Of a DNA stretch of 64,000 nucleotides, positions 1 through 64,000 are shown piece after piece (positions within the stretch are counted from its first letter, which is position 1; every line of letters starts with the position of its first letter). The DNA lies in contig NW_027361677.1 of NCBI RefSeq assembly GCF_039654945.1, forward strand, positions 20,026,001-20,090,000, read 5' to 3'. The position numbers were made by a program, and so were the translations under genes. A model generated the notes under the pieces. That model saw only the letters and a program-made list of their open reading frames with translations. It had not been told where the DNA came from and did no database searches. This stretch comes from Dendrobates tinctorius. Taxonomy: Eukaryota.

Positions 1-1
1 T

Positions 2-2726
<2,725 letters not shown>

Positions 2727-4147
2727 TGGCACCATGGGACACATGCAACGCAAGACTCTACAGCATGCCGCATGGCGGAGCACCGGCTCATCATCAGCCC
2801 GGTACAGCAGGATCATGGACGGGTGGCCCCACTGTATGTGACCAGGAAAGGGACGGGAACAGGTTCACCCTCCACTGGGGGCAAAGCAAGTTTACTAAGA
2901 TCTCATATATAATAATATATAAATGACATCACTGGAGATTATACAGATCCCGAATATCTCTGTGCTTCTAATAGACTTTTATCTTAGCTTTTTTTGCCCT
3001 GGTGCACATGGAGCATAAAACAAATGTCTCCAGGGACCTGGCACTACAGACTACAGTTCTTCTACAAGTACCATTACCCAACTTTTTATATACCATATAA
3101 GCCGATACACCCCCCCCCATTTTGCCACAAAAAACTGGGAAAACTTATTGACTCGAGTATAAGCCTAGGGTGGAAAATGCAGCAGCTGCTGGTAAATTTA
3201 AAAAATAAAAATAGATACCAATAAAAATAAAATTAATTGAGACATCAGTAGGATAAATGTTTTCGAATATCCATATTGAATCAGGAGCCCCACGTAATGC
3301 TCCATACAGTTCATGATGGGCCCCATAAGATGCGCCATTCAAAATACACCCCATATAATGCTGCACAAAGGTTAATAATGCCCCATAAGATGCTCCATAG
3401 AATAATATGCCCCATATGCTGCACCATAATGGTTATGGCCCCATAAAATGCTCCATAGATTATGCGCCCATAATATGCTCCATAGCATAGCCCATATGCT
3501 GCCCCCATAAGATGATCCATAGATTATGCCCCATGTGCTGCTGCTGCTGCATTTAAAAAAAAATGACATACTCACCTCTCCGTCGCTGGGGCCAGGTGCC
3601 GGTGTCACTGCTGGCACCTGAGATATTCACCTGTCCCCCGGTGTATCGCTTGCTGCTGTCTGGCACGTCATCTCAGTGACGTTTAGACTGCAGGGGGCAC
3701 AGCGCGCACTAACCACGTCACCGTGCCCTCTGCTGTCTGAAGGTCACTGACATGACGTGCCAGACAGCAGCAAGCAGCGATGAACCCCGGACGGGTGAGT
3801 ATCGCTATACTTACCCGTCCTGGCACGGTCTCTGCAGCCCCCAGGTTCTCCGCGATCTCCCTGCCTTCAGCGGTCACGTGGTACCGCTCATTAATCTGCT
3901 AATTACACTCATGAATATGCGCATATTCATGAGTTTAATGAGCGGTACAATGTGACCACTGTAGGAAGAAAGGGAGATCACGGAGAAGCTGGGGGCTGCA
4001 GAGACCGTGCCAGGACGGGTAAGTATGACCTGACACCCCTGCCCCCCTCTCCCTCCGACCCCCTGGTGTATATGACTCGAATATAAGCCGAGAGGGGGAC
4101 TTTCAGCCCCAAAAAATGGGCTGAAAATCTCAGCTTATAGTCGAGTA

Positions 4148-5415
4148 AACTGTGTTCCAAATTATTATGCAAAAAGAGTTTAGGAGTGATAAGGTTAGAA
4201 TTCTTTTGTTTGTCATTTAAACTCATTGATGGTTATGTGTGTCAGGGCTCTTTATATCACTGAAAGCAATTGCAGAGACCTGTGCAAATTAGTTTGGCAG
4301 GTGTGTCCAAATAAAGGCAAGACTACTTAAGAAGGCTGTTCCACATTATTAAGCAGCCGACATTTTTTGCCAAAATGGGAAAGAAAAAGGATGTGTCGGC
4401 TACTGAGAAGCAACAAATTGTGGAGTATTTAGGTCAAGGCATGACTACAATCAACATTGCCAAGACACGTCATCGTGATCATCGCACAATCAAGAAGTAT
4501 GTAGCGGATTCCCAGCACACACGTGTGCGTACTGATAAGGAAAAATTGAGGACTCTTTCCAACAGGCAATTGCGTCAGGTTAAAAGAGCAGCTGCAAAAA
4601 TGCCTTGTCATAGCAGCAGACAAGTTTTTGAAGCTGCTGGTGCCGCCAACGTCCCCCGAACAACAAGATGCAGGGTCCTTCAGAGGTTTGCAGCTGTGCG
4701 TAAGCCATCCTGTCGACCACCTCTATCCACTGCACACAAGCAGAAACGGCTCCAGTGGGCCAAACGATACATGAAGACTGACTTCCAAACTGTTCTGTTC
4801 ACAGATGAGTGCCGTGCAACGCTCGATGGTCCAGATGGATGGAGTGGAGGATGGCTGGTTGATGGACACCCCATGAAAACACGGCTAAGGCGCCAACAAG
4901 GAGGAGGTGGAGAAATGTTTTGGGCTGGAATCATGGGGAGAGAGATTGTCGGCCCCTTTAGGATCCCTGAAGGGGTGAAGATGAACTCCATAATCTATGT
5001 GGAGTTTCTAAAACAGCACTTCCTGCCATGGTTCAAGAGGAAGAACCGTGCTTTCCGCAGCAAGATCATTTTCATGCATGATAATGCACAGTCTCATGCT
5101 GCAAATAACACATCTGCATCTCTGGCTGCTATGGGCATAAAAGAGGACAAACTTATGGTGTGGCCACCATCATTCCCCTGACCTCAACCCCATTGAGAAC
5201 CTCTGGAGCATCATCTGTGCGTAATAATTTGGAACATGCATTTTGAGTGTTTCTTATTTTTAAAAATATACTGTTTTCATAGGCAGTTTGTTCAAAAACA
5301 TTGCAATTATACTAGAATATTAGATGACTGGAAAATAACAATGACTGCAATTCATATAGGTAATTTACAGAAAATATGAGGAAATATTTTTTGCATAATA
5401 ATTTGGAACACAGTG
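4148..5415 (+). mobile_element. Tc1-like DD37E (TRT-type) transposon, defective
   Basis: TIRs (a/c)actgtgttccaaattattatgcaaa / tttgcataataatttggaacacagtg, TA target duplication (4146-4147, 5416-5417) and an internal transposase ORF. Confidence 0.92.
4375..5216 (+). pseudogene. DD37E transposase with a 1-nt frameshift at WPPS(S)PDLNPIE and a C-terminal deletion
   Basis: HTH N-terminus, FTDECRATLDGPDGW and MHDNA motifs. Removing one base at ~5173 restores WPPSSPDLNPIENLWSII, giving 37 residues between the second D and the E. Confidence 0.9.
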
Positions 5416-5521
5416 TATGTACGGTAGGTTGTATTACTTCATTTGCCCAGAACCTAAGTTACAGCCACCATTATACTTCAGAGCTGCATTTACAGCTTAG
5501 CTGAACCCATCTTCATAAATA

Positions 5522-6328
5522 CAAGTAATGCAATGAGTGTACACAGTGACTGCCCAGCAGAATAGTGAGTGCAGCTCTGGAGTATAATACAGGATGTAAC
5601 TCAGGATCAGTAATGTAATGTATGTACACAATGACTGCACCAGCAGAATAGTGAGTGCAGCTCTGGAGTATAATACAGGATGTAACTCAGGATCAGTAAT
5701 GTAATGTATGTACACAGTGACTGCACCAGCAGAACAGTGAGTGCAGCTCTGGAGTATAATACAGGATGTAACTCAGGATCAGTAATGTAATGTATGTACA
5801 CAGTGACTGCACCAGCAGGATAGTGAGTGCAGCTCTGGAGTATAATACAGTATGTAACTCAGGATCAGTAATGTAATGTATGTACACAGTGACTGCACCA
5901 GCAGAATAGTGAGTGCAGCTCTGGGGTATAATACAGGATGTAACACAGGATCAGTAATGTATGTACACAATGACTGCACCAGCAGAATAGTGAGTGCAGC
6001 TCTGGAGTATAATACAGGATGTAACTCAGGATCAGTAATGTAATATATGTACACAGTGACTGCACCAGCAGAATAGTGAGTGCAGCTCTAGAGTATAATA
6101 CAGGATGTAACTCAGGATCAGTAATGTATGTACACAGTGACTGCACCAGCAGAATAGTGAGTGCAGCTCTGGAGTATAATACAGGATGTAACTCAGGATC
6201 AGTAATGTATGTACACAGTGACTGCACCAGCAGAATAATGAGTGCAGCTCTGGGGTATAATACAGGCTGTAACTCAGGATCAGTAATGTAATGTATGTAC
6301 ACAGTGATTGTACCAGCTGAATAGTGAG
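5522..6328 (+). repeat. 86/81-bp satellite array 1 (~9 units)
   Basis: Unit gtaatgtaatgtatgtacacagtgactgcaccagcagaatagtgagtgcagctctggagtataatacaggatgtaactcaggatca; the 81-bp variant lacks one gtaat. Confidence 0.97.
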
Positions 6329-7814
6329 AAGCAGGACTCATCGCTGAAGAGAACAGACCTTCCTTCCAGCCTCCACTGCCGTCTTGATCTGCACCATGGT
6401 GGCCTTTGGTAGCTGGACGTCCGGCTAGTTGCCCAATGCTGTGGAGACACCTTCTGATGGTTGTGTAGACACTGTGTGACGCTTTACACTTGGGATGTGA
6501 CATTTAATTTCACTTGCAGCACAGAATGGACCAATCATGGAACCTGAGTTACGACCATTCCTCCAAAGTTTCCCAGGAGCCGCGTTACTCGTGCTACTGT
6601 GAGCTGCCTGTCTGGCCGAAATGTGCTGCCATGGCCTGATCATACGTGGTTTTCCTGGGCTGCACCCATAAGAACAGGGAAGATATCAAAAGTGGCAGAA
6701 TGTGAAGTAGAAATGTCCATAACAACCAATGTGCAGGTTTGTTTGTTTGTATTAAACATCAATAGGAAACTGCACTAATATTCTCTGCCTTCTATTGGAT
6801 CTGGGCCATATTTTTGGTTAGCCGTTATCATAGTCTTTGTATATAGTCAAAAGCATAAAATATAAGAAATCTAAAGCCTCAGCGATACGGATAGAGGTAA
6901 CGCACATAACCCGACTCTACATTGTACTAAATAAATGTGGATCTTCCCTACAAGATCTCATCATTGGCTTGGTGCTTCTGAACGAGGGGAATTCTCCACT
7001 ATATCCACTGCCCCTCCATTGGACTGCTAGGAACGGTTTGGACTAAAAGAAGCGCAGAAAATGGGCTTTTTACCATTGGTTTTATTGTAGGGGCTCAGTC
7101 ACGGAATAGGTTTTGATCACATTTTTTGGGGGGATAAGAATCACTTATAACTACAGCAGGGAAACGGGGCGACGCCCTATTGTAATTTTACATAAATATT
7201 CTTGGCTTATTATTGTGCATTGCTTAAATAGCGCCATCTTATTCCGCAGCACTTCTCATACATTATCGTGAAGGTATTGGCTTCGTAATAGGAAGTTTGA
7301 CCACCAGGAAGACAGATAGACAAAACTGTGACAACGTACTAGAGTTGAGCAAAGAAAGTCACAGGATCCTGATCCACCAGCCACTTCCACAGGCTGTGGC
7401 CCCCCGAACAGAGCCTTGTGTACCTCCTCCTACTAGCTGCCATCCAGCATCCTCGGCACCACTTCTGATTAGTCGGTCCATCACGCTGCAATGTAGACAT
7501 TGTGCCGGGGTACTAACCAGTAGAAGCGGCAGGTAGGATGAGGCTCCTAGAGCTGGAGGCTACCTGCAAATCCTTTTACTCAACTCCAAAAAATCATTAT
7601 AATTTTTTTATTTATTTATTTATTTTTTTTTTGGGGGGGGGGTTATTTAGCACCCATTTCTACATAAATACAGGGGCACACAGCAGGCAGAGTGACCTGC
7701 AGAGGGTCCTTGCGCTTCCTCACCCCATTTTTTGCCTGTAGTGCACCTGTCATAGGCAATATGATATGACTATGGAACTATTCTGCGCCTTTGGACAGAC
7801 ATGGCTCTTACCCG

Positions 7815-10015
7815 CTATGACTTGCTGGGATATTCCCTACAAAGTAATGTGAGGTCCATGGAGCTGCGCTGAAGCCAAAGCCGCTGATCTTTCTCCAGCA
7901 TAATCATGCTGGCGTTATGGCCATGGCTGCGGCACTGCTCCACCTCCTTGCACTTTATGTAATGAAGCTGGCAGCAGTACGTGCAGCGGTAATGGGGCAA
8001 CTGTCCCGGCTGCAGGCAGCAGTGGAGCTGGTATTGCCTCCGCTGCTCCTCCATCACCGCTTGGACCTTCTCGGATGCGGTCATCAGGGATACCCGGTGT
8101 CTCTTGTCTCTGCATACTTTCATCACGGAACACAGCGAGCCGTGGAACATGTTACACACCGCGCAGCAATGCTCCAAAGAGTTTTCTACAAATACACAGT
8201 CGTGCATGACGAAGTCCACGTGTGGTACTTGGGTGTGACAACGCTCATCCTCAGGGTGGTCAATGACCATCCGACAGGACCCATTCACATGCTGAGCAAA
8301 GGGCTCATGGCAGTAGTCACAAAACTGAGGTTGGTAGAAAACGACACCATTGGAAGCCCCCAAGACGCGATCTGCAGAAGCGGGGGCCGTTCTCTGTTCT
8401 AACACTAGTTTTTGCAGTCTTTCCATGCAGGCATCTTCTCCTCGCCAGCGCCTTCTTTCTTGGATCAGGTCAGCCCCACACACCAGATTAGATCCGGAGC
8501 AAGACACCAGGTCAGATAAGATGTGACACTCCATCTGAGCTGCCAGGAAGCCGAGAGCAGCTGTAGCCAGAGTCTGTGGTGCCGGTAGGACATGTATTTT
8601 CAGGGAGGTGCCGTCTTCTTCTGGCTCATAGTTTAATCTTCTGAGGGATCGGATTATGGCATCCGGGGGTAGAGCGGCCTCCAGGGTGTGCACGTAATAT
8701 CCAGAGTACGTCTGCAGGGTGGGAGAGAGAGGGGGGAAAAGGTGAGCAATTACAAGAAAGCACATAGAATAGAAATGGACAGGTACCAGGCCGGAGGCGG
8801 CAGCTCTCCACCATTACATCCCAGAGTGCAGCAGAGGGCGGCTCCTCGGAGGCGGCGCCTCTTCACCATTACACCCCCGAGTGCAGCAGATGGTGGCTCC
8901 TCGGAGGCGGCACCTCTCCACCATTACACTCCAGAGTGCAGCAGATGTCGGCTCCTCGGAGGCGGCACCTCTCCACCATTACACCCCAGAGTGCAGCAGA
9001 TGGCAGCTCCTTGGAGGCGGCGCCTCTCCACCATTACACCCCAGAGTGCAGCAGATGGAGGCTCCTCAGAGACGGCACCTCTCCACCATTACACCCCAGA
9101 GTGTAGCAGACGGCGGCTCCTCTGAGGCGGCACCTCTTCACCATTACACCCCAGAGTGTAGCAGACGGCGGCTCCTCTGAGGCGGCACCTCTTCACCATT
9201 ACACCCCAGCGTGTAGCAGACGGCGGCTCCTCAGAGGTGGCACCTCTCCACCATTACACCCCAGAGTGCAGCAGATAGTGGCTCCTCAGAGGTGGCACCT
9301 CTCCACCATGACACCCCAGAGTGCAGCAGATGGTGGCACCTCTCCACCATGACACCCCAGAGTGCAGCAGATAGTGGCTCCTCAGAGGTGGCACCTCTCC
9401 ACCATTACACCCCAGAGTGCAGCAGATAGTGGCTCCTCAGAGGTGGCACCTCTCCACCATGACACCCCAGACTGCAGCAGATAGTGGCTCCTCTGAGGCG
9501 GCACCTCTTCACCATTACACCCCAGAGTGCAGCAGATGGCGGCTCCTCAGAGGTGGCACCTCTTCACCATTACACCCCAGAGTGCAGCAGATGGCGGCTC
9601 AGAGGCGGCACCTCTCCATCATTACACCCCCGCATGCAGCAGATTGCGTCTCCTCAGAGGCGTCACCTCTCCACCATTACACCCCAGCGTGCAGCAGATG
9701 GCGGCTCCTCACCTTTATAGTATGAAACTCCCTCCGCCAAGGAGTACAGTAAAGATGGAGCACCGCCTGCTCCAGGGCCTGGAAGGCAGCAGCCAGCTGT
9801 TGTAGTGCGAGGAGCAGGTCAGCTCTGTCCTGTAGTCCGCAGCCGATCAAGGGGAAGGCGTCATTCTGGAGATGATTGTGCAGGTCCGGCTCCTCCAGAA
9901 TCCGCTGTCTCACCAAGTCCATGATCCGGTTATCTGTGCATGGAGTAAGCGATCCGGCAGAGGAGGCGCCGAGAAGCCAGCCGCTATAGTGAGCCAGGAG
10001 CGAGTCCGCACTCAT
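7815..10015 (-). CDS. SPATA2L: Spermatogenesis-associated 2-like protein (PUB-like N-terminus), 399 aa; coding exons 10015-9713 and 8711-7815
   Basis: MSADSLLAHY...LEQAVLHLYCTPWRREFHTIK|TYSGYYVHTLEAALPPDAIIRSLRRLNY matches the SPATA2/SPATA2L PUB region. Phase-0 GT-AG intron 9712-8712. Position between CDK10 and VPS9D1. Confidence 0.9.
8790..9710. repeat. 55-bp minisatellite filling the SPATA2L coding intron (~17 copies)
   Basis: Unit ccattacaccccagagtgcagcagatggcggctcctcagaggcggcacctctcca. Confidence 0.95.
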
Positions 10016-10581
10016 TCTGGGGGGGAAAGGGAACAATCTGTCACAGCGTCACCTCCCTGTGCTACACACAGCCTCGTTACATCACGTCGGTGCTATAGGT
10101 GTCCTGAAAACAGGTCCAATTCTACACCGTATCACCTGCCCAGGGACGCCGCCGCACGCCAGCTGGTGGTCACCTCTCTCCCCAGCGCATCCTGCCGCCT
10201 CCCTCCCGATGCGCACCTAGACTCCGCCTCAACATACCCGGATATCTCCACCAGAACCCTCAACGTCTCCCTCCCCCGCAGTCCCTGATCCTTCTATCTA
10301 AAATTCACCCTGACGCCTCCCTCCCTCCCCTGCGCACCCCGACGCCTCCCTCCCTCCCCACCCCGACGCCCCCTCCTCCGCTCAGGGAACGTTTTAGACA
10401 GCTTAGACTAGAGGGGCTTTCAGACCTACAAGGATGTCATTTCGACTTCTCACCACTAGGCGCTCCCTAAACGCTCTCACCTGCCGACAGACCCGTCAGA
10501 TACCGACTTCCCGTGACTGCGCTCGTATTAACAGAAGTGAAAGTCTCTACTGCGCCAACACAGCCTGAGACATGGCGAGCA

Positions 10582-10600
10582 GAGCGCCCCCTAGTGCCCG
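10582..10600 (-). promoter_or_regulatory. CTCF-like motif
   Basis: Reverse complement reads cgggcactagggggcgctc. Confidence 0.45.
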
Positions 10601-10627
10601 TGCAGCCCGCAACCGCCGCGTCCTCAC

Positions 10628-10750
10628 CTGCTAATCTCCAATCTTACTTCCGGGGTGCTCCCGCCTTATAGGACCTCGCCGGCTGAGTGACGTCATGAGC
10701 GCTTCGTTGATTGGTGGATTATTTTCTCTCTGTGTGTTAATTGGTGGAGA
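10628..10750 (-). promoter_or_regulatory. Putative SPATA2L promoter and non-coding first exon (donor at 10627)
   Basis: CpG-rich. On the minus strand: donor CAG|GTGAGG, ETS site CCGGAAGT (~10646-10653), palindromic CRE TGACGTCA (10688-10695), two CCAAT boxes (10710-10714, 10740-10744). Confidence 0.6.
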
Positions 10751-10854
10751 AGTTATTACTTCAGCACGAGGTCTGCGGTCACTGAACTGTGAGGAAAAAG
10801 AGGAAGCAGCGGAGTCTGACTGCGAGAGGCAGGTGCAGAGAGCGAGTGTGCAGA

Positions 10855-13800
10855 GCGGCAGGGTGACAGAGAGAGGGACTGTACAGGGCAGGGAGGGTGA
10901 CAGAGAGAGGGACTGTACAGGGCAGGGAGGGTGACAGAGAGAGGGACTGTACAGGGCAGGGAGGGTGACAGAGAGAGGGACTGTACAGAGGAGAGAGGGT
11001 GACAGAGAGAGGGACTGTACAGAGGAGAGAGGGTGACAGAGAGAGGGACTGTACAGAGGAGACAGAGGGTGACAGAGAGAGGAACTGTACAGAGGAGAGA
11101 GAGGGTGACAGAGAGAGGGACTGTACAGAGGAGAGAGGGTGACAGAGAGAGGGACTGTACAGAGGAGAGAGGGTGACAGAGAGAGGGACTGTACAGGGCA
11201 GGGAGGGTGACAGAGAGAGGGACTGTACAGGGCAGGGAGGGTGACAGAGAGAGGGACTGTACAGGGCAGGGAGGGTGACAGAGAGAGGGACTGTACAGAG
11301 GAGAGAGGGTGACAGAGAGCGACTGTACAGAGGGTGACAGAGAGAGGGACTGTACAGAGGAGAGAGAGGGACTGTACAGAGGAGAGAGGGTGACAGAGAG
11401 ACTGTACAGAGCAGGGAGGGTGACAGAGAGCAACTGTACAGGGCAGGGAGGGTGACAGAGAGACTGTACAGAGCAGGGAGGGTGACAGAGAGACTGTACA
11501 GGGCAGGGAGGGTGACAGAGACTGTACAGAGCAGGGAGGGTGACAGAGAGACTGTACAGGGCAGGGAGGGTGACAGAGAGACTGTACAGGGCAGGGAGGG
11601 TGACAGAGAGACTGTACAGGGCAGGGAGGGTGACAGAGAGACTGTACAGGGCAGGGAGGGTGACAGAGAGACTGTACAGGGCAGGGAGGGTGACAGAGAG
11701 AGGGACTGTACAGGGCAGGGAGGGTGACAGAGAGAGGGACTGTACAGGGCAGGGAGGGTGACAGAGAGAGGGACTGTACAGAGGAGAGAGGGTGACAGAG
11801 AGAGGGACTGTACAGAGGAGAGAGGGTGACAGAGAGGGACTGTACAGAGGAGACAGAGGGTGACAGAGAGAGGAACTGTACAGAGGAGAGAGAGGGTGAC
11901 AGAGAGAGGGACTGTACAGAGGAGAGAGGGTGACAGAGAGAGGGACTGTACAGGGCAGGGAGGGTGACAGAGAGAGGGACTGTACAGGGCAGGGAGGGTG
12001 ACAGAGAGAGGGACTGTACAGGGCAGGGAGGGTGACAGAGAGAGGGACTGTACAGAGGAGAGAGGGTGACAGAGAGCGACTGTACAGAGGGTGACAGAGA
12101 GAGGGACTGTACAGAGGAGAGAGAGGGACTGTACAGAGGAGAGAGGGTGACAGAGAGACTGTACAGAGCAGGGAGGGTGACAGAGAGCAACTGTACAGGG
12201 CAGGGAGGGTGACAGAGAGACTGTACAGAGCAGGGAGGGTGACAGAGAGACTGTACAGGGCAGGGAGGGTGACAGAGACTGTACAGAGCAGGGAGGGTGA
12301 CAGAGAGACTGTACAGGGCAGGGAGGGTGACAGAGAGACTGTACAGGGCAGGGAGGGTGACAGAGAGACTGTACAGGGCAGGGAGGGTGACAGAGAGACT
12401 GTACAGGGCAGGGAGGGTGACAGAGAGACTGTACAGGGCAGGGAGGGTGACAGAGAGACTGTACAGGGCAGGGAGGGTGACAGAGAGACTGTACAGGGCA
12501 GGGAGGGTGACAGAGAGACTGTACAGGGCAGGGAGGGTGACAGAGAGACTGTACAGAGCAGGGAGGGTGACAGAGCAACTGTACAGGGCAGGGAGGGTGA
12601 CAGAGAGACTGTACAGGGCAGGGAGGGTGACAGAGAGACTGTACAGGGCAGGGAGGGTGACAGAGAGACTGTACAGGGCAGGGAGGGTGACAGAGAGACT
12701 GTACAGGGCAGGGAGGGTGACAGAGAGACTGTACAGGGCAGGGAGGGTGACAGAGACTGTACAGGGCAGGGAGGGTGACAGAGAGACTGTACAGAGCAGG
12801 GAGGGTGACAGAGAGACTGTACAGGGCAGGGAGGGTGACAGAGAGAGGCTGTACAGGGCAGGGAGGGTGACAGAGAGAGGCTGTACAGGGCAGGGAGGGT
12901 GACAGAGACTGTACAGAGCAGGGAGGGTGACAGAGAGACTGTACAGGGCAGGGAGGGTGACAGAGAGAGGCTGTACAGGGCAGGGAGGGTGACAGAGAGA
13001 GGCTGTACAGGGCAGGGAGGGTAACAGAGAGAGGGACTGTACAGGGCAGGGAGGGTGACAGAGAGAGGGACTGTACAGGGCAGGGAGGGTGACAGAGAGA
13101 GGGACTGTACAGAGGAGAGAGAGGGACTGTACAGGGCAGGGAGGGTGACAGAGGGACTGTACAGGGCAGGGAGGGTGACAGAGAGACTGTACAGGGCAGG
13201 GAGGGTGACAGAGAGAGGGACTGTACAGGGCAGGGAGGGTGACAGAGAGAGGGACTGTACAGAGGAGAGAGGGTGACAGAGAGAGGGACTGTACAGAGGA
13301 GAGAGAGGGTGACAGAGAGGGACTGTACAGGGCAGGGAGGGTGACAGAGACTGTACAGGGCAGGGAGGGTGACAGAGAGACTGTACAGAGCAGGGAGGGT
13401 GACAGGCTGTACAGAGGAGAGAGAGGGTGACAGAGAGCGATTGTACAGAGGGGAGAGAGGGTGACAGAGAGCGACTGTACAGAGGAGAGAGAGGGTGACA
13501 GAGAGCGACTGTACAGAGGAGAGAGAGGGTGACAGAGAGAGACTGTACAGAGGAGAGAGAGGGTGACAGAGAGAGACTGTACAGAGGAGAGAGAGGGTGA
13601 CAGAGAGAGACTGTACAGAGGAGAGAGAGGGTGACAGAGAGAGACTGTACAGAGGAGAGAGAGGGTGATAGAGAGGCTGTACAGAGGAGAGAGAGGGTGA
13701 CAGAGAGAGGGACTGTACAGAGGAGAGAGAGTGACACAGAGGCTCTACAGAGGAGAGAGAGGGTGACAGAGAGAGGGACTGTACAGGGCAGAGAGGGTGA

Positions 13801-15751
13801 CAGAGAGAGGGACTGTACAGGGCAGGGAGGGTGACAGAGAGAGGGACTGTACAGAGGAGAGAGAGGGTGACAGAGAGGGACTGTACAGGGCAGGGAGGGT
13901 GACAGAGAGACTGTACAGGGCAGGGAGGGTGACAGAGACTGTACAGGGCAGGGAGGGTGACAGAGAGACTGTACAGAGCAGGGAGGGTGACAGGCTGTAC
14001 AGAGGAGAGAGAGGGTGACAGAGAGCGATTGTACAGAGGGGAGAGAGGGTGACAGAGAGCGACTGTACAGAGGAGAGAGAGGGTGACAGAGAGAGGGACT
14101 GTACAGAGGAGAGAGAGTGACACAGAGGCTCTACAGAGGAGAGAGGGTGACAGAGAGAGGGACTGTACAGGGCAGAGAGGGTGACAGAGAGAGGGACTGT
14201 ACAGAGGAGAGAGGGTGACAGAGAGAGGGACTGTACAGAGGAGAGAGAGGGTGACAGAGAGGGACTGTACAGGGCAGGGAGGGTGACAGAGAGACTGTAC
14301 AGGGCAGGGAGGGTGACAGAGACTGTACAGGGCAGGGAGGGTGACAGAGAGACTGTACAGAGCAGGGAGGGTGACAGGCTGTACAGAGGAGAGAGAGGGT
14401 GACAGAGAGCGATTGTACAGAGGAGAGAGAGGGTGACAGAGAGCGACTGTACAGAGGAGAGAGAGGGTGACAGAGAGAGACTGTACAGAGGAGAGAGAGG
14501 GTGACAGAGAGAGACTGTACAGAGGAGAGAGAGGGTGACAGAGAGAGACTGTACAGAGGAGAGAGAGGGTGACAGAGAGAGACTGTACAGAGGAGAGAGA
14601 GGGTGATAGAGAGGCTGTACAGAGGAGAGAGAGGGTGACAGAGAGAGGGACTGTACAGAGGAGAGAGAGTGACACAGAGGCTCTACAGAGGAGAGAGAGG
14701 GTGACAGAGAGAGGGACTGTACAGGGCAGAGAGGGTGACAGAGAGAGGGACTGTACAGGGCAGGGAGGGTGACAGAGAGAGGGACTGTACAGGGCAGGGA
14801 GGGTGACAGAGAGACTGTACAGGGCAGGGAGGGTGACAGAGAGAGACTGTACAGGGCAGGGAGGGTGACAGAGAGAGACTGTACAGGGCAGGGAGGGTGA
14901 CAGAGAGAGACTGTACAGAGCAGGGAGGGTGACAGAGAGACTGTACAGAGCAGGGAGGGTGACAGGATGCAGAGAGCGACTACAGAGCAGAGAGCGACTG
15001 TACAGGGCAGGGAGGGTGACAGAGAGACAGGGCAGGGAGGGTGACAGAGAGAGACAGGGCAGGGAGGGTGACAGAGAGAGACTGTACAGGGCAGGGAGGG
15101 TGACAGAGAGAGACTGTACAGGGCAGGGAGGGTGACAGAGAGAGACTGTACAGGGCAGGGAGGGTGACAGAGAGAGGGACTGTACAGGGCAGGGAGGGTG
15201 ACAGAGAGACTGTACAGGGCAGGGAGGGTGACAGAGCGACGACAGAGAGTGACTGTACAGAGCACGGAGGGTGACAGAGCAGAGAGCGACTGTACAGAGC
15301 AGGGAGGGTGACGGGGAACAGAGGGAGACTGTACAAAGCAAGGAGGGTGACAGTGAGCAGAGAGCAACTGTACAAGCCAGGGAGGGTGATGGAGCAGACA
15401 GCGACTGTACAGAGAACGGAGGGCGACTGGGAGCATAGAGGGACTGTACAGAGCACGGAGGGTGACAGGGAGCAGAGAGCAACTGTACAAGGAAGGAAGG
15501 GTGACAGAGCGACGACAGAGAGTGACTGTACAGAGCAGGGAGGGTGACAGGATGCAGAGAGCGACTACAGAGCAGAGAGCGACTGTACAGGGCAGGGAGG
15601 GTGACAGCGACGACAGTGACTGTACAGAGCACGGAGGGTGACGGAGCAGAGAGCGACTGTACAGGGCAGGGAGGGTGACAGGAAGCAGAGAGCCACTGTA
15701 CAAGCCAGGGAGAGTGACGGAGCAGACAGCGACTGTACAGAGAATGGAGGG
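10855..15751. repeat. G/A-rich ~28-38-bp minisatellite (gactgtacagggcagggagggtgacagaga)n, left block
   Basis: Tandem units with a constant ctgtaca and ggagggtgac core and strong purine strand bias. Confidence 0.97.
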
Positions 15752-16554
15752 TGTTGTGAGTTCATTTTCCCATTCGTCACTGAGGTCTGGTGAACTCCCT
15801 ATTCTGGTAAAGGAAGGTAATGAGCCTGATTATCAGGCACCTGAGTCTAATGATGATGACTGGCTGAGTGGAGTCACGGACTGGATATAAGGCTGCCGAC
15901 GCCCTTCTGCCCTGCGGGTGATTTCTCTGTGGACTTCTAGGAAACCAGTCTGATTCCTGCTCCTCTAAAGCTAAGTTTTCTGCTTTGCCTTTTAGCATTT
16001 GTGTTTTGTTTTTGTTTGCCTTGCTTTTCTGGATTCTGCCATTCCCTGCTGGGGTGAGCTGATTCTTCTTTTGCCTGTTGCTCTGTCTTCAGAATATTCC
16101 TGAGTACTGACATAGTCTTTTTGAAGCCTAGCGTCTTCAGGGCCTTTTTCACTGTCAGTATGTTGGCTCTTATTTTCATAGGGTTTTTCTCGGATTGCAG
16201 ACAGCAGCCTTCCTGTCCTTTCCTATCTAGTTAGCTTGGGCCCCGTCTTTGCTCATTCTATCTTTCTGTCTGTGTTGTGTTCTTTCTTCTTGCTTCACCG
16301 TCATTATTTGTGGGGGGCTGCCTTTTGCTTTGGGGTCTGCTCTGGGGCAGTTTAGATTTCCCTTTCTGTCTTTAGGCTATGTAGTTCTCCGGCTGTGATC
16401 GAGGGGTCTAGGGCATCGTAGGAACCCCCCACGGCTACTGCTAGTTGTGTTGATAGGTTCAGGGGTCTGCAATCCGATAGCTGCCAACTTCTCTGGTTTT
16501 CTGGACTTAGCTAGCATTTCTGTTTTTGCCTCCTACGGTGACTCAATCATAACA
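15752..16554 (+). repeat. 5' LTR (TATA at 15886)
   Basis: tgttgtgag...cataaca; direct repeat of 20735-21537. Confidence 0.96.
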
Positions 16555-16689
16555 GAATCACCCGCCGACCGCAGATCCTAGGGTACTCAATAGCAGGAAA
16601 GAATTGTGTTTAAAAAAAAAAAAAAAGGTGTGTATATTCTTTCCTCTATATCTCTGAGGCCGTAGGGGGAATTTTTTTTTTTTTCTCTC

Positions 16690-19600
16690 AATGGAGATAA
16701 AGCAATTGATCATGTGGAGCAGCTCGCTGCGGAAGTGCGGGGAATTTCCGCCTACCTTGCTCGTCGCATGCTGTTGAACCAAAGATCCCTACACCTGATG
16801 TATTTTTTGGGGATCGATCTAAATTTTTGAGTTTCAAAAATAATTGTAAATTATTTTTTGCCTTGAAGCCTAACTCGTCAGGGAGCTCCGCGCAGCAGGT
16901 TAAAATTGTCATCTCTTTGCTGCATGGCGATCCCCAGGATTGGGCGTTTTCTTTGAAACCATATGATCCTATTCTGACTAATGTGAACGCATTCTTTCAA
17001 GCCTTGGGGTTGTTGTATGATGAACCTAATGCTATTGATCAGGCTGAAAAGACCCTGTTGGCATTGAACCAGGGTCGAGATTCTGCAGAGTTGTACTGTC
17101 AAAAGTTCCGAAAGTGAGCGGTCCTTACTACCTGGAATGATAATGCCTTGGCTGCTCTCTTTCGGAAGGGTTTGTCAGAAGCCGTAAAAGATACTATGAT
17201 GGGATTTCCTGTTCCCTCTGGTCTGGACGATTCTATGTCATTAGCCATTCAGGTTGATCGGCGTTTACGTGAACGCAGGATTGCACGAGAGGTGTTGCCA
17301 CCGGTAGAACAGACGACTGAACCTATGCAATGTGATAGAGTTTTGTCCAGAGAGCAGCGTCAGGAGTTCAGAAGGCGTAATAAGCTGTGTTTTTTTTTGT
17401 GGAGATGCCTCGCATATTATTTCTGTTTGTCCTAAACGAGAGAAACTCTTTGCACACACGTTTTCTGTTGGTGGTGTTCAACCTAAGTTTCTTCTGGCAA
17501 TTACTCTGATCTGCTCCTTGTCCACATTTTCCGCCAAGGCTTTTGTGGATTCGGGAGCAGCGCTAAACCTAATGGACTTGTATTTTGCTAAACGTTGTGT
17601 GTTTCCTATGACACCTCTGCGGACGCCTATCCCTTTGAGGGGGATTGATGCTACTCCTTTGGCGAAAAATAAACCTCAGTTTTGGACCCAGGTGGTCATG
17701 CGGGTCGCCCCAGACCATCAAGAAAATTGCAGATTTTTGGTGTTACATGGTCTGCATGATGCCGTTGTTCTGGGGTTTCCCTGGTTGCAAATTCATAATC
17801 CAGTTTTGGATTGGAAATCTGTGTCTGTGGTGAGTTGGGGTTGTCGGTGTGCCTTTAGTGAGGCTCCGGTGTTTTCCACCTCTCCTCAGTCGCATGATGT
17901 TCCTGACTATTTGGCAGACTTTTATGATGTATTTAGTGAGAATGAGTCTGCGTCTTTGCCTCCTCATAGGAGTTATGACTGTGCAATTGAACTGAGCCCG
18001 GGGTGTAAATTTCCCAAGGGTCGGCTCTTCAATTTATCTGTACCCGAGCACGAGGCTATGCTGTCCTATATTAAGGAGGCGTTGGAGAAGGGTCATATTA
18101 GACCATCCTCTTCACCCTTAGGTGCCGTTTTTTTTTTTGGCCAAAAAGGATGGTTCTTTAAGGCCTTGTATTGATTATCGTGCCCTCAACAAAATTACTA
18201 TTAAATATCAGTATCCGTTACCCCTGATTTCGGATCTATTCTCTAGAGTTAGAGGTGCTTGCTGGTTTACCAAGCTTGACCTCAGGGGGGCGTATAATCT
18301 TATCCGCATTAAGCATGGGGATGAATGGAAGACGGCGTTTAATACTCCGGAGGGACATTTTGAGTACCTGGTGATGCCTTTTGGGCTCACTAATGCCCCT
18401 TCTGTCTTCCAGTGCTTCATGAACGATATTTTCCGAGACTTTGTCGATAAATTTTTGATTATCTATCTGGATGATATTTTGATCTTATCCAAGGTTTGGG
18501 ATTCTCATGTGGAACATATTCGGACTGTGGATCTTGAGGGAGAATTCCCTGTATGTCAAAGGATCGAAATGCCTTTTTGGAGTACAGAGGATTTCATTTT
18601 TGGGATTTATTTTGTCTCCATTAACTATTGAAATGGACCCGGCCAAGGTACAGGCCATTTATGATTGGGTTCAGCCCACTTCTTTGAAGGCCCTCCAGAA
18701 GTTTTTGGGTTTTGCTAATTTTTATCGGAAATTTATAGCAAAATTTTCTAGTATTGCCAAGCCATTGACTGATCTGACTAAGAAGGGTGCTGATGTGTTG
18801 AATTGGTCTCCGGAGGCTGTTGCTTCCTTTCAGGAGCTGAAGCGAAGATTTACCTCCGCCCCGGTTTTGCGGCAACCTGATGTCTCACTCCCGTTCCAGG
18901 TAGAGGTGGATGCTTCTGAGATTGGTGCAGGAGCTGTTTTGTCCCAAAAGGATCCTGTAACATCTAAAATGAATCCCTGTGCTTTCTTTTCCCGAAAGTT
19001 CTCTCCATCTGAACGTAACTATGATGTGGGGAATCGGGAACTGTTGGCCATGAAATGGGCATTTGAGGAGTGGAGACATTGGTTGGAGGGAGATAAACAT
19101 CAAGTTGTGGTCCTCACTGACCACAAGAATTTGATTTACCTAGAGTCGGCTAAACGCTTGAACCCTAGACAGCCTAGGTGGGCCTTGTTTTTTACACGTT
19201 TTGATTTTGTGGTCTCTTTTCTTCCTGGAACTAAGAATGGCAAGGCAGACGCCCTCTCTGTGAGCTTCTTTGCTGATTCTCCTGTGGTGACCAAGCCTGC
19301 TACCATCTTAGGCGAAGGGGTAGTTCTTTCTGCCATCTCGCCCGATTTGAGACTTGCTCTGCAAGAGTTCCAGGAGGACAAACCTGAGCGTTGACCCAGT
19401 GGAAAGTTGTATGTTCCTGACCAGTGGAAGAAGAGAGTGATGTCTGAAGTTCATTGCTCTGCATTGGCTGGTCATCCAGGTATTTTTGGTACTAGAGATC
19501 TGGTGAGTCGCTCTTTTTGGTGGCCCACCTTGTCTCATGATGTCAGGAATTTTGTGCAGTCCTGTGGGACGTGCTCCCGGTCTAAATCTTGTTCTCGCGC

Positions 19601-20873
19601 TAGTGGCTTGTTGATGCCTTTGCCGGTCCCCAGGAGGCCATGGACCCATATTTCAATGGATTTCATCTCTGATATGCCGGTCTCTCAAAAAATGACTGTT
19701 ATTTGGGTGATTTGTGATAGGTTCTCTAAGATGGTTCATCTTGTACCACTCCCTAAGTTGCCATCTTCTTCTGAGTTGGTTCCCTTGTTTTTACAACAGG
19801 TGGTTCGCTTGCACGGGATTCCTGAGAACATTGTATCTGACAGAGGAGTTCAGTTTGTGTCTAGATTTTGGAGGACTTTCTGTTCCAAGCTGGGAATTCA
19901 GTTGTCCTTCTCCTCTGCTTTTCACCCTCAGACCAATGGGCAGACAGAGAGAAGAAACCAGACCTTGGAGTCGTATTTGAGATGTTTTATTTCCGCTGAT
20001 CAGGATGATTGGGTTTCATTTTTGCCCTTGGCCGAATTTGCTTTAAATAATAGAACTAGTTCTGCCACTTTGATGTCACCTTTTTTTTGTAACTTTGGGT
20101 TTCATCCTCGATTTTCTTCAGGGCAGGTGGAGCCTTCTGCCTGCCCAGGTGTTGACACTGTGGTGGAGAGAATGCACCAAATCTGGGACCAAGTGGTGGA
20201 TAAGTTATCTCTCTCCCAGGAAAAGGCCCAGCGGTTTTCCAATCGACATAGGACCATTGGTCCCCAGTTTAAGATTGGTGATATGGTGTGGATATCATCA
20301 AAAAATATTGCTATGAAGGTGGCTTCTCCTAAGTTTAAGCCTAGATTTATTGGACCTTACAAGATTTTGGAGATTATTAATCCGGTCTCTTTTCGTTTGG
20401 CTCTCCCTGTCACATTTAAAATCCATAATGTGTTCCATAAGTCCTTGTTGAAGAGGTTTGTTGAACCAGTTGTTCCTGGGGTGGCACCTCCGGACCCTGT
20501 ATTGGTTGAAGGTAACATGGAATATGAGGTAGAGAAAATACTGGATTCCCGTCTGGCTAGACGGAGACTCCAGTATTTGGTTAAGTGGAAGGGTTATGGT
20601 CAGGAGGATAATTCCTGGGTCTCTGCCTCTGATATTCATGCCAAAAGATTGGTGCGTGCCTTTCATCGGGCTCACCCTGATCGCCCTGGTGGCGTGATTG
20701 AGGGTTCGGTGACCCCTCCTCAAGGGGGAGGTACTGTTGTGAGTTCATTTTCCCCTTCGTCACTGAAGTCTGGTGAACTCCCTATTCTGGTAAAGGAAGG
20801 TAATGAGCCTGATTATCAGGCACCTGAGTCTAATGATGATGACTGGCTGAGTGGAGTCACGGACTGGATATAA
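16690..20873 (+). pseudogene. gag-pol polyprotein (Gag, CCHC knuckle, aspartic protease, RT, RNase H, integrase, chromodomain), interrupted
   Basis: Motifs CFFCGDASHIISVC, FVDSGA, YLDD, VDASEIG, HCSALAGH...C..C, SDRG/QTE and YEVEKILDSR...YLVKWKGY. In-frame stops at 17115 and 19392; frameshifts near 17395, 18135 and ~18528. Confidence 0.92.
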
Positions 20874-21537
20874 GGCTGCCGACGCCCTTTTGCCCTGCGG
20901 GTGATTTCTCTGTGGACTTCTAGGAAACCAGTCTGATTCCTGCTCCTCTAAAGCTAAGTTTTCTGCTTTGCCTTTTAGCATTTGTGTTTTGTTTTTGTTT
21001 GCCTTGCTTTTCTGGATTCTGCCATTCCCTGCTGGGGTGAGCTGATTCTTCTTTTGCCTGTTGCTCTGTCTTCAGAATATTCCTGAGTACTGACATAGTC
21101 TTTTTGAAGCCTAGCGTCTTCAGGGCCTTTTTCACTGTCAGTCTGTTGGCTCTTATTTTCATAGGGTTTTTCTCGGATTGCAGACAGCAGCCTTCCTGTC
21201 CTTTCCTATCTAGTTAGACTGAGCAAAGACGGGGCCCAAGCTATCTTTCTGTCTGTGTTGTGTTCTTTCTTCTTGCTTCACCGTCATTATTTGTGGGGGG
21301 CTGCCTTTTGCTTTGGGGTCTGCTCTGGGGCAGTTTAGATTTCCCTTTCTGTCTTTAGGCTATGTAGTTCTCCGGCTGTGATCGAGGGGTCTAGGGCATC
21401 GTAGGAACCCCCCACGGCTACTGCTAGTTGTGTTGATAGGTTCAGGGGTCTGCAATCCGATAGCTGCCAACCTCTCTGGTTTTCTGGACTTAGCTAGCAT
21501 TTCTGTTTTTGCCTCCTACGGTGACTCAATCATAACA
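20735..21537 (+). repeat. 3' LTR
   Basis: Direct repeat of the 5' LTR, preceded by the PPT. Confidence 0.96.
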
Positions 21538-24500
21538 GGAGGGTGACTGGGAGCATAGAGGGACTGTACAGTGCACAGAGGGTGACAGAGCGACTGTACA
21601 AAGCAGGGAGGGTGACGGGGAGCAGAGAGCGACTGTACAGAGGACAGAGGGTGACAGGGAGCAGAGAGCGACTGTACAGAGGACAGAGGGTGACAGGGAG
21701 CAGAGAGCGACTACAGAGCAGGGAGGGTGATGGGGAGCAGAGAGCGACTGTACAAAGCAAGGAGGGTGACAGGGAGCAGAGAGCAACTGTACAAGCCAGG
21801 GAGGGTGACAGAGCAGACAGCGACTGTACAGAGAACGGAGGGTGACTGGGAGCATAGAGGGACTGTACAGTGCACAGAGGGTGACAGAGCGACTGTACAA
21901 AGCAGGGAGGGTGACGGGGAGCAGAGAGCGACTGTACAGAGGACAGAGGGTGACAGGGAGCAGAGAGTGACTGTACAGAGGACAGAGGGTGACAGGGAGC
22001 AGAGAGCGACTACAGAGCAGGGAGGGTGACGGGGAGCAGAGAGCGACTGTACAAAGCAAGGAGGGTGACGGGGAGCAGAGAGCGACTGTACAAAGCAAGG
22101 AGGGTGACAGGGAGCAGAGAGCAACTGTACAAGCCAGGGAGGGTGACAGAGCAGACAGCGACTGTACAGAGAACGGAGGGTGACTGGGAGCATAGAGGGA
22201 CTGTACAGTGCACAGAGGGTGACAGAGCGACTGTACAAAGCAGGGAGGGTGACGGGGAGCAGAGAGCGACTGTACAGAGGACAGAGGGTGACAGGGAGCA
22301 GAGAGCGACTGTACAGAGGACAGGGTGACAGGGAGCAGAGAGCGACTACAGAGCAGGGAGGGTGACGGGGAGCAGAGAGCGACTGTACAAAGCAAGGAGG
22401 GTGATGGGGAGCAGAGAGCGACTGTACAAAGCAAGGAGGGTGACAGGGAGCAGAGGGCAACTGTACAAGCCAGGGAGGGTGACGGAGCAGACAGCGACTG
22501 TACAGAGAACAGAGGGTGACTGGGAGCATAGAGGGGCTGTACAGAGCAGGGAGGGTGACAGGAAGCAGAGAGCAACTGTACAGGGCAGGGAGGGTGACAG
22601 GGAGCAGAGAGCGACTGTACAGGGCAGGGAGGGTGACAGAGCGACGACAGAGTGACTGTACAGAGCAGGGAGGGTGACAGGGTGCAAAGAGCAACTGTAC
22701 AGAGCAGAGAGCGACTGTACAGGGCAGGGAGGGTGACAGGAAGCAGAGAGCCACTGTACAAGCCAGGGAGGGTGACGGAGCAGACAGCGACTGTACAGAG
22801 CACGGAGTTTGACAGTTAGCAGAGAGCAACTGTACAAGCCAGGGAGGGTGACTGATCAGGCAGCAACTGTACAGGGCAGGGAGGGCGACAGAGCGATGAC
22901 AGAGAGTGACTGTACAGAGCAGGGAGGGTGACAGGGTGCAGAGAGCGACTGTACAGGGCAGGGAGGGTGACAGAGTGACTGTACAGAGAACGGAGGGTGA
23001 CTGGGAGCAGAGAGCGACTGTACAGAGGACAGAGGGTGACAGGGAGCAGAGAGCGACTGTACAGAGCAGGGAGGGTGACGGGGAACAGAGGGTGACTGTA
23101 CAAAGCAGGGAGGGTGACGGGGAGCAGAGAGCAACTGTACAAGCCACGGAGGGTGATGGAGCAGACAGCGACTGTACAGAGAACGGAGGGTGACTGGGAG
23201 CATAGAGGAACTGTACAGAGCAGGGAGGGTGACAGGGAGCAGAGAGCGATTGTACAGGGCAGGGAGAGTGACAGGGAGCAGGGAGGGTGACAGAGCGACA
23301 ACAGAGAGTGACTGTACAGAGCACGGAGGGTGATGGAGCAGAGAGCGACTGTACAGGGCAGGGAGGGTAACAGGAAGCAGAGAACCACTGTACAGAGCAG
23401 TGAGGGTGACAGAGTGACTGTTCAGAGCACGGAGGGTGACAGGGAGCAGAGAGCGACTGTACAAAGCAAGGAGGGTGACAGTGAGCAAAGAGCAACTGTA
23501 CAAGCCGGGAGGGTGACGGAGCAGACAGCGACTGTACAGAGAAAGGAGGGTGACTGGGAGCATAGAGGGACTGTACAGAGCACAGAGGGTGACAGAGCGA
23601 CTGTACAGAGCAGAGAGCGACTGTACAGGGCAGGGAGGGTGACAGGAAGCAGAGAGACACTGTACAAGCCAGGGAGGGTGACGGAGCAGACAGCGACTAT
23701 ACAGAGCACGGAGTTTGACAGTTAGCAGAGAGCAACTGTACAAGCCAGGGAGGGTGACTGAGCAGGCAGCAACTGTACAGGGCAGGGAGGGCGACAGAGC
23801 GACGACAGAGAGTGACTGTACAGAGCAGGGAGGGTACAGGGTGCAGAGAGCGACTGTACAGGGCAGGGAGGGTGATAGAGTGACTGTACAGAGAACGGAG
23901 GGTGACTGGGAGCATAGAGGGACTGTACAGAGCACAGAGGGTGACAGAGCAACTGTACAAAGCAGGGAGGGTGACGGGGAGCAGAGAGCGACTGTACAGA
24001 GGACAGTGGGTGAGAGGGAGCAGAGCGACTGGACAGAGGGTGACAGGGAACAGAGAGCGACTGGACAGAGGACAGAGGGTAACGGAGCAGAGAGCGACTG
24101 TACAGAGCAGGGAGGGTGACGGAGAACAGAGGGTGACTGTACAAAGCAGGGAGGGTGACGGGGAGTAGAGAGCGACTGTACAAAGCAGGGAGGGTGACTG
24201 GGAGCATAGAGGGACTGTACAGTGCACAGAGGGTGACAGAGCGACTGTACAAAGCAGGGAGGGTGACGGGGAGCAGAGAGCGACTGTACAGAGGACAGAG
24301 GGTGACAGGGAGCAGAGAGCGACTGTACAGAGGACAGAGGGTGACAGGGAGCAGAGAGCGACTACAGAGCAGGGAGGGTGATGGGGAGCAGAGAGCGACT
24401 GTACAAAGCAAGGAGGGTGACAGTGAGAAGAGAGCAATTGTACAAGCCAGGGAGGGTGACGGAGCAGACAGCGACTGTACAGAGAACGGAGGGTGACTGG

Positions 24501-24715
24501 GAGCATAGAGGGACTGTACAGAGCACAGAGGGTGACAGAGCGACTATACAGAGAACAGAGGGTGACGGGGAGCAGAGAGCGACTGTACAGAGGACAGAGG
24601 GTGACAGGGAGCAGAGAGTGACTGTACAGAGGACAGAGGGTGACGGAGCAGGGAGCAACTGTACAGAGGACAGAGGATGACAGGGAGCAGAGAGCGACTG
24701 TACAGAGCAGGGAGG
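21538..24715. repeat. G/A-rich minisatellite, right block (more diverged ~37-bp units); continues at 25349-25540
   Basis: Same ctgtaca/ggagggtgac core as 10855-15751. Confidence 0.95.
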
Positions 24716-25348
24716 TGTCATGATCCCAGTGCAGGTTTTTGAGCTGCACGTCAGGGGTTAATGTCTGGAGCTCAGTGCAGGTTTTGACCTGCACACCTGG
24801 GGTTAATGATTGTGGCCTCTCTAATAATGGGAGAGCTTCTTAAACCCCTGGAAGCTCCAATCCCTGTCAGTTATACTTTTGCCTTTGGCCGAGTGTGGTG
24901 ACCTCCGTGTGCCTGTTCGTTGTTATAGCTTGTTTATATGGCTCTGACCTGGTTCTGTTCCCAGCTGTGAGTTTGCCTGTTGAGTCTGTACTTCGCTACC
25001 CTCCCGGTGTAGGACGCATTGCCTGTGATCTGACTACTCTCTGCTCGCCCCTCTTGTACCTTGCAGCTATCTCTGTGTATGACTCATTGGCTATGTCCTG
25101 ACTATCCTTCCTGTCTATGCCCCTTGGTAACTTTGTCTCGCAGTTACCCTGCTAGGAGTTCTCTTGCAGCTCCTAGCTCTCTGGAGTTTAGGCCACGCCC
25201 CCAGCAGTCACATGCTTCAGGTCCTGCAGCTCTGAAGTACGCATCTACTCGGCTGCTGCCCGCTCCACAGGTATCTTTGAGCACAGTTCGCTTTACTCAG
25301 GACACGCGCACTGGCTCAGTGAGTAAGTTCAGTGCGGTGTTCCTGACA
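24716..25348 (+). mobile_element. Solo LTR (633 bp) of a second, different LTR family
   Basis: TGTCA...TGACA termini and a 5-bp TSD GGAGG on both sides. No internal coding sequence and no evident similarity to the 803-bp LTR. Strand inferred. Confidence 0.85.
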
Positions 25349-25540
25349 GGAGGGTGACGTGGAACAGAGGATGACTGTACAAAGCAGGGAGGGTGATGGA
25401 GCAGACAGCGAATGTACAGAGAATGGAGGGTGACAGGGAGTAGAGGGCAACAGAGAGAGTGCGACTGTACAAAGCATAGAGAGTGAGGGAGCACAGAGCG
25501 ACTGTGCAAAGCAAGGAGGGTGACAGGGAGCAGAGAGCGA

Positions 25541-27592
25541 CATTACATTATTGATCATGTATACTCCAGAGCAGCACTCACTATTCTGCTGGTGCAGTCA
25601 CTGTGTACATGCATTACATTACTGATCCTGAGTTACACCCTGTATTATACTCCAGAACTGAATTCACTATTCTGCTGGTGCAGTCACTATGTACATACAT
25701 TACATTACTGATCCTGAGTTACATCCTGTATTATACTCCAGAGCTGCACTCACTATTCTGCTGTGCAGTCACTGTGTACATACATTACTGATCCTGAGTT
25801 ACATCCTGTATTATACCCCAGAGCTGCACTCACTATTCTGCTGGTGCAGTCACTGTGTACATACATTACATTACTGATCCTGAGTTACATCCTGTATTAT
25901 ACTCCAGAGCTGCACTCACTATTCTGCTGGTGCAGTCACTGTGTACATACATTACATTACTGATCCTGAGTTACATCCTGTATTATACTCCAGAGCTGCA
26001 CTCACTATTCTGCTGGTGCACTCACTGTGTACATAAATTACATTACTGATCCTGAGTTACATCCTGTATTCTACTCCAGAGCTACACTCACTATTCTGCT
26101 GGTGCAGTCACTGTGTACATACATTACTGATCCTGAGTTACATCCTGTATTATACTCCAGAACTGAATTCACTATTCTGCTGGTGCAGTCACAGTGTACA
26201 TACATTACATTACTGATCCTGAGTTACATCCTGTATTATACCCCAGAGCTGCACTCACTATTCTGCTGGTGCAGTCACTGTGTACATACATTACATTACT
26301 AATCCTGAGTTACATCCTTTATTATACTCCAGAGCTGCACTCACTATTCTGCTGGTGCAGTCACTATGTACATACATTACATTACTTATCCTGAGTTACA
26401 TCCTGTATTATACTCCAGAGCTGCACTCACTATTCTGCTGGTGCAGTCACTGTGTACATACATTACTGATCCTGAGTTACATCCTGTATTATACTCCAGA
26501 GCAGCACTCACTATTCTGCTGGTGCAGTCTCTGTGTACATACATTACATTACTGATCCTGAGTTACATCCTGTATTATACTCCAGAGCTGCACTCACTAT
26601 TCTGCTGGTGCACTCACTGTGTACATAAATTACATTACTGATCCTGAGTTACATCCTGTATTATACTCCAGAGCTGCACTCACTATTCTGCTGGTGCAGT
26701 CACTGTGTACATACATTACTGATCCTGAGTTACATCCTGTATTATACTCCAGAGCAGCACTCACTATTCTGCTGGTGCAGTCTCTGTGTACATACATTAC
26801 ATTACTGATCCTGAGTTACATCCTGTATTATACTCCAGAGCTGCACTCACTATTCTGCTGGTGCAGTCACTGTGTGCATACATTACTGATCCTGAGTTAC
26901 ATCCTGTATTATACTCCAGAGCTGCACTCACTATTCTGCTGGTGCACTCACTGTGTACATAAATTACATTACTGATCCTGAGTTACATCCTGTATTATAC
27001 TCCAGAGCTGCACTCGCTATTCTGCTTGTGCAGTCACTGTGTACATACATTACTGATCCTGAGTTACATCCTGTGTTATACTCCAGAGCTGCACTCACTA
27101 TTCTGCTGCTGCACTCACTGTGTACATACATTACATTACTGATCCTGAGTTACATCCTGTATTATACCCCAGAGCTGCACTCACTATTCTGCTGGTGCAG
27201 TCACTGTGTGCATACATTACTGATCCTGAGTTACATCCTGTATTATACTCCAGAGCTGCACTCACTATTCTGCTGGTGCAGTCACTGTGTGCATACATTA
27301 CTGATCCTGAGTTACATCCTGTATTATACTCCAGAGCTGCACTCACTATTCTGCTGGTGCACTCACTGTGTACATACATTACATTACTGATCCTGAGTTA
27401 CATCCTGTATTATACCCCAGAGCTGCACTCACTATTCTGCTGGTGCACTCACTGTGTACATACATTACATTACTGATCCTGAGTTACATCCTGTATTATG
27501 CACCAGAGCTGCACTCACTATCTGCTGGTGCAGTCACTGTGTACATATATTGCATTACTTTTGCTGTATTGTACTCCAGAGCTGCACTCACT
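25541..27592 (-). repeat. 86/81-bp satellite array 2 (inverted relative to arrays 1 and 3)
   Basis: Reverse complement of the array-1 unit, ~24 copies. Confidence 0.97.
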
Positions 27593-27706
27593 TCTGCCTG
27601 CCGTTGGGAAATCCTCCTGATTAACCTCTGTTTTCCGTTGTTACTTTTCATCCTGTATTTCATATGTAACATTACATAAAACTTTGTCCAGTGTTCCTTT
27701 CCCGTC

Positions 27707-27725
27707 TGACCACCAGGTGGCGCTC
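27707..27725 (+). promoter_or_regulatory. CTCF-like motif
   Basis: tgaccaccaggtggcgctc, a near-perfect match to the core consensus. Confidence 0.55.
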
Positions 27726-28140
27726 ACTGACAGCACAGTCTCCAGTCTTCCTTACAATAAGGCACTTTTTCTTTTTTCCCCTATAAACTTTTCCTGCTCT
27801 GGGAATTTTTAACCCTTCTTTCTCCAAACCGTTATCGTCGGCTGCTCACTTGTAGATGTCGGCCAATGGCTCTGGAGCTTATCGCGTTGTCTAGTCACTC
27901 CCCCGAAGAGCTTGCAATCTGTGTAGAATTATCCTGTAGCAGTGAAGTGTCCCCCTGATTGCCGGCTTCCAGGGTACATTGGTGTGCGGCAGGGTCAGGA
28001 GGAGGGTGCAGGGAGGGTGGGATTTGGTGGGAGTCTTTGGGGAGGTGCCACGCTCTCTATTATTATTGAGTCTGTATAGCCGACCTCCCTGATTGCCGTG
28101 AGACGCTGCGGTCCGGAGTTCTGCTGCTGAGCCGCTCACT

Positions 28141-30394
28141 ATGTCCACGTCACAGAGGCTGGTCCTGGTCCTTGGCGGAGCCGGTACTGTTGGGTCTGGG
28201 ATTGTGAAATGTCTTCTGGAGCGAGGTAGGGCCGAGCTCATCTTATGGGACAGGCGGCCGATCTCCGGTCCTAAGCGTTGTCCTCGTCTTATGCCGCAGG
28301 GTTCCAGGTTGCCGTAATTTCCCGAGATGACGCCCGCTTGGAGAAGCTGACGAGTTTTGTGCCGGCGCAGTACAGAGAAAGTCTTCACACCCTGGTTGGA
28401 GATGTGGGTAAGATGTGTCTAGGAGAAGCAAGGAGGCGTCCTACCTGTATGGCTATGAAGAATGTCAGGATTTCAGCTCTGGAGCACACACTGAATCGCA
28501 TTTGTTCCGTTTTTGTCCTTTATTTCCATGCACAGTCTGTGATATTACTTTCTGCTTGGGGGAGGGGGTCGCCTGCAGCACTGTCTGGCTCGCTGACCCC
28601 TTTTTTGTGTTTTGTGCAGGCTCGGAGCAGGGGGCGCAGGAGGCGGCAGCGGCTCTGGTCAGCAGAGCAGGAAAAGTGACCGATGTGGTTTCTTCGCTGG
28701 GGTTCAGCTGGTGGCAGGGTGGTCCGCCCCACACTCAGTCGCTGCAGGAGCTGCAGAGGGTACGCTGCCAGAACTGTTTCTTGTCATTAAATCGTTAGAA
28801 GCTTTTACCATCATCCCTGCTGCATGGGGCTTGTACGAAGAGCTGACAGTCTAAGTCCTGAAGGTCGGGCACTAAGCTTGTACTTGTGCAGTCCTATGTA
28901 ACTGACAGGTCGCATATTGCAATGTCAGAAGGACTGGTGCTACATGAGATGCTCATAGGTGCTGCACATTACTGACTCAGCTCTGTTGCATGTGTGCTGC
29001 ATGTTACTGATTCCGCTCTGGCTTGTGTGCTGCAAGGTACTGACTCGGCTCTGCTGCATGTGTACTGCACTCTAGTGACTTTGCTCTGTTGCATGTCTTC
29101 TGCACGTTACTGACTCGGGTGTGCTGCACGTGTTCAACCCACTTTTGAGCAGTTAATCTCTACTTCATCTTACAAACTCAGCACTGCTACTTCTGCAGTC
29201 AAACAGCCAGACGCTACTTGATAGAACTTAAGCAGCAGATATTTGTCCCACGCCTGTCACAACATTAAGAGGATAAAGATCATCAGACCGTGCAACAATG
29301 GGAGCGTAGAGGAAGGGGGGACCCCGGAGGTGTGATAATAGGATCTGAAACAAACAGACAAATATACAAGATATTCCATCAATTACAATCATAATGTAGC
29401 AGAGCCGGAACGGTTTTCTATCATGTACCGATATATCCCGTCACTGCACTTTGTGCCGAAATCATAGATACCTAACGTGTCCCTGAACTTCAGGAATGAA
29501 TGCAGATAATGGCGTCAGCTCACGGATCCATTCTGTCCCTGTAGGTGCTGGATACTTTACTTCTCAGCACGTTCACGTCCTGGAAGGCTTTCTTTCCCTT
29601 GATAAAAGATAATCCGAATGGAACATACACCTTTATTACCGGTAGGTGATGGTCAGAGGGTGAGGGGGTGTGTGTGTTACCGGCCACCTCTGCAATCTAT
29701 CAGTGGTGTCTGGTTTTATAGGCAAGGAGCATTAAACACCTGATGACCACCAGATTTCTTCAGCGCCCCTCCGATGCCTTTCGGGTTCGGCGAGCGCTCA
29801 GCAATGCTGCCAGTCTGAACTGTCAATCGTCAGGAGCACATTGGTCCCCGGCACAAGGCTAGGGAATGTTGCGCTCCTGAAGATCTCTGGATGTCTGCAA
29901 TGTCCAGTATTTTTTATGTGAAATTCATTCAGTTTTTCATGTGACCCTAGGGGGCGCTGGTGAGCGTTTGCTGATGCCGGGCACTGGATTCCTAACCTTG
30001 GGCGCAGCGGGAGCGCTGGCGTTTTCCCAGGTGATCCGGGAGGAGTATCCTGATGTTCCTTGTAAGCTGAATGAGGTTAGTGCTAAATTTGGGAGGGATA
30101 TAGGAAGAAATTGGAGTTTTGGCCTAACATGATGATTTATTTGGGGTCGGAGAATAATCACAATGAACGGTCGTAGATCATATGGTTCCAAAATTGGCTG
30201 TTTTTTGCCGTTATCAGGTAAAAATCAACATGGGGGTGGCTCCTCCCGAGCGCCTCGGACCCGGGTATGTGAGTCACTTGGAGGTAGGAGAAGCCGTTGC
30301 GTCGTTGGTGGAGAAAAGGAGGGTGTCCCACACGGTGCTCTGCGCCAACTCCACCACCGACCTCAAGACACTCATCTTAGAAGGGAAGCTGTGA
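28141..30394 (+). CDS. Uncharacterised atypical SDR / NAD(P)-binding Rossmann-fold protein, 243 aa; exons 28141-28225, 28300-28407, 28620-28759, 29545-29641, 29951-30075, 30218-30394
   Basis: Six exons with GT-AG introns join into a 732-nt ORF with no stop. N-terminal VLVLGGAGTVGSGIVKCLLERGFQVAVISR is a dinucleotide-binding motif, followed by GDV and VVSSLG SDR-like strands. No YxxxK. Confidence 0.9.
28958..29130. repeat. Degenerate ~35-bp tandem repeat in intron 3 of the SDR-like gene
   Basis: About 5 copies of gtgctgcatgttactgactcggctctgctgcatgt-like units. Confidence 0.6.
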
Positions 30395-31561
30395 GATTTG
30401 GGCGGACCAAACCTGGTTCATATCCCATGTGCCCCGCCACAAACCCATCTACCACCACTGATCCATCTCTGGAGCGGGGGTCTTCTAATAGCTCCTTATG
30501 GGTCAGAGATCCATCTATTAAGGGATACCACCATTTTTTTCCAATCCTTTATGGGCAAGGAACCAGCTGCAACCTGAACAATCCCTTGAAGAAAGTACTA
30601 ATCCAGATCTGTTCTAAGCCACCGCCGCTTTAGGATGACGTGTAAAATCCAGCTTGTTATTTTTTTTAACATTTTTTTTTTTTCTCTGGGAGTTTAATAA
30701 TGACAAGATGAATTTCATACATTCATCCCCTGCCCATCTGGCGTAATCTTTGACGGCTCCTACCAGCTTTATAGATATATAATATTAACCCCCTTGTTCC
30801 TGGCTTTTTCACCAATCCAATCTCCGATTCATGTGAATTTAATAAATCTTGATGAAATGATATTTTTGCATGTTCGTGTCTGTGATCCGGAGCGATTAAT
30901 CTGCTCATCTGCGGGTCTTACTGTCCATGTTGGCTGCAGTGAGCCAAGGATCCTTAGCTGTGTGACGGCTGAGAGGAAGGAGATGGGGGAATATCTGTAA
31001 ATCGCAGAAAAATGAGGTCACAGATAAAAAAGCTTATCCATAAGCTGAGCTGGTACAGCTGGCCGGCAAGCCATTTTTTTTTATGTGCCAGTCTCCATGT
31101 GCATGCCACCTCTCCTATGTGCACACATGGCATCTTACCCATTGCAAACTTCTCAGATCTTTCGCGCTTTCTTCCCAAATCCCTTTCCCTGGTTTTATTT
31201 CTTTAGGTAGGTTGCAAAATGATCTGCATGCCCCCACATGCATAAATCTGCAGGACTCCAGTTTCCCAACTATTCTTAGGGAACTGAAATATGGGCAGAC
31301 AATGTAAACTTCTTGCCGATGTCGGCCTGTAGAACAAGTGTTGTCAGCCATCTGTATAACGCACACATCTACTCTGATTTTATAAGCTTTTGTGACTTGA
31401 GGATCATCCGGTACCTTACGGGGCCACAACTACAGCCATATTTGTCCCATATAGATGGAGCAGTAGTGGGCACGGTAGACACCCCATGTTCCAGCGATTG
31501 GAAAGTTGGCACCTATTGTATGGATAGGTATTACCTTGTAATTTTAGTACATCTCCTTTAA

Positions 31562-31829
31562 AGTGTAACGGTCATTGCATGAGAGTGTTTTCATAATGTT
31601 GCTTATCGATGGGGGGTCCGGGGTCCAGGAACCCACCGATCTCTCAAAGCTATAGCTCCTGCATGAGCTTCACGAGCCTAATAGTAAAGATTAACCCAAG
31701 TTTGTAAGAGACTGTAGAGAGAAATGCTCATGCAGGAGCTGCTGATTTCAAAGAAGTGTTTTGACTAGTTGTTGGGTTCTCCAGATCTGGACCCCCATTG
31801 ATCAGCAATGCTTTACTTACAGTTACATT
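31562..31829. mobile_element. TTAA-flanked MITE (T2/Kolobok-like)
   Basis: ttaa-agtgtaac ... gttacatt-ttaa ends with internal inverted blocks (agctcctgcatgagc / gctcatgcaggagct; gggggtcc / ggaccccc). Confidence 0.65.
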
Positions 31830-31879
31830 TTAAGCCTTCTTTCTCGCTTACAGAGGATGTGTACAGTTTTGTTTTTTAA

Positions 31880-32246
31880 AGGGAATCGGTCAGCAGGCTT
31901 TGGTCATGTAATCTGAGAGCAGCACAATGTAGAGGAATCACTGATTCCAGTGTTTTTTTTACTAGATTGTTTCGCAGTTTCAATACAATTAGTGTTATCA
32001 GCAGGAGATTATCACTGCAGGACTAGTAGTCTGGTGTCTCCTGGTCCACCCACACCACTGATTGGCTGCTTTCTGTGTACACTAACAATCAGTGGTGTGG
32101 GTGGGGTTATACACAGCTCAGCATTTGAGCCCTGCTAGATCTGCAGCAGCGTAAACTGGATTGTATGACAACTGCTGCACACAGTAACTAAGTGATACCT
32201 ATCTGGAATCAGGGTCTCTGCCCCTATATCAGATTACATAGCAAAC
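31880..32246. mobile_element. TTAA/AGG-type MITE (T2/Kolobok-like), right end eroded
   Basis: Starts ttaa-agggaa and has inverted blocks atgtaatctg / cagattacat and ctgattccag / ctggaatcag. Confidence 0.6.
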
Positions 32247-33904
32247 AGAATTGGCGTAGGGTTTAAAGAGAATCTAAACACTTTCTGTTTTAGCCTGCAG
32301 CACAATCAGAATTTCGCGCAGATTACAATTGAATTTATAAGAAATGACCCCTCATATTCCTCCTCGTTCGGGGTGCAGTAGGCTCTGGCTATCGCTCAGT
32401 TACAGATCTGGATGACTCCCATTCACACACTGCTTATTTTTGCACCACAGACTTGTTCTCACCCCCCCCCCCCCTCCAAAAAAAAAAAAAAAAAAAATTT
32501 GGATACGGACTTGAAAGTTTTACCTTTTTGCAAGGCAACACGTGCAACAGAAGGGTGTGTGCCGCAACCGTGCACTGTAGGGAACATCGCGACAAAGTCG
32601 TGTTTACAGTTTCGAGTCTTCTATATTTCTATTATGGAATTTGTCAAAATAAAATAATGAAGACGCCGACAGCCGCCTCCCATGGGGAAAACTATAAATA
32701 AATCCGCTATAAGACAGCAATTATGTTCCATGTCGAATACTTGGCCCCGGCCTGAGAATCTCCTGCCAGGACAGAAAGATCCCAATTATTTCTTATTGTC
32801 TTTTGTTTTCGAAATGCTCGATAAAACCCAACTCTTTCAGGCAGGAAAAAAAAATGAAAGCTTTATTAAAAATAATTTTATTTCAATCAGAAGAGTAAAA
32901 GCAGAAATTCATCTTTCCCTATGGACATAGAGCCGCAATCTCCAGTCCAGCGGCAACACTACAACTCCCAGCTGCTGCCGTCAGGTCGTCTTTTGCCACA
33001 GGTAGTAGATCGCTGCTCTGGAGCATCGGTTTGCCAAAATTGGACGCTATAGACTTTGGCCGTCACGGTGGGAGTTGTAGTACTGACATAAGTCAGAGCT
33101 CTAGCATTTTGGGAGTTGGTTTAATTGCAGACCAACTTCCAGTGCTCCAGCTTTCGCAGGACTACAAGTCCCAGAAAAACAGCACTGGTAGTTTTGAAAG
33201 CTGTCTACAATGATAAATAGTTTAGTGCAAAGATCATCGGCTTAACAGATTGTGCCACAACTCGTGCCCTGCCGGCTTCACCTCTACAATCTGTAAGTCC
33301 ATACAGGTGGGCTACCACCTCAGCAAGGGATTCGATAGGTCATTTTAGGATTCAGGGACCCTTATCAATCCAAAATAAAGATGGGGGCTTTTTCCCCCTA
33401 CCATGCAGAGAATAGCAGTGGGTGGCCCGTAATGCAGAACTGTAAAGGGGGTCACAGCACTGAAACCCATTAGTTTCAGAATTAAAGGAAGGATCCCGAC
33501 TTATGTCATCACTTTGAGATGGGACCCTGTTATGTAGAAACTCTCTTCCTGGAAAAGCTGGGTGACCCATGTACGGAGCGTTCCCCATAAACAGCTCACT
33601 TTTTGTAGGTTTCTGTGAAGCCAGGATGATCTCCTGTAACATGGTGGGGGGGGGGCTCACTCAGGACTCTAGAAAAGTTGGGTGACGAGCCATACAGGGG
33701 TTGTAACAGTGGCCATATTGGGTTTAACATATACAGTAGAAAACGCTTCCCCTGCACGGTGTAGAAGATTAACATTATTTTTCGGGTTCACATTCATGGG
33801 CGAATGGCCAGTGGTTGAGGATTTCTTCATGTACGCAGGTAAGGTGCAGAATAATGTGCGGATGCAGCTGCTCACAAGTAGTTTCTCCAAGTCGCCGCTC
33901 CTCC

Positions 33905-36900
33905 TCAGTCAAGCTGGATCAGTGGAGGCACAGGGAGGGTCTCCAAATAGGCCAGGGCGCTCTGCAGCGAGGTCAAACAGTAGCCCACCTCTCCAATCAG
34001 ATCCCTAGGGAGAAGAAGAAAACAATATTATGAATATCGATTGGAATCCATCATCAAAACCCCTGAAGCCTGGATAAAACAGCCACAGGCATCACTTTAC
34101 GCTGACCCCCGATTGACAATCAATGGGGACCGGAAGTGCAATTCCAGAGACAACCTACGGTCAGGGGTGGTGCTGTTTGAGAGAAAGCTCCCGTGTTTCA
34201 AAATAATGGCTGCATGTAAATAATGTGCATAGATTAGGAAGAGGCTGTAAGTGTGGAAATGAGCTGCAAGGAAGACGAGAGGAGAGGAGACACCCAGACT
34301 GGCTGAGAGAAGAGTGACCGGGAGGAATAGACAGAGACGCAAGTCTGCAGAACTGGCTCAGGGAGACGATAAAGCTGTCACAGCAGCAGACATGTCACCA
34401 GGCCGACTAAGAGTCAGCGACAAGGCCAGGGACGGGGCGCCCCCCTGCTGTTATTGAGCGCTAGTGGCGCTCACTAAGAATTACACAAACTGTCACTGCT
34501 GAGACATGCAGAGCGTAATGGTGGGTACTTACCCCTCATGTATAAACTCCTCCAGCGCCGCGCACTCAGACACCAAATGCGACATGCCGCTCTTCAGCAC
34601 TACAAATGCCACAATGGGCAGGAGGTCGTCTGCGCCACTAGAAAGAGAAGAGAAAAAAATGGAGACGTTACTACATATGGGACAGTACAGGACATAGCGC
34701 CCCCTATAGTGAGCGAGAGCCAACGTCTGTACCTATAGATTGCATGGCAGCACTGGAGCCGATCGCTGGGGGTCTGCCTAGGGTCATCACCCCACAGCCG
34801 TCCCCCACTGTCTGGGGTCACGTCCAAAGCTGCTCTGACTGGGAAATTGGCAAGTCTGTGCTCATTAAGTCCTGACAGCTGCCCCCGAAATATGCCCCCC
34901 GTTGCACCGTCTTCCCCCTGCTTAACCCCTTCCCCACAGAGGGGACATCATCTCCCATATTCACGTTTTGCTTTCGATTCTTCGCCATGTTGAAGATCTT
35001 TGCTCCCCAATGACCCTTCTCATCGCAGATTCCCGGTCCGGTATTCCATTGTGACTCCTTTAGTAAATCATCTCCATGTTCTCTTCCCTCTACTATGTTG
35101 CCGTCTGGTCCCTTCCATGACTTTTTCCCATCATGACACTGCCGGCCCCCCACCCAACCTTCTCATCTTCTGTGGCACTCTGCTAATTTGAGCAGACAGG
35201 CGCTCTGCTTGGAAGCTGCTGCTCTGCAGAGCGCCACAGCCCCCTGTGCTCTGCAGGACAGGCCATGTTCTGCCTGCGACTGTCACATCTCATCCATCAG
35301 TGAAGACCCTAGAGGGGCCTCCTATCTGTACCCAATAAACATCATGTACTCAGCAACCTGTGCACACGAGGAGCAGAGGAGAGAGAGACACGTGCAGTGT
35401 ACAGATGGACGGAGACATGGAAAATGTCAGACGGCGCTCACCCTCAACCCAAAATATAAAGGCACTCACATGGCGGCACTCCCGGGAGAGTGGCAATATT
35501 CTTCTGTGCACTCACAAATGACACGCAGAGTCCTCACTGAAAACATAAGAAAGAACAAATTATGTAACAATTAGAGGGGTCTTACAGGTGCATTCAGTGT
35601 CTCAGTGGGCATTATATGTTACTGTGCAGAGCTGCACTCAAGTCAATCCCTTTAAGGTTGAGTATATTACTCCTTTACGTAAGATGGTGGAATTATGTTG
35701 CACCATTGCCATCAAGCAGCCATAGAAAGAGCTGATCAAACAGATTCCCAGGACCCTTGTAGGCGTGGGTTACACTTTTGCAGCTGCACCAGTTTTTCAA
35801 ACTTCCTTGAACTTATAAGTAATTATGGCATCCGGACCCGGGTTCTGCAAACTTCCTAGACCCTGGCGGTAACTCCGTGGCATCCGGACCCGGGTTCTGC
35901 AAACTTTCTAGACCCTGGCGGTAACTCCGTGGCATCCGGACCCGGGTTCTGCAAACTTTCTAGACCCTGGCGGTAACTCCGTGGCATCCGGACCCGGGTT
36001 CTGCAAACTTCCTAGACCCTGGCGGTAACTCCGTGGCATCCGGTCCCGGGTTCTGCAAACTTCCTAGACCCTGGCGGTAACTCTGTGGCATGCGGACCAG
36101 AGTTCTGCAAACTTCCTAGACCCTGGCGTTACTCCGTGGCATCTGGAGAAGGGTCCTGCAAGCGACATGTGACGCAAGGCCTAGTCACCAAGAAGCGTTG
36201 TACCACCATGTCATGATGTGGGTTTTGAAAAACACCAAAAGGTGCCGAGGATGCAGGCATATGACGTTTGCAAAACACTGGACCGGATGCCATGGATTTA
36301 CCGCTAGGGTCCTGCAAAGAATACCCACCACTATATGTCAGATTATGGAATGAGCTGACATCTCCTGCCTACGGGGTTCCTCCTTTATGGTTCATAGCAA
36401 GACCCCCTCCATGGTATCTATATACACTACAAGGGCACATGGACTGGTATTCTCCTTACGAGATGACCCCTTTAAACAACAATATCTGGGGTGTGAGCCT
36501 CTTTACGCCTCGTGTTATACTCCGGTCACTGGTCGCCTTGTGAAAGGGGTAATAACGGTTCTTACCAATGCCCTCCAGTTTTCTTTGCGGACTGCGTTGG
36601 TGCGGCAGGTTTTGCAGATCTTCCACAGCAGGTTTATACGGTTCCTTTATATCGTCTGGGTACAGCTTTTTCGGAACCCCCAGCACATATGGCATTGCTG
36701 TGCTGTACATATCCATAACCTGGAGAAGAGATTCCTCCTGGGCAAACATCACCTGTCTGAGGGGCAAGAAGATATATTTAAATCGGTCATGGCGTTCCCA
36801 CCTTGGGCCGTCCATCTACGGTAAGGACAAGAACGGCCGGTGGTCTCTAGTGAGATGACCCTTATGCATCTATATTAAATAGAGCGACCGATATAATTAC

Positions 36901-39900
36901 CTGTATAGAGCGAGAAGCGGCGGCCATAGTGGGGGAAAGAAGCTGTCCTCCAAGCAGTCCAGGCAGACGTCCTTCACTTGTGGGCTCAAAGGGAAATCCA
37001 GCGAGAACATGGCGCAAGAAAGCAATCGGTCTGGAGAATGGGGAGGGGGGGGTAAAATCACAAATTAATGCAGTAAACATTTTGATATAAAACTAATCCT
37101 ATCACTTCCCTTACTGACACATCATCATATAACTGCTCATCATTAGACCACTAGGTATGATCTGAACGTGCCCCCCCCATACGGACACATTTTGGGGGAC
37201 TACTTTTATATTTTATCACTTTCAGCCTATAGGGACGGGCCCAAGGGGCTACGACATCCTGTGCTGCCCCCTTGTGTATAAATATGGTATAACCCAAATT
37301 GTAAAGACTGTTTGGAGAAGTTTCTTTTGCCTTGGTCATAATCCCCCTCCCCCCCCAAAAAAAAACCAAAAAAAAAAACAAAAAGCGTATGGTCATCATA
37401 GAAAGCCGAAATAATACTGTCATATGGGTGGGCATAACTTCTGTTGCCATAAGGGCACGTATAGCGATTTCTGTTTCCAGGGTCACATCAGATTAACCCT
37501 TCGTCACTCACCTCTGGCATTGTGGATCTCCGTAACCACGACGTTTAGGTGCTGGGACGGGGTCAGTCTTTGCAGCGCGGCTGGCACGGTCAGCGACGTA
37601 GGGGACAGCAGATTTTCCAAGTCCTCAAAAGAGGTCTCTAGGTCTTTCCGGCACGGTCCTGTACTAAGCTCAATGCTGTTTTCCCAGCTTTCCAGCCCAT
37701 CTCCTATGGAGCGGCTGTGCTGAATGGAGGGCCGGCGAGGATCAGGGAGAAACTGGAAGCTTTTTGAGGATTTTAGCTGCGGCAGGCAGACAGACGATCC
37801 AGCCCCGTTATCGGCCTGGAGGGAACGACGGAAGAGTTTGGTGGCCGAGGTTGCCTTAGAGGGGTCCTTACTGATGACGGGATACAGGCGGCTGTAGATC
37901 TGGCACTGGAGATGGATCACTAGTTTGGCGAGAGGATGATCCGATGAGCTGGGATCAATGGGAACAAAACGCAATTAGACAGGGTACAATAGGGAGGAGG
38001 GGGTGTCACTTATTGGCTTTCCAGTAGACTACAACTTTGCAAGTCGCAGACAAGTTGTCCGAGAAGTCGCCTTGCAGCCCCAGCCTAGGAGTTCGGACCC
38101 TTCCCAATCCCCCCCGTCTCCAATACTGTGTGTATTACCTGAGGATTTGGCAGAGATAGCTGGAAACCGCCTCTACGTCACCCGGATTGTTCTTAATCTT
38201 CTCCTTATAGCCGGCCGGCCATCTCTAATGAACAACAACATTTAGGATCATAAAGAGGAAACGTATCGAGCTTCGTATAGCAACTCGCTCTCATCACATC
38301 CCATTGCCCGGAGCCACCGGTGTGGACGCGGCTCATTCTACAGAGCTCAAGTATGTTCTTCTAACACCAAGGAGGAAATGTTGTGGAATGATGGAAGCCT
38401 CAGGATGGGTAGACGCATTACTGATCGTGAAAGAAGGGGAAAAAAAAAACGGTAACAAATGTTCAAAACATCTAGATTTATTCAGTATGGCGTGTGAACC
38501 ACGTGCAGAAATCCAGGCACTTACAGCTTCCATCACTGGGGTTATTAACGGTTGTCTGAGGAATCATCAAGATCCGCTGCTGGCAGCTCCTGTGTAATCA
38601 CCGACCAATGACGTCCCCGATGTGCTCAATGGGAGATAAGTCAGGAGCCACTGCAGCCGTGGGAGCACATTCAGGGCACACAGGAACATTAGCAACATGC
38701 GGCCTGTTATGTTGTAAAATGGCTGCCCCACTGAGATGTTAGGGACCTGGAATTAAGACTAGAGGGGTCCAAATACTGTACATTATACACACACACACAC
38801 ACACAATAATCCCAGGGGTAGGACCACTGTGACATTCCCTCTTAAACAAAAATAATTTCTCCTCAACAATTGCAAAAAAAAAAAAAATATATATATTTTT
38901 AATGAAGTAAAATATGTAAACTAATTAAGAGGTTTGATATTTTCCACTAATAAAACACTCTGGGGAGCAGCTGCTGAAATTTGCCATGAAAACCTAGTGT
39001 ATATTACAACTGCACTCCATCTACTTCCATGGGAGCGGCGGTGTAACGTGTGACCCCCCCCCTTCCGTCCACTTCCATGGGAGTGGCGGTGTAACGTGTG
39101 ACCCCCCCCTTCCGTCCACTTCCATGGGAGCGGCGGTGTAACGTGTGGTCCACTTCCATGGGAGCGGCGGTGTAACGTGTGACCCCCTTCCGTCCACTTC
39201 CATGGGAGCGGCGGTGTAACGTGTGGTCCACTTCCATGGGAGCGGCGGTGTAACGTGTGACCCACTTCCATGGGAGCGGCGGTGTAACGTGTGACCCCAA
39301 TCCGTCCACTTCCATGGGAGCGGCGGTGTAACGTGTGGTCCACTTCCATGGGAGCGGCGGTGTAACGTGTGACCCCCTTCCGTCCACTTCCATGGAAGCG
39401 GCGGTGTAACGTGTGGTCCACTTCCATGGGAGCGGTGGTGTAACGTGTGACCCCGCTCCGTCCACTTCCATGGGAACGGCGGCGTAATGTGTGACCCCCG
39501 CTCCGTCCACTTCCATGGGATCGGCAGTGTAATGTGTGACACACCCCCCCCGGCTCCGTCCACTTCCATGGGAACGGCGGTGTAATGTGTGACCCCCCCC
39601 ACTCCGTCCACTTCCATGGGAACGGCGGTGTAATGTGTGACCCCCCCCACTCCGTCCACTTCCATGGGAACGGCGGTGTAATGTGTGACCCCCCCACTCC
39701 GTCCACTTCCATGGGAACGGCGGTGTAATGTGTGACCCCCCCCCTTCCATGGGAACGGCGGTGTAATGTGTGACCCCCCCCCTTCCATGGGAACGGCGGT
39801 GTAATGTGTGACCCCCGCTCCGTCCACTTCCATGGTAACGGCGGTGTAATGTGTGACCCCCGCTCCGTCCACTTCCATGGGAACGGCGGTGTAATGTGTG

Positions 39901-42900
39901 ACCCCTGCTCCGTCCACTTCCATGGGAGCGGCGGTGTAACGTGTGACCCCCGCTCCGTCCACTTCCATGGGAGCAGTGGTGTAATGTGTGACCCCCGCTC
40001 CATCCACTGCATTACTACTCCCATAGAAGTGGACGGAGCAAGGTCACACCACCACTCCCTTAGAAGTGGATGGTGCAGGGGTGTCACTCGGTACACCATT
40101 GCCCCCACAGAAATGGAGGGAGCAGGGTCACATTAATTGCCCCCCAGCCCCTCCCACAAAAAAAATATCGGGTTCACAAAAGCATATCTTGTAACTTTGC
40201 TGCCCTTACAAAGTAATTTTTGTCTTATTGAGCCCCCTAGATTCCCCATATAGTACAGTGGTCCCCGCGGTCACCATGATGGGCATTACATACACAGCTC
40301 TGGACATGACGGCCATCTGCAGCCTTGTATTGTACTAGTGACGTCAGGCTGCGATCACCTCGCCCTGCACATCGGCTCCCGCCACCGCGCAGATGCGGTC
40401 AGACAGTGACCGTAGGCTCCGATGTACAGGGGCTGCAGTATTTGGGGTGTGTAAGTGTCGTACACACCAGCAAATGTTTCCTCGTTTCCCATCACTTACA
40501 GATCAGTACCGCGTCTTTCCATCCTGTGATTTCCAGAATCCACGACTTTTTATTCTCGGTGTATAAAGGACACAGAAACCATTGAGAGACACAACTCACG
40601 TAGTCCTGCTCGTACTCCAGCACGGCGGTGTACAGCTCCTTCTGCTCTTCCTCCTCCGGGCTCATCCGCTTTTCTTTTTTGAACAGTCTGCAGTCAAAAC
40701 AGAAGCAGCTGAGGAAAAAGGAAACCACCCCCCCCATGGCGGGGCCTCAGGGATCTACCTGCCGGACTCCTGCTGCAGCCGCTGCCTGCGCTCCTCCGCT
40801 TTCCTCTGCAGCTGAGGACGATCGTTAAGGATTCCTTTAGCGTTTCTTAGGCCTTTTAGTTTAAGAAAAAAAGTCAATGATTCAATTAGGAAATATAAAG
40901 ACAGCAAAAAAATTACAAAATAAAACCCTCCCTGCACCCAGAACATCGGCACATGAAGGATACAGTGTCTTCTCGGGCCTTGGCTATTACCAGGTTCTCC
41001 ATCATCTGTCTCTGCAGTGACAGTGTCTGGAAGAAAGAAACAGAGTTGTTTCCCAGGACTTTTATATTGATGACCGACCCATAATGAAGGTCATCAATAT
41101 AAGATTGGTGGGGGTCCGACGCCCGGCAGCCCCCACAATCTGCCGTCCTGACCTCCAGCAGTGGTACTGTATACGGAGCGGTGCATTACAGCTCCACGCC
41201 CGGTGCAGCCACGGCCGGGTACTGCAGACGGACTATTTTCCCTCCCTTTTATGGCAAATTAATGGGGTCCTACAAAAAAAAAATAAAAAAAAAATGACCA
41301 CGTATGTGAACAGGATAGAAAAGAAAAAAAAGTTATAAAGTGGAAAAATTGGCCACAGGGGAAATGGGTAGTCCGGCCGTAGTATATGGATGACCCATCT
41401 GTAGGGTAGGTGATCCATGTTAGTGGTGGTCTACCACCCCCACCCATCAGCTGCTACCACCCCGATGTAAACAAGCAGCTGCACAATGGCAGTAGCGGCC
41501 GCTCCCTCCCGAGTTCTGCAGGACCCAGGAGCGGCTGCTACACATGACATGGAGCCGGTGTATTTGGATCGGTAAGACCACCATCAATCTGATATTAATG
41601 ACCAGTCCAAAAGCTGCATTTACAGAGTGCGATTATCATGTACGAGTGTTCCCAGAAGGGTAGTTTTGCTAGACTGGTGCAAATGAGAAAAAAGAAAAAC
41701 TACTCATTCCTTGCGTGAAATGATCTTTTGGGCTGTACACAAAATAGTTCTCGGCAGCACATCGATCTACGCAAGCTAGACTCGTGCTGCCGAGAACAAT
41801 GGCTGGGCTAATAAGCGACCGTCAGATCGGTAAATATCTACCGATCGGCCTTCGCTTAACACCGCAAATTCGGCTGGAGAAAAGGCTAAATCATAAATAT
41901 AAGGCATTAAATATTATGGATTTATAATGGAAAAAAAAAGGGAGAAATCTAGAATAAAGCTTCTTACTGCAGAGATTGGAGAGGAATCCTGCGGAGGAGC
42001 AGAAAGTCCGGCAGATCTGTGATCCTGGTTGTATGTCCTGGGTCTGACCATTTGTTTCTCTTTGTGAGATTTTAAAGGGTCCCAAACAAGACCCCTCCAC
42101 CCTCCTAGTCAGGTGAGAGGAGGACGGCTAATTACATGCAAGGGAAGTTTGCTCCCAGGACATTACTCTAATTTATGGCACAGTTTCCAGTAGGAACCTC
42201 CTGGAGGTAGGGTGTTGACCGCCATGTTTCCGAGCATACCAAAAATCTCAAATCTTTAAACCAGAGAAGTGATGAAGGTTCTCGATCATGAATAGGAGGA
42301 ACATGGAATTATGACATGGAGATATTAGATTCCAGTGTCCCATGCATGGAGGGGTCTGGAGACAGGAGGTCTATGTCAGGTGTCACCTGCCATTAGCATC
42401 TCTATACATGAGGCCCCAGAGAGGACAATGGGCGTCTGTGGAGGATAATGTCCTCATCTCTATGTGGAGCACAGACTGTTGACAAACAAACCCAGAGTGT
42501 GAGGATTGTGCAAGGCTGGATTTGCATTAGAATCCTCAATCTTCAGTGTGGAGGAGGCGGGAGATGTGCAGATAACTTCTTTTAAAGGAACTGGTTCCAA
42601 ACAAGACACAATCAGAATCTAAACCTCCCCCCAAGAAAAGGGGCATTTCTTGAAGCAGTTTCCATTTGAAGAACTCAATTTTTGAATACAGAGGAAAAAA
42701 CAAAAAAAAAAAAAAAAAAAAACACCACACATCGGAGACATCCTGACCTTTGTGTTTGGCTGGAGACTGATTATATTGGTAATGAAGCTGTATGGTGACC
42801 ACACCAGTTTTCAGGGTAACATGCCCAGCTTTCTCAGAGTCCTGGATGGTAAGTATATTACAAGGATGACTTACTATACAGGGGTCTGGTAAAGTTGGGT

Positions 42901-45900
42901 GGTGTCGGATCTGGCCGACCATATAGCTGGTCACCCAGCTTTACCAGGAAAAGAATATCTGAAAACCCTATCTTGCTATATCTTGACAGGAGCATCATGG
43001 CCACGTCAGTAATCCATGGCTGGCGGACCCCAGACGGGCAAACCTCAGGGGAGATGTAGTTTGGGCAAGTTCAATTTCGGACGGCCGATAGCTTTCTCAT
43101 AGAAAACACAAAAGTGATTTGCAGTCCGTAATCGGGGTACAGGGGAGCGGCAGCTGGGGATCTCCTTACCTGTCTGCCAAAATTTGGGTCAGAAGACCTG
43201 CTTCATGGCAAAATCAGAAATTTATATTCTTCAAAGAAGAGAGGATGGAATGAACATTCCGCACCATGCTATGCAGCAATATCCATACATTTATAGTTAG
43301 TGTAAAAAAAAACAAAAAAAAACACTATAAGGCAAGGGAAATAAAGTCAGATTTAAACCCGAAATATCCTGCGTCACTGCGCAAACAAGAAGCTGAAAAA
43401 AAAAAAAAAAGTGTAAGGTTACCACTAGAAAAACTTGTGTAATGCATAATGCGCATCTCCTTACAGCTGGCTCCATATTCCGAGCCCCCCACAGTGGTGG
43501 TCGCAGTGACCCCCGTTCTGTCGGACTCATCCAGACACTATGTCCCATGGACGGCCGCTTTATTTAGGCTGTTCCAAATTAGATGCAGCTTAAATGTGGT
43601 TTGGAAACTGAAAACCAAAAGATAAACGATAGGGAAAGTGAAGTGAGCAGACGGGGAGGGAAGGCGTAGTGACTGACGGGCGGCCACCATATCCATACAG
43701 GGCACAGACGCGTACGCTCGGGGATCGGGCACACACCTTTCCTCGGGCTCCCCCCTGCCTGCCCCATCGCCTTCTTTTGCAGATACTCGTCCTAGAAAGC
43801 TGGATGCTCAGGAATCATTCATTGCAAACTACACTGTGCCCTCCTGCTGAGGGTCTGACTGCTGACGATGGGGGATGGGAGCTCCCACCTGTGAAACTTC
43901 TAATTATCTCCACTGGCCCATTAACCTGTCGGTGGAGGCTGGAAGCCCCGAGACCGATCAGACGGCCGTCACCTGATCGATGCTTAAGGGTATGTGCACA
44001 CACTGCGGATCTGCAGCGGATTTGGCCCTGCGGATGGCACAGCAGATCCGCAAGCAATGTACAGTACCATGTTAGCCAATGGGATTTCTAAACTGCAATG
44101 CACACGCTGTGGATTTTTCTGCGCGGATTTGCTAGGGTTTTCAATCCACAGCATGTCAATTCTCTCTGCGGATTCCGCAGCGGTTTGACACCTGTTCCAT
44201 TGTCCAGGTGTCAAACCGCAGGGGAAAACAGCAGGACACTTTACTTGCGGTTTTAACTGCAAATCCGCAGGTGAATCCGCACTGTGTGCGCTCACCCTAA
44301 TGGCTGTCTCTCCCATACACCGGATCGCTCCTGTGATCTCTAGGAGAAAGCTGCCGACAAACATCTCTGCCGGTGACTTCACTCAGGGAGATCGAAATCG
44401 GACATGTCCAATCAACATCTCCCCCGACAATCAGTCACACTCCGATATCGACAGGTTTAGCCGGCAGTCTAATGTGTATGGGGGTCGCCGGCTGAAAATG
44501 CTGATATCGGGGTAAAGTTGGGGACCCCGCAAATATTAGAGCAGTGATCTCCAACGCCAGTCCTCAGAGCTATCAAACAGATCAGGATTTCCTTAGTACT
44601 GCATGGGTGATAATTCCATCATGATCTGTTGGTGGCTCCTGAGGACTTGAGTTGGTGAACAATGGTCTAATGTGTATGGGCCCCCCTCCCCCAGAGGCGT
44701 GCGGCTGGTGTGAACCTCCTCAATATCCCCCCGTTGGGCTGTGACTGATGGATCTCTCTTCTGCCAGATGGTTTGTGTTCCTGAAACATGAACTTGTAGC
44801 ACATTTCCAAATAATATATGAAGTGTCCCTTTAATTCACGTAACAATGGCAGCCGTAATAGCGCCCCCTGTAGGGGCTGTCACCCGCTCCAACATGTGAA
44901 TCAGGCTTTATATTTGGCCACTTACCAACGAAGTCTTCTGCGCCGCCTGCCTGGGGTTCAGCCGGGCCAACCGGACTTCATACGCAGCCCGGAGCTTCTG
45001 GTTCTGTATGGACGCCTCTTCTAGGGGGGTGAGCTCCCTGGTAACAGACACATCATTACTGGGTTGCTCCCCTGACCAGGAGGATCTTGGGGTACTCACT
45101 TTTTAGAACTCTGAACTTCAGCCGCCCTCAGCATTTGGAAAACCTCTGGTGTTGGAAAAGCTCTGAGCTTCTGAGCCTCATCTGAACAAGCTCGTCGGTG
45201 CCTATAGTGATGGCTGGGACTGGGAGCCACCGGTGACGTCACTGAGGTGGTCGCGGAAGTAGCGGACGATGTGCTTGTAGTCTTTATAGTAGATGGCGGA
45301 ATGGGGACTTCAGAAATACGATTTTCCGGTGACTGTAAATTAACATCCGATTTACCTAAAACAAAAATCATGACGGGCCTAAGGTTTGTTACAGTGTATC
45401 AGTGCAACATATCTATTCTAGTGAAATCCCAGCGCAAAGAGTGGGCCTGCACTGATACACTGTAACAAACCCTCAGCTTAGGAGGGTAGTGAAATAATCA
45501 GATTCAGGTCATTGCATTCATTTAGTTTCCAGACACCTATAGACAGAGGCTGGAAGCAGAGTGGTCTCACCCAACTTATCCGCCGTCGTCCGTGCCCTCT
45601 CGAGACATTGTTCCGCTAACTTCAGCATCTTCAGGGAGTCCGGGCTCAGGGCGTCATTTACTGATAGGGACAGAAGTTACAGAGTTTGACGCTTCTACTT
45701 TAAAATAAAAACAACAACTTTTTCCTTCAGCTCTGACCACACGATGGCGCCGTTGTAATGAATCTAATTAGATGGAGCGCTGCTTACCTTTCTGCTTGGC
45801 TTCCTCAGCCAGGGTTTGGGAAATGAAGCTCACGCCCCTGAGGTATTCCACATAGGCGTCCTGGGAAAAGCAAGAAAATATTTTATTTAATTTATAATTT

Positions 45901-47278
45901 TTTCTTTTTTTAAACTGTTCTATTTATTTTTTAAGCCCCCAGCACTATTATAATCATAATAAAAAATTGATCCACAAACTATTTAACCCCTGCAGTAAAC
46001 TGTGTAAAAAAAAAAACAAACAATAGGTCAGAATTGTGATTTTTTTTTTTGTCTCTTTTTTTCCCCCATTTCAACGCACTTGGGAATTTTTTGTACATTT
46101 TATGGCAAAAGTGAATTTGAAACTAAAACTAGTCCTGAAATAGAAACACGTCCTCACGTGTGGACAAAAAGATAAAATAATAAAAAGTTATGGCTTTTGG
46201 AAGAAGAGGAGGAAAATAGCCCCCCCAAAAAAAATGGGTGTTTGTATTCCTGCAGCGCCACCGCAGGTGGAATGAGGTATTACACTTTTACGGTAAGTAA
46301 TATAGGACCATGTTCCACTTCTGCAGACAGAATCACTTCTCTGTAGTGACGGTCGCCCCGCTGCTCATTACATCAGTCCTTCTGTTAATCACTGGTGCCA
46401 TCTCCGCCGCCGCGCTCTACATGGAGCCCAGACCAGAAGAGCAGGTAGGAATACAAGTCTGGGCAGATGTGGAGCCGCCCTGGGTGAGCTGTATCCTGGC
46501 GCTGTCCCGCACCGGGTGATTGCAGCTCTTGGGTGTTAGCGGTCAGCGGGGGGCACGGTGAAATATTCATCCCGCCAACCAATAAGAAATGTGATCAGTA
46601 AGGGGCCCCCCGGTATTAGAAGGCGGACCCCCGATGATGACCCATAGAGGCGCCGACACATCCGTACAAAGCTCTGCGTGATGGCCGGGGGTCTCAGGAT
46701 CACAGACCCCACTAATCTGCATGCAATAAAAGAGAAAACCCAACTCTAGGACTAGTAATGTAAATGAGATTTGCCATTCATTCTAAAGAATATAGAATAA
46801 AAAAAATTAATATTTAAAATATATATTTTTTAATAAACGATCCAAGTTTGTTGTCGCCGCCCTCGCGCTGCGGAATCTCGCCGGACGAACATCGTGACCG
46901 TACCGCGAACGCTGGGAACCGGTGGAGACAGGAGGGTTTTTGGTTTTTCTTCACCTTTTCGTCCCTTTTGCCTTTTCCGCTCCATTATATGACAGGGTGA
47001 CGGCACAACGCGTAATTCGGCCGGAGAGACGGAAAAATACAACAGTGACGGAACGCAGAGGAAAAAATGGAAACCGACAGCGAAGCATGAGAAAGGAAGG
47101 GGTTAAGCCTTAGTGGGGGCTGATGGTGGAGGACAGGTCTCTCTGACAGCCCCTCCCATAGAGGACGCCCCCCGGTGCTCACCCGGTGCCGGCTCCCGGT
47201 GTCCAGCTGGATCGCCCTGTCCGCCAGCTTCATCGCCCTCTGCAGCGGCTTCAGCGCCCCGTCCGAACAGGAAGCCAT
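33905..47278 (-). CDS. VPS9D1: VPS9 domain-containing protein 1 (MIT-like N-terminus, C-terminal VPS9 GEF domain), 648 aa; exons 47278-47183, 45860-45788, 45660-45571, 45355-45100, 45037-44926, 41026-40964, 40811-40759, 40687-40600, 38224-38139, 37948-37512, 37030-36901, 36756-36566, 35536-35470, 34637-34533, 34004-33905
   Basis: 15 exons splice in phase to 1947 nt. Recognised segments: [81 protein letters not shown] and [15 protein letters not shown] (VPS9 motifs). Synteny supports the call. Confidence 0.95.
35826..36145. repeat. 52-bp tandem repeat (~6 copies) with one inverted partner copy at ~36268-36312
   Basis: Unit gtggcatccggacccgggttctgcaaacttcctagaccctggcggtaactcc. Confidence 0.9.
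39012..40010. repeat. Variable ~34-48-bp minisatellite (tccacttccatgggagcggcggtgtaacgtgtgacccc)n with an inverted partner at ~40020-40132
   Basis: Tandem units read directly; inverted copy ccatagaagtggacggagcaaggtcacac. Confidence 0.92.
40812..40963 (-). other. U12-type (minor spliceosome) GT-AG intron in VPS9D1
   Basis: 5' site GTATCCTT and branch point TCCTTAAC (40831-40824) about 10 nt upstream of the AG, without a long pyrimidine tract. Confidence 0.88.
43988..44297. mobile_element. PIF/Harbinger-type MITE
   Basis: TAA flanks, TIR gggtatgtgcacac / gtgtgcgctcaccc, and internal tgcggat/atccgca repeats. Confidence 0.75.
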
Positions 47279-47730
47279 GACTGACGAACCAACTACGGGA
47301 ACAGCCGGCACCCGGAACTCTTATGCTGAGCCTCAGGGGTCCACCCGGAATGTAAACAGTCACTGCACAATCCGGAGCGAATTACTAGCGGACCAGCAAA
47401 GGGACGAGGAAATGGTCACAGCACCATCTGGCGGCCGGAGGATCGCATAGCAATTACTATTGAATGGAAATAGGAATTACTAATTAATATGAATTATCGT
47501 GATAGTCATGATATCAGATACGGAGGTTTACACAGTAACGTAATGTGGACAGAGGAGGATTTATTTCTGAAACGATTTTTTTCAGATCTAAACCCGTTAT
47601 TACATGGTCCGAATGTAGTCTCTACACGTGACCAGCAGGGGGAGACGTGCCCAGCGGGAGGAAGCGGTGGCACTGAGTCCCCCGGCTGGATGGCGGCTCC
47701 CGGGCTGCCGCTAGGGGGTGAGGCCGCGGA
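47279..47730. promoter_or_regulatory. Head-to-head VPS9D1/ZNF276 promoter region, including a CTCF-like motif at 47419-47437 (-)
   Basis: Divergent ATGs 452 bp apart in CpG-rich DNA; cggccgccagatggtgctg on the minus strand. Confidence 0.65.
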
Positions 47731-47842
47731 ATGAAGCGGGACAGGCGCGGGCGGAACACGTCCTGTCACCGGAGGGCTTCCCGGGCTACGGCGACAGAAA
47801 GGAGCCAAGTGCCCAAACCGCCCTCAACCGAGCCCAGAGCGG
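47731..47842 (+). CDS. ZNF276: Probable first coding exon of zinc finger protein 276 (rest of the gene lies beyond the window)
   Basis: MKRDRRGR... resembles the ZNF276 N-terminus (MKRDRLGR in human, recalled). Strong phase-1 donor G|GTAAGG. Head-to-head with VPS9D1 as in mammals. Only the first ~8 residues are recognisable. Confidence 0.7.
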
Positions 47843-47895
47843 GTAAGGAACGGGGGCCGGAGAGCGAGCCAGAGCTGCTGCAGAACCTCTTACCA

Positions 47896-50800
47896 TGTAT
47901 GTACACAGTGACTGCACCAGCAGAATAGTGAGTGCAGCTCTGGGGTATAATACAGGATGTAACTCAGGATCAGTAATGTAATGTATGTACACAGTGACTG
48001 CACCAGCAGAATAGTGAGTGCAGCTCTGGGGTATAATACAGGATGTAACTCAGGATCAGTAATGTAATGTATGTACACAGTGACTGCACCAGCAGAATAG
48101 TGAGTGCAGCTCTGGGGTATAATACAGGATGTAACTCAGGATCAGTAATGTAATGTATGTATGTACACAGTGACTGCACCAGCAGAATAGTGAGTGCAGC
48201 TCTGGAGTATAATACAAGAGATAACTCAGGATCAGTCATGTAATGTATGTACACAGTGACTGCACCAGCAGAATAGTGAGTGCAGCTCTGGGGTATAATA
48301 CAGGATGTAACTCCGGATCAGTAATGTATGTACACAGTGACTGCACCAGCAGAATAGTGAGTGCAGCTCTGGGGTATAATACAGGATGTAACTCAGGATC
48401 AGTAATGTAATGTATGTACACAGTGACTGCACCAGCAGAATAGTGAGTGCAGCTCTGGGGTATAATACAGGATGTAACTCAGGATCAGTAATGTATGTAC
48501 ACAGTGACTGCACCAGCAGAATAGTGAGTGCAGCTCTGGAGTATAATACAGGATGTAACTCAGGATCAGTAATGTAATGTATGTACACAGTGACTGCACC
48601 AGCAGAATAGTGAGTGCAGCTCTGGAGTATAATACAGGATGTAACTCAGGATCAGTAATGTAATGTATGTACACAGTGACTGCACCAGCAGAATAGTGAG
48701 TGCAGCTCTGGAGTATAATACAGGATGTAACTCAGGATCAGTAATGTAATGTATGTACACAGTGACTGCACCAGCAGAATAGTGAGTGCAGCTCTGGAGT
48801 ATAATACAAGAGATAACTCAGGATCAGTAATGTAATGTATGTACACAGTGACTGCACCAGCAGAATAGTGAGTGCAGCTCTGGAGTATAATACAGGATGT
48901 AACTCAGGATCAGTAATGTATGTACACAGTGACTGCACCAGCAGAATAGTGAGTGCAGCACTGGGGTATAATACAGGATGTAACTCAGGATCAGTAATGT
49001 AATGTATGTACACAGTGACTGCACCAGCAGGATAGTGAGTGCAGCTCTGGAGTATAATACAGGATGTAACTCAGGATCAGTAATGTATGTACACAGTGAC
49101 TGCAGCAGCAGAATAGTGAGTTCAGCACTGGGGTATAATACAGGATGTAACTCAGGATCAGTAATGTAATGTATGTACACAGTGACTGCACCAGCAGAAT
49201 AGTGAGTGCGGCTCTGGGGTATAATACAGGATGTAACTCAGGATGAGTAATGTAATGTATGTACACAGTGACTGCACCAGCAGAATAGTGAGTGCAGCTC
49301 TGGAGTATAATACAGGATGTAACTCAGGATCAGTAATGTAATGTATGTACACAGTGACTGCACCAGCAGAATAGTGAGTGCAGCTCTGGAGTATAATACA
49401 AGAGATAACTCAGGATCAGTAATGTAATGTATGTACACAGTGACTGCACCAGCAGAATAGTGAGTGCAGCTCTGGAGTATAATACAGGATGTAACTCAGG
49501 ATCAGTAATGTATGTACACAGTGACTGCACCAGCAGAATAGTGAGTGCAGCACTGGGGTATAATACAGGATGTAACTCAGGATCAGTAATGTAATGTATG
49601 TACACAGTGACTGCACCAGCAGGATAGTGAGTGCAGCTCTGGAGTATAATACAGGATGTAACTCAGGATCAGTAATGTATGTACACAGTGACTGCAGCAG
49701 CAGAATAGTGAGTGCAGCACTGGGGTATAATACAGGGTGTAACTCAGGATCAGTAATGTAATGTATGTACACAGTGACTGCAGCAGCAGAATAGTGAGTG
49801 CAGCTCTGGAGTATAATACAGGGTGTAACTCAGGATCAGTAATGTAATGTATGTACACAGTGACTGCACCAGCAGAATAGTGAGTGCAGCTCTGGAGTAT
49901 AATACAGGATGTAACTCAGGATCAGTAATGTAATGTATGTACACAGTGACTGCACCAGCAGAATAGTGAGTGCAGCTCTGGAGTATAATACAAGAGATAA
50001 CTCAGGATCAGTAATGTAATGTATGTACACAGTGACTGCACCAGCAGAATAGTGAGTGCAGCTCTGGGGTATAATACAGGATGTAACTCAGGATCAGTAA
50101 TGTAATGTATGTACACAGTGACTGCACCAGCAGAATAGTGAGTGCAGCTCTGGGGTATAATACAGGATGTAACTCCGGATCAGTAATGTATGTACACAGT
50201 GACTGCACCAGCAGAATAGTGAGTGCAGCTCTGGGGTATAATACAGGATGTAACTCAGGATCAGTAATGTAATGTATGTACACAGTGACTGCACCAGCAG
50301 AATAGTGAGTGCAGCTCTGGGGTATAATACAGGATGTAACTCAGGATCAGTAATGTATGTACACAGTGACTGCACCAGCAGAATAGTGAGTGCAGCTCTG
50401 GAGTATAATACAGGATGTAACTCAGGATCAGTAATGTAATGTATGTACACAGTGACTGCACCAGCAGAATAGTGAGTGCAGCTCTGGAGTATAATACAGG
50501 ATGTAACTCAGGATCAGTAATGTAATGTATGTACACAGTGACTGCACCAGCAGAATAGTGAGTGCAGCTCTGGAGTATAATACAGGATGTAACTCAGGAT
50601 CAGTAATGTAATGTATGTACACAGTGACTGCACCAGCAGAATAGTGAGTGCAGCTCTGGAGTATAATACAAGAGATAACTCAGGATCAGTAATGTAATGT
50701 ATGTACACAGTGACTGCACCAGCAGAATAGTGAGTGCAGCTCTGGAGTATAATACAGGATGTAACTCAGGATCAGTAATGTATGTACACAGTGACTGCAC

Positions 50801-53800
50801 CAGCAGAATAGTGAGTGCAGCACTGGGGTATAATACAGGATGTAACTCAGGATCAGTAATGTAATGTATGTACACAGTGACTGCACCAGCAGGATAGTGA
50901 GTGCAGCTCTGGAGTATAATACAGGATGTAACTCAGGATCAGTAATGTATGTACACAGTGACTGCAGCAGCAGAATAGTGAGTGCAGCACTGGGGTATAA
51001 TACAGGATGTAACTCAGGATCAGTAATGTAATGTATGTACACAGTGACTGCACCAGCAGAATAGTGAGTGCGGCTCTGGGGTATAATACAGGATGTAACT
51101 CAGGATGAGTAATGTAATGTATGTACACAGTGACTGCACCAGCAGAATAGTGAGTGCAGCTCTGGAGTATAATACAGGATGTAACTCAGGATCATTAATG
51201 TAATGTATGTACACAGTGACTGCACCAGCAGAATAGTGAGTGCAGCTCTGGAGTATAATACAAGAGATAACTCAGGATCAGTAATGTAATGTATGTACAC
51301 AGTGACTGCACCAGCAGAATAGTGAGTGCAGCTCTGGAGTATAATACAGGATGTAACTCAGGATCAGTAATGTATGTACACAGTGACTGCACCAGCAGAA
51401 TAGTGAGTGCAGCACTGGGGTATAATACAGGATGTAACTCAGGATCAGTAATGTAATGTATGTACACAGTGACTGCACCAGCAGGATAGTGAGTGCAGCT
51501 CTGGAGTATAATACAGGATGTAACTCAGGATCAGTAATGTATGTACACAGTGACTGCAGCAGCAGAATAGTGAGTGCAGCACTGGGGTATAATACAGGGT
51601 GTAACTCAGGATCAGTAATGTAATGTATGTACACAGTGACTGCAGCAGCAGAATAGTGAGTGCAGCTCTGGAGTATAATACAGGGTGTAACTCAGGATCA
51701 GTAATGTAATGTATGTACACAGTGACTGCACCAGCAGAATAGTGAGTGCAGCTCTGGAGTATAATACAGGATGTAACTCAGGATCAGTAATGTAATGTAT
51801 GTACACAGTGACTGCACCAGCAGAATAGTGAGTGCAGCTCTGGGGTATAATACAGGATGTAACTCAGGATCAGTAATGTAATGTATGTACACAGTGACTG
51901 CACCAGCAGGATAGTGAGTGCAGCTCTGGAGTATAATACAGGATGTAACTCAGGATCAGTAATGTATGTACACAGTGACTGCAGCAGCAGAATAGTGAGT
52001 GCAGCACTGGGGTATAATACAGGATGTAACTCAGGATCAGTAATGTAATGTATGTACACAGTGACTGCACCAGCAGAATAGTGAGTGCGGCTCTGGGGTA
52101 TAATACAGGATGTAACTCAGGATGAGTAATGTAATGTATGTACACAGTGACTGCACCAGCAGAATAGTGAGTGCAGCTCTGGAGTATAATACAGGATGTA
52201 ACTCAGGATCAGTAATGTAATGTATGTACACAGTGACTGCACCAGCAGAATAGTGAGTGCAGCTCTGGAGTATAATACAGGATGTAACTCAGGATCAGTA
52301 ATGTATGTACACAGTGACTGCACCAGCAGAATAGTGAGTGCAGCTCTGGAGTATAATACAGGATGTAACTCAGGATCAGTAATGTAATGTATGTACACAG
52401 TGACTGCACCAGCAGAATAGTGAGTGCAGCTCTGGAGTATAATACAGGATGTAACTCAGGATCAGTAATGTATGTACACAGTGACTGCACCAGCAGAATA
52501 GTGAGTGCAGCTCTGGAGTATAATACAGGATGTAACTCAGGATCAGTAATGTAATGTATGTACACAGTGACTGCACCAGCAGAATAGTGAGTGCAGCTCT
52601 GGAGTATAATACAGGATGTAACTCAGGATCAGTAATGTAATGTATGTACACAGTGACTGCACCAGCAGAATAGTGAGTGCAGCACTGGGGTATAATACAG
52701 GATGTAGCTCAGGATCAGTAATGTAATGTATGTACACAGTGACTGCACCAGCAGAATAGTGAGTGCAGCTCTGGAGTATAATACAGGATGTAACTCAGGA
52801 TCAGTAATGTAATGTATGTACACAGTGACTGCACCAGCAGAATAGTGAGTGCAGCTCTGGGGTATAATACAGGATGTAGCTCAGGATCAGTAATGTAATG
52901 TATGTACACAGTGACTGCACCAGCAGAATAGTGAGTGCAGCTCTGGAGTATAATACAAGATGTAACTCAGGATCAGTAATGTAATGTATGTACACAGTGA
53001 CTGCACCAGCAGAATAGTGAGTGCAGCTCTGGAGTATAATACAGGATGTAACTCAGGATCAGTAATGTAATGTATGTACACAGTGACTGCACCAGCAGAA
53101 TAGTGAGTGCAGCTCTGGAGTATAATACAGGATGTAACTCAGGATCAGTAATGTAATGTATGTACACAGTGACTGCACCAGCAGAATAGTGAGTGCAGCT
53201 CTGGGGTATAATACAGGATGTAACTCAGGATCAGTAATGTAATGTATGTGCACAGTGACTGCACCAGCAGAATAGTGAGTGCAGCTCTGGGGTATAATAC
53301 AGGATGTAACTCAGGATCAGTAATGTAATGTATGTGCACAGTGACTGCACCAGCAGAATAGTGAGTGCAGCTCTGGGGTATAATACAGGATGTAACTCAG
53401 GATCAGTAATGTAATGTATGTACACAGTGACTGCACCAGCAGAATAGTGAGTGCAGCTCTGGGGTATAATACAGGATGTAACTCAGGATCAGTAATGTAT
53501 GTACACAGTGACTGCACCAGCAGAACAGTGAGTGCAGCTCTGGGGTATAATACAGGATGTAACTCAGGATCAGTAATGTAATGTGTGTACACAGTGACTG
53601 CACCAGCAGAATAGTGAGTGCAGCTCTGGAGTATAATACAGGATGTAACTCAGGATCAGTAATGTAATGTATGTACACAGTGACTGCACCAGCAGAATAG
53701 TGAGTGCAGCTCTGGGGTATAATACAGGATGTAACTCAGGATCAGTAATGTATGTACACAGTGACTGCACCAGCAGAACAGTGAGTGCAGCTCTGGGGTA

Positions 53801-56800
53801 TAATACAGGATGTAGCTCAGGATCAGTAATGTAATGTATGTACACAGTGACTGCACCAGCAGAATAGTGAGTGCAGCACTGGGGTATAATACAGGATGTA
53901 GCTCAGGATCAGTAATGTAATGTATGTACACAGTGACTGCACCAGCAGAATAGTGAGTGCAGCTCTGGGGTATAATACAGGATGTAACTCAGGATCAGTA
54001 ATGTAATGTATGTACACAGTGACTGCACCAGCAGAATAGTGAGTGCAGCTCTGGGGTATAATACAGGATGTAACTCAGGATCAGTAATGTAATGTATGTG
54101 CACAGTGACTGCACCAGCAGAATAGTGAGTGCAGCTCTGGGGTATAATACAGGATGTAACTCAGGATCAGTAATGTAATGTATGTACACAGTGACTGCAC
54201 CAGCAGAATAGTGAGTGCAGCTCTGGGGTATAATACAGGATGTAACTCAGGATCAGTAATGTAATGTATGTGCACAGTGACTGCACCAGCAGAATAGTGA
54301 GTGCAGCTCTGGGGTATAATACAGGATGTAACTCAGGATCAGTAATGTAATGTATGTACACAGTGACTGCACCAGCAGAATAGTGAGTGCAGCTCTGGGG
54401 TATAATACAGGATGTAACTCAGGATCAGTAATGTATGTACACAGTGACTGCACCAGCAGAACAGTGAGTGCAGCTCTGGGGTATAATACAGGATGTAACT
54501 CAGGATCAGTAATGTAATGTGTGTACACAGTGACTGCACCAGCAGAATAGTGAGTGCAGCTCTGGAGTATAATACAGGATGTAACTCAGGATCAGTAATG
54601 TAATGTATGTACACAGTGACTGCACCAGCAGAATAGTGAGTGCAGCTCTGGGGTATAATACAGGATGTAACTCAGGATCAGTAATGTATGTACACAGTGA
54701 CTGCACCAGCAGAACAGTGAGTGCAGCTCTGGGGTATAATACAGGATGTAACTCAGGATCAGTAATGTAATGTATGTACACAGTGACTGCACCAGCAGAA
54801 TAGTGAGTGCAGCTCTGGAGTATAATACAGGATGTAACTCAGGATCAGTAATGTAATGTATGTACACAGTGACTGCACCAGCAGAATAGTGAGTGCAGCT
54901 CTGGGGTATAATACAGGATGTAACTCAGGATCAGTAATGTATGTACACAGTGACTGCACCAGCAGAATAGTGAGTGCAGCTCTGGGGTATAATACAGGAT
55001 GTAACTCAGGATCAGTAATGTATGTACACAGTGACTGCACCAGCAGAACAGTGAGTGCAGCTCTGGAGTATAATACAGGATGTAACTCAGGATCAGTAAT
55101 GTATGTACACAGTGACTGCACCAGCAGAATAGTGAGTGCAGCTCTGGGGTATAATACAGGATGTAACTCAGGATCAGTAATGTAATGTATGTACACAGTG
55201 ACTGCACCAGCAGAATAGTGAGTGCAGCTCTGGAGTATAATACAGGAGGTAACTCAAGATCAGTAATGTAATGTATGTACACAGTGACTGCACCAGCAGA
55301 ATAGTGAGTGCAGCTCTGGGGTATAATACAGGATGTAACTCAGGATCAGTAATGTAATGTATGTGCACAGTGACTGCACCAGCAGAATAGTGAGTGCAGC
55401 TCTGGAGTATAATACAGGATGTAACTCAGGATCAGTAATGTAATGTATGTACACAGTGACTGCAGCAGCAGAATAGTGAGTGCAGCTCTGGGGTATAATA
55501 CAGGATGTAACTCAGGATCAGTAATGTAATGTATGTACACAGTGACTGCTCCAGCAGAATAGTGAGTGCAGCTCTGGAGTATAATATAGGATGTAACTCA
55601 GGATCAGTAATGTATGTACACAGTGACTGCACCAGCAGAATAGTGAGTGCAGCTCTGGAGTATAATACAGGATCTAACTCAGGATCAGTAATGTAATGTA
55701 TGTACACAGTGACTGCACCAGCAGAATAGTGAGTGCAGCTCTGGAGTATAATATAGGATGTAACTCAGGATCAGTAATGTATGTACACAGTGACTGCACC
55801 AGCAGAATAGGGAGTGCAGCTCTGGTGTATAATACAGGGTGTAACTCAGGATCAGTAATGTAATGTATGTACACAGTGACTGCACCAGCAAAATAGTGAG
55901 TGCAGCTCTGGAGTATAATATAGGATGTAACTCAGGATCAGTAATGTATGTACACAGTGACTGCACCAGCAGAATAGTGAGTGCAGCTCTGGAGTATAAT
56001 ACAGGATGTAACTCAGGATCAGTAATGTAATGTATGTACACAGTGACTGCACCAGCAGAATAGTGAGTGCAGCTCTGGAGTATAATACAGGATGTAACTC
56101 AGGATCAGTAATGTATGTACACAGTGACTGCACCAGCAGAATAGTGAGTGCAGCTCTGGGGTATAATACAGGATGTAACTCAGGATCAGTAATGTATGTA
56201 CACAGTGACTGCACCAGCAGAATAGTGAGTGCAGCTCTGGAGTATAATACAGGATGTAACTCAGGATCAGTAATGTAATGTATGTACACAGTGACTGCAC
56301 CAGCAGAATAGTGAGTGCAGCTCTGGAGTATAATACAGGATGTAACTCAGGATCAGTAATGTATGTACACAGTGACTGCACCAGCAGAATAGTGAGTGCA
56401 GCTCTGGAGTATAATACAGGATGTAACTCAGGATCAGTAATGTAATGTATGTACACAGTGACTGCACCAGCAGAATAGTGAGTGCAGCTCTGGGGTATAA
56501 TACAGGAGGTAACTCAGGATCAGTAATGTAATGTATGTACACAGTGACTGCACCAGCAAAATAGTGAGTGCAGCTCTGGGGTATAATACAGGATGTAACT
56601 CAGGATCAGTAATGTAATGTATGTACACAGTGACTGCACCAGCAGAATAGTGAGTGCAGCTCTGGAGTATAATACAGGATGTAACTCAGGATCAGTAATG
56701 TAATGTATGTACACAGTGACTGCACCAGCAGAATAGTGAGTGCAGCTCTGGAGTATAATACAGGATGTAACTCAGGATCAGTAATGTATGTACACAGTGA

Positions 56801-59800
56801 CTGCACCAGCAGAATAGTGAGTGCAGCTCTGGAGTATAATACAGGATGTAACTCAGGATCAGTAATGTAATGTATGTACACAGTGACTGCACCAGCAGAA
56901 TAGTGAGTGCAGCTCTGGGGTATAATACAGGAGGTAACTCAGGATCAGTAATGTAATGTATGTACACAGTGACTGCACCAGCAGAATAGTGAGTGCAGCT
57001 CTGGAGTATAATACAGGAGGTAACTCAGGATCAGTAATGTAATGTATGTAAACAGTGACTGCACCAGCAAAATAGTGAGTGCAGCTCTGGGGTATAATAC
57101 AGGAGGTAACTCAGGATCAGTAATGTAATGTTTGTACACAGTGACTGCACCAGCAAAATAGTGAGTGCAGCTCTGGAGTATAATACAGGATGTAACTCAG
57201 GATCAGTAATGTATGTACACAGTGACTGCACCAGCAGAATAGTGAGTGCAGCTCTGGGGTATAATACAGGAGGTAACTCAGGATCAGTAATGTAATGTAT
57301 GTAAACAGTGACTGCACCAGCAGAATAGTGAGTGCAGCTCTGGGGTATAATACAGGAGGTAACTCAGGATCAGTAATGTAATGTATGTACACAGTGACTC
57401 CACCAGCAGAATAGTGAGTGCAGCTCTGGGGTATAATACAGGAGGTAACTCAGGATCAGTAATGTAATGTATGTAAACAGTGACTGCACCAGCAGAATAG
57501 TGAGTGCAGCTCTGGAGTATAATACAGGAGGTAACTCAGGATCAGTAATGTAATGTATGTAAACAGTGACTGCACCAGCAGAATAGTGAGTGCAGCTCTG
57601 GGGTATAATACAGGAGGTAACTCAGGATCAGTAATGTAATGTATGTACACAGTGACTCCACCAGCAGAATAGTGAGTGCAGCTCTGGGGTATAATACAGG
57701 AGGTAACTCAGGATCAGTAATGTAATGTGTGTACACAGTGACTCCACCAGCAGAATAGTGAGTGCAGCTCTGGAGTATAATACAGGAGGTAACTCAGGAT
57801 CAGTAATGTAATGTATGTACACAGTGACTGCACCAGCAGAATAGTGAGTGCAGCTCTGGGGTATAATACAGGATGTAACTCAGGATCAGTAATGTAATGT
57901 GTGTACACAGTGACTCCACCAGCAGAATAGTGAGTGCAGCTCTGGGGTATAATACAGGAGGTAACTCAGGATCAGTAATGTAATGTGTGTACACAGTGAC
58001 TGCACCAGCAGAATAGTGAGTGCAGCTCTGGAGTATAATACAGGCTATAACTCAGGATCTGTAATGTATGTACACAGTGACTGCACCAGCAGAATAGTGA
58101 GTGCAGCTCTGGGGTATAATACAGGATATAACACAGGATCAGTAATGTAATGTATGTACACAGTGACTGCACCAGCAGAATAGTGAGTGCAGCTCTGGGG
58201 TATAATACAGGATATAACACAGGATCAGTAATGTAATGTATGTACACAGTGACTGCACCAGCAGAATAGTGAGCGCAGCTCTGGGGTATAATACAGGATG
58301 TAACTCAGGATCAGTAATGTAATGTGTGTACACAGTGACTGCACCAGCAGAATAGTGAGTGCAGCTCTGGGGTATAATACAGGAGGTGACTCAGGATCAG
58401 TAATGTAATGTGTGTACACAGTGACTCCACCAGCAGAATAGTGAGTGCAGCTCTGGAGTATAATACAGGAGGTAACTCAGGATCAGTAATGTAATGTATG
58501 TACACAGTGATTGCACCAGCAGAATAGTGAGTGCAGCTCTGGGGTATAATACAGGATGTAACTCAGGATCAGTAATGTAATGTGTGTACACAGTGACTGC
58601 ACCAGCAGAATAGTGAGTGCGGCTCTGGAGTATAATACAGGATGTAACTCAGGATCAGTAATGTAATGTGTGTACACAGTGACTGTACCAGCAGAATAGT
58701 GAGTGCAGCTCTGGGGTATAATACAGGAGGTAACTCAGGATCAGTAATGTATGTACACAGTGACTGCACCAGCAGAATAGTGAGTGCAGCTCTGGAGTAT
58801 AATACAGGAGGTAACTCAGGATCAGTAATGTATGTACACAGTGACTGCACCAGCAGAATAGTGAGTGCAGCTCTGGGGTATAATACAGGAGGTAACTCAG
58901 GATCAGTAATGTATGTACACAGTGACTGCACCAGCAGAATAGTGAGTGCAGCTCTGGAGTATAATACAGGAGGTAACTCAGGATCAGTAATGTATGTACA
59001 CAGTGACTGCACCAGCAGAATAGTGAGTGCAGCTCTGGGGTATAATACAGGAGGTAACTCAGGATCAGTAATGTATGTACACAGTGACTGCACCAGCAGA
59101 ATAGTGAGTGCAGCTCTGGAGTATAATACAGGAGGTAACTCAGGATCAGTAATGTATGTACACAGTGGCTGCACCAGCAGAATAGTGAGTGCAGCTCTGG
59201 GGTATAATACAGGAGGTAACTCAGGATCAGTAATGTAATGTATGTACACAGTGACTGCACCAGCAGAATAGTGAGTGCAGCTCTGGAGTATAATACAGGA
59301 GGTAACTCAGGATCAGTAATGTAATGTGTGTACACAGTGACTCCACCAGCAGAATAGTGAGTGCAGCTCTGGGGTATAATACAGGAGGTAACTCAGGATC
59401 AGTAATGTAATGTGTGTACACAGTGACTCCACCAGCAGAATAGTGAGTGCAGCTCTGGGGTATAATACAGGAGGTAACTCAGGATCAGTAATGTAATGTA
59501 TGTACACAGTGACTGCACCAGCAGAATAGTGAGTGCAGCTCTGGGGTATAATACAGGATGTAACTCAGGATCAGTAATGTAATGTGTGTACACAGTGACT
59601 CCACCAGCAGAATAGTGAGTGCAGCTCTGGGGTATAATACAGGATGTAACTCAGGATCAGTAATGTAATGTATGTACACAGTGACTGCACCAGCAGAATA
59701 GTGAGTGCAGCTCTGGGGTATAATACAGGATGTAACTCAGGATCAGTAATGTAATGTGTGTACACAGTGACTCCACCAGCAGAATAGTGAGTGCAGCTCT

Positions 59801-62800
59801 GGGGTATAATACAGGAGGTAACTCAGGATCAGTAATGTAATGTATGTACACAGTGACTGCACCAGCAGAATATTGTGTGCAGCTCTGGAGTATAATACAG
59901 GAGGTAACTCAGGATCAGTAATGTAATGTATGTACACAGTGACTGCACCAGCAGAATAGTGAGTGCAGCTCTGGGGTATAATACAGGATGTAACTCAGGA
60001 TCAGTAATGTAATGTATGTACACAGTGACTCCACCAGCAGAATAGTGAGTGCAGCTCTGGGGTATAATACAGGATGTAACTCAGGATCAGTAATGTAATG
60101 TACACAGTGACTGCACCAGCAGAATAGTGAGTGCAGCTCTGGAGTATAATACAGGATGTAACTCAGGATCAGTAATGTAATGTAATGTACACAGTGACTG
60201 CACCAGCAGAATAGTGAGTGCAGCTCTGGAGTATAATACAGGATGTAACTCCGGATCAGTAATGTAATGTATGTACACAGTGACTGCACCAGCAGAATAG
60301 TGAGTGCAGCTCTGGAGTATAATACAGGAGGTAACTCAGGATCAGTAATGTAATGTGTGTACACAGTGACTCCACCAGCAGAATAGTGAGTGCAGCTCTG
60401 GGGTATAATACAGGAGGTAACTCAGGATCAGTAATGTAATGTGTGTACACAGTGACTCCACCAGCAGAATAGTGAGTGCAGCTCTGGGGTATAATACAGG
60501 AGGTAACTCAGGATCAGTAATGTAATGTATGTACACAGTGACTGCACCAGCAGAATAGTGAGTGCAGCTCTGGGGTATAATACAGGATGTAACTCAGGAT
60601 CAGTAATGTAATGTGTGTACACAGTGACTCCACCAGCAGAATAGTGAGTGCAGCTCTGGGGTATAATACAGGATGTAACTCAGGATCAGTAATGTAATGT
60701 ATGTACACAGTGACTGCACCAGCAGAATAGTGAGTGCAGCTCTGGGGTATAATACAGGATGTAACTCAGGATCAGTAATGTAATGTGTGTACACAGTGAC
60801 TCCACCAGCAGAATAGTGAGTGCAGCTCTGGGGTATAATACAGGAGGTAACTCAGGATCAGTAATGTAATGTATGTACACAGTGACTGCACCAGCAGAAT
60901 ATTGTGTGCAGCTCTGGAGTATAATACAGGAGGTAACTCAGGATCAGTAATGTAATGTATGTACACAGTGACTGCACCAGCAGAATAGTGAGTGCAGCTC
61001 TGGGGTATAATACAGGATGTAACTCAGGATCAGTAATGTAATGTATGTACACAGTGACTCCACCAGCAGAATAGTGAGTGCAGCTCTGGGGTGTAATACA
61101 GGATGTAACTCAGGATCAGTAATGTAATGTACACAGTGACTGCACCAGCAGAATAGTGAGTGCAGCTCTGGAGTATAATACAGGATGTAACTCAGGATCA
61201 GTAATGTAATGTAATGTACACAGTGACTGCACCAGCAGAATAGTGAGTGCAGCTCTGGAGTATAATACAGGATGTAACTCAGGATCAGTAATGTAATGTA
61301 TGTACACAGTGACTGCACCAGCAGAATAGTGAGTGCAGCTCTGGAGTATAATACAGGATGTAACTCAGGATCAGTAATGTAATGTATGTACACAGTGACT
61401 GCACCAGCAGAATAGTGAGTGCAGCTCTGGGGTATAATACAGGATGTAACTCAGGATCAGTAATGTAATGTATGTACACAGTGACTGCACCAGCAGAATA
61501 GTGAGTGCAGCTCTGGGGTATAATACAGGATGTAACTCAGGATCAGTAATGTAATGTATGTACACAGTGACTGCACCAGCAGAATAGTGAGTGCAGCTCT
61601 GGGGTATAATACAGGATGTAACTCAGGATCAGTAATGTAATGTATGTACACAGTGACTGCACCAGCAGAATAGTGAGTGCAGCTCTGGGGTATAATACAG
61701 GATGTAACTCAGGATCAGTAATGTAATGTATGTACAGTGACTGCACCAGCAGAACAGTGAGTGCAGCTCTGGGGTATAATACAGGATGTAACTCAGGATC
61801 AGTAATGTAATGTGTGTACACAGTGACTCCACCAGCAGAATAGTGAGTGCAGCTCTGGGGTATAATACAGGAGGTAACTCAGGATCAGTAATGTAATGTA
61901 TGTACACAGTGACTGCACCAGCAGAATAGTGAGTGCAGCTCTGGGGTATAATACAGGATGTAACTCAGGATCAGTAATGTAATGTGTGTACACAGTGACT
62001 CCACCAGCAGAATAGTGAGTGCAGCTCTGGGGTATAATACAGGAGGTAACTCAGGATCAGTAATGTACTGTATGTACACAGTGACTGCACCAGCAGAATA
62101 GTGAGTGCAGCTCTGGGGTATAATACAGGATGTAACTCAGGATCAGTAATGTAATGTATGTACACAGTGACTGCACCAGCAGAATAGTGAGTGCAGCTCT
62201 GGGGTATAATACAGGATGTAACTCAGGATCAGTAATGTAATGTGTGTACACAGTGACTCCACCAGCAGAATAGTGAGTGCAGCTCTGGGGTATAATACAG
62301 GAGGTAACTCAGGATCAGTAATGTAATGTATGTACACAGTGACTGCACCAGCAGAATAGTGTGTGCAGCTCTGGAGTATAATACAGGAGGTAACTCAGGA
62401 TCAGTAATGTAATGTATGTACACAGTGACTGCACCAGCAGAATAGTGAGTGCAGCTCTGGGGTATAATACAGGATGTAACTCCGGATCAGTAATGTATGT
62501 ACACAGTGACTGCACCAGCAGAATAGTGAGTGCAGCTCTGGAGTATAATACAGGATGTAACTCAGGATCAGTAATGTAATGTACACAGTGACTGCACCAG
62601 CAGAATAGTGAGTGCAGCTCTGGAGTATAATACAGGATGTAACTCAGGATCAGTAATGTAATGTATGTACACAGTGACTGCACCAGCAGAATAGTGAGTG
62701 CAGCTCTGGAGTATAATACAGGATGTAACTCCGGATCAGTAATGTATGTACACAGTGACTGCACCAGCAGAATAGTGAGTGCAGCTCTGGAGTATAATAC

Positions 62801-64000
62801 AGGATGTAACTCAGGATCAGTAATGTAATGTATGTACACAGTGACTGCACCAGCAGAATAGTGAGTGCAGCTCTGGGGTATAATACAGGATGTAACTCAG
62901 GATCAGTAATGTAATGTATGTATACAGTGACTGCACCAGCAGAATAGTGAGTGCAGCTCTGGGGTATAATACAGGATGCAACTCAGGATCAGTAATGTAT
63001 GTACACAGTGACTGCACCAGCAGAATAGTGAGTGCAGCTCTGGGGTATAATACAGGATGTAACTCAGGATCAGTAATGTATGTACACAGTGACTGCACCA
63101 GCAGAATAGTGAGTGCAGCTCTGGAGTATAATACAGGATGTAACTCAGGATCAGTAATGTAATGTATGTACACAGTGACTGCACCAGCAGAATAGTGAGT
63201 GCAGCTCTGGGGTATAATACAGGATGCAACTCAGGATCAGTAATGTATGTACACAGTGACTGTACCAGCAGAATAGTGAGTCCAGCTCTGGAGTATAATA
63301 CAGGATGTAACTCAGGATCAGTAATGTAATGTATGTACACAGTGACTGCACCAGCAGAATAGTGAGTGCAGCTCTGGGGTATAATACAGGATGCAACTCA
63401 GGATCAGTAATGTATGTACACAGTGACTGTACCAGCAGATTAGTGAGTGCAGCTCAGGAGTATAATACAGGATGTAACTCAGGATCAGTAATGTAATGTA
63501 TGTACACAGTGACTGCACCAGCAGAATAGTGAGTGCAGCTCTGGGGTATAATACAGGATGTAACTCAGGATCAGTAATGTAATGTATGTACACAGTGACT
63601 GCACCAGCAGAATAGTGAGTGCAGCTCTGGAGTATAATACAGGATGTAACTCAGGATCAGTAATGTAATGTATGTACACAGTTACTGCACCAGCAGAATA
63701 GTGAGTGCAGCTCTGGAGTATAATACAGGATGTAACTCAGGATCAGTAATGTAATGTATGTACACAGTGACTGCACCAGCAGAATAGTGAGCGCAGCTCT
63801 GGAGTATAATACAGGATGTAACTCAGGATCAGTAATGTAATGTATGTACACAGTGATTGTACCAGCAGAATAGTGAGTGCAGCTCTGGGGTATAATACAG
63901 GAGGTAACTCAGGATCAGTAATGTATGTACACAGTGACTGCACCAGCAGAATAGTGAGTGCAGCTCTGGGGTATAATACAGGATGTAACTCAGGATCAGT
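47896..64000 (+). repeat. 86/81-bp satellite array 3 (>16 kb, ~190 units, runs off the window)
   Basis: Same unit as array 1, highly homogeneous, with internal higher-order duplications. Confidence 0.98.

Follow-up and report, generated by a model that had tools for sequence, protein, structure and literature searches.

The question raised by this locus is whether a gene with the look of a short-chain dehydrogenase/reductase (SDR) and none of the residues of the catalytic tetrad is a working gene, and what its product might do. Few enzyme superfamilies have been studied as well as the SDRs, whose surveys mostly start from human genes (e.g. PMC9859523, where the human SDR gene set comprises 75 genes). 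A gene that eutherians lack, as seems to be the case for the present one, falls outside such human-based surveys. The window, i.e. the whole stretch of 64,000 nucleotides from Dendrobates tinctorius that was analyzed, carries it on the plus strand at 28141-30394, where an initial annotation had read six GT-AG exons and an uninterrupted ORF of 243 aa. That reading holds: in the window sequence every exon has AG/GT borders, and the exons join into a spliced ORF of 732 nt (243 codons and TGA) without interruption.

28065-30828, plus strand: mRNA span (contigs X1 record 3, X19 record 9, X20 records 10 and 13)
28141-28225, plus strand: coding exon 1, residues 1-28 and one base; ATG and glycine loop
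28300-28407, plus strand: coding exon 2, residues 29-65; end of strand beta2 with S36-R37
28620-28759, plus strand: coding exon 3, residues 65-111; SSLG and WW loop
29545-29641, plus strand: coding exon 4, residues 112-144; T115 and strand beta5
29951-30075, plus strand: coding exon 5, residues 144-185; beta5-alphaF loop and start of alphaF
30218-30394, plus strand: coding exon 6, residues 186-243 and TGA

Splice-junction support, which had been proposed as a check, was found in assembled contigs of the public runs X1, X19, X20 and X5 (two organisms), from which all five introns had been removed with GT..AG ends. One contig of 1242 nt (X1 record 3) spans 28065-30828 and includes all five joints with at most one mismatch. 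According to the transcript contigs the 5' UTR begins at 28065 or earlier, with no ATG upstream of the start codon in 28065-28140, and the 3' ends fall at 30802-30828; one X20 contig extends unspliced upstream to 27592. The gene model of this SDR-like frog gene is established, and so is its expression.

The zebrafish orthologue of this frog gene is the uncharacterized si:dkey-238o13.4. Orthologues, mostly of 243 aa, were found in sharks, chimaera, ray-finned fishes, lungfish, amphibians, turtles, alligator, lizards, tuatara, platypus and four marsupials, and no bird or eutherian orthologue was present among the matches of the protein searches. The suggestion that the gene is lineage-restricted must consequently be dropped in favor of a distribution across jawed vertebrates, and its presumed loss in mammals narrows to the eutherians, which are absent from the matches, given that platypus and the marsupials have retained it. 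End-to-end identity of the window protein, without indels, is 85-91% in frogs, 75-83% in reptiles and mammals, and 69-75% in fishes and sharks; as the frog values refer to annotated 243-aa proteins in nine other frogs, the ORF is not a chance one. The window gene shares its exon lengths of 85, 108, 140, 97, 125 and 177 nt with those of three frogs, platypus and Takifugu. The dN/dS ratio across frogs, another of the proposed checks, is not neutral: four frogs give 0.044-0.070, and the comparison with platypus gives 0.075. Purifying selection, orthology and synteny are shown for the si:dkey-238o13.4 group. The rival view of a pseudogene in decay, or of an ORF put together from fragments by chance, would have only the missing catalytic residues to speak for it and is refuted, with next to no probability left: the ORF is intact, four runs show all five introns spliced out, dN/dS is 0.04-0.07, the same exon lengths recur from pufferfish to platypus, and the window protein fits all family-invariant columns, bar the conservative V131I. 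Both signature motifs, LGFSWWQG and PGTGFLT[LV]G, occur in it as well.

The neighboring genes were identified on both sides of the locus.

7815-8765, minus strand: upstream neighbor, SPATA2-like ORF (weak PUB-like domain match PF21388, E 8.5e-4)
33935-35540, minus strand: downstream neighbor, exons matching a VPS9-domain gene, VPS9D1 (tblastn 60% over 53 aa, E 1e-14)

The tblastn comparison was made with the VPS9-domain gene that comes after the Takifugu orthologue. These matches bear out the location between SPATA2L and VPS9D1 that had been given for the gene. In the synteny comparison, likewise proposed at the outset, the order and strands SPATA2L(-)/gene(+)/VPS9D1(-) were found also in pufferfish (Takifugu L002), and on the upstream side platypus (L003) has the SPATA2-like neighbor in the same order and strand. 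A 395-aa ORF at 38921-40108 was rejected as a VPS9D1 exon, since it is a 45-bp tandem repeat. This would be a single-copy, six-exon gene whose SPATA2L-VPS9D1 location was probably fixed before cartilaginous and bony vertebrates diverged.

The protein has a classical SDR fold, lid-less and 243 aa long, as had been proposed. P0156 (90.5% identical) and P0159 (90.9%) served as proxies for the window protein, and the structure and profile work was done on P0156. Its score with the Pfam domain adh_short (PF00106) is 53 bits against a cut-off of 26.6, and the domain is recognized in every one of the 44 members aligned. The matched part, residues 7-149 on profile positions 2-141 of 195, ends before the catalytic Tyr region. 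The AF2 model of P0156 is a single domain (pLDDT 82.8, pTM 0.85), and over residues 1-233 it resembles classical SDRs with Foldseek TM 0.73-0.79 and VIA Z 23-24 at 13-24% identity. When the six exon peptides were run singly against Pfam, a sub-threshold Epimerase match for exon 1 was all that was returned, the pieces being too short. A profile of residues 128-243 compared with all PDB sequences found no solved enzyme (best E ~1), and its TATA-binding-protein matches (E ~1) were rejected as chance noise. That profile matched only noise in the PDB, which makes the catalytic half an orphan by sequence.

All the motifs quoted in the initial annotation are present, namely GGAGTVG (residues 12-18), ISR (35-37), SSLGFSWWQGG (89-99), FITGG (141-145) and PGTGFLTLGAAG (153-164). 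The glycine loop, encoded at 28174-28194 in exon 1, is of the dinucleotide type though non-classical: instead of TGxxxGxG, L11-G-G-A-G-T-V-G18-S-G has the GxxGxxG (GGxGxxG) spacing of extended/complex SDRs, and G12, G13, A14, G15, V17, G18 and G20 are invariant. The NNAG motif is absent, its place being occupied by S89-S90-L91-G92 (28691-28702, exon 3) with the Gly alone retained. The loop S94-W-W-Q-G-G-P-P-H-T-Q104 (28706-28738, exon 3) is nearly invariant. In classical SDRs, the PG motif comes after YxxxK, following strand beta6, and not before it, as had been stated. Here it too is absent: N189-M190 come after the predicted strand 182-188, a register taken from predicted secondary structure, so that N189-M-G-V-A-P194 (exon 6) replaces PGxIxT, with the invariant V192 as its I/V. 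A HMMER register that puts the PG motif of 3l77 on N184 was set aside because it clashes with this predicted strand, and the chosen register is uncertain. The C-terminus reads ...EGKL, and its motif x-[N/K]-[L/I/M] might conceivably serve peroxisomal import.

Profile alignments to 3l77 and 1vl8 put the tetrad positions (Asn, Ser, Tyr, Lys) at T115, G144, F157/L158 and G161/A162. The codon of T115 lies at 29554-29556 in exon 4, strand beta5 ends with T143-G144, and the G144 codon is divided by the intron between exons 4 and 5. Exon 5 encodes the loop GAGERLLMPGTG, followed by the start of alphaF, F157-L-T-L-G-A162 (29989-30006), at the expected Tyr/Lys site. The two alignments differ in register by one residue, Tyr falling on F157 (3l77) or L158 (1vl8) and Lys on G161 or A162, and the tetrad is missing in either register. 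Of the substitutions read earlier as Y to L and K to A, the loss of Tyr and Lys stands and the exact replacements depend on the register. The tetrad has lost its Asn and Ser as well, to T115 and G144. All 108 full-length members are identical at T143, G144, F157, L158, G161, A162, S36, R37 and V192; T115 is present in 95 of the 108 orthologues, and position 149 is always basic (K in 78/108, R in the remainder). None of the 108 has a Tyr within residues 145-172. The pocket loops are the best-conserved stretches of the chain, with segment conservation of 0.96 for the beta4/NNAG equivalent, 0.95 for the alphaF N-terminus, 0.94 for the beta5-alphaF loop, in which PGTG sits, and 0.92 for the beta4-alphaE loop. 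Invariant Y176 and K182 (exon 5) are located where alphaF ends and beta6 begins. Judged by general SDR topology, Y176, K182 and K125 should be distant from the pocket, because alphaF at its C-terminal end, beta6 at its N-terminal end and alphaE in its C-terminal part all point away from the side of the cofactor.

S36-R37 (28320-28325) stands at the NADP-type position at the end of strand beta2, and its invariance fits the NADP(H) preference that had been suggested from ISR. It also weighs against the idea of a cofactor-free structural or adaptor protein, in which the Rossmann scaffold would serve as fold only and a conserved surface would bind a protein or nucleic-acid partner. Such a role would suit the loss of all nicotinamide-side determinants (Tyr, Lys and PG) and the many invariant residues on alphaE/alphaF, the usual SDR oligomer interface (W124, K125, F127, F128, F168, R173, E175 and Y176). 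We nevertheless consider it improbable, as the glycine loop is invariant and S36-R37 in 108/108 is difficult to account for without a bound dinucleotide phosphate.

The reading that we prefer, tentatively and with a little less than even confidence, is that the frog si:dkey-238o13.4 orthologue is an NADP(H) binder without canonical SDR chemistry, preferably a non-catalytic one. Within the dinucleotide site the adenosine-phosphate half is kept, with G12xxG15xxG18, the NADP-type S36-R37, and V192 in the nicotinamide-contact segment. T115, G144, F157/L158 and G161/A162 are unable to do acid-base chemistry or to grip the nicotinamide ribose, so that the protein cannot serve as an ordinary dehydrogenase. 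From these residues we infer that NADP(H) is still bound, without the hydride and proton transfer of canonical SDRs. The remodeled pocket (W95-W96, H102, Q104, T143, K/R149, T155, T159) is the most conserved part and is therefore the likely working surface. The protein might then act as a non-catalytic NADP(H)- or ligand-dependent binder, either sensing redox state or a metabolite, as proteins of the HSCARG/NmrA kind do, or serving as the inactive partner subunit in an SDR hetero-oligomer, cf. BbsC and petunia benzaldehyde synthase beta. Two observations count against it: strict pocket conservation and constant length are equally typical of a true enzyme, and with Lys and the PG motif gone, nicotinamide binding could be weak or absent altogether.

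A genuine, tetrad-independent oxidoreductase is a quite possible alternative, if a somewhat doubtful one. Rossmann-bound NADPH would in this case give hydride to an activated substrate needing no Tyr/Lys acid catalysis (e.g. enoyl, quinone, flavin or tetrapyrrole-like), or a new group of polar residues (H102, Q104, T143, K/R149, T155 and T159) would operate in an open pocket that has no lid and is lined by W95-W96. Reductases of the SDR fold that lack the Tyr-Lys pair do exist, e.g. DECR, 3lf1 and BLVRB. The former active-site loops top the conservation of the chain and have been invariant for >400 My, dN/dS is ~0.05, a basic residue is kept at 149, DECR (1w6u) and 3lf1, a protein with an 'atypical catalytic centre', are among the structural neighbors of P0156, and trout express the gene in liver, under regulation by oestradiol (down 4.5-fold; PMC4556936). 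On the other hand, the whole tetrad and the PG motif have been lost together, Lys to Gly/Ala removes the usual hold on the nicotinamide ribose, the substrate-binding lid is absent, and the C-terminal half lacks any solved enzyme as sequence match. AF2 is furthermore unsure at both pocket loops (pLDDT 46-62 at residues 145-160 of P0156). Between this and the non-catalytic sensor or partner subunit, the latter is slightly favored. It is conceivable, though we lean against it, that the family constitutes a new SDR-fold functional class, fixed in jawed vertebrates for >400 million years, in which the tetrad was exchanged for an equally rigid pocket with two glycine-rich loops serving tetrad-independent chemistry or metabolite sensing, with independent loss in eutherians and birds.

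Among known systems, the best profile match of P0156 is Thermococcus sibiricus alcohol dehydrogenase (3l77/3tn7; E 1.2e-10 for 3l77 over residues 7-217). They are alike in fold and size (VIA Z 23.0-23.1, Foldseek TM 0.74, 21-22% identity), in the NADP-type Arg that follows strand 2, and in the short beta6-alphaG connection. However, 3l77 keeps Ser, Tyr, Lys, NAG and PG where the frog protein has G144, F157/L158, G161/A162, SSLG and NM, and the frog glycine loop is GxxGxxG rather than TGxxxGxG. HSCARG/NMRAL1 and NmrA share the Rossmann fold and GxxGxxG loop and bind dinucleotide without dehydrogenase activity, but these are extended-type proteins of ~300 aa with a C-terminal domain, in contrast to the classical, single-domain 243-aa frog protein. 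The Pfam NmrA and Epimerase models reach only the N-terminal 40-55 residues, NmrA below its cut-off (19.1 vs 27 bits, residues 6-43 only, P0156). Another vertebrate-conserved SDR, HSDL1 ('inactive hydroxysteroid dehydrogenase-like 1', family SDR12C), has Phe for the catalytic Tyr and keeps Ser and Lys; it has no sequence kinship with the frog protein beyond the superfamily. HSD17B8, in its scaffold role in human KAR (4cqm), belongs with the inactive subunits of SDR hetero-oligomers, and 4cqm is among the structural neighbors of P0156. Petunia benzaldehyde synthase beta and BbsC of BbsCD are classical-fold SDRs in which catalytic residues have been lost and which persist as required partner subunits (PMC13418739). 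In such inactive subunits one or few residues are lost (only Lys to Leu in PhBS beta; PMC13418739) and the active partner is identified, whereas the frog protein has lost the whole tetrad.

The gene had been called uncharacterized, which remains correct for its function: no functional study of si:dkey-238o13.4 was found, the literature mentions found being differential-expression tables in two papers only, and nothing was found with six LOC identifiers. Many genomes do, however, already annotate it as 'uncharacterized protein si:dkey-238o13.4 / LOC...'. Some records have the misleading automatic names PECR, HSD17B14 or L-fucose dehydrogenase-like. PECR and HSD17B14 (L-fucose dehydrogenase) show weak profile similarity to the N-terminal 130-150 residues (1yxm E 1.3e-9; 1yde E 4.6e-7), but are catalytic SDRs of 270-303 aa with YxxxK. 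PECR identity was rejected, as 1yxm aligns to residues 6-138 only and the catalytic half is unrelated; these names are carry-over from superfamily similarity and unfit for use. What stands in their place is a very strongly constrained, pan-gnathostome gene for an SDR-fold protein with zero tetrad residues, found in zebrafish, Xenopus, marsupials and platypus. Small, soluble-looking and open to zebrafish and Xenopus genetics, it is a tractable case for asking why the pocket of a 'dead' dehydrogenase is conserved, and may reveal what eutherians and birds have lost.

A scan of 185,579 prokaryotic species genomes for the signature motifs gave 39 pattern matches, none of which was confirmed by tblastn. 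The exhaustive database search was queried with the exon 6 peptide, which had no usable match in the ESM Atlas. The nearest Atlas clusters are a second chordate-rich SDR cluster of 246 aa and bacterial clusters of 244-247 aa at TM 0.83-0.85.

The SDR-like gene, an orthologue of zebrafish si:dkey-238o13.4, consists of six coding exons, here listed as given by the spliced reading frame:

28141-28225, plus strand, coding exon 1
28300-28407, plus strand, coding exon 2
28620-28759, plus strand, coding exon 3
29545-29641, plus strand, coding exon 4
29951-30075, plus strand, coding exon 5
30218-30394, plus strand, coding exon 6

As read in the initial annotation, the joined segments form an uninterrupted 732-nt frame (243 codons plus TGA) with GT..AG ends in all introns, and the gene appears only as fragments in the mechanical ORF list. 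Contigs from four public runs (X1, X5, X19 and X20), representing two organisms, were aligned to window 27300-32300, and in all four the introns were missing at the exact exon borders, so that splicing was seen at all five joints (X19 had no contig across the first). Since these intron-less contigs coincide with GT..AG borders they are transcripts, although the runs are not recorded as RNA. A 1242-nt X1 contig covers 28065-30828 and all five joints with at most one mismatch. The 3' ends cluster at 30802-30828 and the 5' end is at 28065, with one X20 contig reaching upstream to 27592; contigs cannot fix the start site.

By querying 1.84 billion representatives with the 58-aa exon 6 peptide, we retrieved 14 proteins, all of them partial or mis-modelled forms of a single vertebrate protein. 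Word-index searches with three of these matches (salmon, turtle and wombat proteins) gave 206-227 matches per query, those with names being called "uncharacterized protein si:dkey-238o13.4" or "LOC...". Orthologues, 243 aa long in nearly all cases, were found in cartilaginous fishes (sharks, rays, chimaera), ray-finned fishes (Polypterus, gar, bowfin, teleosts), lobe-finned fishes (coelacanth, lungfish), amphibians (frogs, salamanders), reptiles (turtles, alligator, lizards, tuatara) and mammals (platypus and four marsupials). The wombat query ranked marsupials first, followed by turtles and platypus (79%) and, after them, by lizards and frogs. The three lists, which cover predicted proteomes only, contain neither a eutherian nor a bird orthologue; annotated ones should have ranked high. 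The gene is thus pan-gnathostome and kept in monotremes and marsupials; of the earlier suggestion that it is lineage-restricted and probably lost in mammals, what stands is an apparent loss, judged from predicted proteomes only, in eutherians and also in birds. Automatic names such as PECR, HSD17B14, L-fucose dehydrogenase-like and RhlG, attached to some orthologues, reflect superfamily similarity only. Most species have one copy; two distinct full-length copies each were seen in Albula (P0033/P0107) and Gymnothorax (P0042/P0129), and these elopomorph pairs may be retained paralogues of the teleost duplication. Isoforms of about 201-207 aa are annotated in several species (P0013, P0137, P0161 and P0175; turtle, axolotl, fish "isoform X2"), the turtle record P0013 being without exon 2, i.e. 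without strand beta2 and S36-R37. A dinucleotide could not be bound in the usual mode by such isoforms, if they are real; the contigs of the four frog runs show no joint that skips exon 2.

In five orthologue loci the six coding exons measure 85/108/140/97/125/177 nt, identical to the window gene, with AG/GT borders throughout. The order within 20 kb in Takifugu is SPATA2-like (-), SDR-like gene (+) and VPS9-domain gene (-), and in platypus a SPATA2-like gene (-) likewise lies upstream. The neighbors in the window are:

7815-8765, minus strand, SPATA2-like ORF
33935-35540, minus strand, exons matching the Takifugu VPS9 gene

In end-to-end alignment the window protein shares 90.9% of its residues with the Pseudophryne protein and 90.5% with that of Lithobates; identity is 85% for Xenopus laevis, 79% for platypus and 73-75% for chimaera and shark. 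The window is accordingly from a neobatrachian frog. Against a 44-species alignment, the window protein matches all invariant and near-invariant columns except for a conservative V131I. Pairwise Nei-Gojobori dN/dS was 0.044-0.070 among four frogs (dS 0.58-1.15) and about 0.075 for the window-platypus pair. Neutral decay is excluded by these facts, and the substitution pattern indicates that the gene is functional and under strong purifying selection.

The SDR fold proposed initially was recovered by several approaches. Pfam adh_short scored above cut-off in 44 of 44 members (53 bits in P0156, the Lithobates orthologue), with a match spanning residues 7-149 only and ending short of the catalytic Tyr region. 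The AF2 model of P0156, built from the family alignment, has the SDR order of strands and helices (pLDDT 82.8, pTM 0.85), with low confidence in the beta4-alphaE (residues 91-105) and beta5-alphaF (145-160) loops. Foldseek and VIA-align returned hundreds of classical SDRs over residues 1-233 (TM 0.73-0.79, Z 23-24, 13-24% identity). In the ESM Atlas the family forms its own cluster of 323 members (Chordata), and closest to it are clusters of bacterial SDRs (244-247 aa, TM 0.83-0.85). No significant sequence match to solved structures was found for the C-terminal half (residues 128-243), nor any relative with the signature motifs in the prokaryotic genomes searched. The beta6-alphaG connection is short, hence there is no substrate lid.

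The family profile aligned best with two structures, 1vl8 and 3l77, the latter a short lid-less NADP-bound alcohol dehydrogenase of Thermococcus sibiricus (residues 7-217, E 1.2e-10). The alignments place the classical SDR positions as follows:

NNAG motif: S89-S-L-G92
alphaE Asn: T115
Ser closing beta5: G144
Tyr: F157 in the register of 3l77, L158 in that of 1vl8
Lys: G161 or A162

The secondary structure of the model (beta5 at 138-144, alphaF from 156) agrees with these equivalences, and the motifs quoted earlier all lie where they had been placed. All 108 full-length members share T143, G144, F157, L158, G161 and A162, and none of them has a Tyr in residues 145-172, in keeping with the reported lack of the catalytic Tyr/Lys pair. 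The sole Lys of this stretch is at loop position 149 (Lys in 78 of 108, the rest mostly Arg). After the predicted beta6 (182-188), the PG position is occupied by N189-M190, and V192 is invariant. One Tyr and two Lys are invariant elsewhere in the family, namely Y176 at the C-terminal end of alphaF, K182 as first residue of beta6 and K125 in the C-terminal part of alphaE. In the SDR/Rossmann topology these helix ends and the start of beta6 lie on the opposite side of the sheet from the cofactor, and from this we infer that the three residues face away from it. Canonical SDR catalysis is excluded by what was observed.

The adenosine-phosphate side of the dinucleotide site is retained. Its glycine loop is invariant (G12, G13, A14, G15, V17, G18, G20), with GxxGxxG spacing instead of the classical TGxxxGxG, which explains weak N-terminal Pfam matches to Epimerase, NmrA and KR. 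Residues after beta2 bear on coenzyme preference in SDRs, and the invariant S36-R37 at the end of beta2, aligned with Ala-Arg of 3l77, would fit NADP(H) over NAD(H). The invariance of both the loop and Arg37 makes a cofactor-free scaffold less likely. Conservation peaks in beta4/SSLG (0.96), the alphaF start (0.95), the beta5-alphaF loop (0.94) and the SWWQGGPPHTQ loop (0.92), segments that would be expected around nicotinamide and substrate.

Two close readings follow. A tetrad-independent reductase would agree with the extremely rigid pocket, the conservation of a basic residue at 149 and the presence of atypical SDR enzymes (DECR 1w6u, 3lf1) among the structural neighbors. Slightly preferred is a non-catalytic NADP(H)- or ligand-dependent binder, because the four catalytic residues, NNAG and PG are replaced together, by residues incapable of acid-base chemistry or of gripping the nicotinamide ribose. 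Such a binder might act as an HSCARG/NmrA-like sensor, or be required as an inactive partner within an SDR hetero-oligomer, as known for petunia benzaldehyde synthase beta (PhBS beta) and BbsC (PMC13418739).

The gene is annotated yet, as originally held, uncharacterised: in the paper collection searched, si:dkey-238o13.4 is mentioned by two papers, each time in a differential-expression table, and six LOC identifiers of orthologues gave no match. It was 4.5-fold down in brown-trout liver after oestradiol (PMC4556936) and also reduced in the brain of adult zebrafish following mild traumatic injury (PMC5752677).

The C-terminus in 126 near-full-length members (240-245 aa) follows x-[N/K]-[L/I/M], e.g. 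GNL 27, GKL 16, RNL 13, KNL 8 and GKI 7 (window 30386-30391). It may loosely resemble a weak peroxisomal PTS1 signal, such as the -ANL of catalase, possibly by coincidence.

Repeats are abundant in the window. An 86-bp satellite fills the last 16 kb (47895-64000, about 190 copies, 95% matches), with shorter arrays at 5524-6328 and 25560-27559; one of these, in opposite orientation, lies upstream of the SDR-like gene and stops about 500 bp short of its mRNA start. At 27300-27633 this satellite had very high depth in all four runs. A 55-bp tandem repeat (8792-9711) adjoins the SPATA2-like ORF. A 395-aa minus-strand ORF (38921-40108) was rejected as a coding exon, being a product of a 34-47-bp tandem repeat (39016-40008). 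A minisatellite of 34-39 bp, rich in purines (unit AGAGAGACTGTACAGGGCAGGGAGGGTGAC and variants), at 10872-15753 (4.9 kb) and 21587-24715 (3.1 kb) accounts for very long minus-strand ORFs and strong GC/AT skew. Its blocks lie on either side of a retroelement, as if this had inserted into one array. The mobile elements are:

4375-5178, plus strand, ORF of 268 aa, a probable Tc1/mariner remnant (match to a Tc3-type transposase HTH, below threshold)
17332-20870, plus strand, Ty3/gypsy-type, chromovirus-like retroelement

The open frames of the latter are separate ORFs and specify an aspartyl protease-like domain, RT-RNase H and an integrase that carries zinc-binding, SH3 and chromo domains.
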